From assembly GCA_028700115.1 (NCBI GenBank), contig JAQVTI010000003.1, positions 2,714 to 66,713 on the forward strand: DNA of 64,000 bases, given 5' to 3'. The notes under the pieces were generated by a model. That model made no database searches. It had not been told where the DNA came from and saw only the letters and a list, made by a program, of their open reading frames with translations. The translations under genes and the position numbers were made by a program. Positions within the stretch are counted from its first letter, which is position 1, and the number at the start of each line of letters is the position of its first letter. Shown here piece after piece: positions 1 to 64,000 of the stretch. This stretch comes from Candidatus Iainarchaeum sp. Its GTDB lineage: Archaea; Iainarchaeota; Iainarchaeia; Iainarchaeales; CSSED10-239.

Positions 1-258
1 TTGAATAGTTAAACCATATTCATTAATATTCTTAGTTTGAACAATTGAAACTTCTGAAAGATTAAATTTTTCTAAAAGTAAAGGTTCTATAGTAGAATAA
101 TCTTTAGAATCATCATAATGAACAATAATCTGATTACCACCTTTTAAATCTATCCCTTTTTCTAAACCAGGATAAATAAATGCTAAAACTAAAAATATAA
201 TTCCTAAAAATAAAGGAATTAACATATATCTATTATAATTTGTATTAAATAATTCCAT
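1..258 (-). CDS. Partial membrane protein (N-terminal part only; continues past window start), SecD/SecF-family protein-export subunit-like
   Basis: My own reverse-strand translation from the ATG at 258-256 gives MELFNTNYNRYMLIPLFLGIIFLVLAFIYPGLEKGIDLKGGNQIIVHYDD... There is one N-terminal TM helix followed by a G-I-D-L-x-G-G motif typical of SecD/SecF. The frame is open to position 1. Confidence 0.45.
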   Translation of the reverse strand, partial: MELFNTNYNRYMLIPLFLGIIFLVLAFIYPGLEKGIDLKGGNQIIVHYDDSKDYSTIEPLLLEKFNLSEVSIVQTKNINEYGLTIQ

Positions 259-412
259 AAAAGGTCACATTAATTAATTTTTAAAAAAATACTATTTTAA
301 ATAAAGTTTTTAAAAAATTCAAAAAATTAATTTACTTTATAAATAGTTTATTATATATATAATATAAGAAAGATATATAAATGTAATTTAAAAAATAAAA
401 AAAAGATTAAAT

Positions 413-1276
413 ATGAAATTTCCACAGATAATAAATTCAAAAGAATTTATAGAAATAATAATAAATCAAACAAAAAAAGAAAATGATTCACAAGACTATT
501 TAAAATATATAAATCACATACAAAATAAAATTATTGAAAAACTATCCTCAGTAATAAACAAACTCCCAGATTATACAAAAATGAATGAATATTATTTAAC
601 AATGTCTAAAAACATATGCCCAATAACAACTATGGATAAACATAGAAATCATTACCTAACTACTATTGTATTAATAAATAAAATGTCAGAAAAATATAAA
701 AGATCAATAAAAAGAGAAAGAGATAAAAGAAAAAGAAATTTTTTAAAAAAAGAATATCTTGGAAGAATAGCATCTATTATTAAAAAATTAGATTCAACAA
801 ATAAAATTTTAAAAACATATACAAAAGATTTTGGAAGAATTGCAGATCCTAAAAAATATTTTTCAATAGTAATAGTAGGACTTCCAAATTCAGGAAAAAC
901 AACACTATTAACAAAAATTACAGATGCTAATCCAGAAATAAATACATATGAATTTACAACAAAATCATTAAATTTAGGATACTTTAAAATTAGAGAAGAA
1001 ATAATTCAAGTTGTAGATACCCCTGGACTAATACATTTAGAATTTAAAGAAATGAATTTCATTGAAAAAAATGCAATTGTAGCAATAAAAACACTTGCAG
1101 ACATAGTTTTATTTTTATATAATAAAAATATAGATTTAAAAAAACAAGAAGAAATGTATGAATATCTTAAAAAAGAAAACCCTGATAAGATATTTTATGT
1201 TCATTCTAGTTTTGGTGGAAATTTTACAAAAGGAAAAGAAATTAATATAAAAGATATACTTCTTAAAAAATTTTAA
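413..1276 (+). CDS. NOG1/Obg-type GTP-binding protein
   Basis: P-loop GLPNSGKTT, the YEFTT switch region and DTPGL (G3) follow a helical N-domain, as in archaeal Nog1-like GTPases. Confidence 0.75.
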   Translation: MKFPQIINSKEFIEIIINQTKKENDSQDYLKYINHIQNKIIEKLSSVINKLPDYTKMNEYYLTMSKNICPITTMDKHRNHYLTTIVLINKMSEKYKRSIKRERDKRKRNFLKKEYLGRIASIIKKLDSTNKILKTYTKDFGRIADPKKYFSIVIVGLPNSGKTTLLTKITDANPEINTYEFTTKSLNLGYFKIREEIIQVVDTPGLIHLEFKEMNFIEKNAIVAIKTLADIVLFLYNKNIDLKKQEEMYEYLKKENPDKIFYVHSSFGGNFTKGKEINIKDILLKKF

Positions 1277-1374
1277 AAAATAATACAATTAGAAAAAAAT
1301 AAAATATTATATAAATATTTTTATAGAATAAATATATATTATAAAAACTAATTTTAAAAATAAAGCATCATAAG

Positions 1375-1665
1375 GTGATTAACATGATAAAAAAAACAAA
1401 AAAACAAGAAATTTGTGAAAAAATGGCAAAAGAAATAATAGATGAAGCAGATTTCTTGTTAGAAGATCACACAATTCCAAAAAATGTACAATATGTAATT
1501 AAAAATATGCAAGAAAGAATTAAAAAAAATTTATGCTCATTAGAAGTATCAAGTACATTATATAATCTAGAAGAAACAATTAGTAACATGACAGTTTCTG
1601 ATTGTAGATCATCTGTTTGGAACTTAATAAATAAACTAGAAAGTTTAAAGGAAAAAATGAAATGA
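1375..1665 (+). CDS. Small helical protein, UPF0147-like
   Basis: 96 aa. The motif DHTIPKNVQYVIKNM resembles the DxxVPRNIR signature of the archaeal UPF0147 family. A GGTGAT SD lies just upstream. The start could be GTG 1375 or ATG 1384. The stop overlaps the dp1 start (ATGA). Confidence 0.45.
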   Translation: MINMIKKTKKQEICEKMAKEIIDEADFLLEDHTIPKNVQYVIKNMQERIKKNLCSLEVSSTLYNLEETISNMTVSDCRSSVWNLINKLESLKEKMK

Positions 1666-3107
1666 ATCAAGAAATTATTAAATATGCAAGAGAGAATAAT
1701 TTAATAATTACAGAAAAAGCATTAAGACTTTTAAATAATTATAATTATAAAAAAATAATTGAAAAATTAAAAGGAAAAGAAATATTATTTGTAAAAGAAA
1801 ATGATATTTTAAAAATACAAAACGAAAAAAATCAAAAAGAAGAAAACTTTGAAGAAAATTTTGAAAATAATTTTATAATATTAGATAAATACGACATTAC
1901 AAATAAAAATTATTCACAAGGAAGTGTAGAAGATTTTCACAAACTATTTATAGATAAATATAACACAATTTCACAAATTCTAAAAAACAGACTAAATTGT
2001 GAATACACAACAATAGAAAATGCAAAAAATTTAATTAAAAATCAAAAAGTAGATATAATTGGAATGGTTTATGAAAAAAGAATGAGTAAAAATGAAAATT
2101 TAATACTAGATGTAGATGATCCTACTGGAAGAATAAAATTAGTAATACTTAATAAAGATGAAGAAAAATTTGAAAAATATAAACAAACATTAACAGATAA
2201 TGTTTTAGGATTTAAATGTAATGTACTTTCAAAAGACATGCTTATTGTAAATGAAATAATATACCCAGATATACCTTTAGAAAAAAATAAATCAACTACA
2301 ACAATAGATAAATATATTGCTATTATTGGAGATACCCATGTTGGAAGTAAACTGTTTTTAGAAAAAGAATTCGCAAAATTTATAGATTGGATAAATGGAG
2401 AAAATGGACAAAAAGAAATTATTGAAAAAATAAAATATTTAATAATTGCAGGAGATTTAGTAGATGGAGTTGGAATTTATCCAGATCAATATGATGAACT
2501 TGCAATTACGGATGTATTTAAACAATATGAACTTTTTGAAGATTATATTCTTAAAATTAGAGAAAACATCGAAATTTTTATAATATCAGGAAACCATGAT
2601 GCAGTAAGATTATCAGACCCTCAACCAGCAATTGATAAAAAATATCTACCAAGACTTTATACTAAAAAAAACATACACATAATGGGATCCCCATCATGGG
2701 TAATTTTTGATGGATTAAAAACACTTATGTATCATGGAGCTTCACTTCATGGAATTTATGCAGAAATAAAGGGTATGCAAATGGATAAACCTGATCTTGC
2801 AATGAAAGAAGTACTTATTAGAAGAGATTTAATGCCACAATACGGACATAGACAAACATTTGTACCAATAGAAAAAAACTTAATGACTATTAATGAAATA
2901 CCAGATATATTTATCACAGCAGACGTACATCATCATGCATATTCTAAATATAAAAATACACATTTAATATGTTCTTCTTGTTGGCAAAGTACAACTAAAT
3001 ATCAAATAGAAAAAGGACATGTGCCTACAATTGCAAAAGTATTATTATTTAATTTAAAAGACGAAACTCTTTTAATAAAAGATTTTGAAGAAGATAAAAA
3101 TGAATAA
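1662..3107 (+). CDS. dp1: DNA polymerase II (PolD) small subunit DP1
   Basis: Calcineurin-like phosphoesterase motifs GDTHVGS, AGDLVDGVG, GNHD and ADVHHH are present. The gene sits directly upstream of, and overlaps, the DP2 gene. Confidence 0.9.
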   Translation: MNQEIIKYARENNLIITEKALRLLNNYNYKKIIEKLKGKEILFVKENDILKIQNEKNQKEENFEENFENNFIILDKYDITNKNYSQGSVEDFHKLFIDKYNTISQILKNRLNCEYTTIENAKNLIKNQKVDIIGMVYEKRMSKNENLILDVDDPTGRIKLVILNKDEEKFEKYKQTLTDNVLGFKCNVLSKDMLIVNEIIYPDIPLEKNKSTTTIDKYIAIIGDTHVGSKLFLEKEFAKFIDWINGENGQKEIIEKIKYLIIAGDLVDGVGIYPDQYDELAITDVFKQYELFEDYILKIRENIEIFIISGNHDAVRLSDPQPAIDKKYLPRLYTKKNIHIMGSPSWVIFDGLKTLMYHGASLHGIYAEIKGMQMDKPDLAMKEVLIRRDLMPQYGHRQTFVPIEKNLMTINEIPDIFITADVHHHAYSKYKNTHLICSSCWQSTTKYQIEKGHVPTIAKVLLFNLKDETLLIKDFEEDKNE

Positions 3108-6100
3108 CCCAGAAAAATTAAAAGCAACAAAAGAAATTAAAGAATATTATATTAAATTAACAAAAGATATAGATATAGCTGTAGAAATTGCAAAAAACGC
3201 AAGAAGTCAAGGAAAAGATGTATCAACAAATATAGAAACAATCCCTGCAGCAGGAATTGCAGAAAAAACAGAATTATTAGTTGGGCCATCTGGAGTTGCA
3301 GAAAAATACAACCAACTTTGGGAAAAACATCATGATAGATTAAAAGTTACAATAGAAATATTTAATTTAATACTAGACCAAAAACTTGGAAATATAGAAG
3401 ACCCAGAAAAAAGATTAGAACAAGCAATTAGAACAGCACTAGTTATTCAAACAGATGGAGTAGTAGTATCTCCATTAGATGGACTTCCTGAAATAAAAAT
3501 TTCAAAAAATCCAGATGGATCTAAATATCCAGATATATATTTTGCAGGACCAATAAGAGCAGCAGGAGGAAATGCACAAACATTTCCATTATTACTTGCA
3601 GATCTTGCTAGAAAAAAATTACATCTTGATAGATATAAACCTTCACAAAAAGAAATAAATAGAATTATTGAAGAAACAATGATTTATCAAAAAGATGTAG
3701 TAGTAAGACAACAAAGAGTTACAGAAAATGAAATAAAAATAATTGCAGAAAATTGTCCTATTTGTATAAATAGTGGACCAGATAGTGATGTAGAAGTAAT
3801 GGTTAATAGAGATATGGAAAGAATACCAACAAATAGAATTAGAGGAGCAATGTGCTTAGTTTTAATAGACGGTCTTTATGTAAGAGCAATGAAAATTATG
3901 AAAACTAGTAAAAAACTAGAACTAGATTGGCAATGGTTAGAAAAATTAATAAAAGTAAAAAAAACAGAAAAAGGATTTGAATTAAAACCAAGTTCAAAAT
4001 ATATAGAAGGACTTGCAGCAGGAAGGCCAGTATTTTCATACCCCCTTAAAAATGGAGGTTTTAGATTAAGATATGGAAAAGCAAGAAACAATGGATTAAT
4101 GGCAAAAGCAATAAACCCTTCAACAATGTATGTTTTAGAAGAATTTATAGCAGTAGGAACACATGGAAGAATAGAAAGACCAGGAAAATCATTACAATAT
4201 TTTCCATGCGATCAAATAGATGGACCTATTGTAAGATTAAAAAATAAAAATGTTTTAAAAATAAATACAACTGAAAAAGCAAAAGAAATTGTAAATCAAA
4301 TTGAAAAAATATTATTTTTAGGAGATATATTAATTCCAGTTGGGGACTTTAAAAAAAGTGGGCATCCACTTGTAAAAAATGGATATGTAAAAGAAGAATT
4401 TATTTCTGAAATTAAATATCTTATAAAAAAAGGAGAACTTGAAAAAAATATTTTAAAAGAAATACTTGAATTTATAGAAAACAAAACCCCTTATGATGCA
4501 ATTGAACTTAGCTTAAAATATAAAATTCCATTATACCCAGAATATTTAAATTATTATAATTTAATAGAATTAGAAGAACTAAAAATATTAATTTCAAAAA
4601 TAAGAGATTCTGAGAAAATATATAATGAAAATAAAATAATAGGAATTAAAATAAAAAATAATAATGTAATAAAAGAAATTTTAGAAAAATGTGGGATAGA
4701 ACATACATTTTTAGAAAAAGAAAATAATTTAGAAATAAAAAAAGAAAATGCATATACATTATTAAAAACACTTGGAAGTTTAAATGCAAAAAATCCAATA
4801 GAAGAATTTATAGATATAATAGAAAATAAAGAAAAAACAAACTGTGAAAAATTAAGCATAATATCAGGAATAAAAATAAAAGATAAAGCAGGAACATTTA
4901 TTGGTGCAAGAATGGGAAGACCAGAAGCATCACATGAAAGAATACTTCCAGGAAAACCAAATGTTTTATTTCCTTTAGGACACGGTTTTGGGAATAATAG
5001 AGATATGATAAAAGCTATTGGAAAAAAAGCAGATGGAGCAAAACCAGGTGATTATGGAATTAGTGATGTTGAAATTAAAACATATTTATGCCCAAAATGT
5101 AAAAAAATAATATTTGGAAATTATTGTTTTGATTGTAAAATACAAACAAAAGAAATTAGATATTGTAATAATTGTAAAAAACAAATGTTTGAAAAAATTT
5201 GCCCAGTTTGTAAACAAGAAACAATATATCAATATAAACATAAAATAAACTTAGACTATCTTATACAAAAAGCAAGCCAAAATGTAAATGTTGGAATACC
5301 TGAAAAAATAAAAGGAGTAAAAGGACTTGTTAGTGGAAATAAATTTTGTGAACCTTTAGAAAAAGGTATACTTAGAGCAAAATATGATCTATATGTGTTT
5401 AGAGATGGAACAATTAGATATGAAGCATTAAATGCAACAATTACACAATTTACAGCAAAAGAACTTAATCTAAGTATAGAAAAACTAAAAGAATTAGGAT
5501 ATAAAAAAGATTATCTTGGAAATGAATTAAAAGATGAAAACCAAAGAATATCTTTATTTCCACAAGACATAATAATTAATGATAAAGCAGGAGAATATTT
5601 TTTAAAAATAACACATTTTATAGATGATCTTTTAGAAAAATTTTATGGATTAAAACAATTTTATAATAAAAAAACAAAAGAAGAATTAATTGGAGAACTT
5701 ATAATTGCATTAGCCCCACACACATCTGCAGGAATAGTTGGAAGAATTATAGGATATTCAAAATCTAGACTTGCATGGGGGCATCCTTATTTTATTACAG
5801 CAAAAAGAAGAAATGTAGATGGAGATCAAGATTCCATGCTTTTATTAATGGATGGATTATTAAATTTTTCAGAAAAATATCTTAGTGGGGGTAGAGGTGG
5901 AAGAATGGATGCACCTTTAGCATTTACAACAATTGTAAATCCATATGAAATAGATGATGAATGCTATGAAATGGAAACAGTTACAGAATATCCATATGAA
6001 TTTTATATAAATGCAAAAAATTATGGAGATGCAAATGATAAAAATTTAACTTATGTAGATCAAATTCTTGGAACTGATGATCAATATTCTTGTATTAAAT

Positions 6101-6564
6101 TTACACATGATACAAATGTATTTGATAAAGGACCAAAAACATCTGCATATTTAACTATAAAATCAATGAAAGATAAAGTAGAAAGACAAGCAGAACTTCA
6201 AAAAAAAATAATGGCTGTTGATAATAAAGATGCACTTGAAAGATTATTACATTATCATTTATTCCCAGATATAATTGGAAATACAAGAGCATTTGCAAGA
6301 CAAAAACTAAGATGTGTAAAATGTAATACAAAATATAGAAGAATACCTTTATCAGGAAAATGTAATGTTTGTGGTGGTAAATTAATTATGACAATACATG
6401 AAGGATCTATTAAAAAATATCTTCAAATTGCAAAGGATTTAATTAAAAATTATGGTCTAAAACCATATCTTTATCAAAAATTAGAAATTGCAGAAGAAGA
6501 TATAAATTCTTTATTTAAAGATAAAGATACAGAAAATCAAAAAGCTTTATCTGACTTCTTTTAA
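3085..6564 (+). CDS. dp2: DNA polymerase II (PolD) large subunit DP2
   Basis: 1159 aa with the catalytic-type motif RRNVDGDQDS. Several CxxC zinc modules are present (CPKCKK..CFDCK, CNNCKK..CPVCK, CVKCNT..CNVCGG). An alternative start is ATG 3100. No intein-sized insertion is evident. Confidence 0.93.
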   Translation: MKKIKMNNPEKLKATKEIKEYYIKLTKDIDIAVEIAKNARSQGKDVSTNIETIPAAGIAEKTELLVGPSGVAEKYNQLWEKHHDRLKVTIEIFNLILDQKLGNIEDPEKRLEQAIRTALVIQTDGVVVSPLDGLPEIKISKNPDGSKYPDIYFAGPIRAAGGNAQTFPLLLADLARKKLHLDRYKPSQKEINRIIEETMIYQKDVVVRQQRVTENEIKIIAENCPICINSGPDSDVEVMVNRDMERIPTNRIRGAMCLVLIDGLYVRAMKIMKTSKKLELDWQWLEKLIKVKKTEKGFELKPSSKYIEGLAAGRPVFSYPLKNGGFRLRYGKARNNGLMAKAINPSTMYVLEEFIAVGTHGRIERPGKSLQYFPCDQIDGPIVRLKNKNVLKINTTEKAKEIVNQIEKILFLGDILIPVGDFKKSGHPLVKNGYVKEEFISEIKYLIKKGELEKNILKEILEFIENKTPYDAIELSLKYKIPLYPEYLNYYNLIELEELKILISKIRDSEKIYNENKIIGIKIKNNNVIKEILEKCGIEHTFLEKENNLEIKKENAYTLLKTLGSLNAKNPIEEFIDIIENKEKTNCEKLSIISGIKIKDKAGTFIGARMGRPEASHERILPGKPNVLFPLGHGFGNNRDMIKAIGKKADGAKPGDYGISDVEIKTYLCPKCKKIIFGNYCFDCKIQTKEIRYCNNCKKQMFEKICPVCKQETIYQYKHKINLDYLIQKASQNVNVGIPEKIKGVKGLVSGNKFCEPLEKGILRAKYDLYVFRDGTIRYEALNATITQFTAKELNLSIEKLKELGYKKDYLGNELKDENQRISLFPQDIIINDKAGEYFLKITHFIDDLLEKFYGLKQFYNKKTKEELIGELIIALAPHTSAGIVGRIIGYSKSRLAWGHPYFITAKRRNVDGDQDSMLLLMDGLLNFSEKYLSGGRGGRMDAPLAFTTIVNPYEIDDECYEMETVTEYPYEFYINAKNYGDANDKNLTYVDQILGTDDQYSCIKFTHDTNVFDKGPKTSAYLTIKSMKDKVERQAELQKKIMAVDNKDALERLLHYHLFPDIIGNTRAFARQKLRCVKCNTKYRRIPLSGKCNVCGGKLIMTIHEGSIKKYLQIAKDLIKNYGLKPYLYQKLEIAEEDINSLFKDKDTENQKALSDFF

Positions 6565-6591
6565 AATAAAATAAAGAAAAAATGGAAAAAA

Positions 6592-6900
6592 TTAAGCTTT
6601 AAGCTCAATTCCCATTTGAACATCTGAAGGAACATCTACTCTAACTATTTTTCTTAGAATTTTATCATCAGCTTTAACATCAATTATTCTTTTATGAATT
6701 CTTAATTGAAACTTTTGATATGTTTCTGTTCCCCCACCAGAAGGACCTCTTCTAGTAGGTACAACTAACTTTTTTGTTTTTAGAGGAATAATTCCAGAAT
6801 GTTTTACACCAGCTTTTTTAGCAACATCTAAAACTTGCTCACAAAAGTTTGTTAGTTTTTCGTAATCTGTACTTGTTACAACAATTCTTGCAGTTTGCAT
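6592..6900 (-). CDS. rps10: 30S ribosomal protein S10 (uS10)
   Basis: MQTARIVVTSTDYEKL...PTRRGPSGGGTETYQKFQLRIHKRIIDV is a classical S10 sequence. I moved the start to ATG 6900, which is preceded by an AGGGG SD. The ORF track starts at 6909. Confidence 0.92.
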   Translation of the reverse strand: MQTARIVVTSTDYEKLTNFCEQVLDVAKKAGVKHSGIIPLKTKKLVVPTRRGPSGGGTETYQKFQLRIHKRIIDVKADDKILRKIVRVDVPSDVQMGIELKA

Positions 6901-6940
6901 AATTAACATCCCCTATTTAAAAATATTAAATACAAAGCAA

Positions 6941-8215
6941 TTAATATTGCTTTGCTTTAACATCAATTACTACTCCTGCTGCAACTGTTTTACCCATATC
7001 TCTAATAGCAAGTCTACCCAATTGTGGGAAATCAGAATATTTTTCAACACATAATGGTTGAGTTGGTTTTATTTTAACAATTGCAGAATCTCCAGCTTTT
7101 ATAAACTTTGGATTTTCTTCCTTTGTACCACCATTCTTTGTATCTAATGTTCTTACAATTTCTGTAATTGTACAAGATATTTGAGCTGTGTGCATATGGA
7201 AAACTGGAGTGTATCCTGGTGTTATTGCAGATGGATGGAAAAGCACAATTATTTGAGCTGTAAATTCATCAGCAACTGTAGGAGTTTTACCAACATGACC
7301 TATAATAGATCCTCTTTTAATATCTCTTGGACCAATTTTTCTTAAATTAAAACCAATATTATCACCTGGTCTTGCTGCATCTAATTGTTCATGATGCATT
7401 TCAATAGATTTAACTTCTGTTTGAACATTTTCAGGCATGATTACAATTTTATCATTTGGTTTCATAATACCAGTAGAAACTTTTCCAACAGGAACAGTAC
7501 CAACACCTTTAATATTATAAACATCTTGAACAGGAAGTCTTAAATCTTTATTTTCTGCAGAAGCTGGAGCTGTAAATTTATCCATTGCATCTAATAAAGT
7601 TGGTCCATTATACCATGGTAACTTATCAGATTTTTTAGCAACATTATCACCCATCCATGCAGAAACAGGAATAATTTGTATTAAATCTTCTTTATAACCA
7701 GAACCTTTTAATAATTTTAAAACATCTAATTTAACTTCATCAAATCTTTTTTGATCATAACTTACTTCATCCATTTTATTAATAGCAACAATTACTTGAT
7801 TTATTCCTAAAACCTTTGCTAAGAATGAATGTTCTTTTGTTTGAGGCATAATACCTTCTTTTGCACCTACAAGTAAAACAGCAGCATCTGCTTGAGAAGT
7901 TCCAGTAATCATATTTTTAATATAATCAGCGTGACCAGGGGCATCAATTACAGTAAAAAATTTAGTTTTTGTTTCAAACTTTTTATAATTTACATCAATA
8001 GTTACTCCTCTTTCTCTTTCTTCTTTTAAAGTATCCATCATGTATGCAAAAGCAAATGTACCTTTACCTTTTTCTTGAGCAAGAGCTTCTAACTTTCTAT
8101 ATTCTTGCTCTGAAAGTGCATCTGAATCATACATTAATCTACCAACAAGAGTAGATTTACCTTGATCAATGTGCCCTATGAATATTACGTTAATATGTGG
8201 CTTATCTGATGCCAT
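6941..8215 (-). CDS. tuf: Translation elongation factor EF-1 alpha
   Basis: GTPase motifs GHIDQGKST, DAPGH and NKMD are present. It is adjacent to rps10, as in many archaea. The start is placed at ATG 8215 (MASDKPHINV), which follows a GGAGGA SD. The ORF track starts at 8230. Confidence 0.95.
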   Translation of the reverse strand: MASDKPHINVIFIGHIDQGKSTLVGRLMYDSDALSEQEYRKLEALAQEKGKGTFAFAYMMDTLKEERERGVTIDVNYKKFETKTKFFTVIDAPGHADYIKNMITGTSQADAAVLLVGAKEGIMPQTKEHSFLAKVLGINQVIVAINKMDEVSYDQKRFDEVKLDVLKLLKGSGYKEDLIQIIPVSAWMGDNVAKKSDKLPWYNGPTLLDAMDKFTAPASAENKDLRLPVQDVYNIKGVGTVPVGKVSTGIMKPNDKIVIMPENVQTEVKSIEMHHEQLDAARPGDNIGFNLRKIGPRDIKRGSIIGHVGKTPTVADEFTAQIIVLFHPSAITPGYTPVFHMHTAQISCTITEIVRTLDTKNGGTKEENPKFIKAGDSAIVKIKPTQPLCVEKYSDFPQLGRLAIRDMGKTVAAGVVIDVKAKQY

Positions 8216-8454
8216 ATTTAATTCCTCCATTTTTTAAAAATTTTATAGAAAAATAAAGTACTTGCACTAACTAAATAAAATATTAATTTTGCAAGATATT
8301 ATATATATAATAAAGAAACCAAACTATTTATAAATAGAATCCTATATAAACACAAAATAAAAAATAAAAATAAAATACTAAAAAAATAAAGAATAAAAAG
8401 GTATTTAAATAAAAACATAATATATATTATTATAAAAATTAAAAAAAGATATAT

Positions 8455-9519
8455 ATGATTGTAGAAACTATTCAAATATTTGTAATACTTGGAGTAATTA
8501 TCATTTTTGGAAGTATAATTACATATATAAATATAAATAAAAAAACAAAAAAAGAAATAAATCAAGAACAATCAACTTGGAAAAAAATAGACTTATTAAA
8601 TAATAAAAAAAAAGAATTAGAAAAACAAAAAAAAGAAATATCTTATAAATTTTCTGCAAAAGCAATAGATTCAGAAGCATATTCAAAAGCAATAAAATAT
8701 GTTACAGAAGAACTTGAAAAAATTGTAGAAAAAATAGATCAAGAAGTATCAAAATTAACCAAAATACAAAATAAAAATTTATCAGAAGAAGATGAACTTA
8801 GATTTAATAATATAAAAATAAAAGGAAATTTAAGCGAACTTGAAAATGAAAATAAAATATATAAAGAAAAAATTAATGAACTAGAAGGCTTTATTAAAAA
8901 AATATCTGAATCAGAAAATATAAATATTGATGAATCACAGAAAGCTAGAGAAAAATACATGATAAATGTTATAAATAAATATAAAGAAATAATTAATGAA
9001 AAAGAAAGAAAAACTATATCAGAAATGAAAAATAGAATAAACCCAACAGATATTAGTATTAAAAGTATTATAAATAAATTTAGCCCCATAGGGTATAATT
9101 ATGAAAAAGAATATCTAAAAACACTAAAAAAAATATATAATTATTTAAACTCAGAAATAGAAATTGTTGATAATAACTTAGGAATATTGTTTTGGATAGA
9201 TTTTTCAAAAATACTTACAGAAAAAATATGTGACCAACAAAATGCATCCGTATTACTTTGTTCAATAATGGATGGATTAAAAGATGATTTTGCAACAATT
9301 GAAGTCGTATTATTAGATAATGAAAAAATACACACATTTGTAAAAACTAAATATAAAAATATGAATTATATATTTGACTTAACTCAAAAAGTACCATTTG
9401 ATACATATAAAAATGAAGATGATAAAAAACTATTAGAAGAATATAAATTTAAAAAATATAAAATAATAAGAAGAATCTATTCATATAATAAATATAATTA
9501 CACAGATATACAAAATTAA
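8455..9519 (+). CDS. Membrane-anchored coiled-coil protein with a C-terminal transglutaminase-like (Cys-His-Asp) domain
   Basis: There is an N-terminal TM helix and a K/E-rich coiled coil. The C-terminal part has ICDQQNASVLLCS...IHTFV...IFDLT, which matches the C/H/D order and spacing of transglutaminase-like cysteine peptidase cores. Confidence 0.4.
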   Translation: MIVETIQIFVILGVIIIFGSIITYININKKTKKEINQEQSTWKKIDLLNNKKKELEKQKKEISYKFSAKAIDSEAYSKAIKYVTEELEKIVEKIDQEVSKLTKIQNKNLSEEDELRFNNIKIKGNLSELENENKIYKEKINELEGFIKKISESENINIDESQKAREKYMINVINKYKEIINEKERKTISEMKNRINPTDISIKSIINKFSPIGYNYEKEYLKTLKKIYNYLNSEIEIVDNNLGILFWIDFSKILTEKICDQQNASVLLCSIMDGLKDDFATIEVVLLDNEKIHTFVKTKYKNMNYIFDLTQKVPFDTYKNEDDKKLLEEYKFKKYKIIRRIYSYNKYNYTDIQN

Positions 9520-9531
9520 AAAGGCTAATTT

Positions 9532-10569
9532 ATGGAATACGATTTAGAAGTTACAAGCACTGTTTTTAATTATATTATAAAAAATTTAAATTTAGAAATA
9601 AATTTAGGATATATAAATAATATACAAACTATTGCAGAAGATTTTTGGAGAATAAAAATACATAAAAAAACAACAAAAACATTATATATTAATCCAAAAG
9701 TTTGTTTTTTATCAGACTACAATGTAGAAATAATAGAAAATAAAGGGTTTGCAAAATATCTTAAAAAAAAATTAAATAATCAAAGAATCAAACAAATATA
9801 TCAAGATAAAAATAACAGAGTCGTTTGTTTTGAACTAGATCATTATAATTTAATATTTGAATTCTTTTCAAAATCTAATATAATTTTAACAGATAAAGAC
9901 TTTAAAATAATTACATCAAAACAAAAAGAAGAATGGAAAGATAGAACAATTAAAAAATTTGAAACATATAAATTCCCCGAAGGACAAAAAATAGATGAAA
10001 TTACAACTGAAGATATCTTAGATGATAAAAAACAAACTATAAAATATTTAAATAAAAAATACCAAATTGCCCCACATTATTTAGAAGAAATAATTAAAGA
10101 AAAGATAAATAAAAAAGAAATAATTAAAAAAATTAAAGAATTATATGAAATAGAAAATTCAAATATAGAAATTATTGAAAAAAATAATAAAAAAATTGCA
10201 ATAATTACTAAAGGAGAAAAAAAATTATATGAAAATATAGAAGAATATTTTTTAGAAAAAATTAAAAAAAATAAAACAATATCAAAAAATACAAAAATTG
10301 AAAAACTTGAAAAAATAATAAAAGAACAAGAAAAAAGTAAAATAAATTTTTTAGAAAAAATAAAAATATTGGAAAAAGAAGGCGAAATAATATATTCAAA
10401 TTACATATATATAGAAGAAATAAATAAAATTATAGAAAAAGCATTAAAACTAAAAATTACTGAAAAAGAAATTATAAAAAAAATAAATACTTATTTTAAA
10501 GAAAAAAATAAAAATATAAAAATTATGAAAATAGATCAAAAAAAGAAAACATATATTATAAATATATAA
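9532..10569 (+). CDS. NFACT-N domain protein (short Rqc2/FbpA-like)
   Basis: The N-terminus (INNIQTIAEDFWRIKIH...GFAKYLKKKLNNQRIKQIYQDKNNRVVCFEL...SNIILTD) follows the NFACT-N pattern and is followed by a K/E coiled coil. At 345 aa it has no NFACT-R-like C-terminal part. Confidence 0.5.
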   Translation: MEYDLEVTSTVFNYIIKNLNLEINLGYINNIQTIAEDFWRIKIHKKTTKTLYINPKVCFLSDYNVEIIENKGFAKYLKKKLNNQRIKQIYQDKNNRVVCFELDHYNLIFEFFSKSNIILTDKDFKIITSKQKEEWKDRTIKKFETYKFPEGQKIDEITTEDILDDKKQTIKYLNKKYQIAPHYLEEIIKEKINKKEIIKKIKELYEIENSNIEIIEKNNKKIAIITKGEKKLYENIEEYFLEKIKKNKTISKNTKIEKLEKIIKEQEKSKINFLEKIKILEKEGEIIYSNYIYIEEINKIIEKALKLKITEKEIIKKINTYFKEKNKNIKIMKIDQKKKTYIINI

Positions 10570-10605
10570 AATAAAATTAGATTGATTAGAAAATAAGGAA
10601 AATAA

Positions 10606-10866
10606 CTATTCCTTATTAACTTGATTTTCATCAACAATAAAAACATCGCTTACAGCTAAAACACTTTTATAAGGAACTTCAAGCATATTTCCAGATAAAC
10701 TTAATTTTTGGATAAATGCAGAAGCAGGATCTACTTCAACTAATATTGATTCTATTTCACCAGTTTGCTCATTAACCATTAAATCAATTAATCTACCGAT
10801 ATTATCTCCTCTATTTGTAATTAATTTTTTAGTTGCTAATTGTCTTGCGATTGCGTATTTATACAT
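10606..10866 (-). CDS. PRC-barrel domain protein
   Basis: 86 aa. The stretch KLITNRGDNIGRLIDLMVNEQTGEIESILVEV fits the G-x-hG-x-h-x-D-h-hh-D/N-x-x-x-G-x-I pattern of PRC barrels. Confidence 0.65.
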   Translation of the reverse strand: MYKYAIARQLATKKLITNRGDNIGRLIDLMVNEQTGEIESILVEVDPASAFIQKLSLSGNMLEVPYKSVLAVSDVFIVDENQVNKE

Positions 10867-11050
10867 ACTAACTCCTCATTTATAATTTTTAATAAATATT
10901 ATTTATTATTATGGTTACTAAATACATTTAAAAAGTAATCGGTTTAACAATCCAAAATTTATATAAAATTAAAGAAATAAACCAAACTAAAATATATATA
11001 AATAATAAAGTTTATATATGTAATGCATAATAACTAATAATATAATTAAA

Positions 11051-11290
11051 ATGTTGATAAATATGTTAGAAATTAAAGAAAATAAAAAAATCAATAAAAA
11101 AATGTTAATTATTATAATAATTGTATTAATTATAGGATTTATTTTAGGACTTTTAGTAAGTAATAATATAGATTTAGACACTAGTTGTAAATCAGAAAAA
11201 CAAGAAATAGATATATTAAATAAAGAAATTAATAGTTGTATAAATTCACTTAATAATTATGACACAATAAAAATAGAACAAGGTAATTAG
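11051..11290 (+). CDS. Small single-pass membrane protein (hypothetical)
   Basis: 79-aa ORF with one clear TM helix (MLIIIIIVLIIGFILGLLV). There is no recognisable family. Its end overlaps the stop of the convergent DUF373 gene. Confidence 0.3.
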   Translation: MLINMLEIKENKKINKKMLIIIIIVLIIGFILGLLVSNNIDLDTSCKSEKQEIDILNKEINSCINSLNNYDTIKIEQGN

Positions 11291-12636
11291 ATTATTACCT
11301 TTCCTTTTTCTAAATAAAAATTTTTCTTAGAAATACTTTTTATGCCATTTGTAGTTTTATCCTTAAATCTAATTATATTTTTATCACCATCAATTGAAAC
11401 AACTTCACCTAAAAATAAACCATATTTAGAAAAAACTGGAAGACCTATTAATAAAGAAGTAACATCTGAAGAAATATCAAACATTTTTGTAAATCTACTT
11501 AATAGCAATAATAAAATTACAGAAAATAAAATTACAAAAATAAAATAAGTTAAAGTAATTTCATTAATAAAAAGTTGTAAAGAAAAATCTAAAATAGAAG
11601 CAATAATTAAAATAGAAAATAAAGAAAAAATATTTTTTCCAAGTAAAAATACTTTTTTAAAATAAAATATATCTATAATTGAAGCTATATTAAAAGTAAT
11701 AAACCCTAATACAAAATACAAAATTACTGCTCTAAAAATAGAAATTAACCTATACAATAAATCTAAACTATCATTTAAAGCAAAAAGATTAAAAACTTTA
11801 AAAATCCCAAAAATAATAAAAAACAAACTAGCTAAATAAAATGGAAAACTAATTCTTTGAAAAGAAAATTTAAACTTTAAATTATTAAATAAATTTAAAA
11901 AAAACTTATCTAATCTAAAACCTTTAATTAAAAAATAAAAACCAGCTAAAAAACCAATAATTTGAAGAGCATAACTTCTAACAAAAACAAAAAGTAAAAA
12001 AATAATTGCAGGAATACCATATACTATTCTTGCAAAAAATGGATCTCTTAATGCTTTTTTAATTGTATAAAAAGTACTTTCTAAACTTCTAGATTGTCTT
12101 ACAATAATTGTTTCTTTAGAAAGAATTGGAACATAATTTTGTAAAATAGGTAAAACAGCATCATCTTCAGCACCATCACTTATAAAAATAATTCCTGTAG
12201 CTGGATAAACTTCTAAAACTTTTTTTAGTTGATTTACAATATTTTTATCAGAAAAAAACATATTTTCTTTTGAATGCCCTGTTAAAGTTACAATTTCAAC
12301 ATCAATCTTATTTTTTGAAAGCTCTCTATATTTTTTTAAAGCCCCAAAAATACAATTTGCATCAGAATCTTCTGGATCTGTGATTGCAAATTCAGTAACT
12401 ACTTTTATATTTTTATTAAATCCAATTATTGGACCTTCAATATCAATTTTTTGACCAATATCATTATCTCTATCTACAGATACAATTAAAATTTTTTCCT
12501 CAGAAAAAGATTTATTTAAATTAAATATATCTTTAGAAATAAAATTATTTTTAGAATCAGAGAGAACTTTATTAGAATCTATTATAATAGTTTTTTTTTT
12601 AGAATTTATAGATTTAGAAACTTTTTTAACAACCAT
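11287..12636 (-). CDS. DUF373-family archaeal membrane protein
   Basis: The N-terminal soluble domain has ILIVSVDRDNDIGQK...ITDPEDSDANCIFGALK, the signature of DUF373. Multiple C-terminal TM helices follow. Confidence 0.7.
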   Translation of the reverse strand: MVVKKVSKSINSKKKTIIIDSNKVLSDSKNNFISKDIFNLNKSFSEEKILIVSVDRDNDIGQKIDIEGPIIGFNKNIKVVTEFAITDPEDSDANCIFGALKKYRELSKNKIDVEIVTLTGHSKENMFFSDKNIVNQLKKVLEVYPATGIIFISDGAEDDAVLPILQNYVPILSKETIIVRQSRSLESTFYTIKKALRDPFFARIVYGIPAIIFLLFVFVRSYALQIIGFLAGFYFLIKGFRLDKFFLNLFNNLKFKFSFQRISFPFYLASLFFIIFGIFKVFNLFALNDSLDLLYRLISIFRAVILYFVLGFITFNIASIIDIFYFKKVFLLGKNIFSLFSILIIASILDFSLQLFINEITLTYFIFVILFSVILLLLLSRFTKMFDISSDVTSLLIGLPVFSKYGLFLGEVVSIDGDKNIIRFKDKTTNGIKSISKKNFYLEKGKVII

Positions 12637-12798
12637 AATTATTATCTCAAATATAAATATAATTTTTTAAAAATAAAAAACATATTTTATAAAATATATA
12701 TTAACCCTTATATTTATATATTTAATTATTTTTAAAAAAATAGAAAGAAATAAAAATAAGTATAAGAACAATATATATAATGTAAATGGAGAAATAAA

Positions 12799-13767
12799 AT
12801 GAATCCAGATAAAACTAAAAACTTTTTTTTTACAATATCAATAATTATAATTATTGCAATTATATTTTTAATAATATATTTTGGAACAAAAATAGGAAAT
12901 ACAATATTATGGATATTATTAGTTATAGCAATAATATGGGGTTTATTTAAATTTAAAATAATATTAACCCTAAAAGATTATGAAAGAGCAGTAATATTTA
13001 GATTTGGAAAAGTAAATAGAGTAGGGGGTCCTGGATGGACATTTGTATTACCATTTATAGAAAAACCAAATATAGTTACACTAAGAGTAGAAACAATAGA
13101 TATTCCCCCACAAAATGTACTTACAAAAGACAACATACAACTTAGAATAGATGGAGTGTTATTTATATCAGTAAAAGATTCTAAAGAAAGTGTAGTAAAT
13201 TCAATTGTAAAAGTAGAAGACTATAGAAAAGCTGCAACAATGTATGTTATTGCAGTATTAAGAGATATTGTAGGAGAATTTGAATTAAAAGATGTAATTA
13301 CAAACATAGAGCAAATAAATAATAAAATAAAAACATCATTAATAGAAATATCCTCAGAATGGGGTATAAAAGTTACATCTGTAGAACTTACAGATATAAA
13401 AATTCCTGAAGATATACTTGCAGCAATGCATGAACAAAAAGCAGCAATTCAGAAAAAATTAGCAGTATATGAACTTGCAGAATCAGAAAAAGCAAAAATT
13501 TTAGCAGTAAAAGATGCTACAGACCAATTATCTGAAAAAACAGTAATTTATTATTATTTAAAAGCTCTTGAAAAAATGGCAGAAGGACAAGCATCAAAAA
13601 TTATATTTCCTATGGAACTTACAAATTTACTTGAAAAAGTAACAGACAATATAATTAATACAAAAACAAAAAAAATTATTCCAGAAAAAATAGAAAAAGG
13701 GTTAAATGAAAAACAATTACAAAAATATTTACCTCTTTTACAAAAATTTATACAAAATAAAAAATAA
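12799..13767 (+). CDS. SPFH/band-7 (stomatin/prohibitin-like) membrane protein
   Basis: N-terminal TM helices are followed by YERAVIFRFGKVNRVGGPGWTFVLPFIEK and a coiled-coil tail. A GGAG SD is present. Confidence 0.85.
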   Translation: MNPDKTKNFFFTISIIIIIAIIFLIIYFGTKIGNTILWILLVIAIIWGLFKFKIILTLKDYERAVIFRFGKVNRVGGPGWTFVLPFIEKPNIVTLRVETIDIPPQNVLTKDNIQLRIDGVLFISVKDSKESVVNSIVKVEDYRKAATMYVIAVLRDIVGEFELKDVITNIEQINNKIKTSLIEISSEWGIKVTSVELTDIKIPEDILAAMHEQKAAIQKKLAVYELAESEKAKILAVKDATDQLSEKTVIYYYLKALEKMAEGQASKIIFPMELTNLLEKVTDNIINTKTKKIIPEKIEKGLNEKQLQKYLPLLQKFIQNKK

Positions 13768-13779
13768 ACTTTGAAAAAA

Positions 13780-14400
13780 TTATTTTAAAAAATTATTTAA
13801 AAATGCATTTTCAAAATACTTTAATCTTTTAAAATTAAGTTCCATTTTTGTATTTGCCTTAGAAACAATTAAATTAAGATAAAAATCATCAACTAAAATT
13901 AAATTATCTTTCTTTACAGGAAGAGCCATAAATTGAGTATAAGTTACTTCAATTATAAATTTACCTTCATTAGAAGCGATAATTCCTGATTTTTTAAGAC
14001 CAAATTGTTGACAAAAATCTAAAATCTCTTTAGCCTTAATATAATCTTTTGCACCAAAATGAAAAATAAAAGGTTCTGCTTTTAACCAAATTTCTCCAGA
14101 AGTGTCTTCATTTAATGCAGATTTAATTTCATCAAAAGTCACAACCCTATGAAATCTTTTATGAAAATGAGATACTTTCTTAGACTCATTTTCATCAGTA
14201 GACAAAAGCATAATTCTTCCTGCACAACTACTAGATGTAAAAATATCTGGAATTTTTGTAATTTCTAAAAGAAAAGGTATGATTAATAAATCTGCTTTAT
14301 TTTCAGAAATTGCTTTTAAGAGAGTATTAGTATGATTTTTTTTAATCATATCATATTTTTGATCAATAGAATTTTTGGAAGTATTTTGCATAATTATCAC
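13780..14400 (-). CDS. taw3: tRNA wyosine-derivative methyltransferase Taw3/TYW3-like
   Basis: The conserved SSSCAGRI motif and the overall size fit TYW3/Taw3. Confidence 0.7.
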   Translation of the reverse strand: MIIMQNTSKNSIDQKYDMIKKNHTNTLLKAISENKADLLIIPFLLEITKIPDIFTSSSCAGRIMLLSTDENESKKVSHFHKRFHRVVTFDEIKSALNEDTSGEIWLKAEPFIFHFGAKDYIKAKEILDFCQQFGLKKSGIIASNEGKFIIEVTYTQFMALPVKKDNLILVDDFYLNLIVSKANTKMELNFKRLKYFENAFLNNFLK

Positions 14401-14501
14401 AAATTTATAAAATTTTTAAAAAAACTATATAATTAAAAAAATAAATAATTTTTTAAGTAGTATTATATGTAATATATATAAAAATATATTTAATAATAGA
14501 T

Positions 14502-15317
14502 GTGAAAAATATGAAAATAAATAAAATAATATTAATTATTGGAATTATAATAATATTTAGTACAAATTTATTTGCACTAAAAATGTTAGAACCAGAATAC
14601 ACAGATATAAATGACTTTAAAGAAATAGATTTAGGTTATTTTTCACCAGATGAAAGCTTCCTTATAAGCTTTTTAATAGAAAATAATGAAAATTATGATG
14701 ATATAAAAATAATGGACTATCAAAAAAATGACTTTATAATAGAAAAAACAAACAACACTAAAGAAAGTATATTTACAACAATAAAAATAAATAAAAAAAT
14801 AGAAGGAGAATATATATTAAATGTGATATTATTCTCAAAAAATATGCAAAAAAATATACCACTAAAAATAAATATTACAAATAATGTAGTACACACACAA
14901 ATAAATAAAATACAAAATAAAATAAAATATAACCAAATACAAGAAATAGAAATAACTGCATATAATAAATCAAATACAACAAAAAAAATATCAATAACAT
15001 CAAACCTACCAGATACATGGTTTAATAAAAACCAAAATAAATTAAAATATATGACTTTACAACCAAATAGTCAAACAAAAATAATTTATGAATATAGCCC
15101 TAAAGAAATAGGTTTAAGAAAATTTGAATTAAAAATAAATAAAATATTTGAAGAAACAAAAGATGAAAATAAAATAATTACATACAACTTAGAAATAGAT
15201 GTATTAAAAAATCTATTTGGAATATATGGATCTAGAGATCACAGCTTACCTTTATTTAATTCAAATATAATCCCTGTATATTACTTTAATAAAATTATAA
15301 AAATATTTAAAAATTAA
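14502..15317 (+). CDS. Secreted or surface protein, hypothetical
   Basis: N-terminal signal/anchor (KIILIIGIIIIFSTNLFA) followed by beta-rich, N/K/I-rich sequence. The start is GTG 14502 or ATG 14511. Confidence 0.5.
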   Translation: MKNMKINKIILIIGIIIIFSTNLFALKMLEPEYTDINDFKEIDLGYFSPDESFLISFLIENNENYDDIKIMDYQKNDFIIEKTNNTKESIFTTIKINKKIEGEYILNVILFSKNMQKNIPLKINITNNVVHTQINKIQNKIKYNQIQEIEITAYNKSNTTKKISITSNLPDTWFNKNQNKLKYMTLQPNSQTKIIYEYSPKEIGLRKFELKINKIFEETKDENKIITYNLEIDVLKNLFGIYGSRDHSLPLFNSNIIPVYYFNKIIKIFKN

Positions 15318-15332
15318 AAACAAAGACTAAAC

Positions 15333-16868
15333 ATGAATCAAAAATATAAAGAAAAAATAAAAATATTTTTTAAAAATAAAAATATAAAAAAAATAACAAA
15401 AGAAAATTTACAAAATTTAAAATCAGAATTTGCAAAAAAATACAATTTAAAAAAATTACCCTTAACATCAGATATAACAAATATATTGAAAATAAAAAAC
15501 CCAACAAAAACATTTATTACAAAACCATCAAGAACACTTTCTGGAGTCACAATAATTGCAGTTATGACAAAACCAGATGTTTGCCCAGGAAAATGTATTT
15601 TTTGCCCATCATATAAAGATGCTCCTAAAAGTTATACAGGATTTGAACCAGCTGCAATGAGGGGGGCAATAAATAATTTTGATCCATATAAACAAATAAA
15701 AGAAAGATTAAAACAATTAGAAGCAACAGGGCATCCAACTACAAAAATAGAAATGATAATTATGGGGGGTACCTTTCCATCTACTTCTATAGAATATCAA
15801 AAAGAATTTATGATAAAAGTATATCAAGCAATAACAGATTCTAAAAGCAAAAATATAGACCTACTTAAAAAAAAAGCAATGACATCAAAAAGAAGACTTG
15901 TAGGACTTACATTTGAAACAAGACCAGATTATTGTGATGAAAAAATAATAAGACGATTAATAGATTTTGGAGCAACAAGAATAGAAATTGGAGTTCAATC
16001 TACAGATAATAAAATACTTAAATATGTAAAAAGAGGACACGGAACAAAAGAATCTATAATTGCAACAGAAAAACTAAAAGATTCAGGATTAAAAGTACTT
16101 TATCATATGATGTTAAATTTACCTAAAAGCAATTATAAAAAAGATCTTAAAATGTTTGAAGAAATAACTACTAATGAAAAATATTGCCCAGATATGCTAA
16201 AAATATACCCTTGCTTAGTTACAAAATATACAGTACTTGAAAAAATGTATTATTCTGGAGAATACAAAGTATATGACGACCAAAAAACTATAAATCTTTT
16301 AGCAGATATTAAAGAAAAAATACCACGATGGATTAGAATAATGAGAATACAAAGAGATATACCTGCTACAAAAATAATTGGGGGTATTAAAAAAAGTAAT
16401 CTTAGAGAATATGTTAAAAAAGAACTAAACAAAAGAAACAAAAAATGTAAATGTATTAGATGTAGAGAACCAAATAAAAATAATACTAATATAGATTTTA
16501 AAAAATATGAAATAAAAATTGAAACATATAAAGCATCAAAAGGAATAGAATACTTTATATCAGCAGAAAAAGATGATGTGATTTTTGGATTTATTAGACT
16601 TAGAATACCTTATAAACCATTTTTAGAAGAATTAGATAAAAAAACAGCAATTGTTAGAGAATTACATGTCTATGGACAAGCAACCGAATTAGGTCAAAAA
16701 AACTTACAACATAGAGGAATTGGAAAAAAACTATTAAAAAAAGCAGAAGAAATAACAAAAGAAAATAAATTAAAAAAAATTGCAATAATTAGTGGAATAG
16801 GTGTAAGAGAATATTATAAAAAATTAGGATATAAACTAAAAAAAGCATATATGATAAAGGAATTTTAA
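15333..16868 (+). CDS. elp3: Elp3-family radical SAM / GNAT tRNA uridine(34) acetyltransferase
   Basis: Radical SAM cluster motif CPGKCIFCP, the typical Elp3 central region, and a C-terminal GNAT segment (HRGIGKKLLKKAEEI). Confidence 0.88.
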   Translation: MNQKYKEKIKIFFKNKNIKKITKENLQNLKSEFAKKYNLKKLPLTSDITNILKIKNPTKTFITKPSRTLSGVTIIAVMTKPDVCPGKCIFCPSYKDAPKSYTGFEPAAMRGAINNFDPYKQIKERLKQLEATGHPTTKIEMIIMGGTFPSTSIEYQKEFMIKVYQAITDSKSKNIDLLKKKAMTSKRRLVGLTFETRPDYCDEKIIRRLIDFGATRIEIGVQSTDNKILKYVKRGHGTKESIIATEKLKDSGLKVLYHMMLNLPKSNYKKDLKMFEEITTNEKYCPDMLKIYPCLVTKYTVLEKMYYSGEYKVYDDQKTINLLADIKEKIPRWIRIMRIQRDIPATKIIGGIKKSNLREYVKKELNKRNKKCKCIRCREPNKNNTNIDFKKYEIKIETYKASKGIEYFISAEKDDVIFGFIRLRIPYKPFLEELDKKTAIVRELHVYGQATELGQKNLQHRGIGKKLLKKAEEITKENKLKKIAIISGIGVREYYKKLGYKLKKAYMIKEF

Positions 16869-16871
16869 AAT

Positions 16872-17177
16872 ATGGAAAATAAAGACAAACTTATAAATAT
16901 ATTAGAAGAAGATCCTGAACTATACAAAATAATAAACTCAAAAGAAATTATGCAAATATTAGAACAAATAAAAACAAAACCACAAAAAAAAGAAGAAATA
17001 ACAAGAAAAATATATTTTAAAAAAGTATCTATACTATATAATATATTAGATATCCTTATTAAAAAAAAAATAATAAAAAAAATAGATATTGAAAATAAAG
17101 AAATATATTATATTACAGATAAGGGTAATGAATTTATGGACTTATGTTATATTGCAAAAAAGAAATATAATATTTAA
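16872..17177 (+). CDS. Small winged-helix DNA-binding protein (hypothetical)
   Basis: 101 aa. The pattern MQILEQIKTKPQKKEEITRKI...ILDILIKKKIIKKID..NKEIYYITDKG looks like helix-turn-helix plus a beta wing. Confidence 0.45.
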   Translation: MENKDKLINILEEDPELYKIINSKEIMQILEQIKTKPQKKEEITRKIYFKKVSILYNILDILIKKKIIKKIDIENKEIYYITDKGNEFMDLCYIAKKKYNI

Positions 17178-17196
17178 AAAAATTGGTGGTGAATAA

Positions 17197-17547
17197 ATGA
17201 AAACATTTTTAGGAGTCTTAAGTACAGGAAAAGGTACATGGGGGCAAGTAGCACACATTGTAGATAATACTGATTATCAAGAAGTTTATTTAATTTCAAA
17301 TGAATGGGCACAAGATAAATTTAGTTGTTCAAAAAAAGTAAATTGGATAATAATAGATCCAAGAAAAGGATTTAGTGAAATTTTAGGAGATATTGAAGAA
17401 CAATTCCCAAAAAATTTAACAGAAATAGATTTAAATATACATTCTGGAAGTGGAAAAGAACATAGTGCAATATTAGCAATATTACAAAAAAAGAAAATTA
17501 AATTTAATATAATAACTATAAATGCAGAAGGAATTATAAAATATTAA
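17197..17547 (+). CDS. Small Rossmann-like protein, possibly a minimal CARF-like domain (hypothetical)
   Basis: 116 aa with a beta-alpha-beta pattern. The N-terminal LGVLSTGKGTWGQV and late IDLNIHSGSGKEHSAILAIL resemble CARF/DUF1887-type (D/N)xTxGxK motifs. A strong GGTGGTG SD is present. Confidence 0.25.
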   Translation: MKTFLGVLSTGKGTWGQVAHIVDNTDYQEVYLISNEWAQDKFSCSKKVNWIIIDPRKGFSEILGDIEEQFPKNLTEIDLNIHSGSGKEHSAILAILQKKKIKFNIITINAEGIIKY

Positions 17548-17570
17548 ATTCCTTAAAAAGAGGTATTTAT

Positions 17571-20500
17571 TTGAAAAACTATAAAATTATAGTATTTATT
17601 TTTTTAATGCTACTGTGTGGGCTATCAGGATGTATTCATTTAATAAACACACAAGGAAAACAAGCCTGTATTTCGCTTACACATTTTTCAAATAACACCA
17701 TACCTTCTTGTAACACACAAAAAACATGCTATCAAAAAGTAGAAAATTTAAATTTTATTGAAGCAAAAACAACTATTTCTATAAATAATAACTTACTTAC
17801 ATATAAAAATGAATTAGCAAATGCATATTATCACTTTAATGAAAGTAAAAAAATATTAGAAACAATAAATAATGAATGTAAAAAAGAATTACCAAAAGAT
17901 ATAGAAAACACATTAAATGACTTTTTTTATTATTCTGGAAAAATTATCAAAAATATAGATTCTCTTTCTGAAAAAAGTATAATTTTATTACAAAATTGGT
18001 TATTATATTTAGATGACCAAGAAATAGAATTAATTTCTGAAGAAGAAATATATAAAGATTTTATAGTAATAAATCAAAATTTAAATGAACTTAGAGAAGA
18101 AACAAATCAAAATACATATATTGGACAATTAAATTATGAAATAAAAACATTACATGAAATCTCTACAAAATTTGGATTTAAAGAAACATACTTAAATGAA
18201 TCTGACTTTATAGATGTTTATAAATATTATTTAAAATTTGTAGAAGAAGATATAAATTCTATACTAATTCCCAAAATACTTAAAAGTTATAATTATCTTA
18301 TGACTAAAATATCAAAATCACATGATTTATTAAAAATAAATGAATTATTAGAAAAAGCAGACAATTATAATTATTACTTATTATTAGACAGATTTGTGGG
18401 AACAAATAAATCAATTACAACAGAATTTATTGAATTAAATAACAAAATAAATCTAGATTTAATAGAAATATATAATAAAATAGATACTATAGAAAAATAT
18501 ATAGAAGAAAATAAAGAAAATATAGATGTAGAAAAATATAATTATTTTGAAATAGATAAAAGAAAATTTAAAGAAAAAAAACAAACAATTGGAAAATATT
18601 TAAATAATTTAAAAAATATAGAAAATGAAATTAAGATTAATAAAAATCAAATAGAATTACAAGATAAAGAAATAATACAAAAAATAAAAGAATGTGATGA
18701 TATTATAGAGATTGCAAAAGAATATGAAAATAAATATTTTAAAAATCTTGTGAAAATATATGAAAATGGAAATAATCTTGAAAAAATATTAAGTTGTGAA
18801 CAAATTAAAGAAGCAATAAACGAAAAAGACAATTGTCTTATAACTTTAGAAAATATATTTGAATTAAACTTAGAAGAAATAGAAGAAATGCAAATAACTA
18901 ATTATACGGATCCAAAAAAATGTGAAGAAATACTTTATACAATTGAAGAAAAATTAAATTATAATATTTATATTAATTATTTAAATAAATTACTTTTAAA
19001 AAATCAAAAAATGATAAATAATATAGAAAAAGAATTAGAAGAAAATCAATTTGAAAAAATATTAATTATTAAAAAATATAAACACGAAATTGAAGATCAA
19101 ATAAAACAAAAAAATATATATAAAATAAAAGATATAGAACAAAAAATAGAATATCAAGAAAATATATCACAAGAAATGATTTTAATAAGTAAAGAAATAA
19201 TATATAATTTCCCGGAAAAATATGTAGATATAAAAAATATTAATGAAAAAATATATTTAATGATAAAAAACCCATTTGAATACGAATTAGAAGAAGTAGA
19301 AATTGAAAATAAATATGAAAACATAAAATTAATATCAAATAAATTAAGTAAATACAAAGAAAAAATAAAAATATCAAAACTAAAAATTAATGAAAATTAT
19401 TTTGAAATAGAATATATAAATAACAAATATATTTCACAAAACATAATATTACTTACAAAAGAATATGCATTAATTAAATTAAATATACAAAATGAAATTA
19501 ACAATATATGGGATAAAATTGAAATAGAAAATGTAATTGATGCAAGTGGAGATTTAGAATACTTTGATAAATTTAAGATATATTATCTAAGTAAAAAAAA
19601 TAATGAAATAATTTATAAAAAAGATATATTAAATAAAACAATAATTTCAGAAAATATAGAAGAAGTAAATGACAATTTATATTTATTAAAAGACACTTAT
19701 ACTTTAAAAAATGTATGGATAGAAGATTTAGTTTGGGATTTAGAAATAGAAAAAAGAAATGATAAAGAAGTTGTAATTATAAAAATAAACACAATAGAAA
19801 CAAATATATTTGAAAAAAACGGAAAAGAATATTTTACAATAGATATTAAAAAAAATAATATTAAAAAAATAGAAGAATACACATTAAGAAATAAAGAAGA
19901 TATAATTAGAGATATAGAAAATATAATAATTGAACTAAACGAACTAAAACAAAGTAAATTTGAAAATGTAAAAGAATTAATTAAAAATATAAAAATTACA
20001 AACATAAAAGATGAATATAATATATCAGAAATTAAAGAAATAATAAAATATAAAATAGAAATAGAAAATGCAAAAAAATTAGAAAAAGAATGTATAATAA
20101 TAGAAAAAGAATTTATAAAAATGTATTCTAAAATTTTACAAATAGAAATAGATGAGAAAACAAAAATAAAAATTGAAAATTTATCAGATACAAAATACAA
20201 AAATATTTTAAAAAATTATAACCTTTTAAAAGAAATATATGATGAAATATATATTGAACAAATATATAAAAAAGATCAACTACAAAAAGAAAATTTAATA
20301 AAAATTGAAGAAATTAAAGAAAAAATAAAATATTTAGATGAATATAAAATATATGAAAATAAAATTAAAGATATAGAATATAATAAAGAATATAATAAAA
20401 TTACAGAACTAGAAATAGAAATAGAACAACAAATAGAAGAAAAAGCAAAAAAAATATATTTAAATATAATAGAAAACACACAAAATTTAAATGAAGAAGA

Positions 20501-21077
20501 ATTACAAAAATTAATTGAAAAAATAATGTGGGTATTTACAGATTTTAGTTTAGAAGAATTATATAGTATAAAATATTACCCTATAATTACAGAAAAAGAT
20601 ATAGATAGAATTGAAAAAAAACAGAAAATTTTAGATACAATTACATTTAATAAAGAAATTGATGAATACATAGAAAACTATGAAAATGAAGAATATTTTT
20701 TAGCAATTAAAAAAATAGAAATAGAAACTTTAAAAAAATTAGAAGAATTAAATCTTGAAAAAAAATTATTAGAAGAAGGATTAGAAAATATAAAAAACGA
20801 TTCAAAAAAAGAATTAACCAATTTTATACAAGAAAATGAAAAAGAAGTTGAAATAATTAATGATCTAAAAAATAATTATGAAGAAGGTAAATATTTAAAT
20901 GTAATTGCAAAAATTAGAACTCAAAAGATAGATGAAAAAACAAATAAATTAACTTATTTAATACCAATTGTAATTGTAATTATAATATCCTTATTTTATA
21001 TGTATAATAGATTAGAAATAAAAGAAAAAAAAGAAAAAAATATAAACAAAAAGAAAAAAGTCATAAGACATAATTAA
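17571..21077 (+). CDS. Giant coiled-coil surface protein with a lipobox-type signal peptide and a C-terminal TM anchor
   Basis: 1168 aa with a TTG start. The N-terminus IIVFIFLMLLCGLSGC has the L-S-G-C lipobox pattern. About 1100 aa of E/K/I/N-rich heptad-like sequence follow. The C-terminal TM helix (LIPIVIVIIISLFYMY) has a basic tail. Confidence 0.6.
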   Translation: MKNYKIIVFIFLMLLCGLSGCIHLINTQGKQACISLTHFSNNTIPSCNTQKTCYQKVENLNFIEAKTTISINNNLLTYKNELANAYYHFNESKKILETINNECKKELPKDIENTLNDFFYYSGKIIKNIDSLSEKSIILLQNWLLYLDDQEIELISEEEIYKDFIVINQNLNELREETNQNTYIGQLNYEIKTLHEISTKFGFKETYLNESDFIDVYKYYLKFVEEDINSILIPKILKSYNYLMTKISKSHDLLKINELLEKADNYNYYLLLDRFVGTNKSITTEFIELNNKINLDLIEIYNKIDTIEKYIEENKENIDVEKYNYFEIDKRKFKEKKQTIGKYLNNLKNIENEIKINKNQIELQDKEIIQKIKECDDIIEIAKEYENKYFKNLVKIYENGNNLEKILSCEQIKEAINEKDNCLITLENIFELNLEEIEEMQITNYTDPKKCEEILYTIEEKLNYNIYINYLNKLLLKNQKMINNIEKELEENQFEKILIIKKYKHEIEDQIKQKNIYKIKDIEQKIEYQENISQEMILISKEIIYNFPEKYVDIKNINEKIYLMIKNPFEYELEEVEIENKYENIKLISNKLSKYKEKIKISKLKINENYFEIEYINNKYISQNIILLTKEYALIKLNIQNEINNIWDKIEIENVIDASGDLEYFDKFKIYYLSKKNNEIIYKKDILNKTIISENIEEVNDNLYLLKDTYTLKNVWIEDLVWDLEIEKRNDKEVVIIKINTIETNIFEKNGKEYFTIDIKKNNIKKIEEYTLRNKEDIIRDIENIIIELNELKQSKFENVKELIKNIKITNIKDEYNISEIKEIIKYKIEIENAKKLEKECIIIEKEFIKMYSKILQIEIDEKTKIKIENLSDTKYKNILKNYNLLKEIYDEIYIEQIYKKDQLQKENLIKIEEIKEKIKYLDEYKIYENKIKDIEYNKEYNKITELEIEIEQQIEEKAKKIYLNIIENTQNLNEEELQKLIEKIMWVFTDFSLEELYSIKYYPIITEKDIDRIEKKQKILDTITFNKEIDEYIENYENEEYFLAIKKIEIETLKKLEELNLEKKLLEEGLENIKNDSKKELTNFIQENEKEVEIINDLKNNYEEGKYLNVIAKIRTQKIDEKTNKLTYLIPIVIVIIISLFYMYNRLEIKEKKEKNINKKKKVIRHN

Positions 21078-21129
21078 AAAAGAATTGGTTCTATATTATA
21101 TTTGTAATATAAAAATTATTGGGATATAT

Positions 21130-22302
21130 ATGGACATTAAAAAAATAACATTATTTATTATATTTATAATATTAATTACAACAAATATATTTGCAGAAAC
21201 AATAGAAACTAAAAGCTTTGAAGAACTTAATTTTAATACAATGATTGTAAAAAAAAATACAGAAATTTGTTTTGAAAATAAATTTGATGAACTTAAAACA
21301 AAGACAGATAGTAAATATTATTTGACATTAATAATTGAAAATTATGTAAAAACAACAAAAGATTTAAACATAAATATATATCTTAATGATAAATTTGAAA
21401 AAAATATACAAAATAATAAAATATTAAAAGAAAATATTATTAAATTAAAAAATATATCGAATATTAAAGAAAATAATTTAAAAATATGTATATCTAATAA
21501 TTATATTCCAGAACTAATTATTTCTAAAAAAAGTAAAATAGGAACTTATAATCTTGCAGAAATTTTAGAAACAAATTTTTATCAAATAACTCCAGAAAAA
21601 GGTTATATTAATGACTTAATACCTGTAGAAATATTTATAAAAAATACAGGTTCTGGAAAAATATTTGTAAATTTATATAATGCATATGAAACATATTTAA
21701 AAAATTCAAACTTAGATAATGTGTCAGGCCAAACAACCTATTTTGGAGAAATATACCCTGGAGAAATAAAATCAATAAAATATTTTATAAAAACAGATAA
21801 TTCAAAAACTTATTTGACACCAAGAGCATATGTAGAATATATAGATGAATTTGATAAAAAAAAGACAATATATACAAATCAAAATATAATAAATCTATCA
21901 GAAAATCAAGAAAAAATAAAAGCAATAATAGATATTTCTAAGAATTCTACCCAAAACAATACTCTTTCTGGAAATTTAATAATTATTAATCAAAGTTTAG
22001 AAAATATTAAAAATATATATATAATTCCAGAATATGAAGAATATATAACACTTGAAAAAGAAGAAATTAAACAAATAAATAAAAAAGATATAATAGAAAT
22101 ACCATTTAAAATAAATACACCTGAAATTAAAGAATATTCTTTATTATTTAAAATAAATTATGAAGATCAAGAAAAAATAAAACAAACAACAACAGAAAAA
22201 ATAAAAATAAATACAGAACCAGAAAATACAAAAATACTAACTATAACTTCTATATTAATTGCACTAACAATTATATTATTTATATGGGTATTTAAATTTT
22301 AA
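21130..22302 (+). CDS. Surface protein with CARDB/S-layer-like beta domains and a C-terminal TM anchor
   Basis: Signal peptide MDIKKITLFIIFIILITTNIFA. Segments such as DLIPVEIFIKNTGSGKIFVNLYN and LSGNLIIINQSLENIKNIYIIP look like CARDB/COG1361-type domains. A C-terminal TM helix is present. I moved the start to ATG 21130; the ORF track has TTG 21085. Confidence 0.5.
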   Translation: MDIKKITLFIIFIILITTNIFAETIETKSFEELNFNTMIVKKNTEICFENKFDELKTKTDSKYYLTLIIENYVKTTKDLNINIYLNDKFEKNIQNNKILKENIIKLKNISNIKENNLKICISNNYIPELIISKKSKIGTYNLAEILETNFYQITPEKGYINDLIPVEIFIKNTGSGKIFVNLYNAYETYLKNSNLDNVSGQTTYFGEIYPGEIKSIKYFIKTDNSKTYLTPRAYVEYIDEFDKKKTIYTNQNIINLSENQEKIKAIIDISKNSTQNNTLSGNLIIINQSLENIKNIYIIPEYEEYITLEKEEIKQINKKDIIEIPFKINTPEIKEYSLLFKINYEDQEKIKQTTTEKIKINTEPENTKILTITSILIALTIILFIWVFKF

Positions 22303-22324
22303 AAAAAATTAAATCTTTAAAAAA

Positions 22325-24067
22325 TCAAATAATTCTATGAAATAATTTATCCATATCTTTCATACTTAAAAAAATAACACTTGGTCTGCCATGTGCACAA
22401 ATAACACTATTATTAACCTTACTTAATTTTGAAATTAAATTTATTTGCTCAGAAATACTTAATTTACAATTTGCTTTTATAGATTGTTTACAAGACTTTA
22501 ATTTAATTAAATTATCTTTTAATTTAGAAAAAGACATCACATTATTTTTTAAATCATCTAAAACATTTATGAAATAATTTTTATCAAAAAGTTTATTTAA
22601 AAAAATTGGAATAGAAATTAAATTTATTGAAAAATTATCAATAATTTCAAAATTAAAACCAAGTTTTTTAATTAAATCTAAATTTTTATATAAAACCTCT
22701 GCTTGAGATTCATCTAAAGAAATATATATTGGAGAAATTAAATTTTGAAAATCTACACTTTCTGAAAATTTTAGTCTATTTTCTTCTAAGTTAATTCTTT
22801 CATCAGCAGCGTGTTGATCAATAATTAAAAATCCATCTTGGGTCTCACAAACAATATAAGTATTATGAATTTGCCCAACAATAGAAGTTATTTCTTTATC
22901 TAATAATTTTATATTTTTAAAAGAAGAATAATCATAAAAAGACTGTTGAGAATTATTAGAAGATAAATTAGTAAAAAAAGAATTTGGGGTAGAAAAATCT
23001 TTTAAATTAGAATAACTTAATTTAGTAGAAATATTTAAATTATTAGACAAATCAGACTTTGCAAAATAATTAAAATTACTAACATCATTAGAAATACTTT
23101 TACCTAGATGCTTATCTAAAATTTTTGTTAAATCTTTTCTAAGCTCGGATAAAAATAATAATTCATTAAATAATTTAACAAATCTTTTTTTGGGATGTAC
23201 ATTTACATCAACAGTAGTAGAATCTATATCTATAAATAAAATAAAAAAAGGCTTTTGTTGAATCATTAAATAATCTTTATAAGCACTTGTAATTGCTTTA
23301 TATATTTGAGAAGAAAAAACAAATCTATTGTTTATAAATAAATAACTATTTGGCAAAAAAATAGGTTTTGCAGGATTACTTAAAAAACCTTTTAACTTAA
23401 ATAAAGAATTATCTATATTTATAGGAATTGTCTTTAATTTAATTTCATTACCAAAAATTTGAATCATACGATTTTCTAAAGAAGTAGCTTGTAAATTTAT
23501 ATTTTTTTTCTCAGAAGAAAAATTGAAACTAATGTGAGGATACATTAAAGAATACGCTATAAAAACATCATATAATTTAGAAAACTCAAAAGATTTAGAT
23601 TTTAAAAATTTTTTTCTAACAGGAATATTTTCAAATAAATTTTTAATAATAAAAGTAGTTCCTTTAAGTGAAGGACAACTTTCTAAAACCCCATTATAAA
23701 AAGAATAACCCTCTCCAGAATTATTTGTAGATGAAATTATTTTTAAATCAGAAACTGCATTTATACTTGCTAATGCTTCTCCTCTAAAACCAAATGAATT
23801 TAAAGAAAAAAGATCATCTATAGACAAAAGCTTACTTGTAGTGTGTCTTTCTAAACAAATTTTTAAATCATCTTTAGAAATACCATTACCATCATCTTTA
23901 ATTTCTATAAGATCTATTCCTGAATTTTTAATAGAAATTATTATTTTATTAGCAAAAGCATCAATAGAATTTTCAATTAATTCCTTTAAAATATCTGCAG
24001 GAGATTCAATTACTTCTCCGGCACTAATTAAATTAATTGTATTATCATTTAATTTTTTAATAACCAT
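22325..24067 (-). CDS. mutL: DNA mismatch repair protein MutL (endonuclease type)
   Basis: GHKL ATPase motifs ELIENSIDA, DDGNGI and FGFRGEALAS are present. The C-terminal DQHAADERINLE matches DQHA(X)2E(X)4E, followed by CAHGRPS. Confidence 0.92.
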   Translation of the reverse strand: MVIKKLNDNTINLISAGEVIESPADILKELIENSIDAFANKIIISIKNSGIDLIEIKDDGNGISKDDLKICLERHTTSKLLSIDDLFSLNSFGFRGEALASINAVSDLKIISSTNNSGEGYSFYNGVLESCPSLKGTTFIIKNLFENIPVRKKFLKSKSFEFSKLYDVFIAYSLMYPHISFNFSSEKKNINLQATSLENRMIQIFGNEIKLKTIPINIDNSLFKLKGFLSNPAKPIFLPNSYLFINNRFVFSSQIYKAITSAYKDYLMIQQKPFFILFIDIDSTTVDVNVHPKKRFVKLFNELLFLSELRKDLTKILDKHLGKSISNDVSNFNYFAKSDLSNNLNISTKLSYSNLKDFSTPNSFFTNLSSNNSQQSFYDYSSFKNIKLLDKEITSIVGQIHNTYIVCETQDGFLIIDQHAADERINLEENRLKFSESVDFQNLISPIYISLDESQAEVLYKNLDLIKKLGFNFEIIDNFSINLISIPIFLNKLFDKNYFINVLDDLKNNVMSFSKLKDNLIKLKSCKQSIKANCKLSISEQINLISKLSKVNNSVICAHGRPSVIFLSMKDMDKLFHRII

Positions 24068-24078
24068 AAATATTCAAC

Positions 24079-26535
24079 TCAAATAATTTTTTTTTGTTCA
24101 TTCTTAAATAAAATATTTTTAGAAACATCAGATTTTAAAAAAACATCTTCCTCTAAATCTTTTTGAATTTCTAAAGCTCTATTTATAACAATATCATTAA
24201 TTCCAGACATTTTTGCAACTTGTATACCGTAACTTTTATCAATACCGCCTTCAATTAATTTATGATAAAAAGAAAGCTTTCCAGAATCTTCTTTTGCAAT
24301 AACATGATAATTTTTAATACCTAAAAACAAATCTTGCATTTTATTTAATAAATGATAATGTGTTGCCACCAAAGTTTTACAATTAACAAAATTATTCAAA
24401 TATTCTATAATAGACCAAGCCAAACTTAAACCATCATAAGTACTTGTACCTCTACCAACTTCATCTAAAATTACAAAACTTTTATTAGTTGCATTATTTA
24501 AAATATATGCAACTTCAGACATTTCAACTAAAAAAGTACTTTGTCCATGAATAATATCATCAGAAGCACCAACTCTAGTAAAAACAGCATCAATAAAACC
24601 AATTTCACTATCATTAGAAGGAATAAAACAGCCTGCATATGCTAAAATAATACTTATACAAACAGAACGCATATAACTACTCTTACCAGCCATATTTGGA
24701 CCAGTTATAATCATAGTTTTATTAGTTATATTTAAATTACAATCATTTGGAACAAAATCAGTTAATTTTTCAATAATTGGATGCCTTAAATCTTTAAAAT
24801 ATAAATGATCTGAATTATTTAATTTTGGTTTAAAATAATTATTCTCCAAACTAATTTGAGCATTTGAACAAATTACATCTAAAAAACCTATATTTTTAGA
24901 TATATCTAAAATATCTTTTTGATATTTTAAAACCTCTTTACAAATATCTAAAAAAATGTTATATTCAAGTTCTAATCTTTTCTCCTTAGCATTTAAAATT
25001 AAACTTTCTTTTTCAGAAAGAATTTTTGTTGTAAATCTTTCAGCATTAACTAAAGTTTGCTTTCTTTCAAAATCATTTGGAACTTGCTTAGCTTGCATTT
25101 TTGGAATTTCTATATAATATCCAAAAATTTTATTAAATTTTAATTTTAAAGACTTAATATTTGTTTCTAATTTTAATTTTTCTTCATACTCTAATAAAAA
25201 AGAATTTATAGATTTATGAATGTTAACTAAACTATAAAGTTCATTAGAAAAATTTGGTTTAATAAAATTACCTTCTCTAACACTAAAAGGAGGGTCTTGA
25301 ACAATAGAATTATCTATTAAAGAAATTAATTTATCTAAAGATTTTAAATTATTATTAATTGTTGAAAAATAAATTGAATTTAAATTATTTAAAATATTTT
25401 TAATTTTAGAAACAACTAATAAACTTTGTTTTAAAGAAATTAAATCTCTTGGATTAGAATTACCAAAACCAACTTTACTAATAATTCTTTCTATATCAGA
25501 AATATAACTTAAATTAGTTTTTAAATCTTCCAAAATATAAATATCATTTATAAATTCAGAAATACAATCATATTTATTATTATTATAAACTAAATCTAAA
25601 GAAGGATGTAATAAATCAAAATATAATTGTCTATAACCCATTGCAGTTTTAGTTTTATTAATAAAACCAAATAAACTATTTTTAAGATTATTAGAACTTA
25701 AACTATTTATAAGTTCTAAATTTTTTATAGTTTTTCGATCTAATTTTAAATATTTATTAAAAGAATAAGATTTAATTGACCTAATATAACTTAAATCAGA
25801 AAACTGGGTTTCTTTTAAATAATTTAAAGCATTACTACTAGAAATAATTATATGATTTTTAGAATCAATACCAAAAGATTCTAAAGAACTTAAAGAAAAA
25901 TGATCTAATAATTTCTGTCTAGATAAAACTAAATTTAAATCATCAGTATAATTTATAATAACTAAAGGAAGTGTTTTTTTAATCAAATCAACTTTATCAA
26001 AACTTTTTAAAATATTTTTAGACAATAATAATTCTTTTGGCTTTATTGAAGAAATTTCATTTAATAAACTAGAAAAATCATCAAATTCACAAACTTTAAA
26101 ATCACCTGTAGTTATATCTATTAATGAAAACCCATATATATTATTTACAAAAGAAATAGAACCTAGAAAATTATTTTCATAAGAATCACTAAAAAGAGTA
26201 CTTGGTGTAATAACTCTAATTACATCTCTTTTAACAAGACCTTTTGCAAACTTAGGATTTTCCATTTGTTCACAAATTACAACTTTTTTTCCAGATTTAA
26301 CTAATTTAGATATATATGGATCTATAGAGTGATATGGAATTCCAGCTAAAGGAGCTTCAGTTAAACCCTTTCCTCTTTTTGTTAAAGTTATATTTAATAT
26401 TCTTGAGGCTTCTTTAGCATCATCAAAAAACATTTCATAAAAATCCCCAGCTCTAAATAATAATATACCTTCTGGATATTTTTTTTTAGTTTCAACATAT
26501 TGTTTCATCATAGGTGTTAAAGATATATTGTTCAT
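24079..26535 (-). CDS. mutS: DNA mismatch repair protein MutS (bacterial MutS1 type)
   Basis: N-terminal mismatch-binding motif GDFYEMF, Walker A GPNMAGKSS and DEVGRGTSTYDG. It lies directly upstream of mutL on the same strand. Confidence 0.93.
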   Translation of the reverse strand: MNNISLTPMMKQYVETKKKYPEGILLFRAGDFYEMFFDDAKEASRILNITLTKRGKGLTEAPLAGIPYHSIDPYISKLVKSGKKVVICEQMENPKFAKGLVKRDVIRVITPSTLFSDSYENNFLGSISFVNNIYGFSLIDITTGDFKVCEFDDFSSLLNEISSIKPKELLLSKNILKSFDKVDLIKKTLPLVIINYTDDLNLVLSRQKLLDHFSLSSLESFGIDSKNHIIISSSNALNYLKETQFSDLSYIRSIKSYSFNKYLKLDRKTIKNLELINSLSSNNLKNSLFGFINKTKTAMGYRQLYFDLLHPSLDLVYNNNKYDCISEFINDIYILEDLKTNLSYISDIERIISKVGFGNSNPRDLISLKQSLLVVSKIKNILNNLNSIYFSTINNNLKSLDKLISLIDNSIVQDPPFSVREGNFIKPNFSNELYSLVNIHKSINSFLLEYEEKLKLETNIKSLKLKFNKIFGYYIEIPKMQAKQVPNDFERKQTLVNAERFTTKILSEKESLILNAKEKRLELEYNIFLDICKEVLKYQKDILDISKNIGFLDVICSNAQISLENNYFKPKLNNSDHLYFKDLRHPIIEKLTDFVPNDCNLNITNKTMIITGPNMAGKSSYMRSVCISIILAYAGCFIPSNDSEIGFIDAVFTRVGASDDIIHGQSTFLVEMSEVAYILNNATNKSFVILDEVGRGTSTYDGLSLAWSIIEYLNNFVNCKTLVATHYHLLNKMQDLFLGIKNYHVIAKEDSGKLSFYHKLIEGGIDKSYGIQVAKMSGINDIVINRALEIQKDLEEDVFLKSDVSKNILFKNEQKKII

Positions 26536-26584
26536 AATATATTATATAATACAAAAACATTTTAAATGAATTTAAAAAAAGAAA

Positions 26585-26658
26585 TGGTCCCGGGGGGATT
26601 TGAACCCCCGACACATAGGTCTTCAGCCTATTGCTCTCCCAGACTGAGCTACGGTACC
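26585..26658 (-). tRNA. tRNA-Phe (GAA)
   Basis: Hand-folded cloverleaf: GGTACCG TA GCTC AGTCTGGGA GAGC A ATAGG CTGAAGA CCTAT GTGTC GGGGG TTCAAAT CCCCC CGGGACC A. The anticodon is GAA. There is one A4:G69 mismatch in the acceptor stem, and no encoded CCA. Confidence 0.85.
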
Positions 26659-26667
26659 TTTAACTGA

Positions 26668-26742
26668 TGAGCTCGATGGGATTCGAACCCACGACACCTG
26701 GATTAAGAGTCCAGTGCTCTAACCAGACTGAGCTACGAGCCC
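26668..26742 (-). tRNA. tRNA-Lys (CUU)
   Basis: Hand-folded: GGGCTCG TA GCTC AGTCTGGTTA GAGC A CTGGA CTCTTAA TCCAG GTGTC GTGGG TTCGAAT CCCAT CGAGCTC A. The anticodon is CTT. Confidence 0.88.
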
Positions 26743-26758
26743 CTTCTAAATAAAAAAA

Positions 26759-26832
26759 TGAATCCAGGGGGATTTGAACCCCCGACACCTGGATTAAAAG
26801 TCCAGTGCTCTACCAAACTGAGCTATGGATCC
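26759..26832 (-). tRNA. tRNA-Lys (UUU)
   Basis: Hand-folded: GGATCCA TA GCTC AGTTTGGTA GAGC A CTGGA CTTTTAA TCCAG GTGTC GGGGG TTCAAAT CCCCC TGGATTC A. The anticodon is TTT. Confidence 0.88.
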
Positions 26833-26976
26833 TAAAATTTAGGTTAATTAAAATATTTTAACTTAGAAATAAATAAAAATTGATTTATTATAAGATATAT
26901 ATTATATGTAAGTAAACATTTATAAATTAAATTGTATTATTAAAAAAATAAAAATATATCTAAAAAAAAGAAAAAT

Positions 26977-27501
26977 ATGATTAAAATAATAAAACTAGAT
27001 CATAGACCATTAAGAGACAAAAGAATTACAACTCACTGTGCATTAGTATCTAGAACTTTTGGAGCAGATGAATTTTTATATGCAGGTGTATGTGATAAAG
27101 AACTTGAAAAAAACATAATAAATACTAATGAAAGATGGGGAGATCTAGGATTTAAAATAAAATTTATTAAAGAACCATTGGAATTCGTTAAAAAATATAA
27201 AGGAAATGGAACTATCATACATCTTACTATGTATGGTGGTAAAATTTTAGAATATATTGAAAATATTAAAAAAAATAAAAAAGAAATGCTAATAATAATT
27301 GGGGGACCTAAAGTTCCAGGAGAATATTATAAACTTGCAGATTTTAATATAAGTGTTACTAATCAACCACATAGTGAAGTTGCAGCACTTGCAATAATTT
27401 TAAATTATATTAATCCAGAATATTTAGAAAAAGATTTGTTTAAAAGTAATATAAAAATAATTCCAAATAAAGACCATAAAAATGTTATTAACTTAAAATA
27501 G
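26977..27501 (+). CDS. trm56: tRNA (cytidine56-2'-O)-methyltransferase aTrm56 (SPOUT)
   Basis: LDHRPLRDKRITTHCALVSRTFGADEF matches the conserved aTrm56 N-terminus. The size is about 175 aa. Confidence 0.8.
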   Translation: MIKIIKLDHRPLRDKRITTHCALVSRTFGADEFLYAGVCDKELEKNIINTNERWGDLGFKIKFIKEPLEFVKKYKGNGTIIHLTMYGGKILEYIENIKKNKKEMLIIIGGPKVPGEYYKLADFNISVTNQPHSEVAALAIILNYINPEYLEKDLFKSNIKIIPNKDHKNVINLK

Positions 27502-27549
27502 TTTTGTAACTTAAATATATTATATTTTAATAAAAATATTTGTGATAAT

Positions 27550-28119
27550 ATGAATAAATTAAAAAAAGAACTATTAAATGATAAAAATACAATTAAATTT
27601 TTAGAACAAATTGCAGGACCGATTGCAATAGATGTTGTAAAAATTTTTAAAAAAGAAGCATTATCACCTGAAATGATTTCTAAAAAACTTGATGAAAAAA
27701 TTACTAATGTAAGAGCTACATTAAATAGTTTACATTACAGGGGAATTGCATGCTATAAAAAAACAAAAACTAATAACAATTTATATGAATTTCTATGGGA
27801 AATTAAATTTAAAAAAATTATAGAAAATATACATATTCAAGAAATAAAAAAATATAAAAAAATAGAAATGGATATTAATTCAAAAAGTACACATGATTAT
27901 TTTGTGTGTCCTAAAAAATGTATAGAAGTTCCTTTTGAAATTGCAGCAGCATATAATTTTAAATGTCCTAATTGTGATTCTAGTTTAGAAATGGTAGATA
28001 TAAAAAAAAGATTAGCATTACAAAAAAGAAAATTAAAAACAACAAAAGAAAATATTGAAAAATTAGAAATTCTTTTAGAAAAAATAAAAGACGATACAAA
28101 AGGATATATTTGTGAATAA
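27550..28119 (+). CDS. tfe: Transcription factor E (TFE, TFIIE-alpha homolog)
   Basis: N-terminal winged helix (ISKKLDEKITNVRATLNSLHYRGIACY) plus a zinc ribbon (CPKKC...CPNC). Confidence 0.75.
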   Translation: MNKLKKELLNDKNTIKFLEQIAGPIAIDVVKIFKKEALSPEMISKKLDEKITNVRATLNSLHYRGIACYKKTKTNNNLYEFLWEIKFKKIIENIHIQEIKKYKKIEMDINSKSTHDYFVCPKKCIEVPFEIAAAYNFKCPNCDSSLEMVDIKKRLALQKRKLKTTKENIEKLEILLEKIKDDTKGYICE

Positions 28120-28217
28120 ATTAATTAAATATATTAGATTTGTTTAAATAGTTTTTGGTACATAATTAATTTACTAATTATAAATAAATAAACTATTTAA
28201 AATTAATCTTATTTTTT

Positions 28218-28292
<75 letters not shown>

Positions 28293-28529
28293 TTATTTAT
28301 ACTAATTTTAAAAATTATAAAAATAAAGTAAGTAAACATAACCTAAACTCAATATATCTTGGACAAATATGCTAAATTGAAAAAATATTACTTAAAACTA
28401 AAAAAAAACTTGAAATTAAAAAAAAACATTAAAATAACTATTAAATTGCAAATAAAGCCAAAAATAAATGTATTTTAAAAATTAAAGACTAATTTAAATA
28501 TAAAAATCAATTATAAATATATTAAAAGT

Positions 28530-28792
28530 AGTAATTACCATGGTAATTACTTAAAAAATAATTTTAAAATAAAATAAAAAATAATATACTACATAAATTG
28601 TAATTTACTTAAAAATATAAAATTATTAAATAAAATTAAATTATATAATATAATTTAAAACAAAATATATTTATATATAAAAATAATAAAATTTATTAAA
28701 AATAAGACTTATAATTACAGTAATTACCATAATTAACTACAAATAATTACTGTAATTACCAAATACTTTAAAAACATTACGGTAATTACCAT
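28530..28792. promoter_or_regulatory. Array of GTAATTAC-core palindromic sites (candidate operator or origin-recognition repeats) flanking a nearly pure A/T stretch
   Basis: A 22-bp perfect palindrome, AGTAATTACCATGGTAATTACT, lies at 28530-28551. Three related ~20-bp units lie at 28711-28730 (ATAATTACAGTAATTACCAT), 28743-28762 (ATAATTACTGTAATTACCAA) and 28773-28792 (AACATTACGGTAATTACCAT), spaced 32 and 30 bp apart. A TATA-like CTTTAAAAA at 28766-28774 sits 23-31 bp before ATG 28797. Confidence 0.6.
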
Positions 28793-28796
28793 ATAT

Positions 28797-29300
28797 ATGA
28801 ATTTAATAAATACTATAAAAAATATATTTAAAAAAAAAGTTAAACATCTTGAAAAAGATTTAAATTATAATTCTAATTTAAATCAAAATGAATTAGATAA
28901 TAATAAAAATGAATTAAATAATAATAAAATACAAATTAATGAAAATATAGAAAATCAAATATATATTAAAAAAACAACAGATAATAAAAATATACATGAA
29001 ATACAAACAATAACTATACAAGAATTAAAAAATAATTTAAATACAATTTGGGATATTATTAAAATAAAAGAAAATACTCAAGCAGAACATATAATTAAAT
29101 CAATTCCTAGTGATAACTGGACAACTATGGATGAATTAAGACAAAATATAAAACTTGAATTTGGTATTGAATATAAAAATGAAAAAAGTTTATATCCTTA
29201 TTTAAAAACATTAACAGATATAAATTTAATAAAAGTAAATAATACTGGAAAAAAAAGAACATGGAAAAAAAATATTATTATATTAGATAATAATAAATAA
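28797..29300 (+). CDS. Hypothetical protein with an N/K-rich N-terminal half and a probable C-terminal winged-helix domain
   Basis: 167 aa. The C-terminal segment WTTMDELRQNIKLEFGIEYKNEKSLYPYLKTLTDINLIKVNNTGKKRTW looks like a wHTH. The ATG lies 5 bp after the last palindromic repeat. Confidence 0.45.
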   Translation: MNLINTIKNIFKKKVKHLEKDLNYNSNLNQNELDNNKNELNNNKIQINENIENQIYIKKTTDNKNIHEIQTITIQELKNNLNTIWDIIKIKENTQAEHIIKSIPSDNWTTMDELRQNIKLEFGIEYKNEKSLYPYLKTLTDINLIKVNNTGKKRTWKKNIIILDNNK

Positions 29301-29315
29301 TATTTTATAAAATAA

Positions 29316-29909
29316 TTAATTTACTAAAGAATTATATTTTTCATAAAAAGAAGATAATAAATCTGATTTTTTATAAACTTCTTTAAACCAATTAAAATTT
29401 GTTATTTTATTACATTCTTTTAATATATATTTTATATAATCTTTATTATTATTATTAGTTCTAATAATATAATCTAATTCTGTTAATAATAAACTAGATT
29501 TGTTATCTAAATTAATAATATTATAATTACTTAAAAAATTTTCTAAACATTCAATTACACTTTCTAAATCAACTTCTAATTTTTCAATAATATATTCTAC
29601 TTTCCAATCACCTTTATTTTTCCATAAATGTGCTGGATTTTCACCAGTTTTAAAATAATTTATTATTAAATTTTCATAATTTAATGGAATAATAAAACTA
29701 TTTTTTCCAGGTTTTAAATGAGGTATATCTGAAAGTAAACCTTTTCTTGTATAAGTATATACTTTTTTATTTTTTTTAGTTACATTTTGTTGATAACCAT
29801 ATAATGATCTAAATACTTTTTGATATAAATAAGATGAATGATTTATATCTTTATTAAATATAAATTTATATTTAATATAATTAGAAATAATTTTATCCAT
29901 CATAGACAC
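29316..29909 (-). CDS. Hypothetical protein
   Basis: 197-aa ORF preceded by a GGGGTG SD-like sequence. I recognise no family. Confidence 0.45.
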   Translation of the reverse strand: MSMMDKIISNYIKYKFIFNKDINHSSYLYQKVFRSLYGYQQNVTKKNKKVYTYTRKGLLSDIPHLKPGKNSFIIPLNYENLIINYFKTGENPAHLWKNKGDWKVEYIIEKLEVDLESVIECLENFLSNYNIINLDNKSSLLLTELDYIIRTNNNNKDYIKYILKECNKITNFNWFKEVYKKSDLLSSFYEKYNSLVN

Positions 29910-30026
29910 CCCTTACTTCTTGTATTAATTATTTAATAATAATTAAAATTTTATTATGTATATAATATATATAATATATATATTTATATATATTATAAAA
30001 ATATAAAAAAATAAAATTAGATATTA

Positions 30027-30386
30027 TTATTTTCTTGAATATTTACTTCTATAACCAATATATTTTTTTCTTATAGCAGCTTCTTTTGATTTTTCTTCAA
30101 AATTATCTTCATTATGTACAATTTCTTTTTTTCTATTAGTAATAGGTACATTACCTGCATTTATTAATAATATATCATCAGCAGATATTACTTTATTATA
30201 AGGTATACTATGTTCTGTAATTATTTTTTTAGCTTCTATTTTAGAATTTACTTTTAATGGTTGTGTTGTAATTGTTTCAATTACACCTTGTTCTAAATTT
30301 ACAATTAAATCGTGAACTTTACCTCTATAAGTTGCATCTGTTTGATATATATCCATTCCAAATAATTTAGATATTCTTGTAGTCAT
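30027..30386 (-). CDS. PRC-barrel domain protein with a basic C-terminal tail
   Basis: MTTRISKLFGMDIYQTDATYRGKVHDLIVNLEQGVIETI fits the PRC-barrel pattern. The start is set at ATG 30386 because a GGAGGAAT SD lies 7 nt upstream. The ORF track extends to 30449. Confidence 0.6.
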   Translation of the reverse strand: MTTRISKLFGMDIYQTDATYRGKVHDLIVNLEQGVIETITTQPLKVNSKIEAKKIITEHSIPYNKVISADDILLINAGNVPITNRKKEIVHNEDNFEEKSKEAAIRKKYIGYRSKYSRK

Positions 30387-30580
30387 TTTTATTCCTCCAA
30401 TATAAATATATTTTAATTTATTAAATATTATACTATAAAAGTTATTCAAAACATTTATATATGTTTTTATTTAAATAAACAAATTTTTATGTTTAATTAA
30501 GTTTTATTTCTAAAATTATTAAAAAATAAAAAAAAAATAAAAAAAATAAAGAAACAATACAGGAAGTTAGGGGTATCTCT

Positions 30581-30955
30581 TTATAGTTTGTTAATTTCTT
30601 TTAAAATTAAATCACATTTATTGATTAAATTATTAATTTCTCCAATTTCTTCTTTAAAATTTAAATATTCTTTAAATTCTTTATTATTTTTATAATTTCC
30701 ATTTTCTATAATTTTATTATATATTTTCATTTTTGTATTAATTTTTTTATTTAATTTATTTAATTTATTTTGTAATTTTTTTTTATAAAATGTTAATTTT
30801 AATTTTACTATTTTTATCTGATTTGGTTTAATAAATATTCTTTGCATATTATTTATATGTGTATATTTTTTACTAATAAATTCTAATTTTTTATTAAATT
30901 TATTTATATTTTTATTAATAACCATAATATCACTTTTTAAATTTTTTATATCCAA
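30581..30955 (-). CDS. Hypothetical K/N-rich coiled-coil protein
   Basis: 124-aa ORF with heptad-like low-complexity sequence. It lies between the PRC-barrel gene and the recombinase gene on the same strand. Confidence 0.35.
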   Translation of the reverse strand: MDIKNLKSDIMVINKNINKFNKKLEFISKKYTHINNMQRIFIKPNQIKIVKLKLTFYKKKLQNKLNKLNKKINTKMKIYNKIIENGNYKNNKEFKEYLNFKEEIGEINNLINKCDLILKEINKL

Positions 30956-30986
30956 GATATTTTGTATTTAATATATTTTAAAATAA

Positions 30987-31832
30987 TTATAAATTATCTA
31001 ATGGGTTTTTTATTTTTTTTAGTTTATTTGTATTTACTTTTGTATATATTTGAGTTGTATTTAAATTTGTATGCCCTAATAATTGTTGAATATATCTAAT
31101 ATTTACATCATTTTCTAAAAGAGATGTTGCAAATGAATGTCTTAAAGTATGTGGAGATACTTTTTTATTTATTCCTGATTGTTTTGCAGATTCTTTTAAA
31201 AATTTTTGAATAGTATCTACAGATAAATTTGCACCTTTACTTGTACAAAATAAATATTTTGATTTAATTATATTTTCTCTTTTTTTTAAATATTTTCTAT
31301 ATTTTTCAATCCATTTTTTAGATAATATAATTATTCTATCTTTATTTCCTTTTCCACTAACTACTTTTCCAACTGATTCTATAAAATCTAAATCATCTAT
31401 TTTCATATTTACACATTCTGATATTCTTGTGCCTGTTGAAAATATAAATTCTATAATTAATTTATTTCTTTTATTTTTTGTATTTTTTATTAATAATTTA
31501 ATTTCATCGTTTGTTAATGTTGTTGGTAGTTTTTTTGATTTTTTTGGAAGTTTTATATCTATATTTATATTTTTTTTAAGATATATTTTATAATAATGAT
31601 TAAATATAGAAATTATTAAATTAATTGTAGTAGAGCTTATTTTTTTAATATTTTTAATGTATGATAAATAATTAATAATATCTTTTGATTCTATATTATT
31701 TATATCTTTTTGTATATATTTTTCAAATAAATCTAAATATAAACAATAAATATCAATAGTATTTTTACTATATCCTTCTATATTTAATGAATTTTTAAAA
31801 TTTTCTATATTTTTTGAATAATTTTTATTCAT
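30987..31832 (-). CDS. Tyrosine recombinase, XerA/XerC/D-like
   Basis: An N-terminal SAM-like core-binding domain is present. The catalytic residues appear in order: STGTRISE (Arg), GKGNKDRII (Lys), HTLRHSFAT (HxxR) and LGHTNLNTTQIYTKV (His/Tyr). Confidence 0.88.
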   Translation of the reverse strand: MNKNYSKNIENFKNSLNIEGYSKNTIDIYCLYLDLFEKYIQKDINNIESKDIINYLSYIKNIKKISSTTINLIISIFNHYYKIYLKKNINIDIKLPKKSKKLPTTLTNDEIKLLIKNTKNKRNKLIIEFIFSTGTRISECVNMKIDDLDFIESVGKVVSGKGNKDRIIILSKKWIEKYRKYLKKRENIIKSKYLFCTSKGANLSVDTIQKFLKESAKQSGINKKVSPHTLRHSFATSLLENDVNIRYIQQLLGHTNLNTTQIYTKVNTNKLKKIKNPLDNL

Positions 31833-32085
31833 ATTTTTCTTTTTTTCTATGTAATCTATAAATTATAATATAGATATGTTTATTAAGTAATTCAATATTC
31901 TATATTAATTATATTAAATTAATTTTAATATTTAAATAAATTTATAAACTTTTTTATTTTTTTAAAGAAATATTTACTTTTCAAACAAAAGCATATAAAA
32001 ACATATTAGTGTACATTTTATAATTAAATATATTTTTTATAATTTTTTAAATTAAGGGGTTTAAAATTATAATATACATATATAA

Positions 32086-32613
32086 TTGGTGGTTTTTTTG
32101 ATTTCTTCAAAATTTCAAGTTTATACAGGAAATGGTAAAGGAAAAACAACTGCCGCAATTGGACTTGCCTTAAGAGCTTCTAAAAAATATAAGGTTGCTT
32201 TTATAAAATTACTTAAATTTAAAGAAAGTGGAGAAGATTATTTTCTAAAAAATAATACTAATATAATTTTTAAAAAATTTGGATGTAAAAATTTTATAAT
32301 TAATTCAAAACCAGAAAATGAACATAAAAAAATAATAAATAAAGCTTTTAAATTTATATTTAATTTATTAGATAAAAAAGAATTAGATTTATTAATATTG
32401 GATGAAATAAATATAGTTATATATTATAATTTAATTAATTTAGAAGACGTTATTAAAATAATAAATATTTGTAAAAATAAAAATATAGAATTAGTTTTTA
32501 CCGGAAGATATTTTAATAAAAATTTAAAAAAATATGCAGATTTAATTACAGATTGTAAGGAAATTAAACATTATTATAAATATAGAAAAGCAAAAGATGG
32601 AATAGAATTTTAA
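32086..32613 (+). CDS. ATP:cob(I)alamin adenosyltransferase (CobO/BtuR type)
   Basis: VYTGNGKGKTTAAIGLALRA P-loop, LDEIN Walker B-like motif and the C-terminal KAKDGIEF typical of the CobA/CobO family. The start is TTG. Confidence 0.75.
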   Translation: MVVFLISSKFQVYTGNGKGKTTAAIGLALRASKKYKVAFIKLLKFKESGEDYFLKNNTNIIFKKFGCKNFIINSKPENEHKKIINKAFKFIFNLLDKKELDLLILDEINIVIYYNLINLEDVIKIINICKNKNIELVFTGRYFNKNLKKYADLITDCKEIKHYYKYRKAKDGIEF

Positions 32614-32625
32614 GTAGGTGTTTTT

Positions 32626-35238
32626 ATGAATATGTTAACTAAAATTAAAAAAATTACCCAAGTTAAAAAAAGAAAAGGTGAAATTGTTTTTTTTGATAAA
32701 AATAAAATTTCTCTTGCAATTGAAAAAGCAATGAAATCTGTAGATTCTTTTGATGAAAATAAAAATAAAGATTTAACTGAAAAAGTTATTTTAATTTTAG
32801 AATCTAAATTTATAAATAAAATTCCATCTGTGGAAGATGTTTCTGATGTAATTGAATATGTTTTAATTGCTTCTGAGCTTATAAATGTTGCAAAATCTTT
32901 TATTTTATATAGAGAAGAAAGAAGAAAATTAAGAGAATCTTATATTGAAGAGATAGATTGTGATATTGTAAAAGATTTAAAGGAGAAAAAAATTTCAATT
33001 ACAAAACAAGCAATTAATGTTTTAAATAATTCAAATCAATTTAAAGATTTAGGTTTAATTATTTTTTTAGATAGATATTCTATAAAATCTAAAAAAAATG
33101 AAATTGTAGTAGGCGATTTAGTTGTAGTTATTTCAAAAAATGATCCTAAATATCCAAAAAAAGATATAGGTATTGTTAAAGATATTTCTGAAAATAAATT
33201 TGATGTTAAATTACATATGTTAACTGGTTTATATGCTGAAAAAGAAAATAATTATGAATTTAATCAAAAATTAAGTTTTTGTGAAAAACCATCTGAATCT
33301 GCAAATGATGTTTATAAAAGAGTTGCAAAAGCAGTTGCATCTGTAGAAAAAGATGATTTATTAAAAACAAAATGGTTTGATGAATTTTATTATATGTTAA
33401 AAAATAATCATATATCTCCTGGTGGTAGAATTTTAACTGGTGCAAGTATAGATGAATTAGGTTATACTTCTAATTTAACTTTATATAATTGTTATGTTAT
33501 TCCTTCTCCAAAAGATTCAAGAAAATCAATTGTAAGAGATGCACTTTATAACATGGTTGAAATTTTTTCAAGAGGTGGGGGGGTTGGTTTATCTCTTTCT
33601 ACATTAAGACCTTTATTTGCATATGTAAAAGGAGTTCATGGTAGATCTTCAGGTTCTGTTTCTTGGGGTGGTTTATATTCTTATGTAACTGCTTTAATTG
33701 AACAAGGAGGTTCAAGAAGAGGAGCTTTAATGCTTATGCTTGATGATTGGCATCCAGATTTAATTTCTTTTATTGAATCTAAAACTAAAACAGGCACTTT
33801 AGAACATGCTAATATATCTGTAAAAGTTTCAGATAAATTAATGCAAGCTATAAAAAATGATGATGATTGGTATTTTGAATTTCCAGATTATGAAAATATA
33901 AATTATAAAGATATTTATGATTCTGAATGGGATGGTGATTTAAATTCTTGGAAAGAAAAAGGTTACCCTACAAAAATTTATGGTTCTATAAAAGCAAAGG
34001 ATATTTGGAATAAAATAATTTTTTCTGCATGGAAAAGTGCAGAACCTGGTGTTGTTTTTATGGAAAGGTATAATAAAATGAGTAATAGTTATTATTATAA
34101 TAAAATTATTGCAACAAATCCATGTGGTGAACAAGGATTACCTGCTTGGGGTGTTTGTAATTTAGGTCATTTAAATTTAGCATCTTTTGCAGAATATATT
34201 GGACAAGATGATGTTGGCCCTCTTTATGAGCTTAATTTTGAAAAGCTTAAAAAAGCTGCAAGTGTTTTAACTAGATTTTTAGATAATGTTATTGATTTAA
34301 CACCTTATTTTTTTGAAGAAAATAAAAATGTACAAAAATCTGAAAGAAGAATTGGTGGTGGAACTTTAGGTCTTGCAGAACTTTTAATTAAGTTAAGATT
34401 AAAATACGGTTCTCCTGACAGTATAAATTTAATTAATAAAATTTATAGTTTAATTACAACTGAAATGTATTTAACTTCTACACATATTTCTGAAGAAAAA
34501 GGTTTTTTTCCAAATTTTGATAAAGAAAAATTTTTAGCAAGTAAGTTTATACAAAATTTACCTAAAGATGTTTATGAGAAAATAAAAGAAAAAGGTATTA
34601 GAAATGTATCTTTAACAACACAAGCACCAACTGGTTCAACTGGGACAATGATTGGTACATCTACTGGAATCGAACCTTATTTTGCTTTTAAATTTTATAG
34701 ACAATCAAGACTTGGTTTCCATGAAGTAAACATACCTATTGCTCAAGATTATGAAAAAAATGGAGTTCTTCCAGATTTTTTTGTATCTGCAAATGATTTA
34801 AGTCCAGAAGATCATGTTAAAGTCCAAGCTGCAATACAAAGATGGACTGATTCATCTATTAGTAAAACCGCAAATGTTCCTGCAAATTTTACTGTTGAAC
34901 AAACTGCAAAATTATATGAGCTTGCATATGATTTAGGTTGTAAAGGTGTTACAATTTATAGAGATTCATCTAGAGATGAGCAAGTTCTTTCAATAAATAA
35001 AGATCAAGAAAAGATAAATCAAAATGCAATTAATAAAAAAACACAAGATAAATTAAATTTTAATAAAAAAAATAATGTTATTTTTGAAGATAAAAAAGAA
35101 AATGAAGATGTTGTTTATGGAGCTGAAGCAGGAAATATATGCCCTGTTTGTAAAAAAGGAAAAATGATTAAACTAGGTGGTTGTACAGAGTGTTCTGCAG
35201 GTTGTGGTTTTAAGGGTTCTTGTGATATGAAGCAATAA
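32626..35238 (+). CDS. nrdJ: Adenosylcobalamin-dependent ribonucleotide reductase (class II, NrdJ)
   Basis: N-terminal ATP-cone (VKKRKGEIVFFDKNKISLAIEKA), active-site NPCGEQ and SISKT motifs, and a C-terminal CPVC...CTEC zinc ribbon. Confidence 0.9.
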   Translation: MNMLTKIKKITQVKKRKGEIVFFDKNKISLAIEKAMKSVDSFDENKNKDLTEKVILILESKFINKIPSVEDVSDVIEYVLIASELINVAKSFILYREERRKLRESYIEEIDCDIVKDLKEKKISITKQAINVLNNSNQFKDLGLIIFLDRYSIKSKKNEIVVGDLVVVISKNDPKYPKKDIGIVKDISENKFDVKLHMLTGLYAEKENNYEFNQKLSFCEKPSESANDVYKRVAKAVASVEKDDLLKTKWFDEFYYMLKNNHISPGGRILTGASIDELGYTSNLTLYNCYVIPSPKDSRKSIVRDALYNMVEIFSRGGGVGLSLSTLRPLFAYVKGVHGRSSGSVSWGGLYSYVTALIEQGGSRRGALMLMLDDWHPDLISFIESKTKTGTLEHANISVKVSDKLMQAIKNDDDWYFEFPDYENINYKDIYDSEWDGDLNSWKEKGYPTKIYGSIKAKDIWNKIIFSAWKSAEPGVVFMERYNKMSNSYYYNKIIATNPCGEQGLPAWGVCNLGHLNLASFAEYIGQDDVGPLYELNFEKLKKAASVLTRFLDNVIDLTPYFFEENKNVQKSERRIGGGTLGLAELLIKLRLKYGSPDSINLINKIYSLITTEMYLTSTHISEEKGFFPNFDKEKFLASKFIQNLPKDVYEKIKEKGIRNVSLTTQAPTGSTGTMIGTSTGIEPYFAFKFYRQSRLGFHEVNIPIAQDYEKNGVLPDFFVSANDLSPEDHVKVQAAIQRWTDSSISKTANVPANFTVEQTAKLYELAYDLGCKGVTIYRDSSRDEQVLSINKDQEKINQNAINKKTQDKLNFNKKNNVIFEDKKENEDVVYGAEAGNICPVCKKGKMIKLGGCTECSAGCGFKGSCDMKQ

Positions 35239-35261
35239 ATTTAAATTAAAAGGAGATTATT

Positions 35262-35708
35262 ATGTTTAATATAAAAAGATTAACAGAAAGTGCTAAATTA
35301 CCTGAAAAAAATAATTTTACAGATGCTGGATATGATGTTTTTTCTGATCAAAATATTATTATCCCTGCTGGAAAAAGAGAAACCATTTCAATAGGTATTT
35401 CTTTTTCTTTTGATAAGCCAAATTATTTAAGAGAAAATGAAACTATTTATTTAAGAGTTGCTCCAAGAAGTGGTCTTGCATCTAAAAAAGGTATTGATGT
35501 TTTTGCAGGTGTTATTGATTTAGATTATAGAGGCGAATTAAAAGTATGTTTATTTAATTCTTCTGATATTGATTTTGAAATTAAAAAAGGAGATAAAATT
35601 GCTCAGATTATCCCTACAATTATTTTAAATTCAGAAATTAAGGAAGTAAATTTTTTAGATCAAACAGATAGAGGAGAAAAAGGTTTTGGTTCTTCTGGAA
35701 ATAAGTAA
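35262..35708 (+). CDS. dut: dUTP diphosphatase (trimeric dUTPase)
   Basis: The motifs DAGYDV, PRSGLASKKGI, GVIDLDYRGE, GDKIAQ and RGEKGFGSSG appear in canonical order. A GGAG SD is present. Confidence 0.9.
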   Translation: MFNIKRLTESAKLPEKNNFTDAGYDVFSDQNIIIPAGKRETISIGISFSFDKPNYLRENETIYLRVAPRSGLASKKGIDVFAGVIDLDYRGELKVCLFNSSDIDFEIKKGDKIAQIIPTIILNSEIKEVNFLDQTDRGEKGFGSSGNK

Positions 35709-35794
35709 TTTTTTTAAATTTTTAAATATAAACATTCTTTTTATAAGCTTTGTCTATTAAATATATTTATAAATTATAAAAAAGATGTTTATTT

Positions 35795-36268
35795 ATGAAA
35801 AGTTATATTTTAAAAAATAAAAATTTATTATTATATATTTATTTATTTATTTTTCTAATTATTGGTTTTTTTATTGGTTTTTTTATTTTTAATAGCATAT
35901 ATTCTATCGGTAATTCTTCTAAAGTTTTAAATAATTCTTTTCAATCTTTAGAAACAAATATTAATTCTTTTTATTTTTTAGAAACAAATGAAATATCTAA
36001 AGATTCATATGTTTTTATTGGAGGTAAAACTAATTTAAATAATTTTGTTTATTTAGAAAAGGATTATTATAATTCAATTATTAAAAATAATATAACCGTA
36101 GAAAATGCTTTGAAGAAAAATAATAATCAACACAAAGTTATTTTAGTTGGTTGTCATTGTATGAAAATTGAAAACGGTTATTATTTTATAGTAGGTAATT
36201 GTGATTGTAAAATATCACATTGTGATTATCAACAAAATTATATTTGTGAAACAGGAAATATTATGTGA
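35795..36268 (+). CDS. Membrane-anchored cysteine-rich protein (paralog A), hypothetical
   Basis: N-terminal TM helix and a C-terminal CHC-x12-CDC-x4-C-x7-C pattern. It shares ENALKK and the Cys pattern with the next gene. Confidence 0.5.
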   Translation: MKSYILKNKNLLLYIYLFIFLIIGFFIGFFIFNSIYSIGNSSKVLNNSFQSLETNINSFYFLETNEISKDSYVFIGGKTNLNNFVYLEKDYYNSIIKNNITVENALKKNNNQHKVILVGCHCMKIENGYYFIVGNCDCKISHCDYQQNYICETGNIM

Positions 36269-36666
36269 TTTTTATGGATCAAAAAATTCTTTTTATAATT
36301 TTATTAGGTTTTATTTTTGGTTTTTTAATTTGCTTTTTTATATTTATCCAAGTTTCTAATTTAGGTTATTCTTCTAAGATTATTTCTAATAATTTGGATT
36401 ATATTAATAATTCTAATTTATATAAGATTGAAATAAATAATAAAAATATTTTTATAGAAAATAATTATATTGAAGAATTTTTAAATAATTTGAATTTACA
36501 AGAAAATGCTTTAAAAAAATCAAAAAATAATAATATCATTTTAGAAAGATGTAAATGTGTTTTAACAAAAGACGATATTATTTATATTATGGAAACTTGT
36601 GATTGTGGTAGTAATTCTTGTCAAGAAATTAATGCTATTTGTAAAGATAGTATTTCAGTAGATTAA
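36265..36666 (+). CDS. Membrane-anchored cysteine-rich protein (paralog B), hypothetical
   Basis: N-terminal TM helix and a C-terminal CKC-x13-CDC-x4-C-x6-C pattern. The start is GTG 36265 (overlapping the upstream stop) or ATG 36274. Confidence 0.5.
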   Translation: MIFMDQKILFIILLGFIFGFLICFFIFIQVSNLGYSSKIISNNLDYINNSNLYKIEINNKNIFIENNYIEEFLNNLNLQENALKKSKNNNIILERCKCVLTKDDIIYIMETCDCGSNSCQEINAICKDSISVD

Positions 36667-36682
36667 TTTTTAGAGATTTTAT

Positions 36683-37306
36683 ATGTTTAATAAAAAAAAT
36701 TTATTTTTAAGAATTTTTTATTTTTTAATAATTTTTTTTATTTTCATATATTTATCATGTTTTCAAAGTTCGTTATCTATTTTATGGTTTTGTAAAATTT
36801 CAATAATTCTTTTAATTATTGCTTTAATTTCTAATTCTGATATTCTTTATAGTTGTGTTTTAATTTCTCAAAGTTTTGTTTTTTTAATTTTTTTATTAGA
36901 AGTTGTTTCTTTATTTTTATTTAATGTTTCTTTATTTAATTTATCTAATATTTATAATAATTTTTTTGATTGGATAATAAGTATTTTTTATCATGTAGTT
37001 ATATTTTTAATTCCATTACATTTATTAATTTTAAAAAGAAAATTTATACAAGACACTTGGTTTTTGTCTTCTTTTTTATTTTTATTTTTTTCTGTAGTAA
37101 TATATGTTATAGATAAATTTAATTTACCAATTGATGGGTCTATTAATTGTGTTTTTTCGTGTAATAATTTTGGAATTATAACTTATGCATATAATTTAAT
37201 TTATCAATATATTCCAATTGCAAATTTTATTATAAATTGGATCATTCTTTCTTTTTTATTCTACATTACTAGTTTATTTTTCGATAAAATTCTAAATAAT
37301 AAATAA
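36683..37306 (+). CDS. Polytopic membrane protein, hypothetical
   Basis: 207 aa with about 6 hydrophobic helices. I recognise no motif. Confidence 0.45.
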   Translation: MFNKKNLFLRIFYFLIIFFIFIYLSCFQSSLSILWFCKISIILLIIALISNSDILYSCVLISQSFVFLIFLLEVVSLFLFNVSLFNLSNIYNNFFDWIISIFYHVVIFLIPLHLLILKRKFIQDTWFLSSFLFLFFSVVIYVIDKFNLPIDGSINCVFSCNNFGIITYAYNLIYQYIPIANFIINWIILSFLFYITSLFFDKILNNK

Positions 37307-37321
37307 ATTTTTATATTTAAA

Positions 37322-39529
37322 TTATCTTGCTAATAACTCTTCTTTATCACTATTGTTTTTTTTATTTTCCTTTATCGCTATTTTAAAATGTTTTTTTGTA
37401 ATTTTATTTGTGTCCAAGTTATTTTGTATTGCTTCTCTTACTGCATTCATACCAGCGTCTCTACAAATTGAATATATATCTGCTCCAGATAGTCCTTCTG
37501 TTTCATTTATTAGTTCTTTTAAATTTATATTTTTATCTGTGTTCATATCTTTAATATATATTTCGAATATTTTTTCTCTTGATTTTTCATCTGGCAAAGG
37601 AATTTCTAATTTTATGTCAAATCTTCCTGGTCTTAAAAAAGCAGGATCAACAATATCTATTCTATTTGTAGCACCTACTACAATTATGTCTTTTAATTTT
37701 GATATTCCATCCATTTCAGTTAAGATTTGTGCTACAACATTATTACTTGATATATTGTTTTCTGTATTAAATCTAGTTTTTGTAATTGCATCAATTTCAT
37801 CAAAAAATATTATAGTTGGTGCTAATTGTCTTGCTTTTTTAAAAATATTTCTTATTTTTTTTTCAGATTCTCCAACCCATTTATTAAATATTTCTGGTCC
37901 TTTTACAGATATAAAATTAGCATTACTTTCATTTGCAATTGCTTTTGCTATTAAAGTTTTTCCTGTTCCAGGAGGTCCATATAATAAAACTCCTGATGGT
38001 GGGATTACTCCTGTTTCTTTAAATTTATCATAATATTTTATAGGCCATTCAATCATTTCTTTTAATTTTTCTTTTTGTTTTTCAAGTCCTCCAATATCGT
38101 TCCATTTTATTTTTGGAATTTGAACTTGTATTTCTCTAATCCCAGATGGTTCTACAACATTTAATGCTTCTTGAAAATCTTTATTTGTAATTATTAATTC
38201 TTCTAATATTTCTTTTGAAAGATTTTTATTTTGTTCTTTATTTATTTTTGGCATTAGTCTTTTTATTGATTTTAATGCTGCTTCTTTACATAATGCATTT
38301 AAATCTGCTCCTGTAAAACCATTGGTTTTTTCTATAATTTCATTTAAATCTACATCTTTAGATAATGGCATCCCTCTTATATGAACTGTTAATATTTCTT
38401 TTCTTGAATTTTTATCTGGTATATTAATTTCTATTTCTCTATCAAATCTACCTGGTCTTCTAAGTGCAGGATCTAATGAATCTGGTATATTAGTAGCACC
38501 TATTACTACTACTTTTCCTCTAGAGTTTAATCCATCCATTAATGTTAAAAGTTGTGCTACAATTCTTTTTTCAGTTTCATTATTCATTTCTTCTCTTTTT
38601 GGTGCAATTGCATCTATTTCATCTATAAATATTATAGATGGTGCTTTTTCTTCTGCTTCTTTAAATATATTTCTTAAATTTTCTTCAGATTTTCCATATA
38701 TACCTGAAACAATTTCTGGTCCATTAATTGTTGTAAAATAAGCATCTGTTTCTGATGCAACTGCTTTTGCTAAAAGAGTTTTTCCTGTTCCAGGAGGTCC
38801 ATAAAGTAAAACTCCTTTAGGTGAAGATATTCCTAATTTTTTAAAAATTTCTGGTCTTCTTATAGGTAATTCTACCATCTCTCTAATAGTTTCTATTTCT
38901 TTTTTTAATCCACCTATATCGTCATAAGTTATATTTGTTGAGTTAGAATTTGTTTTTTCTGAAATTATTAATTTTGTATTATTTGTTATTTTTACAACTC
39001 CTAATGGAATTGTTTTTGTAACTATTAATTGTAATTTGTATTCTCCTTTTGGAGTTTGGAATTTTATTCCAGGGATTTTTATTATATTATTTTCAATTAT
39101 ATTTTGATTATTTATTTTGTCTTTTACAAATCCAAAATAATCTTTTTGAGTTAATATTTTTTTTATTTCTGTAATATTATTTTCATCCATTCCTTGTTCA
39201 ATTACAGGTGCTACTGTAATTGTTTTTGCTTCTTGTACGTTTGTTTTTTCTATAAATACACTTTCATCTATTGCAACTCCCGCATTATATCTTAATATTC
39301 CATCTATTTTAATTATATTTAAACTAGTATCTTCTATTTTTCCTTTTGTTGCATATGCTACCGCTTTTTTATTACTGTTTATTCCTTCTATTAAAATTAT
39401 ATCGCCTATAGATAGTTTCATTTTTTCAAATACTGCTGGATCAATTTTTGCAATTCCTTTTCCAACATCTGAAATGTTTGTTTCTTTTACAGTTAATATA
39501 ATTTTTTCTTTTGGTTGCATATTTTTCAC
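37322..39529 (-). CDS. cdc48: AAA+ ATPase Cdc48/VCP
   Basis: An N-domain is followed by two AAA modules, each with GPPGTGKT Walker A, DEID Walker B and second-region-of-homology arginines. Confidence 0.93.
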
Positions 39530-39640
39530 ATTTATTTATTTATTTAAGATGTATATTTATTTGTTTTAAATATGTATCTTTAAATTTATTTTATTATATA
39601 TATTATTGAAAAATAATTTTAAAAGTTTTTTTATATATTT

Positions 39641-40525
39641 TTAGTCAAATTGATTAATTTTATCTAAGAATTCTTTACTATATATAAAATCTATTAATTT
39701 ATCTAAATTTCCATAATATTTTTTAAAGAATATTTTAGAATATATTATACCTTGAATATAAGGGTTATTTAAATCATTTATTTTTGGGGTTTGATTTTTT
39801 CCAATTTGTAATCTAGTATTTATTACATTTGTTATAAATTCTATAAAAAATTCGTTTTTTGCTAATGCTTTTTGATTATTTTTATTAAATGCTATGTGCA
39901 TTAATTCATGAACTAATGTTTGTGGGGATGTATTAATTAATCTAATTTCATTTGTTATTGGATTTGCATCTCCTAATATTTTATTTACTTGTTTTTGTTC
40001 TAATAATTTGTTAATTATTTCTGCTAATTCAATTATATCTGTTTTATATACTGCATGTTTAATTTGGCTATAAACATCTAATTTTGATATTTTTAGTGTT
40101 TCTAAAAAAGATGTGCTTTTAATAAGTTTTGTTTTTATTAATTCTTCTGATATTTTTTTACAAATATTTTTCATATATACTATTTCATTTTTATTAAAAT
40201 TAGTTGGTTTATATCCTTTTTTTTTAAGTATTGATTTTATACTTTTTGATAAATATACACCTATTTTATATTTTGTAAATATTTTTATATTTTCTATTTC
40301 TTTTAATGGTACTTTTATTTTATCAAATTGTTGTATATATTCTTCATATTCTTTTATTGCTTGTTCTTTTTTATTAATATATATTAATTTAATAAATTTA
40401 TTTGCAATTTCATTAGGTGAAATATTTTTTGTAAGTTGATTTCTAATTTCTTTAGTTTTAATTTTTTTTTTTAATTCATCTATTTTATATTTTTTATCTT
40501 TAAATTTATTATTTTTTGGATTCAT
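39641..40525 (-). CDS. Hypothetical protein with an HExxH zinc-metallopeptidase motif
   Basis: TLVHELMHIAF (HELMH) lies in the C-terminal half. The start overlaps the topA stop by 17 nt on the same strand. Confidence 0.4.
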   Translation of the reverse strand: MNPKNNKFKDKKYKIDELKKKIKTKEIRNQLTKNISPNEIANKFIKLIYINKKEQAIKEYEEYIQQFDKIKVPLKEIENIKIFTKYKIGVYLSKSIKSILKKKGYKPTNFNKNEIVYMKNICKKISEELIKTKLIKSTSFLETLKISKLDVYSQIKHAVYKTDIIELAEIINKLLEQKQVNKILGDANPITNEIRLINTSPQTLVHELMHIAFNKNNQKALAKNEFFIEFITNVINTRLQIGKNQTPKINDLNNPYIQGIIYSKIFFKKYYGNLDKLIDFIYSKEFLDKINQFD

Positions 40526-42575
40526 TTTTTTCTGTTTCCATTTTTTCTTTTCTTTTTTTTAAATATTCTTCTTTACTTTTACATTTTGGATTTAAACACA
40601 TTTCTATATCTGAGTTTCTTTTACCTATAATTAAAACAATTGGTTCATTACATATTTCACATATTTTTCCTGTTGCTTTAATATTTTTTTTCTGAGGTAA
40701 AGGATAAGTATTTCTACATGATGGAAATCCAGTACAGGCAACAAATTGTTTTCCTGTTTTTCCATATCTAATTATCAAATCTTTTCCACATTTAGGGCAT
40801 TTTCCAATATAATTTGTTTGGTTTATTCCCCCTTTTAGTTCTTTTGAAATATTTTCTTTTTCATCTAATAAAACTTTAACTACTTTATGTAATATATTTC
40901 TATTTTCATTTACAACTTCTTCTTTTTCTTTTTTTCCTGTTGCAATTTTTTCCATTTCTTCTTCTGTGTCTGCAGTTAATTTTGGTTTTGTAATTATATT
41001 TGCATGTTTATTTAAAACAGAGCATACAGATATTGCAATTTCTGTAGGGTCTACTGTTTTTTTTCCTTCAATATAATTTCTATCTCTTAATTTTTGAATT
41101 ATTGCTGGTCTTGTTGATTTTGTTCCTAAATTTTGGTCTTCCATTAATTTGATTAAACCTCCTTCTGTATATCTTGATGGGGGCATTGTTTCTTTTTCAT
41201 CAATATTTATTTTTTCAATATTTATTTGTTCTCCTTTTTCTAAGTTTGGTAATATTATTTCATTTAGTTTAGAAAAAGTATATATTGTTTTCCAACCTGG
41301 TTCTAGTATAGTTTGTCCATTAACAATAAATGGCTCTTTTTTTATTTCAATTATTGCAGATATATTTTCTGTTTTTGCATCTATTGATAATGTTGCCATA
41401 AATCTTCTTGCAATTAAATCATATATTTTTCTTTCAGGTCCAGATAAATCTGGTGCAAATTCAACTGGATGTATTGGAGGGTGGTCTGTTGTTTTTTTAT
41501 TTCCTTTTGATGGATTTAATGGTTTTTTAAGAATTTCTTCTACAAATTTATAATATTCTTTAAATAATTTTAATTTTCCAAGTATTTCTTTTAAATTTAA
41601 ACTTTCAGGATAAACTGTATTATCAGTTCTAGGATAACTAATAAATCCATTTTGATATAAATTTTCTGCAATAGACATTGCTTTATTAGTACTTATTCCA
41701 ATAGCACTTGCAGCTCTAAGAAAAGAAGTTGTATTAAATGGTTCAGGTCTTTTAATAATTTTATTATTTTTACTTATTTTTGTAACAATTCCTTGTTTTT
41801 CTTTTTTTATATTTTCAAATATTAAATTTGCTTTTTCTAAGTCAAAAATTTTATTTTCTTTATATAATCCTTCAAATAAGTTTTTTCTTTTTTCAAAAAT
41901 AGCATTTATAACTTTATATTTTTCTTTTTTAAATTTTTGTCTATCTAATTCTCTTTCAACTATTAAGTTTAAAAGAGGTGTTTGTACTCTTCCTGCTGAT
42001 AAAAACATTTTTCCTTTTCTGTTTGCAACAATTGATAAATATCTTGTAAGTATTGCCCCCCAAAGTAAATCTATTTCTTGTCTTGCAAAAACAGAATTTG
42101 CATAATTAAAATCTAATTTTCTAAGATTTGAAAATGCGTCATTTACTTCCTTTTCTGTAAGTGCACTAAAATATGCTCTTTTTAAATTTGCATTTGGGTT
42201 TTTTAATTTTATATAATTATATGCTTCTAATCCAATTGCTTCTCCTTCCCTATCTGCATCTGTTGCAATTATTATTTCTGTTAATTCTTTTCTTTCTTTT
42301 TTTAAGATATTTATTATTTTTTTTTCAACTTCTTTATATAAAAATTTTTTATCTGCAAGTAAATCAAGAGTATATAAACTCCAAAATTTATCTCCATCTA
42401 TGAAATCAACTGTATTGATATGTCCTCTAAGTGGAACTAACAGAATTTTTTCATTTTTTTCTTTAAAGAAAAAGCAATTTATTCCATTTTCATTTAAAGT
42501 TTCAAAATTATTTTTTGAAAGAATTTGTACAATTTTTTTTCCAGCAATAGCTTTTTCAGAAATAATTAATTTCAT
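40509..42575 (-). CDS. topA: Type IA DNA topoisomerase
   Basis: N-terminal Toprim domain (MKLIISEK..., TDADREGE), active-site SYPRTDN and two C-terminal Cys4 zinc ribbons (CPKCGK..., CEICN...). Confidence 0.9.
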   Translation of the reverse strand: MKLIISEKAIAGKKIVQILSKNNFETLNENGINCFFFKEKNEKILLVPLRGHINTVDFIDGDKFWSLYTLDLLADKKFLYKEVEKKIINILKKERKELTEIIIATDADREGEAIGLEAYNYIKLKNPNANLKRAYFSALTEKEVNDAFSNLRKLDFNYANSVFARQEIDLLWGAILTRYLSIVANRKGKMFLSAGRVQTPLLNLIVERELDRQKFKKEKYKVINAIFEKRKNLFEGLYKENKIFDLEKANLIFENIKKEKQGIVTKISKNNKIIKRPEPFNTTSFLRAASAIGISTNKAMSIAENLYQNGFISYPRTDNTVYPESLNLKEILGKLKLFKEYYKFVEEILKKPLNPSKGNKKTTDHPPIHPVEFAPDLSGPERKIYDLIARRFMATLSIDAKTENISAIIEIKKEPFIVNGQTILEPGWKTIYTFSKLNEIILPNLEKGEQINIEKINIDEKETMPPSRYTEGGLIKLMEDQNLGTKSTRPAIIQKLRDRNYIEGKKTVDPTEIAISVCSVLNKHANIITKPKLTADTEEEMEKIATGKKEKEEVVNENRNILHKVVKVLLDEKENISKELKGGINQTNYIGKCPKCGKDLIIRYGKTGKQFVACTGFPSCRNTYPLPQKKNIKATGKICEICNEPIVLIIGKRNSDIEMCLNPKCKSKEEYLKKRKEKMETEKNESKK

Positions 42576-42597
42576 TTTTAAAACAACCTTTATATTC

Positions 42598-43068
42598 TTA
42601 GAAAGTAGTTTGTATTATTTTTCCAGGTAAATTTTTACTTTTTTTTTGTTCTTTTATTTCTGTAAGTGTATTTATTTTTATAATTCCATCTATTGAAAAA
42701 ATATTATCTAATACTTTTTTTAAATCTGCTTTGTCTTCTGCAATTATTTTTGCAATATAATTATATTCTCCAGTTACTTCTATAAGTTTTATAACATCAT
42801 CATTTTCTTTTAATTTTTTTAAAATTTCTTTTTGTTTAGGAGGGTCTACGCATATTAATAAATCTACTATTTCTAAAAAACCTATTATTGAATAGTCTAT
42901 TTCTGCATATATAGATTTAATTATTCCTTTTTGTTTTAATCTTTCTAATCTTTTTTTAATAGCCACATCTGTGAGATTTATATCTTTTGCAATATTTGCA
43001 AATGAGGTTCTTCCATCTATTATTAATTTTTCAATAATATGTTTGTCAATTTTATCTATAATTTGCAT
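42598..43068 (-). CDS. Lrp/AsnC-family transcriptional regulator
   Basis: HTH segment DKHIIEKLIIDGRTSFANIAKDINLTDVAIKKRLERLKQKGII plus a C-terminal RAM-like domain. Confidence 0.85.
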   Translation of the reverse strand: MQIIDKIDKHIIEKLIIDGRTSFANIAKDINLTDVAIKKRLERLKQKGIIKSIYAEIDYSIIGFLEIVDLLICVDPPKQKEILKKLKENDDVIKLIEVTGEYNYIAKIIAEDKADLKKVLDNIFSIDGIIKINTLTEIKEQKKSKNLPGKIIQTTF

Positions 43069-43074
43069 ATCTTT

Positions 43075-43815
43075 TCACATCTTATATTTTTTTATTTTTT
43101 TAAATTGATGTTTTGGTTTTAATAATTTATATTTATTTAAATATATTTCTGTTTTTAAAATTTCTATAAATGGAATTACAAATAAAACAAAGTATGCAGT
43201 AGATATAATAATCCCTAATATTTCTTTAAATAATGCATCTAATATATTTGCAATTAATATTAATATAAATGATGTTAAAAAAAGTGTAATTAAATGTTGC
43301 CAATTATTTTTCCAATAAATTATGCTGTAATACATAGCAATTGGTGTTTTTTCTTTTTGTATAATTATTATTTGAGGTACAAACCATAAACTTATTGTAA
43401 TTATTAAAAATAATATATTTATAATTATATTATTTAATAAATTTAAATCATATAATACTACTGAAATTCCATATATTAATAAAAATAAGATCCAATTAAA
43501 TTTTAAAAGTTTATAAAATGGATCTTTTATTTCATTAAATTTAATATTTTCAGAAATATTATAATCTTTTCCAATTTTATAAATTATCATTGTTTGTATT
43601 AATGAATATATAAATATTAAAATTAATACTGCAATTATTCCAAAAATAATACTAAATATATCTATATTCAGAATATTGTAACTAATATTTAAAGTTCCTC
43701 CAAATAGAGAAAAAATTGGGTTTATTAAAAATAATATAAATATAAATAAAACTCCAAAAAGTAAACTTATTTTTAAATTTTCAAAATATTTTTTAAAGCT
43801 TAAATTTATATCCAT
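43075..43815 (-). CDS. Polytopic membrane protein, hypothetical
   Basis: 246 aa with multiple TM helices. I recognise no family. Confidence 0.45.
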   Translation of the reverse strand: MDINLSFKKYFENLKISLLFGVLFIFILFLINPIFSLFGGTLNISYNILNIDIFSIIFGIIAVLILIFIYSLIQTMIIYKIGKDYNISENIKFNEIKDPFYKLLKFNWILFLLIYGISVVLYDLNLLNNIIINILFLIITISLWFVPQIIIIQKEKTPIAMYYSIIYWKNNWQHLITLFLTSFILILIANILDALFKEILGIIISTAYFVLFVIPFIEILKTEIYLNKYKLLKPKHQFKKIKKYKM

Positions 43816-43912
43816 AAAAAATTCTCTTTATTTTATTTTATATATTATATTTATATATACAAAATTATTTAAATACCTAACATTATCCTTAAATATAATT
43901 AGTTTTAATAAC

Positions 43913-45124
43913 TTAAGCTATTAAATAGTATGTAGAACAATTTTTAATTTTTAATTTTTTCATTTTATATAATGTACATTTATTTTTTGTAACTACTGTT
44001 ATATAGTTATTAGTTCTTCCAGTAAATGTATTGTTTTTCCCTTTTTGGTTAATAAATACATCTAATGTTTTTCCAATATATTTTTTGTTTTCTTCATATA
44101 CTATTTTTTCACAAATTTTTGTGATTTCTCTAGATCTTTGTTTTTTTATATTTCCTTTTAAATCTACATATTTATTTGCTTCAATATTTTTTCTTTGTCC
44201 AAATCTAGATATGTTTATTATTTTAGGTTTTATTTTTTTAATAAATTTTAATGTATCTATAAATTGATCATTATCTTCTGTAGGGTACCCTACAATTATA
44301 TCTGTTGCAATTGTAATATCTGGTATTTCTTTTCTAAATTCTTGTATAATGTATTCAACTTCTTCAATTGTATAATATCTATTCATTTCTTTTAGTACTT
44401 TATTATTTCCACTTTGAATAGGTATGTGTAAAAATTTATATATTTTTTCATTTTTATAAATTTGAATTAATTCTTTTAAAAATAGTTTTATATATTGTGG
44501 ATTTCCCATCCCATTTCTAATTTTAAATTCTTTTTTTATTTTTGTAATTTCTTTTAATAATTCTACAATATTTGTATTTATATCAAAACCATAACATGCA
44601 TTATCTTGGGATGTTAATAATATTTCCTTAGCCCCATTTTTTAATGCACTGTTTATTTCTTTTAAAATTTTATTAATTGGTTTGCTTTTTAGTTTTCCTC
44701 TTGCAAATTTTACTGCACAATATGCACAATTTCCAAGGCATCCATTTGATATTATAATTATTTCTGTTTTTTTTTGTTTTGTTTTTATTTTTTTTACAGT
44801 TCTTATTTCTTTTTGTAATTTTTTAATTTCTTTTACTTTAAAATATTTTGCATTTGGTAAAACTTCTTTTATTGATAAGATATCTATATCTACAAGACAT
44901 CCACAAACATATATATTTTTTTCAGAAACTTTTTTTTTTATTTTTTTTAAAAAATTTATAATTTTTGTTTGTGTTTGTTCTTTTACTCCACATGTATTTA
45001 CTATTAATTTATCTTTTTTAGTAATATTTTCTATTTTTGTTTCTATTGCTATGTTTTTTGTGATTTCTTCACTATCTTTTTGGTTTAATGTACATCCAAA
45101 TGTTTTTATAAATATTTTTTGCAT
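43913..45124 (-). CDS. Radical SAM methylthiotransferase (MiaB/MtaB/CDKAL1 family)
   Basis: N-terminal TFGCTLNQ (UPF0004 domain), radical SAM motif CLGNCAYC and a C-terminal TRAM-like segment. The start is set at ATG 45124 (MQKIFIKTFGC). The ORF track starts at 45154. Confidence 0.85.
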   Translation of the reverse strand: MQKIFIKTFGCTLNQKDSEEITKNIAIETKIENITKKDKLIVNTCGVKEQTQTKIINFLKKIKKKVSEKNIYVCGCLVDIDILSIKEVLPNAKYFKVKEIKKLQKEIRTVKKIKTKQKKTEIIIISNGCLGNCAYCAVKFARGKLKSKPINKILKEINSALKNGAKEILLTSQDNACYGFDINTNIVELLKEITKIKKEFKIRNGMGNPQYIKLFLKELIQIYKNEKIYKFLHIPIQSGNNKVLKEMNRYYTIEEVEYIIQEFRKEIPDITIATDIIVGYPTEDNDQFIDTLKFIKKIKPKIINISRFGQRKNIEANKYVDLKGNIKKQRSREITKICEKIVYEENKKYIGKTLDVFINQKGKNNTFTGRTNNYITVVTKNKCTLYKMKKLKIKNCSTYYLIA

Positions 45125-45131
45125 ATTATCT

Positions 45132-45518
45132 TTATTTATTTGAAAGTATCCCAAATATTCCTGAAATGATTAATTCTAAATATGCTGAATCTAAGAGTAT
45201 TTTAAAAAAAGGGTATTTTATAGGCATATTATTTAATATTTTTAAACTATTCCAATAAAAGAAAAATGTTGCAATTAAAAAACATAATATACCAATTATA
45301 AAAAATATTATTGAAAAATAATATTTGTTTTTTAGATTTATATATTTCATTATAGTGGGTGTTAAATAATACATCCCCCCAAATCCTACAATTGGTAGAA
45401 GTATGTACATTGGAGATGTGAAAAAATTAGTCGGAGATAATATTTTTATTAATATTTGTGAAAATGCATATGATATTATAAATATTATAATTAATTTTAA
45501 ATTTATTTTTTTATTCAT
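45132..45518 (-). CDS. Small membrane protein, hypothetical
   Basis: 128 aa with 4 predicted TM helices. Confidence 0.4.
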   Translation of the reverse strand: MNKKINLKLIIIFIISYAFSQILIKILSPTNFFTSPMYILLPIVGFGGMYYLTPTIMKYINLKNKYYFSIIFFIIGILCFLIATFFFYWNSLKILNNMPIKYPFFKILLDSAYLELIISGIFGILSNK

Positions 45519-45631
45519 GATAATTCCTCAAACAAAATCTATAAATATTAGTTTGTGAAAAGAAATATAAATATATTGGGTTATTATTAAAATATAAATA
45601 TTTAAAATATATTATATAATGTGATTTTTTT

Positions 45632-46612
45632 ATGTCAATTCAAGATACTTTTCCTTGGACTGAAAAATATAGACCCAAGATTTTAGATAATGTTATAGGT
45701 CAAAAACATATTCTTCCAAGATTAAAAAGTTATGTTTCTAAAAAAACACTTCCAAATATGCTTTTTGCAGGTCCTCCTGGTGTTGGAAAAACTTGTTGTG
45801 CTATTGCTATTGCTAGAGAAATTTTTGGAAATACTTTTAATCAAGATTTTTTAGAATTAAATGCTTCTGATGAAAGAGGAATTAATGTTGTTAGAGGCGC
45901 TATTAAAGATTTTTCTAGAACATTACCATTAGGTGCAAATTTTAAAATTATTTTTTTAGATGAAGCTGATGCATTAACTACAGATGCTCAGCAAGCTTTA
46001 AGAAGGACTATGGAAAAATATACTGGAACTGTTAGATTTATTTTAAATGCAAATTATTCTTCAAAACTGATTTCACCAATTCAAAGTAGATGTTCTTTAT
46101 TTAAATTTAGGCCTCTTTTAAAAGAAGATATTTTAGAAGGTTTAAATAAAATTATAATTTCAGAAAATTTAGATATGTCTTCAGAAGCAAAGGATGCTTT
46201 GTTTGATGTTTGCGAAGGAGATATGAGAACTGCTACTAATTATCTTCAAGCTGCAAGTTCTGTTGACAAAAAAATTTCAGTTGAAACAATTTATGAAGTT
46301 TCAAATTCTGCTCAACCAAAAGATGTAATTACAATGATTGAAAAATGTCTTAATGGTAATTTTTTAGAAGCTCGTAAATTTTTAGAAAATATGATTTTTG
46401 AGCAAGGTCTTTCTGGTGAAGATATAATTAATCAAATTTATAAAAAATTAATTAGTATGTCTGAAGATAAAATTGATATTTCTACTAAAATACAAATTAT
46501 TGATAAAATTGCAGAAATTAATTTTAGATTAGTTGAAGGGGCCAATGATCGTATACAATTAGAAGCATTACTTGCACAAATTATATTTATTGCTTCAAAA
46601 AAAGGTGATTAA
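45632..46612 (+). CDS. rfcS: Replication factor C small subunit
   Basis: PWTEKYRP, GPPGVGKT, DEADALT and SRC motifs appear in RFC order. Confidence 0.93.
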   Translation: MSIQDTFPWTEKYRPKILDNVIGQKHILPRLKSYVSKKTLPNMLFAGPPGVGKTCCAIAIAREIFGNTFNQDFLELNASDERGINVVRGAIKDFSRTLPLGANFKIIFLDEADALTTDAQQALRRTMEKYTGTVRFILNANYSSKLISPIQSRCSLFKFRPLLKEDILEGLNKIIISENLDMSSEAKDALFDVCEGDMRTATNYLQAASSVDKKISVETIYEVSNSAQPKDVITMIEKCLNGNFLEARKFLENMIFEQGLSGEDIINQIYKKLISMSEDKIDISTKIQIIDKIAEINFRLVEGANDRIQLEALLAQIIFIASKKGD

Positions 46613-46614
46613 TT

Positions 46615-48555
46615 TTGGTAAATAAATCTTATTTAGATAATTTGATAAATAAATATAAATCTTCAAAAGATTCTTTAAAGGAAAATAATCTTGAAAATAG
46701 TTCTTCTATACATATTAATGATAATTTAAATAATTCAGATTCAAATGAAAATTTAAAAGATTCAAAAGAAGTTTCTGAAAAATCTTTAAATCTTTATGGT
46801 AAAGAAAATTTAGATTCTTCAAATAGTAGTTATAGTAATCAGTTAGGTTCTTCTAATAATATTAAAGAAAAATATACTTCTATTGATAATCTAATTAAAG
46901 AGCATTCTGAAGATTTATTTAAAAATAAAACTGATTTAGATAAATTAGATTCATCAAATATTTTTTTAAAAGATGATAATATAATTACTTCAAAAGAAAA
47001 TTTAAAAGAAAATTCAAAAGAAAATTTAGATATTAATTCAAAAAAATATCCCCAAAATTCAAATGATTTTTCAGAAAAAAAAACCGATTTTGAAAATGAA
47101 TTAGAAAAAGAAACAAAGTCTCATTTAATTACAAAATATGGGGAAACTGAAATTTATAGATTAGATGGCCAAACAATGCTTCATTATAAAATTCCTGTTC
47201 CAAAAGCAAATCCTTCTCAAAAGATGATAATAAATACTTTAAAGGAAGCAACTACAAGAATTATTTCTACAGATCCTTATAAAATTAGAGATCCTTTACA
47301 AAGAAGAAATATTTATTATCAAAAAGTTATAGATATTTTAGAAAATGCCTCTGAGATTAATATTCCGAAGCATTTATTTTCTTTTTATGCAGATTCTGTT
47401 GTAAAAGAAATGACAGGTTATGGTGTTTTAGAGTCATTATTAAATGATGATAAGTTAGAAGAAATTATGGTTGTTGGTCCAAATAAGCCTGTTTATGTTT
47501 ATCATGTAGATTATGGGATGATGACTACAAACATTACTTTTTATTCAGATAATAGTATTTTAGAAATTATTGATAAAATTTCTAGAACTATTGGAAGACA
47601 AGTAGATATTTCTACACCTTTATTAGATGCAAGATTACCAGATGGTTCTAGAGTTAATGCAACTATTCCACCTGCATCTCTTGATGGTTCTACTATTACA
47701 ATTAGAAAATTTAGAGAAGACCCTTACACTATTACAGATCTTGTAAAAATGAAAACTGTTAATTTGGAAGTTGCTGGTTTTTTATGGTGTGTAGTAGATG
47801 GATTTGGAGCAAAACCTTCTAATATTTTAATTTCTGGAGGTACTGGTTCAGGAAAAACAACTACTTTAAATGTTTTAGCAAATTTTATTCCAGAGTCTGA
47901 TAGAGTATTAACTATTGAAGATACTGCAGAATTACAACTTCCTATTAAGCATGTTGTAAGATTTGAAGGAAGACCCCCAGGTCTAGAAGGAAAAGGTGAA
48001 TTAAGTTTAGAAATTCTTACAAAAAATACTTTAAGAATGAGACCTGATAGAATAATTGTTGGTGAAATAAGACATAAAGAAGCAAGTACTTTATTTACTG
48101 CTATGAATACAGGTCATGATGGTTGTATGGGTACAATTCATGCTAATTCTGCAAAAGAAACTTTAGTTAGAATTACTTCTCCTCCAATGAATGTTCCTCC
48201 ATTAATGCTTGCTGGTATTGATTTTATAATTATTCAAAAAAGATTAAGAACAGTAAAAGGACAAGTAAGAAGAATAACTTCAATTGCTGAGGTTACAGGT
48301 GTTTTAGAAAATAAACCTGCTGTAAATATTATTTTTAAATGGAATCCTGAAAGTGATGTTTTAGAAAGAACTGAAAATCCTATTTATTATTTTGAAATTA
48401 TAAAAACTTATACTAATTTGTCAGATTCTCAAATTAAACAAAAAATTGAAAAAAGAATAAACATTTTAAAAGGTTTAGTTAATAATAACATTAGAGATTT
48501 AAAAAATGTTTCAAATATTATACAAGAAGAATATATTAGAGCTTTTTCTTCTTAA
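46615..48555 (+). CDS. Type IV pilus / archaellum-family secretion ATPase (FlaI/TadA/VirB11-like) with a long N-terminal low-complexity extension
   Basis: Walker A GGTGSGKTTT, Walker B/Asp box DRIIVGEIR and His box GHDGCMGTIHAN. About 186 S/N/K/D-rich residues precede the first internal Met. The frame opens at TTG 46615, 2 nt after the rfcS stop. Confidence 0.85.
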   Translation: MVNKSYLDNLINKYKSSKDSLKENNLENSSSIHINDNLNNSDSNENLKDSKEVSEKSLNLYGKENLDSSNSSYSNQLGSSNNIKEKYTSIDNLIKEHSEDLFKNKTDLDKLDSSNIFLKDDNIITSKENLKENSKENLDINSKKYPQNSNDFSEKKTDFENELEKETKSHLITKYGETEIYRLDGQTMLHYKIPVPKANPSQKMIINTLKEATTRIISTDPYKIRDPLQRRNIYYQKVIDILENASEINIPKHLFSFYADSVVKEMTGYGVLESLLNDDKLEEIMVVGPNKPVYVYHVDYGMMTTNITFYSDNSILEIIDKISRTIGRQVDISTPLLDARLPDGSRVNATIPPASLDGSTITIRKFREDPYTITDLVKMKTVNLEVAGFLWCVVDGFGAKPSNILISGGTGSGKTTTLNVLANFIPESDRVLTIEDTAELQLPIKHVVRFEGRPPGLEGKGELSLEILTKNTLRMRPDRIIVGEIRHKEASTLFTAMNTGHDGCMGTIHANSAKETLVRITSPPMNVPPLMLAGIDFIIIQKRLRTVKGQVRRITSIAEVTGVLENKPAVNIIFKWNPESDVLERTENPIYYFEIIKTYTNLSDSQIKQKIEKRINILKGLVNNNIRDLKNVSNIIQEEYIRAFSS

Positions 48556-48587
48556 ATAAATTTATTTATATTTGTATGTGAAAATAT

Positions 48588-49724
48588 ATGCCAGAAGAAA
48601 AATTAGATAATTTAAAAAAATCCACAAAAGATGTAAATTTAGATATAGATATGGATGCTGTTCAAAGTATTGTATCTAAAATGAAAAATAAATCTGAATA
48701 TAAAGTTAAAGGTGATGGTTTATCTGAAGGGCATTTAAAAGAATTAAGGGCTATTATTTCTGAAGGTAAAGTTTCTAGTTTAGATGTTGATGCAGAAAAA
48801 AAGCTTTCTGCAAATACAGATTCTGATTTGGAAAAAAGTATTGCAAAATATTATAAATTTTTTAAAGGATTAATTGATAAAATAGTTTTGATGATTGTAA
48901 GAAGTAAATCTGCACAAAAAGTTTCATATTATTTGACTTCTGCAAATTCATCTAAAACTTTAGTTCAGCATTTAGTTATTTCTATTCTTTTTGCTTTATT
49001 TTTAGATATTTTTATGTCTATTATTGTTTTAATTATATTACTTTTAATAAATCCAGTTATTGCAGCAATTATTTTACCAATTAGTTTAATTGTATTTTTA
49101 TTTTTCTTTATATTTATTTTAGTTTATTTGTTACCTAAACAAAAAGCTAAAGTTAGAGGTAAATTGATAGATATAGATTTGCCTTTTGCCTTAAGACATA
49201 TTGCAACAGAAGTTTCTGCAGGTCTAGGTTTGTATAAAGTTTTACAGTCTGTTGGTAAAAATGATTATGGTGTTTTATCAGAAGAAATTAACCGAACTAT
49301 TTTAGAAATTGAAAATGGTACTGATACAAAAACTGCCCTAAGGCATACTGCTTTAAGAAGCCAATCTAAAAATTTTAATGTTGCATTATTTCATATTATA
49401 AGAACATTAAATACAGGTGGAAATCTTGCAAATACCATTAATGGTGTTGCAGATACAGTTTCTTTTGATTTAATGGAAGATGCAAAAGTTTTTGGTGAAA
49501 AAATGAATTTCTTTGGAGTAATTTTTATATTTATTGCAATTGTTCTTCCTGTTTTTGTTGCTATTTTAGGTGGTATTGCAAATGCTCCTTTAGGTCAAGA
49601 TGGGGCTTTATTTTTACCAGGAGTTATGACTCCTTCAACTATGTCTGCAATTTTTGGAATTATTCTTCCTGTAATTTTTATATTTTTATTATATTATATT
49701 AAAATAATTTCTCCAAAGGTGTAA
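48588..49724 (+). CDS. Pilus platform membrane protein, T2SSF/TadB-TadC/FlaJ family (first of two)
   Basis: T2SSF-type cytoplasmic domain (LPFALRHIATEVSAGLGLYKVLQSV...ALRHTALR...TGGNLANTINGVADTV) flanked by TM helices. Confidence 0.8.
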   Translation: MPEEKLDNLKKSTKDVNLDIDMDAVQSIVSKMKNKSEYKVKGDGLSEGHLKELRAIISEGKVSSLDVDAEKKLSANTDSDLEKSIAKYYKFFKGLIDKIVLMIVRSKSAQKVSYYLTSANSSKTLVQHLVISILFALFLDIFMSIIVLIILLLINPVIAAIILPISLIVFLFFFIFILVYLLPKQKAKVRGKLIDIDLPFALRHIATEVSAGLGLYKVLQSVGKNDYGVLSEEINRTILEIENGTDTKTALRHTALRSQSKNFNVALFHIIRTLNTGGNLANTINGVADTVSFDLMEDAKVFGEKMNFFGVIFIFIAIVLPVFVAILGGIANAPLGQDGALFLPGVMTPSTMSAIFGIILPVIFIFLLYYIKIISPKV

Positions 49725-49726
49725 TT

Positions 49727-50638
49727 GTGATTATAAAATTTTTTGAAAAATGGTTAGATAGATATCAAATTTATTTATATGCTTTAAAGATAAAAATACC
49801 TGTGAATTATTGGATTTTGGGGATGGTATTTTTATCTTTATTGTTAGGTATTTTGGGTTATTTTATAGATTTAAAAATTGGATTAATTCTTTTTGTTTTA
49901 ATTTTAGATTTAGGTATTGGTATACCTATATATTTATATAATAAACATATTAAAAATATTGAAAAAGATTGGCCAAGTGCATTAAAGTTAATTGCAGATA
50001 CTATGAAAGCAGGTTCTTCTTTTGAATATGCTTTAAGAGAAGTTTCTACTTCTGATTTTGGAGAACTTTCTTTTGAAGTTAATGAAATGATTAGAAGATT
50101 AGAAATGGGAGATTCTATGCAATCTGCATTAGAGCATTTATCTATAAGAATAGAATCTAGAACAGTTAGAAGAACAGTTACTTTAATTAAAGAATCATTA
50201 AGAACTGGTGCTCAGCTTGCAGATGTTTTAGATGAAATTGCAAATGATACTAAATATATGTTTAGAATTAAAAAGGAAAGAATTACAAAAACTATGCTTC
50301 AAACAATATTTATTATTGCAGCAGGGGCTGTAATTGCACCTTTTATTTTTGGATTAACTAGAGTAATAACTGGTTTTTTAACAGAAGTGTCTACAAATGC
50401 AGGTATTGCTACAGAATCTGCTTTGGCTGTTGCTTTAAATTCTCAAGCAACAATTTATGTTCTTTTAGATATTTATATTGTTATTGAAATTATTGCTGCT
50501 TCTGCAATAATTAGTTTAATGAGAGAAAGTAATTTAAGTAATATTTATTTGTATTTTCCTATACTTTTAACAATTGGTTATATTGTATATATGATTTCTC
50601 AAAAAGTTTTGGGGTATATGCTTACAGGAATGATTTAG
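49727..50638 (+). CDS. Pilus platform membrane protein, T2SSF/TadB-TadC/FlaJ family (second of two)
   Basis: T2SSF-type domain (WPSALKLIADTMKAGSSFEYALREV...SALEHLS...TGAQLADVLDEIANDT). The GTG start lies 2 nt after the upstream stop. Confidence 0.8.
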   Translation: MIIKFFEKWLDRYQIYLYALKIKIPVNYWILGMVFLSLLLGILGYFIDLKIGLILFVLILDLGIGIPIYLYNKHIKNIEKDWPSALKLIADTMKAGSSFEYALREVSTSDFGELSFEVNEMIRRLEMGDSMQSALEHLSIRIESRTVRRTVTLIKESLRTGAQLADVLDEIANDTKYMFRIKKERITKTMLQTIFIIAAGAVIAPFIFGLTRVITGFLTEVSTNAGIATESALAVALNSQATIYVLLDIYIVIEIIAASAIISLMRESNLSNIYLYFPILLTIGYIVYMISQKVLGYMLTGMI

Positions 50639-50711
50639 GTTTTTTTATTTATTTCTGTTTTGTTTTTAATTAAATAGTTTTAAAAAAATAATTATAAAAA
50701 TAAGAGAATTT

Positions 50712-50897
50712 ATGGATTTAAAAAAATTAAATGTTTTAAAATTTTTAAAAGAAGAAAAAGCACAAGTTTCTGTAGAATTTTTAATAGTTTTAGGGCTTGT
50801 TATTTTAGTTGCATTATTAGTGGGTTTTTATGTAAAACAACTTTCTGGAAAGAAAGCTGGAGAAGCAAATGATTTAAAAAATCAAACATTTGAATGA
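50712..50897 (+). CDS. Small Flp-like prepilin (class III signal peptide)
   Basis: 61 aa. The segment KEEKA/QVSVEFLIVLGLVILVALLVGF has the [GA]/QxSxE[YF] motif plus a hydrophobic helix. Confidence 0.7.
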   Translation: MDLKKLNVLKFLKEEKAQVSVEFLIVLGLVILVALLVGFYVKQLSGKKAGEANDLKNQTFE

Positions 50898-51067
50898 TTT
50901 AAGGGTATTATTTTAGTTTGTTAATCTAAAAAGAAAGATATATAAAGATAATGATGTAATATTTTGTTAAAGTTTATTATAATTTATATAAACTTTAAAT
51001 TAAAATATTCTTTATAAAAGAATTTTTTTAAAATATTTTAAAAAAAAGATAAAAAGGTGTTATTAAA

Positions 51068-51559
51068 ATGATTAAAAATAAAAAAGGACAAGGTGCCTTA
51101 GAATACCTATTACTAATTGGTGGTGCTGTTCTAATTGCTGTAATTGTAATTGCATTATTAGTTGGAATGGGTGGACAAAGTAGAGATTCTGCAAAAGATC
51201 AAGCAGACAAAGCTTCAAAAGCTACAGATATTCCTCAACCTGCATCTATAACAAGTATCACTCCTGTTGCTAATTCTTGTACTCCAAATTCAGATGGAAA
51301 TATAATTTTGGATTGGGCTCCTTTAGCTACTGGTGGAACATATAATTTGAGAGCTTACGATTATACTGGTGAAAAGGATTTAAATGTTACTATTGGTAGT
51401 AATACTGATGGTAAATTAGATGCTTCTGTTTTACATCAAGAGAATATTATGATTTCTGGTGACGATTTTGCAGCTTGTGAAAACACATATTGGATTGAAG
51501 TTGTAACTACAAAGAATAACCAATCAGTTGCTTCTGCAAAAACAAAATTCAATTGGTAG
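51068..51559 (+). CDS. Prepilin with class III signal peptide and a beta-rich (FN3/Ig-like) C-terminal domain; probable major pilin
   Basis: MIKNKKG/QGALEYLLLIGGAVLIAVIVIALLV. A GGTG SD is present, the local GC is higher than in neighbouring genes, and a strong hairpin plus T-tract terminator follows immediately. Confidence 0.8.
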   Translation: MIKNKKGQGALEYLLLIGGAVLIAVIVIALLVGMGGQSRDSAKDQADKASKATDIPQPASITSITPVANSCTPNSDGNIILDWAPLATGGTYNLRAYDYTGEKDLNVTIGSNTDGKLDASVLHQENIMISGDDFAACENTYWIEVVTTKNNQSVASAKTKFNW

Positions 51560-51572
51560 ATTTAAAATATAG

Positions 51573-51612
51573 TTTGTGTTTTTAAAAACACAAATTTTCT
51601 TTTTCTTTTTTT
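51573..51612 (+). terminator. Hairpin plus T-tract transcription terminator after the pilin gene
   Basis: A perfect 22-nt palindrome (TTTGTGTTTTT/AAAAACACAAA, 51573-51594) is followed by a T-rich run (TTTTCTTTTTCTTTTTTT). Confidence 0.6.
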
Positions 51613-51692
51613 AATTATTTTTTTTAAATAATTATTTTTTTTTAAATAATTATTTTTTTTATTATTTTTTTTAAATAATTATTTTTTTTAAA
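51612..51692. repeat. Tandem 17-18 bp A/T repeat (TAATTATTTTTTTTAAA), about 4.5 copies
   Basis: Read directly. Units begin at 51612, 51629, 51647, 51661 (truncated) and 51676, between the two mid-size pilin genes. Confidence 0.8.
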
Positions 51693-51768
51693 TAAGAACA
51701 TATATAAATATTTTGATATAATATTAAAATATAATATTTGATTTAATTTTTAAAATAAAATAAAATTT

Positions 51769-52245
51769 ATGATTCTTATGGTTTTAAAAAATAAAAAAGG
51801 ACAAAGCTCTTTAGAATATATGTTAATTATTGGTGGTGCTTTATTAGTTGCAATTATTGTTATAACCGTTGTTTTATCTTTAGGTAATGCAAATAAAGAT
51901 TCTGCAGAAAGTACAAATCAAGATTATCAATATTTAATAGACAGTACTATAATTCCTCCAATAATTACTAATGTAGATTGTAATATTGATTCTAATATTA
52001 CTATTTATTTAAATACTTCTACAAGTAAAAATATTTCAGGATATAAGATTATTGTAGATGATTTTTTACCTTATCCAAGTGGTTTAGATGTAATTTATGA
52101 AACCTCTGGGGTAGTTTCTCAAAATGCTAATAGTTTAGGTATAAATACTGTTGGGCAAATATATAATATTTCTATAGTTGCAATTAAAAATAATTCTTCT
52201 TCAAGACCTTCAATGCCTTCAATGAGCTGTAAAGCACATAATTAA
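51769..52245 (+). CDS. Prepilin with class III signal peptide and a beta-rich C-terminal domain (second mid-size pilin)
   Basis: VLKNKKG/QSSLEYMLIIGGALLVAIIVITVVL. The start is ATG 51769 or 51778. Confidence 0.78.
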   Translation: MILMVLKNKKGQSSLEYMLIIGGALLVAIIVITVVLSLGNANKDSAESTNQDYQYLIDSTIIPPIITNVDCNIDSNITIYLNTSTSKNISGYKIIVDDFLPYPSGLDVIYETSGVVSQNANSLGINTVGQIYNISIVAIKNNSSSRPSMPSMSCKAHN

Positions 52246-52269
52246 ATATATAGAAATTAAAGATAATTT

Positions 52270-52458
52270 ATGAAAAATATAAATAAATTTTTAAAAGAAG
52301 AAAAAGCACAAGTCTCTGTAGAATATTTAATTATGATTGTTTTTGGTTTAATGCTTGTAATTACTACAGGAATAATTATAATCAATTTAAATAGTTTTGT
52401 AACTATGGCTAAAGCTAAAATTTTAACATATAGAGATAATATTTTAGCAAGTTTATAG
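52270..52458 (+). CDS. Small Flp-like prepilin (class III signal peptide)
   Basis: 62 aa, with KEEKA/QVSVEYLIMIVFGLMLVITTGIII. Its leader is nearly identical to that of the 50712 gene. Confidence 0.7.
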   Translation: MKNINKFLKEEKAQVSVEYLIMIVFGLMLVITTGIIIINLNSFVTMAKAKILTYRDNILASL

Positions 52459-52506
52459 TTTAATTTTTAGAAAATGTATATTATGTTTTTTTAAAGTAGG
52501 TAATAA

Positions 52507-53631
52507 ATGTTTAATTTTTCTTTATTTTATTTTTTTATTGTTTTATTTTTTTTAATTATTTCTTCATATACTGATTTTAAAAAAAGAATTGTATTAAATA
52601 AAGTTGTTTTATTTTTTTTAATTTTAGGTATTTTATTTAAAATTTTAGAAAGTGTTTTATTTAGTTCTTTTAATATTTTGTTATTTTCTATTTTATCTTT
52701 TATTATTTGTTTTATAATTTTTTATATTTTATGGAGTATAGGTGTTTTTTCAGCAGGGGATGTAAAGGTTTTTTTAGTTATTTCTATATTTATTCCTAAT
52801 AATTTAGTTTTTTTGAATATTTTAGATAAAATATATGTTCTTTCAAAACCAATATTTTCTTTAAATCTTTTATTTTTTTCAATTTTTTCAATTTTACCTT
52901 TTATTTTATTTTTTGCAGTTATAAAATTATTTAATATAGATAATTTAATATTAATTAAAAATAAAATTTTTAAAAAATATTTTTTAGAAAGTATATTAAA
53001 TTCTGTAATTATTTTATTTTTAGTTTCTTCTTTTTTAAGTATATTTAGTTCTTTTTTAAATTCTTTTTATATTTTTATTTTTTCATTATTTTTTATATTT
53101 TTTTTTAATAAATTAAAATCTATAATTAATAAAGGTACTTATATTTTTTATGTTTTATTTTTTACATTTTTGTTTATTTATAATTTTTATATCCCAATTA
53201 ATGTTTTTAATTTTAATAATTTTTTTTCAATAATTTTGAGTGTAAGTATTATTTTTGTTCTTTTAGTTTTATACACTATTATTAGAAATAAAATATTTAC
53301 ATATACAAAAAGTGTAGATAAACTTAAAGAAGGTGATTTACTTTATTATAATTATTATTTTATAAATAATATGGTTTATACTAAAAAATATAATTTTATT
53401 AAATATATTTTTGATATATTGAAAAATAATTATTATATTAACCTAAAAATTGATTCAAGACATTCTGCAGGAATTTTAAAATCAGACATTATATTTTTAA
53501 ATGATTCCTATAACCATAATTTAATAGAAAAAGAAATTAAATTAAAAAAAACAGTTCCTTTTATTCCAAGTGTTTTAATTGCATATATTATATTAAATAT
53601 AATTGGAGATGTTTTTTGGTTTATTATATAA
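52507..53631 (+). CDS. Prepilin/preflagellin peptidase (A24 family, PibD/FlaK/EppA-like)
   Basis: Polytopic membrane protein with two catalytic-Asp contexts: SSYTDFKKRIV (first) and FSAGDVKVFLV (GxGD-like second). A soluble insert precedes the last TM helix. Confidence 0.75.
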   Translation: MFNFSLFYFFIVLFFLIISSYTDFKKRIVLNKVVLFFLILGILFKILESVLFSSFNILLFSILSFIICFIIFYILWSIGVFSAGDVKVFLVISIFIPNNLVFLNILDKIYVLSKPIFSLNLLFFSIFSILPFILFFAVIKLFNIDNLILIKNKIFKKYFLESILNSVIILFLVSSFLSIFSSFLNSFYIFIFSLFFIFFFNKLKSIINKGTYIFYVLFFTFLFIYNFYIPINVFNFNNFFSIILSVSIIFVLLVLYTIIRNKIFTYTKSVDKLKEGDLLYYNYYFINNMVYTKKYNFIKYIFDILKNNYYINLKIDSRHSAGILKSDIIFLNDSYNHNLIEKEIKLKKTVPFIPSVLIAYIILNIIGDVFWFII

Positions 53632-53645
53632 ATTTGTGATTATAT

Positions 53646-54113
53646 ATGATTAAAAATAAAAAAGCTCAGATTTCAATTGAATATATTGTTTTTATTGCAA
53701 TTTTTTTAATGTTTTTTCAAGCTGTATTATATCCTTCTGCAGTTTTTGCAGAAAATATAATTAATGATGTTTCTAGTATTTCTCAATCTAGTCAAAGTAT
53801 TAATTCTTTATCAAATTCTATTGAAAGTTTAGCCAATAGTTCTGGTTATGGTAAAAGAACTATTTTTTTCTATCTTCCAGAGAATACTCATATGTCTATT
53901 GAAAGTAATAAAATTATCTATTCTATAGATATTTCTAACCAAAAACCATTCCCTAATAATTGTTCTACAGGAATTTGTACTTTTGAAAAAATATTATATA
54001 TTGGTTCTTTATCTATTTCTGAAGAAGATTCAGATAACTTTATAGGCGGTTATTCTGGGAAACTTATTATTGAAAAAAAAGATAATGGTGTAATTAGTGT
54101 TAAAGCGGATTAA
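53646..54113 (+). CDS. Pilin-like protein with class III signal peptide (minor pilin candidate)
   Basis: MIKNKKA/QISIEYIVFIAIFLMFF followed by a beta-rich domain. Confidence 0.65.
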   Translation: MIKNKKAQISIEYIVFIAIFLMFFQAVLYPSAVFAENIINDVSSISQSSQSINSLSNSIESLANSSGYGKRTIFFYLPENTHMSIESNKIIYSIDISNQKPFPNNCSTGICTFEKILYIGSLSISEEDSDNFIGGYSGKLIIEKKDNGVISVKAD

Positions 54114-54453
54114 AGCTCAAGCAAGTATCGAATATATTGTAATTATTACTTTTATTTTAGCTATATCTATCTTTTTTGTATTAATTATTTTTAAAACAAA
54201 TGATATTAATTATTCTATTCATCAAACAAAACAAGAAACTTTAAGATTAATCTCAGAGTCAGATTCTTCTATTATTTTAGAAAAAATTAATTATGAAATT
54301 TCTGATAATACCATTTTACATTTAAATTTAAATTTTTTAAAAATACATCCTACAGATATTTTTTTTATTGATCAAAATTATTCTTTTGTTAAACAAAATA
54401 TTTTAAATAAAACTAAATTTACAGACGTGGTTTTTAGTTTTAAATATATTTAA
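54097..54453 (+). CDS. Pilin-like protein with class III signal peptide (minor pilin candidate)
   Basis: MLKRIKA/QASIEYIVIITFILAISIFFV. It overlaps the upstream gene by 17 nt. Confidence 0.6.
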   Translation: MLKRIKAQASIEYIVIITFILAISIFFVLIIFKTNDINYSIHQTKQETLRLISESDSSIILEKINYEISDNTILHLNLNFLKIHPTDIFFIDQNYSFVKQNILNKTKFTDVVFSFKYI

Positions 54454-54493
54454 ACAATGAATTTTTTTTAAATTATTAATTTAGGTAGAATAT

Positions 54494-54988
54494 ATGAATA
54501 CAAAACATATTTGGCAATTAGAAATAATTTTTTTATGTGGTCTTTTTGTAAATCTTTTTGTAGAAAAAATGCTTTATTTAAAAATTTTATTTATTTTTTT
54601 AATTTTACTTTTTGTTTTTAAAGAGAAAGATACTTTTGTATTTATTAAACTTAAATATTTATATTTTGGTTATGGTTTAGTTGGTATCCTTATTTTAGCT
54701 TTATTGATCGGATTTATATCTAATATTTATTTTATAACCATTAGTATTTGTTTAGTAGTTTTATATTTTTATTTATATAAAATAATTTTTAATAAAACCA
54801 TTGGAGTTGTTTTAAAAATATCTTCTAAAAAAATTTATTTTAAAGTGATAGATCCATTTTATAAGTCTAAAAAAGAATTTATTCTTTCTTCTAATTTAAA
54901 AATTTCTAAAAATGATAAAATTTCAATCTTACAAAGTTCTTTTTTAATTAAAAAACCTCTAAAAATTTTAAAAGTTTTAAAAGAATAA
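54494..54988 (+). CDS. Membrane protein with a C-terminal beta-rich soluble domain, hypothetical
   Basis: 164 aa. Three to four TM helices are followed by GVVLKISSKKIYFKVIDPFYKSKKEFIL... It is co-oriented with the pilus genes. Confidence 0.4.
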   Translation: MNTKHIWQLEIIFLCGLFVNLFVEKMLYLKILFIFLILLFVFKEKDTFVFIKLKYLYFGYGLVGILILALLIGFISNIYFITISICLVVLYFYLYKIIFNKTIGVVLKISSKKIYFKVIDPFYKSKKEFILSSNLKISKNDKISILQSSFLIKKPLKILKVLKE

Positions 54989-54991
54989 TAT

Positions 54992-55357
54992 ATGTTTAAA
55001 AAAAGTTTTGTAATTTTTTTTATTTTAATAATTATTTTTTGTTTTATATTTCTTTCTTTTTTAACTTTTTTTTATAAACCACCTTCATTAAATTTATTTG
55101 ATTTTAATTTTGATTTTCATTTAAACAAATCAATTTCTTTAAATGGGCTTGTTAAAAATGTTGTAATTAAGGATAATATCTTATTTTTTGAAATATGTCA
55201 ATATTCTAGATGTCTTGATTGTGTGATTTTTAATTTTACTTCTTTTCAAAAAGATTTGGTTTATAAAAAATCTTTAGATAAATCTTTTTTAGAAGTTATT
55301 GGGCTTTTAACAGAATATAATAATAAACCAGAAATAATTGTTTATAGATTAATATGA
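54992..55357 (+). CDS. Membrane-anchored OB-fold-like protein, hypothetical
   Basis: N-terminal TM helix. The segment LNGLVKNVVIKDNILFFEI...LEVIGLLTEYNNKPEIIVYRL resembles exported OB-fold proteins. Confidence 0.35.
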   Translation: MFKKSFVIFFILIIIFCFIFLSFLTFFYKPPSLNLFDFNFDFHLNKSISLNGLVKNVVIKDNILFFEICQYSRCLDCVIFNFTSFQKDLVYKKSLDKSFLEVIGLLTEYNNKPEIIVYRLI

Positions 55358-56538
55358 TTTATTTTTTACAAATAATTGTAGGGGTTCTTTTAGGAACTTT
55401 TATTGGTTTTTTTCCAAATATACATATTAATCTTTTAGCATATGTTTTTTCTATAATTAATTTAATTTATTCTCCAGATTCTTTTTATTTTTTTTTATCT
55501 TTCTCTATTTCTCAATTAATTTCAAGTTATCTCCCCACCACTTTTTTTGGAATCCCAAATGAATCTACTGTTTTATCTTTATTTCCTTCTCAAAGATTAA
55601 ATTTAAAAGGGGAGTCTAAACTTGCAATTTATTTATGTCTTTTTGGATCTTTTTTAGGTTGTTTATTTTCTATATTAATTCTTCCTTTTTTAGGAATTAT
55701 TTTTTCTTTATTAAAAGATTTTAATTTTATTATTTATTTTTCAATAATTCTTTCTTTATTTTTATTTATTTTATCTCAATCTAAAATTAAAGATATGCTT
55801 ATTGTTTTTTCTATTATAATTTTTTCTGGTTCTTTAGGGATATTTACTTTAAAATACAATTTATTTTTTAGGGAACCTCTTTTTGTATGTATTACTTGTC
55901 TTTTTGCTTTTCCTTATTTAATTTCATCAATTTTTAATAAACATAGAGGTGTTTTTCAAAGTTTTTCAAAAGTAAATTTAGATTATAATAAATATATTTT
56001 ACCTGGATTAATTGGTTCTATATCTTCTTTTTTAATTATTTTAATACCTTCTTTTTCTTCATCTCAAGCAGCTGCAATTATTTCTTCTATTAAAAAAAAA
56101 ATTAATGAAAAAGTATATTTAATTATTTTTTCATCAATTTCTATTAGTGCTTTAATATTTTCTTATTTTCTTGCAATTAATTTTAATAAACCCAGATTAG
56201 GATATATTGCCATTTTATTATCTGCAAATGTGCTTCCTGTTTCTTTTAATTATTTTATTTTTTCTATAGTTATTTTAATTTCTTCTCTTTTAAGTAGTTT
56301 TATAATTTTTAGTTTAATTAATTTTATTTTAAAAATTATAAATCATTTAAATTTATATAGAATTAATATTTTCTTTTTTATTTTTATTTTGTTTATACTT
56401 ATTTTTGTTTCTGGTTTTAATAGTATTTTTTTAATTATTATAAGTACTTTAATTGGTTTTATTCCTTTGAGATTTAATAAATCTAGACTTTTTTTAATCA
56501 GTTATTTAATGATCCCTACTTTACTTTTTTATATTTAA
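55354..56538 (+). CDS. Polytopic membrane protein, TctA/DUF112-like
   Basis: 394 aa with about 10 or more TM helices. The N-terminus IIVGVLLGTFIGFFPNIHIN resembles the TctA-family GxxxGxxPG start. The start overlaps the upstream stop (ATGA). Confidence 0.4.
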   Translation: MIYFLQIIVGVLLGTFIGFFPNIHINLLAYVFSIINLIYSPDSFYFFLSFSISQLISSYLPTTFFGIPNESTVLSLFPSQRLNLKGESKLAIYLCLFGSFLGCLFSILILPFLGIIFSLLKDFNFIIYFSIILSLFLFILSQSKIKDMLIVFSIIIFSGSLGIFTLKYNLFFREPLFVCITCLFAFPYLISSIFNKHRGVFQSFSKVNLDYNKYILPGLIGSISSFLIILIPSFSSSQAAAIISSIKKKINEKVYLIIFSSISISALIFSYFLAINFNKPRLGYIAILLSANVLPVSFNYFIFSIVILISSLLSSFIIFSLINFILKIINHLNLYRINIFFFIFILFILIFVSGFNSIFLIIISTLIGFIPLRFNKSRLFLISYLMIPTLLFYI

Positions 56539-56583
56539 TTTTAAATACTTCTATTTATAATATATTTTATAAAATATATTTGT

Positions 56584-56973
56584 ATGACAAAAAATTTATC
56601 TTGGAAAATATATGACGATGTTATAGAAAGTATAATGGCTTTATCAAAATCTTTTTACCCAAATGAGTTTTCTGGAATGCTTTATGCAGAAAATAATGTT
56701 ATTCAAGATATATATATTATTCCAAAAACTATTAGTAATAGAAATAATGCTATTATTAGACTAGATTTAGTTCCAATGAGTTTAAATATAATTGGTTCTG
56801 TTCATTCACATCCTTCTGGTTTTGGAAAACCATCTATTGCAGATCTTAATTTTTTTTCACGAAAATATGTTAATATTATTTCATATTTTCCTTTTTCTAA
56901 AAATTGTTTTAAAGTTTATGATAATTTAGGTCATATTATTGATAATTTTGAGATTATTTTTAGACAAAAATAA
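56584..56973 (+). CDS. JAB/MPN (JAMM) metalloprotease domain protein
   Basis: An upstream Glu (EFSGML) plus GSVHSHPSGFGKPSIAD, which matches HxHx7Sx2D exactly. Confidence 0.8.
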   Translation: MTKNLSWKIYDDVIESIMALSKSFYPNEFSGMLYAENNVIQDIYIIPKTISNRNNAIIRLDLVPMSLNIIGSVHSHPSGFGKPSIADLNFFSRKYVNIISYFPFSKNCFKVYDNLGHIIDNFEIIFRQK

Positions 56974-57097
56974 CTATTTTTTTAGTATTTTTAGAAACAT
57001 TTATAAATTTTGTGTAAAAAGTCCTTTAAGCTTTTCGGATCTTTATTTTTTTATATAAATAATTTCTTTTTTTAATTTTTTTATAATGTGATTTTTT

Positions 57098-59751
<2,654 letters not shown>

Positions 59752-59813
59752 TTTTTCTCTTTTTTTATTTTTTTATTTTAAATTATTTTAATTATATCTA
59801 AAAGGTTATTTTT

Positions 59814-60971
59814 ATGAGTGGAAAAGATTATTACGAAATTTTAGGTGTCTCAAAAGATGCAAGCATTGAAGAAATTAAAAAAGCATATAAAACATTAGCA
59901 AAAAAATATCATCCAGATCTAGCTGGAGAAGGTGCTGATGAAGAGAAATTTAAAGAAATAAGTAATGCTTATTCTACTCTATCAAATTCAGAAAAAAGAA
60001 AACAATATGATACATTTGGACAAGCAGGTGCATCTGATCAAGGATTCGGACAAGGTTTTGGACAAGGCTTTTCTGGTTTTTCAAGAAGTGGGTTTTCTTC
60101 ACAAGGTTTTGATTTTTCAGATATATTTTCTTCATTTATGGATGATGATGATAATATTTTTTCAAGTTTTTCAAGAAGAGGTCAAAGAAGACAACAAAGA
60201 CAAGAAAATCTAGATGTTGTTGAAAAAGTTAATTTAACTTTTGAAGAAGCATATAAAGGTGTTAAGAAAAAAATTGAAATTTATAAAGATGTAGAGTGTA
60301 CTTATTGTGCAGGGACAGGTTCTAAATCTATGAAAAAAGAAACCTGTGATGTTTGTCATGGAAGAGGAAGAATAATAACTACAAAAAGAACTCCTTTTGG
60401 TGCATTTTCTGTTGAAAATATTTGTCATAAATGTCAAGGAAAAGGAACAATAATAAAAGATCCTTGTTCAAAATGTGATGGAAAAGGATATGTTAGAGAG
60501 TCTAAAAAAATAAATGTAGATATCCCATCAGGAGTAAATAATAGAGATGTTATTAGAGTTGTTTCTCAAGGACATGAACATAATAATCAAAAAGGAAATT
60601 TATTTTTAAATATAAGTGTAAGTCCTCATGATTTTTTCAAAAGAGATGAATATGATATATATTGTGAAGTTCCTATAAGTTATACAGATTTAGTTTTTGG
60701 AACTGATCTTAAATTAAATATTTTTGGAGATAAAATAAAAGTTAAAATCCCGTCTTCAACTACAAATAATACTATTTTTAGAATTAAAAATAAAGGTTTT
60801 AATCATATAAATTCTAGAGGTTCTGGAGATTTGTATGTTAAAGTAGTTTCCGAGATACCATCTAAAATTTCAGGAGAATATAAAAAGAAATTAAAAGAAT
60901 TAAAGGATCTAGAAGAAAAAAATATTACTAAAGAAATTAATAAGAAGTATAAAGATTATATTGAATTGTAG
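59814..60971 (+). CDS. dnaJ: Hsp40 co-chaperone DnaJ (type I)
   Basis: J-domain with YHPDL, a G/F-rich linker and four CxxCxGxG zinc repeats. Confidence 0.95.
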   Translation: MSGKDYYEILGVSKDASIEEIKKAYKTLAKKYHPDLAGEGADEEKFKEISNAYSTLSNSEKRKQYDTFGQAGASDQGFGQGFGQGFSGFSRSGFSSQGFDFSDIFSSFMDDDDNIFSSFSRRGQRRQQRQENLDVVEKVNLTFEEAYKGVKKKIEIYKDVECTYCAGTGSKSMKKETCDVCHGRGRIITTKRTPFGAFSVENICHKCQGKGTIIKDPCSKCDGKGYVRESKKINVDIPSGVNNRDVIRVVSQGHEHNNQKGNLFLNISVSPHDFFKRDEYDIYCEVPISYTDLVFGTDLKLNIFGDKIKVKIPSSTTNNTIFRIKNKGFNHINSRGSGDLYVKVVSEIPSKISGEYKKKLKELKDLEEKNITKEINKKYKDYIEL

Positions 60972-61025
60972 TTTTTAACAGGTTTTAAAAAAGTTTTGTT
61001 TTTAAATATATTTGGATTTGATTTT

Positions 61026-61121
61026 ATGAAAATATATATTTGGACAAAAGTATGTGTAGATGGTAAAATTAATAATAAATTACTTGGTGCTGCACATAAT
61101 GGTTGTTGTAAACAAGGCTAG
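61026..61121 (+). CDS. Unannotated 31-codon ORF (MKIYIWTKVCVDGKINNKLLGAAHNGCCKQG): candidate rSAM substrate peptide or a gene remnant
   Basis: My own translation. It is below the ORF-track size cutoff, lies 42 nt upstream of the radical SAM/SPASM gene on the same strand, and has no clear SD. Confidence 0.2.
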   Translation: MKIYIWTKVCVDGKINNKLLGAAHNGCCKQG

Positions 61122-61162
61122 TATATAATTATTTATTTTAAATAATAAATATATTTTTAATT

Positions 61163-62452
61163 TTGATATTTATGGGTCTTTATTCTCCTAAGATTATTAA
61201 ATTAGATAATGGTTTTGCAATTACTGCTGAAAAAACATTAATTTTATTAAATAAAGCAGAATTTATTAAAAATAAATCTGAAATTTTAAAATTATGTGAA
61301 GACTCTTTCAAAAATGTATCTTCATCTAATTTACAATTTAAGAGTAATGAAAATACATTGAGTTTTACAATAATTCCTACTACCGATTGTAATCTACGAT
61401 GTGTTTATTGTTATTCAGATGGTGGTTTTGATAAAAAAAATTTAACTTTTGAATTTACAAAAGAATTTATTGATAAGCTAATCCAACATAATCCAAATTG
61501 TAATAATATTAATTTAGATTTTACAGGTGGTGGCGAACCTTTATTAAATTTTGAATTAATTCAAAAAGTTGTTGATTATTTAGAATCTAAAAATTTTAAT
61601 TTAAATATAAGTATGGTAACAAATGGAATACTTTTACCTAAATATCTTCCTTGGCTTAAAATACATTCATTTTTTTTAAGAATTTCTTATGATGGTTGTG
61701 CTCAAAAAATAAATCGTCCAGGGTTAAATTTTAATTCTAATGAAAAATTATCTGAAACTTTTAAATTAATTAAAAATGAATATCCTTTAGATTTAGTTGG
61801 TGTTCAGATGACTATTACTAAATCTAATATTGATAATTTACCTTTTGATGTTTTAAAAATTATAACTGATTATAAAATAAATTCCATAAAAATTGAACCC
61901 GTACATACTTCTTATTCTATACGTTCAAAAATTGTAAATCAACCAACACCTAAAGAATTTGTTGATAGTTATCTTTCTACTTTAGATTTATTAATTTCTA
62001 AAAATATTGAAGTTTATATTGATAATTCATATTTATCAATTCCAAGTACTGCTTATTTTTGTTCTATTAGAAATAAAGCTATAATTTCTCCTTATAATTT
62101 AATCACATCTTGTGTGGAAGTTATAAAAAAAGAAGGTAATGAAAATAATGGTGTTGTGTTATGTGATGATATTTCTTTAATTGATTTCAATACTATTCGA
62201 AAAATACAATTAGATAAATTATACCCTTTACATCCTAAAAATTATAGTGATTGTTCTGAATGTGATTTTGTACATATTTGTAAAAATAATTGTCCTATGC
62301 GTAGAATTTTAAATAATAATCACAAATATAAATATAATTGTGAAATTTCTCATTTATTAATACCTAAATTTTTGGAAAGAGCTAATTCTAATAAAAAATA
62401 TTTAGAATTAGTTTTTGGAAATAGTTTTAAAGAAAGATCCAAATGCGTTTAG
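61163..62452 (+). CDS. Radical SAM enzyme with a C-terminal SPASM-like Cys-rich domain
   Basis: CNLRCVYC (Cx3Cx2C) and GGGEPLL motifs. C-terminal cysteines: FCS...SC...CSECDFVHICKNNCP. The start is TTG 61163 or ATG 61172. Confidence 0.8.
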   Translation: MIFMGLYSPKIIKLDNGFAITAEKTLILLNKAEFIKNKSEILKLCEDSFKNVSSSNLQFKSNENTLSFTIIPTTDCNLRCVYCYSDGGFDKKNLTFEFTKEFIDKLIQHNPNCNNINLDFTGGGEPLLNFELIQKVVDYLESKNFNLNISMVTNGILLPKYLPWLKIHSFFLRISYDGCAQKINRPGLNFNSNEKLSETFKLIKNEYPLDLVGVQMTITKSNIDNLPFDVLKIITDYKINSIKIEPVHTSYSIRSKIVNQPTPKEFVDSYLSTLDLLISKNIEVYIDNSYLSIPSTAYFCSIRNKAIISPYNLITSCVEVIKKEGNENNGVVLCDDISLIDFNTIRKIQLDKLYPLHPKNYSDCSECDFVHICKNNCPMRRILNNNHKYKYNCEISHLLIPKFLERANSNKKYLELVFGNSFKERSKCV

Positions 62453-63162
62453 ATAGGTATTTATTAAATAATAATTTACTTGATACTAGGTCTCAAGCAA
62501 TTTATTTTATAAAAAGTAATAAAATTAGTGTTAATGATATCATAGTTAATAAACCCTCTTATTTAATAAAATTAGATGATAAAGTTAAAATTATTCCCAA
62601 ATTTATATATGTTAGTAAAGGTGGATATAAATTAGAATCTTTTTTAAATAAAATTTCTTATTCAGTTAATAATAAATCTATATTAGATATTGGTTGTTCT
62701 ACTGGGGGTTTTACAAATTATTTTTTATTACATGGTGCATCTTGTGTTACTTCAGTAGATATTGCACATGATATTTTATCAGAAAAATTATTTAAATATT
62801 CTAATTTAATATATTTTGATAATTTTGATATTTTAAATAAAGATAATCTTAAAGTTTTTAAAAATAAATTTGATGTAATTTCTATAGATCTTAGTGATGT
62901 TTCTATAACTAAAGTTTTTTTATTTTTAGACAAAATTTTAAAGAAAAAAGGGGCTATTATCGCTTTATTTAAACCTCATTATGAAGGATTTAAAGGTGTT
63001 GTTTCAAAAGAAAATAAAATAAAATTGTCTAATAAATTTGAATCTTGGATTAAAGCAAATACTTCCTTTAAAATAATTCATAAAGTAAATTCTTCAGAAA
63101 GAGGGGGTTATAATTTAAAAGGAAATAGAGAAATTTTTTATTTATTAAAATTTAATAAATAG
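62443..63162 (+). CDS. tlyA: TlyA-family rRNA 2'-O-methyltransferase (S4 domain + FtsJ-like methyltransferase)
   Basis: MRLDRYLL...SRSQA-like S4 N-terminus, SKGGYKL and the SAM-binding DIGCSTGGFT motif. It overlaps the rSAM stop by 10 nt. Confidence 0.8.
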   Translation: MRLDRYLLNNNLLDTRSQAIYFIKSNKISVNDIIVNKPSYLIKLDDKVKIIPKFIYVSKGGYKLESFLNKISYSVNNKSILDIGCSTGGFTNYFLLHGASCVTSVDIAHDILSEKLFKYSNLIYFDNFDILNKDNLKVFKNKFDVISIDLSDVSITKVFLFLDKILKKKGAIIALFKPHYEGFKGVVSKENKIKLSNKFESWIKANTSFKIIHKVNSSERGGYNLKGNREIFYLLKFNK

Positions 63163-63216
63163 TAAATTATTCTTTTTTACTTTCTTTTTTAAATGTTTTA
63201 TTGTATTTTATAATAT

Positions 63217-64000
63217 ATGGATATTATAAATTTAGATAAATTAAATCTTTTTAAAAAATATATCTCTTCAATTAAAAAAGAAGATAATCTTGCAATTATT
63301 TATGATACAGATATGGATGGAATTACTTCTGCAGTAATTACTTCTAAAGCTTTAGATAAATTAAATATAAAATATTTCCAAAGACCAAGAAATCCAAAAA
63401 ATAGAACTTTAGATAAATCTATTCAATTTTTTTTAAAAGAAAATAAAATAAACAAAATTATTTTTTTAGATTTATCTGCAGAAAGTTTTCAAGATTCACA
63501 TTTATTAAACAACTATGATGTTTTAGTAATAGATCATCATCCAATTTTAGAAAATTATAATATTAATTTTAAAATAATTAAATCCTTTCAATTACAAGAT
63601 AAACTAGAAGGTTATAACTATTGTACAGCACATATGGTTTTTGATTTGTTTTCTTCAATTTTAGATTTAGAAGATTTAGATTGGGTTTTAGCTTGTGGGA
63701 TTATAGGAGATGTAACTTATGATTCACATATTGATTTATTAAAATCTATTTTTAAAAAATATAATTTAACTTATAATATAAATCCTTATTTTTCAGATTT
63801 AGGACAAGTTATAGAATATTCTAATTATGCTTTAACTCTTGGAACTTTAGAAGAAGTTAATAAAATTTATTCTTTTTTTTATAATTCTAATAATTATAAA
63901 CAAGTTTATGAAAAATTAGATTATGTTTTACCTATTAAAAAAGAATTTGAAAAATTTATTTCTAATTTTGAAAAAAATAAAGAAGTTATTGGAGATATTG
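63217..64000 (+). CDS. DHH-family phosphoesterase (RecJ/GAN-like), partial; continues past window end
   Basis: My own translation gives MDIINLDKL...IIYDTDMDGITSAV (DxD...DG motif) and LVIDHHP (DHH motif). The frame is open to position 64000. It is not in the ORF track because it has no stop. Confidence 0.7.
   Translation, partial: MDIINLDKLNLFKKYISSIKKEDNLAIIYDTDMDGITSAVITSKALDKLNIKYFQRPRNPKNRTLDKSIQFFLKENKINKIIFLDLSAESFQDSHLLNNYDVLVIDHHPILENYNINFKIIKSFQLQDKLEGYNYCTAHMVFDLFSSILDLEDLDWVLACGIIGDVTYDSHIDLLKSIFKKYNLTYNINPYFSDLGQVIEYSNYALTLGTLEEVNKIYSFFYNSNNYKQVYEKLDYVLPIKKEFEKFISNFEKNKEVIGDI

Follow-up and report, generated by a model that had tools for sequence, protein, structure and literature searches.

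Compositional skew with a single, bacterial-style switch is rare in archaea, having been found in 18 of 224 RefSeq archaeal genomes plus one DPANN genome (PMC7111523). In Pyrococcus abyssi and other Thermococcales, the skew minimum lies by cdc6, ORB and mini-ORB elements (ORB core, TTCC..GAA; PMC1904270) flank AT-rich stretches, and the PolD genes adjoin; the GTTG/TGGT skew has its minimum at the experimentally mapped oriC and its summit at dif (PMC2958812), the origin being sharp and the terminus broad. The skew-predicted origin of Candidatus Forterrea, which belongs to the same phylum as the organism studied here, is next to cdc6 (PMC5905446). Haloarchaea have an inverted GC-skew polarity, with a C-rich leading strand (PMC1868953), and Sulfolobus oriC3 is specified by WhiP, a non-Orc1 winged-helix initiator encoded beside it (PMC3607249). 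The reference dif site is 28 bp long, with 11-bp imperfect inverted arms, a 6-8-bp spacer, and inner ends of the form TAA-N6-8-TTA (PMC11840125). Genes of the xer family adjoin dif in Sulfolobales, some haloarchaea, and streptococci. The B. subtilis rtp gene encodes a winged-helix protein and has its own inverted-repeat Ter sites, and terminus regions are usually plastic. To our knowledge, replication has never been studied experimentally in DPANN archaea.

Here, we studied a 64,000-bp stretch (the window) from a tiny, very AT-rich Iainarchaeota (Diapherotrites, DPANN) archaeon and found that a position at ~30 kb is a replication switch point, with the strand signature that a fixed origin or terminus leaves (Table 1). 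A first-pass annotation had described a strand-specific reversal of third-position bias from hand counts, and recomputation on the 56 ORFs of the window bears this out as a very strong signal at both four-fold and two-fold sites (28 A and 12 T counted in DP2 3481-3600 become 27 A and 13 T, and the 22 T and 10 A of nrdJ 33541-33720 are reproduced, with 2 G besides). At four-fold sites, the AT skew of the + strand left of 28.1 kb is +0.42 in + strand genes and +0.34 in - strand genes (A904/T373 and A493/T245 over 1-28119), and right of 30.5 kb it is -0.28 and -0.39, respectively (A735/T1297 and A222/T511 over 30500-64000); the left and right arms differ with Fisher p 1.9e-85 in + genes and 2.2e-45 in - genes. 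The excess of C to the left and of G to the right, also proposed from the hand counts, is recovered at two-fold sites (p between 1e-9 and 1e-20), not as four-fold GC skew. There, G/(A+G) and C/(C+T) on the coding strand are 0.019 and 0.113 in + genes and 0.114 and 0.034 in - genes of the left arm, and 0.079 and 0.038 in + genes and 0.014 and 0.104 in - genes of the right arm. No G/C polarity was visible in (G-C)/(G+C) at four-fold sites, a measure that is uninformative here because G+C makes up only ~3% of them (104 sites in the left arm and 144 in the right); the two-fold ratios were used instead. In genes of either orientation, the + strand is rich in A+C left of the switch and in G+T right of it, which pairs an excess of G with one of T and an excess of C with one of A (a keto/amino asymmetry seen at two-fold and four-fold sites), and all four gene classes, defined by arm and orientation, shift consistently (Fisher p 1e-9 to 1e-85). 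The asymmetry goes with the DNA strand and is independent of the strand that carries the gene. Across the switch GC3 goes from negative to positive and AT3 from positive to negative, which is a cumulative GC-skew minimum. Exceptions within the window are the GrpE-DnaK-DnaJ genes (57098-60971), with a skew of ~0 rather than the right-arm sign, and EF1a/S10, with weak skew only.

The change-point in codon likelihood is at 30183 (3-lnL support 30057-30351), and the switch is centered at ~30.0-30.2 kb, within the IG-2 region between the p197 and PRC genes, so that the 28.2-29.3 kb assigned by the first-pass annotation was ~1 kb too far left. Codon log-likelihood ratios (LLR) sum to -8.1 in p197 versus +3.7 in PRC. 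We rejected spacer IG-1 as the switch point, since the codon LLR, the cross-lineage gene map, and an insertion in relative L098 (both below) all favor IG-2. There is no one-base step: the skew amplitude is damped from ~27.0 to 32.6 kb (~5.6 kb), the composition of 28.8-30.4 kb is neutral, and aTrm56 and TFE are damped already, with a mean codon LLR of -0.05 and -0.08, versus ~-0.2 in the left arm. The sign of the arms is constant for at least 31 kb leftward and at least 37 kb rightward, with a single abrupt reversal, these lengths including ~3 kb recovered beyond each window end; the left-arm pattern runs on into SecD/SecF, ~3 kb left of the window, and the right-arm pattern is weaker but present ~3.5 kb past its end.

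Table 1. Features of the window around the switch point, with positions counted from the first base of the window
Feature	Position	Strand	Remarks
Left arm	1..28119		+ strand A+C-rich at synonymous sites, both gene orientations
tRNA-Phe, tRNA-Lys(CTT), tRNA-Lys(TTT)	26585..26832	-	ARAGORN and Rfam; transcribed away from switch
aTrm56 and TFE	26977..28119	+	Pfam PF01994, PF02002; left edge of module
tRNA-Met(CAT)	28217..28293	+	3' end single-copy
Spacer IG-1	28294..28796		503 bp; A-rich on + strand, with GTAATTAC repeat cluster
Distal perfect palindrome GTAATTACCATGGTAATTAC	28531..28550		Read directly
Three direct units TAATTACnGTAATTACC	28712..28790	+	28712-28728, 28744-28760, 28775-28790; 31-32 bp apart
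wHTH gene WH	28797..29300	+	167 aa; disordered low-complexity N-terminus, C-terminal winged helix
p197, orphan protein	29316..29909	-	197 aa; last gene with left-arm composition
Spacer IG-2	29910..30026		117 bp, 7% GC; between p197 and PRC genes; mapped switch point
PRC-barrel protein (PRC)	30027..30449	-	Pfam PF05239, E 9.5e-7; first gene with right-arm composition
p124, small protein, looks coiled-coil	30581..30955	-	Weak Pfam matches, several to coiled-coil families
Right arm	30500..64000		+ strand G+T-rich at synonymous sites, both gene orientations
Xer-type tyrosine recombinase (XerA-like)	30987..31832	-	PF00589, 2.1e-46; right edge of module

The switch lies within a deeply conserved module, intact throughout the lineage, whose core order is aTrm56-TFE-tRNAMet-IG-1 repeats-wHTH-p197-IG-2-PRC barrel-XerA. 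All exact copies of GTAATTACC in the 64 kb fall inside 28531-28790, and no other 8-mer of the window is as clustered as GGTAATTA (approximate p 1.3e-7, 3969 words). The distal 20-mer palindrome is identical in relative L020, and equivalent distal copies occur in L003, L009, L013, and L018; the direct units, the last of which stops 7 bp ahead of the wHTH start codon, are aligned column for column in five species, the remainder of IG-1 having diverged. Low-complexity AT matches dominated a generic repeat search of 28.1-32.1 kb, and a screen for 11-mers shared between species gave just as much noise; searches for specific motifs and an alignment were informative. Comparison of IG-1 with Rfam gave no family match and only tRNAs in the region, and no ncRNA was found in the spacer. 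On the other side of the p197 gene, IG-2 contains TTATGTATA at 29954-29962 and, after it, a (TA)n-rich stretch. Of 48 distinct loci, 47 have T[TA]ATGTA no more than 160 bp upstream of p197, mostly at 30-55 bp, the position expected of the p197 promoter, and in several distant relatives (L085, L093, L015) a perfect palindrome, TTATGTAT-N7-ATACATAA, is present. AT-richness says little in a 21%-GC genome; in relatives, IG-2 ranks with the 100-bp segments of lowest GC at the locus in L076 (5%), L093 (19%), L080, and L094, and IG-1 of L015 (50% GC) is not AT-rich.

WH has a conserved C-terminal winged helix of ~90 aa, modeled by AF2 with a mean pLDDT of 85-96 per 10-residue block over residues 91-160, and its 96 homologues are named only as DPANN or "archaeon", save for one assembly labeled bacterium. 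Neither WH nor its homologues have a Pfam domain; its best Foldseek matches are winged helices of the Fur/PerR/ArsR/PadR/BlaI type (E ~5e-3), sequence and fold searches (PDB, BFVD, Pfam) returned only a generic winged helix, and no homology to WhiP/Cdt1 was detected. The 59 homologues of p197 all come from the same lineage; its AF2 model is confident (pLDDT 89, pTM 0.83), and it has no fold match in PDB (best E 0.16) or BFVD (best E 0.026) and no match to these databases or Pfam by sequence. The p124 gene is found in closer relatives only and is absent from L003, L018, and L015. XerA carries N-terminal SAM-like domains (PF13495, PF02899), and its place, ~1 kb from the switch, is kept in nearly all relatives. 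At the left edge, most relatives have aTrm56 and TFE beside the module, even distant ones whose GC reaches 50%, and all 36 tRNAs found left of the module (14 lineages with any found) are on the - strand, a count that represents orthologous genes and hence not independent ones. In the wider neighborhood, genes for replication and dNTP supply (PolD DP1/DP2, RFC-S, NrdJ, dUTPase, TopA, MutS/L) are present, with the PolD genes 23-27 kb from the switch and a RecJ-like DHH gene just beyond the window.

The core gene order (aTrm56-TFE-tRNAMet-repeats-wHTH-p197-PRC-XerA) recurs in more than 25 other assemblies, and the stability of the local synteny is unusual. A switch of the same polarity was fitted at the module in eight lineages, 0.5-2.5 kb right of the WH start; L055, L085, L098, and L087 have the same sign with a less sharp or fuzzy switch fitted 5-8 kb further right. 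These 12 same-sign lineages span 21-47% GC and 35-86% protein identity and differ in their outer flanks. When composition is normalized per gene across the 12, it jumps from a left-like median of 0.69 in p197 to 0.11 in PRC, and in L098, where three genes are inserted between WH and p197, the switch is still at p197|PRC. The G-T coupling recurs in L009, L013, L076, L093, L094, and L080. At the module, the polarity is reversed, weakly to moderately, in three or four relatives (L033, L044/45, L097, L025). Site-level z-scores (32 loci) overstated significance through gene-specific codon usage, and a gene-level regression was used instead, under which the strongly negative score of L033 is reduced, though part of it persists.

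On balance, the switch is probably, by a modest measure, the chromosomal replication origin of this archaeon. Both arms point away from ~30.0 kb, and forks would start in or next to the very AT-rich IG-2 (29910-30026) and move outwards. The GTAATTAC cluster in IG-1, 1.2-1.5 kb left of IG-2, is a putative binding site of the adjacent winged-helix protein, which might serve as an autoregulator, as a centromere-like element, or as an accessory of the origin, and the initiator may be encoded elsewhere or be unlike Orc1. The leading strand assigned by the canonical rule is poor in C and rich in T and G, which is the signature expected from commoner cytosine deamination on the lagging-strand template. 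An origin is favored by the orientation-independent bias on both arms, the G-T coupling, and the cumulative GC-skew minimum; by the same-polarity switch in eight lineages and the same sign in four more; and by the AT-richest 100 bp of the locus falling in IG-1 or IG-2 of several higher-GC relatives. Transcription leads away from the switch in the tRNA-Phe/Lys/Lys, EF1a, and S10 genes on the left and in DnaK and the pilin-like genes (class III signal peptide) on the right, and the concentration of replication and dNTP genes and the stable synteny point the same way. By analogy with the Thermococcales, the abruptness of the change (within ~2-5 kb) would also suit an origin better than a terminus.

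Several observations speak against an origin. The first-pass annotation had reported no orc1/cdc6 gene in the window, and it was right: none was detected when every ORF of 100 aa or more in the window was scanned against Pfam, and an Orc1 HMM had no match in the window or in 86 related loci. None lies within 10 kb of the module in 28 metagenome loci with usable flanks on both sides (24 of them with full 10-kb flanks), nor in six further relatives. Canonical ORB/mini-ORB matches in the window (11 at up to three mismatches) are as many as expected (10.7), with none in 28-32 kb. Further, the polarity rule is not universal in archaea, because haloarchaea are inverted, and a protein search with Sso Orc1-1 (verified against PDB 2QBY_A), aimed at calibrating polarity in this lineage, gave crenarchaeal Orc1 proteins only; a preprint of complete Nanobdellota genomes is without skew data. 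The ~5.6-kb damping, the fuzzy or shifted switches of four lineages, the relatives of opposite polarity, the fixed Xer neighbor, and gene orientation in the window (30 of 56 genes co-directional, no excess) also count against an origin. Of the earlier origin-type reading, the polarity stands (GC3 from negative to positive), and the step from polarity to origin is not proven, given the inverted haloarchaea, the lack of a nearby Orc1/Cdc6 gene or a canonical ORB, the Xer gene 1 kb away, and the opposite-polarity relatives.

Of the other explanations, a rearrangement artefact (a chimeric join, the end-point of a recent inversion, or a mobile element at tRNA-Met with its integrase) could account for a tyrosine recombinase that is separated from a tRNA gene by 2.7 kb containing small hypothetical ORFs, and for the neutral composition of 28.8-30.4 kb, but is very improbable. 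The sequence of 17550-33307 is matched at 100% identity by an NCBI MAG contig, more than 25 other assemblies and species retain the core gene order, and a switch that has the same sign in 12 diverged lineages cannot have arisen recently; together, these exclude the inversion breakpoint or chimeric join that the first-pass annotation had held in reserve. An integrated element at tRNA-Met was rejected as well: no second copy of the tRNA 3' end was found in a search for an att-type direct repeat, and the "island" genes are core genes, because they are conserved at 35-86% identity even in relatives of ~50% GC. It is also very unlikely, if slightly less so, that the asymmetry is not replicative at all and reflects codon-usage selection, transcription-coupled mutation, or a chromosome-domain boundary. 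Gene-specific codon preferences do exist, as EF1a/S10 and DnaK deviate in the window and MutS/L and RNR genes prefer C-ending codons in low-skew relatives, and they can mimic weak "switches" in 20-kb samples. However, both orientation classes on both arms shift alike relative to the DNA strand in 56 genes unrelated in function, transcription-linked effects would follow the gene strand, and in the left arm, the one covered here, intergenic DNA shares the A excess of the + strand (AT skew +0.20).

The strongest competitor, which we consider possible but less than probable, is that the module is a replication terminus or chromosome-dimer-resolution region in which forks converge at ~30 kb. XerA would act on a nearby site, the winged-helix protein on its own repeats would form a fork trap like RTP/Ter of B. 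subtilis, and the leading strand would be A+C-rich in most of the lineage, an inverted polarity as in haloarchaea. In line with this, xerA is a fixed module member, xerA/dif modules occur in Sulfolobales and upstream of the haloarchaeal xerA operon, and dif lies exactly at the skew inversion in bacteria and Methanosphaera stadtmanae. A conserved dyad, TTATGTAT-N7-ATACATAA, is at the mapped switch; a winged-helix gene preceded by its own repeated sites matches the layout of rtp and its inverted-repeat Ter; no orc1/cdc6 lies within 10 kb in any locus searched; L033, L044, and L097 carry a terminus-type sign under the canonical rule; and inverted polarity has documented archaeal precedent. However, under that rule the polarity here is of origin type, and a terminus would mean that at least 10 lineages, those with the strongest skews, have inverted polarity, when Forterrea and thermophilic archaea are canonical. 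The dyad differs from a canonical archaeal dif in having GTAT/ATAC, not TAA-N6-8-TTA, at the inner ends of its arms, and it lies where the p197 promoter is expected; a scan for canonical dif gave no conserved site in the module of higher-GC relatives (L093, L080, L087, L076). Forks would meet the tRNA genes, EF1a, and S10 head-on, the locus is among the most syntenic, although termini are usually plastic, and no RTP-like structure is among the top 50 Foldseek matches of WH (Fur/PerR/ArsR/PadR-type).

If the switch is an origin, as we favor, a tentative and rather doubtful extension is that the Iainarchaeales origin is not Orc1-linked: a lineage-specific cassette of a winged-helix protein, iteron-like GTAATTAC repeats, and p197 flanking a very AT-rich spacer would form a new archaeal origin/initiator system, WhiP-oriC3-like in logic and linked physically to XerA and a PRC-barrel protein with a possible role in cell division. 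The locus offers a base-pair-scale candidate for a DPANN replication switch point, kept across an order-level lineage, together with defined cis elements and three uncharacterized conserved proteins. As an origin, it would be an archaeal oriC lacking an adjacent orc1 or canonical ORBs and a direct handle on initiation in ultra-small archaea; as a terminus, it would give archaea an example with a xerA-linked module, in a lineage whose skew polarity is inverted. Under either reading, the module is a practical anchor to rotate and validate Iainarchaeota genome assemblies.

Among known systems, the oriC of P. abyssi and other Thermococcales has the same sharp, origin-type switch with a G/T-rich leading strand, and the AT-rich spacers and clustered repeats that flank small genes here recall cdc6 between two ORB clusters (PMC1904270). 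Replication genes, PolD among them, are likewise nearby, but PolD is 23-27 kb off and not adjacent, no cdc6/orc1 lies within 10 kb in any relative, and the repeats are of the GTAATTAC type, not TTCC..GAA ORBs. Candidatus Forterrea, a member of the Diapherotrites with a complete genome, shares the rare bacterial-like single-switch skew (PMC5905446); its origin is cdc6-linked, whereas the switch here is in a wHTH/p197/PRC/XerA module with no cdc6 nearby, and the skew here is mainly A/T at four-fold sites, G+C being only ~3% there. As in Xer/dif modules (XerS-difSL of streptococci, xerA-dif of Sulfolobales and haloarchaea), a conserved dyad at a skew inversion is accompanied by a Xer gene, here ~1 kb away, but the polarity here is of origin type and the dyad lacks the TAA-N6-8-TTA core. 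The RTP/Ter fork trap of B. subtilis resembles the module in its small winged-helix gene with its own repeated sites upstream, but no RTP homology is in evidence. The locus resembles Sulfolobus oriC3/WhiP (PMC3607249) in having a winged-helix gene beside its presumed repeated sites, at a candidate origin that has no adjacent orc1; for WH, no WhiP/Cdt1 homology was detected, any role in initiation would be purely inferential, and the switch here is 1.2 kb from the repeats.

Third codon positions were counted in 56 ORFs called in the window. At four-fold sites, read on the + strand, the left arm (1-28119) has 904 A and 373 T in + genes and 493 A and 245 T in - genes, whereas the right arm (30500-64000) has 735 A and 1297 T in + genes and 222 A and 511 T in - genes (left versus right, Fisher p = 1.9e-85 and 2.2e-45). 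Because + and - genes of each arm shift alike, the bias tracks the DNA strand whatever the orientation of the gene, as the first-pass annotation had claimed from hand counts in two samples, which were reproduced almost exactly. Four-fold sites contain only ~3% G+C, so (G-C)/(G+C) is uninformative there. At two-fold sites, coding-strand G/(A+G) is 0.019 (+ genes) and 0.114 (- genes) on the left versus 0.079 and 0.014 on the right, and C/(C+T) is 0.113 and 0.034 versus 0.038 and 0.104 (p between 1e-9 and 1e-20 in all four left-versus-right contrasts). By these ratios the + strand is rich in A+C to the left and in G+T to the right, which confirms the C excess (left) and G excess (right) proposed earlier. 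Intergenic DNA of the left arm has the sign of the left-arm genes, and the sign is kept in ~3 kb recovered past each window end. The pattern is ordinary compositional asymmetry between leading and lagging strands, of a kind seldom met among archaea (18 of 224 RefSeq genomes and, in addition, Forterrea; PMC7111523). On the G+T-rich strand C/(C+T) is low and G/(A+G) high, as would be predicted for an origin if cytosines are deaminated in excess on the template of the lagging strand.

The change point is at 30.2 kb by a two-segment likelihood on the four-fold sites and at 30183 (3-lnL support 30057-30351) by a codon-family log-likelihood for which the arms served as training data. The reversal reported at 28.2-29.3 kb is thus real and its site ~1 kb further right. 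WH and p197 lean left-type in composition and PRC, p124 and XerA right-type; a left-type p197 beside a right-type PRC places the switch within the spacer IG-2. The order of features around it is as follows.

Features around the switch, from left to right
Feature	Position	Strand	Description
tRNA-Phe/Lys/Lys		-	leftmost of the module region
aTrm56 and TFE			right of tRNA-Phe/Lys/Lys
tRNA-Met		+	right of TFE
IG-1			503-bp spacer between tRNA-Met and WH
WH			167-aa gene between IG-1 and p197
p197	29316-29909	-	197-aa gene
IG-2	29910-30026		117-bp spacer, 7% GC, between p197 and PRC-barrel gene
PRC-barrel gene		-	right of IG-2
p124		-	124-aa gene, coiled-coil look, right of PRC-barrel gene
Xer-type tyrosine recombinase		-	right of p124
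CobA and NrdJ			right of Xer-type recombinase

IG-1 holds every exact GTAATTACC copy of the whole 64 kb. The leftmost copies make up the perfect palindrome GTAATTACCATGGTAATTAC (28531-28550); after ~160 bp of nearly pure A/T come three TAATTACnGTAATTACC units in direct orientation at intervals of 31-32 bp, the last stopping 7 bp ahead of the start codon of WH. Among the 8-mers of the window, GGTAATTA is the most clustered. The three WH-proximal units align column for column in five species, whereas the remaining IG-1 has diverged. In L015, a related locus of 50% GC, IG-1 (9560-10000) is not AT-rich and has five '(C/G)(A)TTACTTT' copies ~62 bp apart and canonical GTAATTAC only once. Rfam matched tRNAs only. 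WH is 70-80% conserved over its C-terminal 90 residues in 96 homologues; this part models as a winged helix, with Fur/PerR/ArsR/PadR as best structural matches. The lineage-restricted p197 (59 homologues) always adjoins the switch; its AlphaFold model is confident (pLDDT 89, pTM 0.83), a structure search gave no significant match in PDB (best E 0.16) or BFVD (best E 0.026), and the predicted structure may be a new fold. One WH/p197 pair (P0014/P0219) comes from a 6,976-bp contig deposited as the bacterium 'Candidatus Vampirococcus lugosii', an assembly probably contaminated with archaeal DNA, and JGI names among the WH homologues P0010, P0028, P0035 and P0055 (several 'transposase', one 'MutL') look like annotation carry-over errors.

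The window has 21% G+C, and proteins identical to its own carry the NCBI name 'Candidatus ainarchaeum sp.', i.e., Iainarchaeota/Diapherotrites, a DPANN lineage. Archaeal informational genes (PolD DP1/DP2, EF-1a, S10, Elp3, aTrm56, TFE, RFC-S, Cdc48, topoisomerase IA) occur with bacterial-type MutS/MutL, NrdJ, dUTPase, type IV pilus genes and GrpE-DnaK-DnaJ. MutL and a full five-domain MutS, both bacterial-type in this DPANN archaeon (22325-26535, - strand), are syntenic with the module in closer relatives and missing from that position in distant ones. A DHH/DHHA1 (RecJ/Cdc45-like) gene right after the window end (2703-3782 of L101) adds to the local replication-gene cluster of DP1/DP2, RFC-S, TopA, NrdJ, dUTPase and Cdc48. 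NCBI gene calls include a second small PRC-barrel gene (~10606-10866, - strand, 86 aa, PF05239) inside the 10570-11286 gap, which escaped our ORF set at its 100-aa cut-off. The GrpE-DnaK-DnaJ operon (57098-60971) has four-fold AT skews of 0.00, -0.10 and +0.01 versus ~-0.3 in its surroundings, and raised G+C (25-29%), which fits relatively recent bacterial acquisition or strong codon selection; a 12-bp tandem repeat lies in the GrpE coding region (~57210-57344).

An assembly artefact is ruled out by an NCBI MAG contig 100% identical across 17550-33307, and a mobile island at tRNA-Met by the tRNA 3' end, which has no duplicate. The order aTrm56-TFE-tRNAMet-spacer-WH-p197-PRC-XerA recurs in >25 other assemblies, so the chimeric join once offered as a fallback does not hold. 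These include species with only 35-50% module-protein identity and 35-50% G+C, in which the outer flanks are entirely different. In L093 (9320-9425), tRNA-Met, for which ARAGORN made no call, seems split after the anticodon-stem region by a ~30-nt insertion, probably an intron.

In relatives, the strand x side effect was estimated by regression at the level of genes, a design robust to codon usage peculiar to single genes. The origin-type sign, with a best-fit switch 0.5-2.5 kb right of the WH start, was found in the window and in loci L013, L009, L022, L076, L094, L093 and L080; L055, L085, L098 and L087 share the sign with a fuzzier or displaced transition, and in several others this regression detected no skew. 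Scaled between the arm values of their own lineage, module genes have medians over 12 lineages that are left-like for Trm56 (0.76), TFE (0.89), WH (0.87) and p197 (0.69) and right-like for PRC (0.11) and XerA (-0.04). An insertion of three genes separates WH from p197 in L098, where the switch remains at p197|PRC. Together, these results tie the switch to IG-2 rather than to the GTAATTAC repeats. In 47 of 48 distinct loci, IG-2 has a T[TA]ATGTA no more than 160 bp upstream of p197, in most cases at 30-55 bp; (TA)n-rich sequence comes after this motif, and a perfect TTATGTAT-N7-ATACATAA dyad occurs in the spacer in several distant relatives. The 100-bp stretch with the highest A+T content of the locus falls in IG-2 or IG-1 in L076 (5% G+C), L093, L080, L066 and L087, and a run of Ns (assembly gap, ~11310-11410) within the (TA)n tract of the L013 p197|PRC spacer suggests a long, hard-to-assemble AT microsatellite right at the switch point.

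An opposite sign, weak to moderate, appeared at the module in L033 (G/C measures), L044/45 and L097 (A/T measure), and L025. Part of it is codon usage of specific genes (notably MutS/L and RNR) common to low-skew relatives; the residue may reflect fork direction reversed via another origin, or reversed mutational bias. The opposite-sign switches of L033 (NPIE01008194.1), L044/L045, L097 and L025/L060 lie at or within ~1.5 kb of the module; these relatives share the module and, L097 excepted, its flanking gene order too.

The evidence leans towards the switch module being a replication origin. GC3 passing from negative to positive together with AT3 from positive to negative gives a cumulative-skew minimum, which counts for an origin. 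In Thermococcales, with oriC mapped experimentally, the cumulative G/T-rich-word minimum lies at oriC and the summit at dif, with a broad terminus and a sharp origin (PMC2958812); Forterrea belongs to the same phylum, and its skew predicts an origin adjacent to cdc6 (PMC5905446). Replication/dNTP genes are abundant at the locus and its synteny is unusually high, which also counts for an origin. On the same side of the argument, all three left-arm tRNA genes are transcribed away from the switch in every lineage with a left-arm tRNA found, as are EF1a and S10 (left) and DnaK and the pilin-like genes (right). Against an origin, no Orc1/Cdc6 ORF was found in the window, as noted before, or in 86 related loci, and canonical ORB repeats (core motif from PMC1904270) were looked for and are absent; the ~5.6-kb zone of damped skew (~27.0 to 32.6 kb) is at odds with the prediction from a single fixed start site.

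In four haloarchaea the GC-skew polarity is inverted, the leading strand being C-rich (Norais et al.; PMC1868953), so sign alone cannot decide between origin and terminus in an uncalibrated archaeal lineage; for an Orc1-based calibration, a verified Sso Orc1-1 query retrieved crenarchaeal proteins only. With this precedent, and with xerA as fixed neighbour of the switch and xerA/dif modules known, the module could be a replication terminus, which we consider rather unlikely. That reading fails on the canonical polarity rule; the IG-2 dyad, with inner ends GTAT/ATAC, does not have the form of a canonical archaeal dif (in T. kodakarensis the ChIP-validated site is TTTTGATATAATGTACCTTATATGACAA, with central TAA-N6-TTA; PMC11840125), and the IG-2 motif sits at the expected p197 promoter site. 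A TAA-N6-8-TTA inverted-repeat scan of the module in higher-GC relatives found nothing conserved. That it is neither origin nor terminus appears improbable. The origin-type polarity first proposed for the switch holds in GC3 and AT3; with no Orc1/Cdc6, no ORB and an adjacent xerA, the step from polarity to an origin is a probable one.

Overall, Iainarchaeales share a conserved replication switch module, most likely an oriC that lacks the canonical initiator linkage. As a terminus it would resemble XerS-difSL or RTP/Ter modules, but it fails canonical polarity and the dif core. As an origin candidate it is like Pyrococcus oriC in polarity, sharpness and small genes flanked by repeats, and unlike it in having neither adjacent orc1/cdc6 nor ORB repeats, two usual origin features. 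Although homology to the WhiP system is not detectable, its logic is nearer to Sulfolobus oriC3-WhiP than to Pyrococcus oriC, a winged-helix factor being encoded in oriC3-WhiP beside its own sites.

Follow-up and report, generated by a model that had tools for sequence, protein, structure and literature searches.

The 64-kb stretch of DNA analyzed here, referred to as the window, comes from Candidatus Ainarchaeum, a DPANN archaeon of the phylum Iainarchaeota with a GC content of 21%. Genes in the window include those for aTrm56, TFE-alpha, PolD DP1/DP2, RFC, and XerA, and extension of the contig ends placed SecDF at the left and a DHH protein at the right. An Rfam scan of the whole window returned four tRNAs only and found no RNA family in the spacer described below. 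One of these tRNAs, tRNA-Met(CAT), carries initiator features that can be read from its sequence, namely an A1:U72 pair and an anticodon stem closed by three G:C pairs. It is followed directly by a spacer of 503 bp (28294-28796) and then by a gene for a 167-amino-acid (aa) winged-helix protein, which is identical to a hypothetical protein from a Candidatus Ainarchaeum metagenome-assembled genome. The features of the locus, including repeated copies of an 8-bp motif, GTAATTAC, hereafter called boxes, are listed in Table 1.

Table 1. Features of the winged-helix locus and its surroundings (positions in the window)
Feature	Position	Strand	Remarks
Strand-composition switch	27500..31250		From third-codon-position skews
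Initiator tRNA-Met (CAT)	28217..28293	+	Left edge of spacer
Single-copy conserved element AAACTCAATATATCTTGGACAAA	28345..28367	+	Family consensus AAACAC.AA.TCTTGGACA
Distal box pair, 22-bp perfect palindrome AGTAATTACCATGGTAATTACT	28530..28551		GTAATTAC boxes at 28531-28538 and 28543-28550, 12 bp apart
A/T spacer, candidate unwinding element	28552..28710		7 G/C in 159 bp
Proximal box 1, TAATTAC-A-GTAATTAC	28712..28727		15-bp dyad; core 28720-28727
Proximal box 2, TAATTAC-T-GTAATTAC	28744..28759		Core 28752-28759; directly upstream of TATA-like element, BRE side
TATA-like CTTTAAAAA	28766..28774	+	~23-27 bp upstream of ATG 28797
Proximal box 3, ATTACGGTAATTAC	28776..28789		Core 28782-28789; between TATA and ATG
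167-aa Iainarchaeota-specific winged-helix protein	28797..29300	+	ATG at 28797
197-aa gene	29316..29909	-	Convergent to winged-helix gene and syntenic with it in every case
XerA tyrosine recombinase	30987..31832	-	Above NCBIfam XerA equivalog cutoff; part of conserved neighborhood with PRC-barrel gene

The neighborhood was compared in six contigs reached through homologues and in 80 species-representative genome loci, all of Iainarchaeota/Diapherotrites type. These relatives comprise approximately 80 species with GC contents of 20 to 49%, and ±10 kb was covered at each locus, next to the 64 kb of the window. The order shared among them is Trm56, TFE, initiator tRNA, a spacer of 300 to 600 bp, the winged-helix gene (+), a gene of ~200 aa (-), a PRC-barrel gene (-), and XerA (-). 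Of 76 related loci, at least 55 keep the succession of tRNA, 300 to 600 bp of noncoding DNA, and winged-helix gene. The 197-aa neighbor has a confident AlphaFold model; it belongs to no recognizable family, and a fold search with this model gave no match.

The earlier note on this DNA had placed an initiator tRNA directly before the spacer, and the coordinates that it gave for the palindrome, the three proximal units, the TATA-like element, and the ATG proved correct. Its description of the spacer as 504 bp of almost pure A/T applies to the inner 159 bp (Table 1) but not to the whole, which is 87.9% A+T. The note had also called the spacer the longest intergenic region. A 723-bp gap between large open reading frames (ORFs) elsewhere in the window, at 10567-11289, holds an 86-aa PRC-barrel-like ORF. 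Because that larger gap contains an ORF, the spacer is plausibly the longest truly noncoding stretch of the window.

By nearest-neighbor duplex energy, no 160-bp stretch of the 64-kb window is less stable than 28544-28703. Several further top-ranked unstable stretches of the window lie at 29.9-31.9 kb. The single-copy element AAACTCAATATATCTTGGACAAA is found downstream of the tRNA in the window's clade and upstream of it in other clades. A coding function for the spacer was rejected, as its sole ORF is a lysine-rich TTG ORF of 39 aa whose length is not conserved in relatives; a structured RNA gene is disfavored as well, since in every relative the spacer exceeds the flanking DNA in A/T content. 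No other noncoding repeat arrays were found in the window, and a scan of the window for bacterial-type promoters and terminators, a type of scan not applicable to archaea, gave no excess over shuffled sequences.

The boxes are strongly concentrated in the spacer. GTAATTAC occurs 9 times in the window, compared with an expectation of 1.21 ± 0.99, and none of 100 shuffles reached 9. Five of these copies fall within 259 bp of the spacer and the remaining four are isolated singles; the earlier note, in a nonexhaustive reading, had noticed no cluster elsewhere in the window. The related sequence ATTACNGTAATTACC gave three exact and four overlapping near-matches, all at 28710-28790, with 0.82 expected. 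The three proximal units start at 28711, 28743, and 28773 (steps of 32 and 30 bp), and the extended unit in the window's clade is ATAATTAC-N-GTAATTAC. The 20-bp core of the distal palindrome, GTAATTACCATGGTAATTAC, recurs in the related loci L005, L012 (Forterrea), and L014; other relatives have two to three distal boxes with a spacing of ~21 bp. The layout of two clusters around an A/T spacer is restricted to the window's clade.

Among relatives, the 500 bp that precede the orthologous ATG hold 217 GTAATTAC boxes (5.6 per kb), spread over 76 of the 80 loci. Density shoulders extend from -2.5 to +1 kb around the gene, and beyond these limits (within ±10 kb, in ~80 species) the density is ~0.03 per kb, which equals the expectation from base composition. 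The GTAATTAC core is invariant across genomes of 20 to 49% GC, and the remaining spacer sequence has diverged. Distances between boxes fall into discrete classes (10 to 12, 19 to 23, 30 to 33, 39 to 42, 51 to 52, and 61 to 63 bp), which a period of 10.3 bp fits best (Rayleigh R = 0.77 for n = 158 spacings; R = 0.75 on 42 distinct arrangements); the boxes therefore lie on one face of the helix. The most conserved copy is the last one, with a clade consensus of TTAAAATAATTACGGTAATTACTATAT and a median distance of 18.5 bp from the ATG. Chance is effectively excluded as the origin of the array, and we are nearly certain that it is a conserved protein-binding array. The comparison of orthologous spacers, a check proposed in the earlier note, and that with the background density within ±10 kb of each locus came out in favor of conserved, phased, and locally clustered boxes. 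Neither the GTAATTAC motif nor the winged-helix protein family was found described in the literature.

In the 167-aa protein, a short N-terminal helix carrying an NIF motif is joined through a disordered linker of low complexity to a C-terminal winged helix (residues 73-165), which AlphaFold models with pLDDT values of >90. Foldseek matched it to the winged-helix DNA-binding domains of Fur, SmtB/ArsR, BlaI, PadR, and KAT6A (probability of 1.0; E value of about 5e-3). The fold is thus a generic winged helix-turn-helix (wHTH), as the earlier note had anticipated from the ORF, and places the protein in the fold class of the archaeal autorepressors; among the Foldseek matches, nothing was specific to Orc1 or Cdt1/WhiP, with which the note had also proposed a comparison, or to UBP. 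By sequence, the protein is not a member of the MarR, ArsR, PadR, Lrp/AsnC, or TrmB families. No Pfam or NCBIfam model matched at threshold, the best being PadR with an E value of 0.05, under the cutoff, and a profile of the protein found nothing among PDB sequences.

Homologues number ~100, all of them devoid of Pfam domains, and an exhaustive search of 1.84 billion representative proteins recovered 35 clusters only. The family is confined to the phylum Iainarchaeota, with 80 of 80 genome loci being of Iainarchaeota type. Across an alignment of 43 sequences, 19 positions of the C-terminal domain (within residues 85-158) never vary; they cover most of Y.NEKSLYPYLKTLTD, a putative recognition region. 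Furthermore, gene and boxes co-occur strictly. Because an invariant motif and an invariant recognition region are always adjacent, we consider the 167-aa protein the probable binder of the boxes, although the 197-aa neighbor, Orc1, or another factor could bind them instead.

The position of the boxes fits control of the winged-helix promoter. Box 2 ends 6 bp before the TATA-like element and box 3 lies between this element and the ATG, so that sites flank the TATA/BRE of the candidate binder's own gene, as in autoregulated wHTH repressors. In almost all of the ~80 orthologous promoters, one box is located just upstream of TTTAAA/TTTATAA and another between this element and the ATG, and the last box precedes the ATG by 12 to 30 bp in nearly all loci. 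With the TATA element and transcription start taken from sequence only, the short distance between the TATA-like element and the ATG (Table 1) suggests that the mRNA of the winged-helix gene is probably leaderless or near-leaderless. A site between TATA and start is the classical position for an archaeal repressor, and box 3, when occupied, would cover the site of TFB/RNA polymerase. The array is likely a promoter operator, and we infer that it represses the winged-helix gene. The operator reading of the earlier note is strongly supported by position and by conservation in ~80 species, with binding and autoregulation as its putative components.

Boxes are also found outside the promoter. Triplets with 20- to 21-bp spacing occur in the 3' spacer of L005 and L012, five boxes lie upstream of Trm56 in L007, and others fall inside the Trm56 and winged-helix genes themselves, in coding sequence. 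In L029, L031, and L032, glycosyltransferase and Dus genes are inserted upstream, and boxes persist in their coding sequence. Their presence at all of these places argues for a role wider than that of a single operator, and the spread of the boxes resembles the site clusters seen around origins or centromeres. No boxes were found at other promoters within the window or within ±10 kb of the ~80 loci; as a transcription factor, the 167-aa protein would therefore regulate only itself in the DNA examined. A genome-wide regulon may nevertheless exist, as the coverage was the window and ±10 kb per relative.

The locus coincides with a switch in strand composition. Third-codon-position skews were used to split coding-strand from chromosome-strand effects. 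Irrespective of gene orientation, A and C prevail at third positions of the + strand left of ~29 kb, and T and G prevail right of ~30 kb. Change points were placed at 29,750 for AT3 (about 27.5 to 31.3 kb) and at 31,000 for GC3 (r = 0.21 and 0.25), and for AT3 the model with a switch left a residual five-fold lower than that of the model without one. A change of GC skew from negative to positive marks origin polarity. The switch in the window has this polarity, that of a cumulative GC-skew minimum, and lies within ~1 to 2 kb of the spacer, with the skew regime reaching at least 27 kb to either side.

In 36 relatives, the sequence reaches at least 7 kb to either side of the locus; 11 of them showed flips of the same polarity and none showed the opposite. 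Clear steps were seen in 20 relatives, and in 17 of these they fell between -1 and +2 kb relative to the gene. When the conserved core genes were left out, steps ran in the same direction at 22 of the 36 loci and in the opposite direction at 1, and there were 12 full sign flips versus 1 (Wilcoxon test, 3e-7, a P value that is inflated because related species are not independent); the complete AR10 genome (L086) is among the flipping loci. The GC3 signal across the phylum is weaker (18/36 versus 6/36), and in many relatives the right-hand skew drops to ~0 with no reversal. In Forterrea, the sole relative for which an origin has been published, the origin predicted by cumulative GC skew adjoins cdc6 (PMC5905446). 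The winged-helix locus of this genome is near 770 kb of 839,632 bp, ~69 kb from the origin if the record starts there, and the local skew at the locus is too weak for a visible flip. For the genome of the window, the switch tips the balance slightly toward an origin within ~2 kb of the locus; it appears doubtful that the boxes are functionally needed for initiation.

The features of a canonical archaeal origin were searched for using the reference ORB sequences in PMC1904270. With up to two mismatches allowed, TTCCANTGGAAA gave 22 scattered matches in the window, compared with 39 expected, and none in the spacer; a canonical ORB cluster was thus not found, and both the ORB core TTCC...GAA and the G-string are absent from the boxes. 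No orc1/cdc6 gene was seen among the translations of the 64-kb window, in a further ~6 kb of contig sequence beyond its ends, or, in ~80 relatives, in the ±10 kb around the locus, neighbor Pfam tables included. A regular expression for Walker A and sensor-2 matched nothing in the window or in 86 loci, and tblastn with an imperfect Orc1 probe returned weak matches to the Walker-A region only, including the CDC48 gene of the window. Repeats do lie on both sides of an A/T-rich element, as a distal pair at 28531-28550 and a proximal trio at 28720-28789. The missing ORB core and the lack of a linked orc1/cdc6 argue against a canonical ORB/Orc1 origin, and the locus is not regarded as one. Of the origin reading in the earlier note, the skew reversal with origin polarity and the highly unstable A/T stretch have held up, but the ORB-like nature of the boxes has not. 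An identity as an Xer/dif recombination site was considered as well. The dif site is a single 28-bp sequence at the terminus, with two 11-bp imperfect inverted arms and a 6-bp spacer (PMC2958812). The boxes were rejected as an Xer/dif site, being multicopy 8-mers at a switch of origin-type rather than terminus polarity, and the single-copy TTGGACA element was rejected as dif for want of a conserved second arm.

With modest confidence, we favor a reading in which the boxes are a phased array most likely bound by the adjacent winged-helix protein, which would thereby control its own promoter, and in which the array lies within or next to a probable replication origin of noncanonical type. Occupancy of boxes 2 and 3, which bracket the TATA-like element, would block TBP, TFB, and RNA polymerase and so autoregulate the winged-helix gene. 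The distal pair lies on the same DNA face as the proximal boxes, ~17 helical turns away across the unstable A/T spacer, and distal and proximal boxes may cooperate through DNA looping or wrapping. The module is probably part of, or directly beside, a chromosomal origin, in which case the 167-aa protein would act as an origin-associated factor in an arrangement unlike the classical Orc1/ORB one. A bolder version, drawn by analogy, would have the array and the winged-helix gene form a self-contained, Orc1-unlinked Iainarchaeota origin module, whose protein marks and helps to fire or organize the neighboring origin; we consider this unlikely.

Alternatively, autoregulation of the winged-helix gene may be the sole function of the boxes, possibly aided by a DNA loop that brings distal and proximal boxes together, in which case the skew switch would be unrelated and the origin would lie elsewhere, beside cdc6. 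In nearly all species, boxes bracket the TATA element and lie ahead of the ATG, most clades keep all of their boxes within ~110 bp of the ATG and have neither a distal cluster nor an A/T spacer, and the origin reported for Forterrea is beside cdc6, with no orc1 near the present locus. However, such a factor would control itself alone, no second target having been found in the ±10 kb covered in each of 80 genomes. The boxes retained in inserted genes, upstream of Trm56, and in the 3' spacer also speak against simple autoregulation, as do the 300 to 600 bp of noncoding DNA conserved in very compact genomes. Moreover, the skew step recurs at the locus in 17 of 20 clear cases, always with the same polarity, whereas a switch would be expected at a random locus in only a few percent of 20-kb windows. 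Taken with these points, an operator with no other role is a rather unlikely account of the locus. The boxes could also be viewed as diverged ORB or mini-ORB elements that surround an unwinding element and are bound by Orc1/Cdc6. Dyad repeats on either side of the least stable A/T stretch and the origin polarity of the skew switch would agree with this, as would the variation of ORB length and sequence by lineage and the possible intragenic location of ORB clusters. It is nonetheless improbable: the boxes have no TTCC...GAA core and no G-string, matches to the canonical pattern fall short of expectation, orc1/cdc6 is linked in none of the ~80 species, the box is a perfect 8-bp palindrome where ORB is polar, and the boxes strictly accompany the winged-helix gene and its promoter.

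By analogy with segregation systems, the boxes may instead act as a centromere-like or tethering site, at which the N-terminal helix and linker of the protein would join origin-proximal boxes to an ATPase, the division machinery, or the membrane. Palindromic boxes clustered by a probable origin and tolerated within genes, a protein whose DNA-binding domain is connected through a disordered linker to a short conserved motif at the N terminus, and the presence of XerA and a PRC-barrel gene in the neighborhood would be compatible with such a role. Against it, no ParA/MinD/SegA-type ATPase is conserved next to the locus, the 167-aa protein has no ParB or CTPase domain, and overlap with the promoter is more simply explained by autoregulation; this wholly inferential proposal is very improbable. 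Scarcely credible is the remnant of a mobile element that integrated at the tRNA gene as its attachment site and brought a small regulator and an integrase, even though a span of 3.5 kb includes a tRNA gene, A/T-rich DNA, small genes of unknown kind, and a tyrosine recombinase. The recombinase scores above the XerA equivalog cutoff, tblastn against phages gave no match, the skew regime continues for 27 kb or more in both directions, and the vertically kept gene order across the phylum effectively refutes this explanation.

The favored reading of a phased, autoregulatory array at a probable origin shares features with several known systems. Archaeal promoter-occluding winged-helix autorepressors include MDR1 of Archaeoglobus, Phr of Pyrococcus, and Lrs14-type proteins. 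As in these systems, a small wHTH gene lies directly downstream of its own sites, dyad sites are placed over or after TATA such that access of TBP, TFB, and RNA polymerase would be blocked, and several sites make cooperative binding possible. Unlike them, the 167-aa protein falls outside MarR, ArsR, PadR, and Lrp by sequence, 5 to 12 boxes phased at 10.3 bp extend over 0.3 to 5 kb, including coding DNA, no further target is found nearby, and a strand-bias switch coincides with the sites.

The likeness to ParB/parS systems and plasmid iteron or centromere arrays lies in phased palindromic sites that are near an origin, also intragenic, and autoregulate the operon of their binder, whereas the Iainarchaeota locus is on an archaeal chromosome and has no ParB fold, CTPase domain, partner ATPase gene, or Rep. 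The tethering role discussed above would be analogous to that of ParB/parS or Noc. WhiP is encoded by a gene that adjoins its origin, Sulfolobus oriC3. UBP, a noninitiator protein, binds an essential origin motif in Sulfolobus (PMC12141716). The Iainarchaeota module would resemble WhiP and UBP/ucm in idea, as a lineage-specific non-Orc1 protein with a short conserved motif in or beside an unwinding element, but homology of the 167-aa protein to WhiP or UBP was not detected, and UBP binds hundreds of sites whereas the boxes occupy one locus within the DNA examined. With the origins of Pyrococcus, Sulfolobus, and Aeropyrum (PMC1904270), the locus has in common repeats around an easily melted A/T stretch, a skew minimum, a DNA-binding protein gene that abuts the sites, and extra clusters in neighboring genes, as exemplified by the ORB clusters within the dp1 coding region beside oriC in Thermococcales (PMC1904270). 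It differs from these origins in its symmetric 8-mer, which is unrelated to TTCC...GAA, in having no linked orc1/cdc6, and in a protein that is a single winged helix of 167 aa without an AAA+ domain.

Little is known about how DPANN chromosomes start replication and are organized. The boxes constitute a phylum-wide cis element, invariant in genomes of 20 to 49% GC and paired with an uncharacterized winged-helix family. If confirmed, the proposed association would provide a second example, after UBP/WhiP of Sulfolobus, of lineage-specific non-Orc1 proteins at archaeal origins, and the question of such proteins has been raised explicitly by the authors of the UBP study (PMC12141716). Should the locus be an origin module, the box array would be a sequence marker for origins in these uncultured DPANN genomes. 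In any case, the locus offers a practical aid for orienting and checking Iainarchaeota assemblies; should it be an operator only, it would be a clean new pair of transcription factor and operator, of an ordinary kind. A metagenome scan for three boxes within ~90 bp gave at least 120 matching stretches. Among the 80 loci listed, those designated L096, L126, L137, and L166 are unrelated tandem repeats from other organisms, and one is an Iainarchaeota locus, in which both conserved genes are present.

The spacer between the initiator tRNA-Met and winged-helix genes carries, in addition to the palindromic 8-bp core repeats (boxes), a second conserved element, AAACAC.AA.TCTTGGACA, which is about 20 bp long, asymmetric, and present as a single copy in 44 of 55 loci among the spacers of the orthologous loci (L001 to L086). 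Its position differs by clade, lying 30 to 150 bp 3' of the initiator tRNA in the clade of the window and approximately 235 to 265 bp ahead of the tRNA 3' end, directly past the TFE stop codon, in other clades. A dif-like site was considered for this element and rejected, since its palindromic character was inconsistent among loci.

The boxes themselves are not confined to the promoter of the winged-helix gene. Three copies of GTAATTACT, 20 to 21 bp apart, were found in the 3' spacer past the winged-helix stop codon in two loci, five copies spaced by approximately 18 to 23 bp lie upstream of Trm56 in another, and extra clusters were likewise located in L003. Some boxes fall within the Trm56 coding sequence and within the N-terminal coding region of the winged-helix gene, where GTAATTAC supplies Ser-Asn-Tyr codons. 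In one subclade (L029, L031, and L032), TFE and the winged-helix gene are separated by inserted genes for a glycosyltransferase and a tRNA-dihydrouridine synthase, whose coding sequences retain 5 to 8 boxes (positions -2100 to 0, counted from the winged-helix ATG).

Other repeats accompany the boxes. Spacers of relatives with higher GC hold, in their distal part, 4 to 7 same-strand copies of CTCAC(T/A)(T/A)T or (A/C)TTACTTT, some of them followed by ..GAAAC, and the 7-mer ACTCACT was enriched approximately 46-fold in the spacers of these relatives compared with the flanks. This repeat may represent a variant half-site of the box or, alternatively, a different site, perhaps for an initiator. 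The 503-bp spacer holds three of the five copies of TTACTTAAAA present in the entire window, with one copy overlapping the right end of the 22-bp palindrome.

Coordinates of features in the window and in orthologous loci (L numbers, own coordinates)
Feature	Source	Position	Strand
AAACAC.AA.TCTTGGACA element	window	28345-28367	
TTACTTAAAA copies in the spacer	window	28388, 28547, 28605	
CTCAC(T/A)(T/A)T / (A/C)TTACTTT repeat	L004	5560-5940	
Same repeat	L041	9439-9840	
Same repeat	L079	9335-9700	
Same repeat	L061, L063, L046		
GTAATTACT past winged-helix stop codon	L005	6571-6620	
GTAATTACT past winged-helix stop codon	L012	10307-10356	
GTAATTACT upstream of Trm56	L007	2099-2190	
Further box clusters	L003	4329-4367, 6074-6123	
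197-aa gene	window	29316-29909	-
Unstable stretch, spacer ahead of PRC-barrel gene	window	29916-30030	
Unstable stretch, divergent XerA/CobA spacer	window	31560-31960	
DNA-metabolism gene regions	window	22325-26535, 32626-35708, 1662-6564, 45632-46612	
12-nt tandem repeat	window	57096-57395	
grpE-like gene	window	57098-57874	
grpE-dnaK-dnaJ block	window	57098-60971	

A convergent gene encoding a 197-aa protein is invariably syntenic with the winged-helix gene, and its product is another candidate box-binding protein. Neither Pfam nor NCBIfam assigns the protein to a family. AlphaFold models it with confidence (pLDDT, 88; pTM, 0.82), a PDB fold search with this model yielded no significant match (best E value, 0.13), and the predicted structure possibly represents a new fold combination.

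Several of the least stable 100- to 300-bp stretches of the window cluster at 28.5 to 32 kb, with the two tabulated examples lying on the same side as the fitted skew change point. DNA-metabolism genes (MutL/MutS, ribonucleotide reductase, dUTPase, PolD DP1/DP2, RFC small subunit, and topoisomerase) are numerous around the locus, surroundings that are suggestive, without being evidence, of an origin-proximal neighborhood.

The winged-helix gene was also observed on contigs named Candidatus Vampirococcus lugosii, Bacilli bacterium, Thaumarchaeota, and Micrarchaeota (L007, L011, L044, L070, and L071); mis-binning in public MAGs is the probable explanation, and L007 (NZ_JAEDAM010000051.1) contains the complete Iainarchaeota locus. 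Elsewhere in the window, the grpE-dnaK-dnaJ block shows third-position AT skews of +0.07, +0.10, and -0.02, versus about -0.2 in neighboring genes, together with raised GC, a combination compatible with a foreign (bacterial) origin. Its grpE-like gene includes approximately 15 to 25 copies of a 12-nt tandem repeat encoding a KDET repeat.
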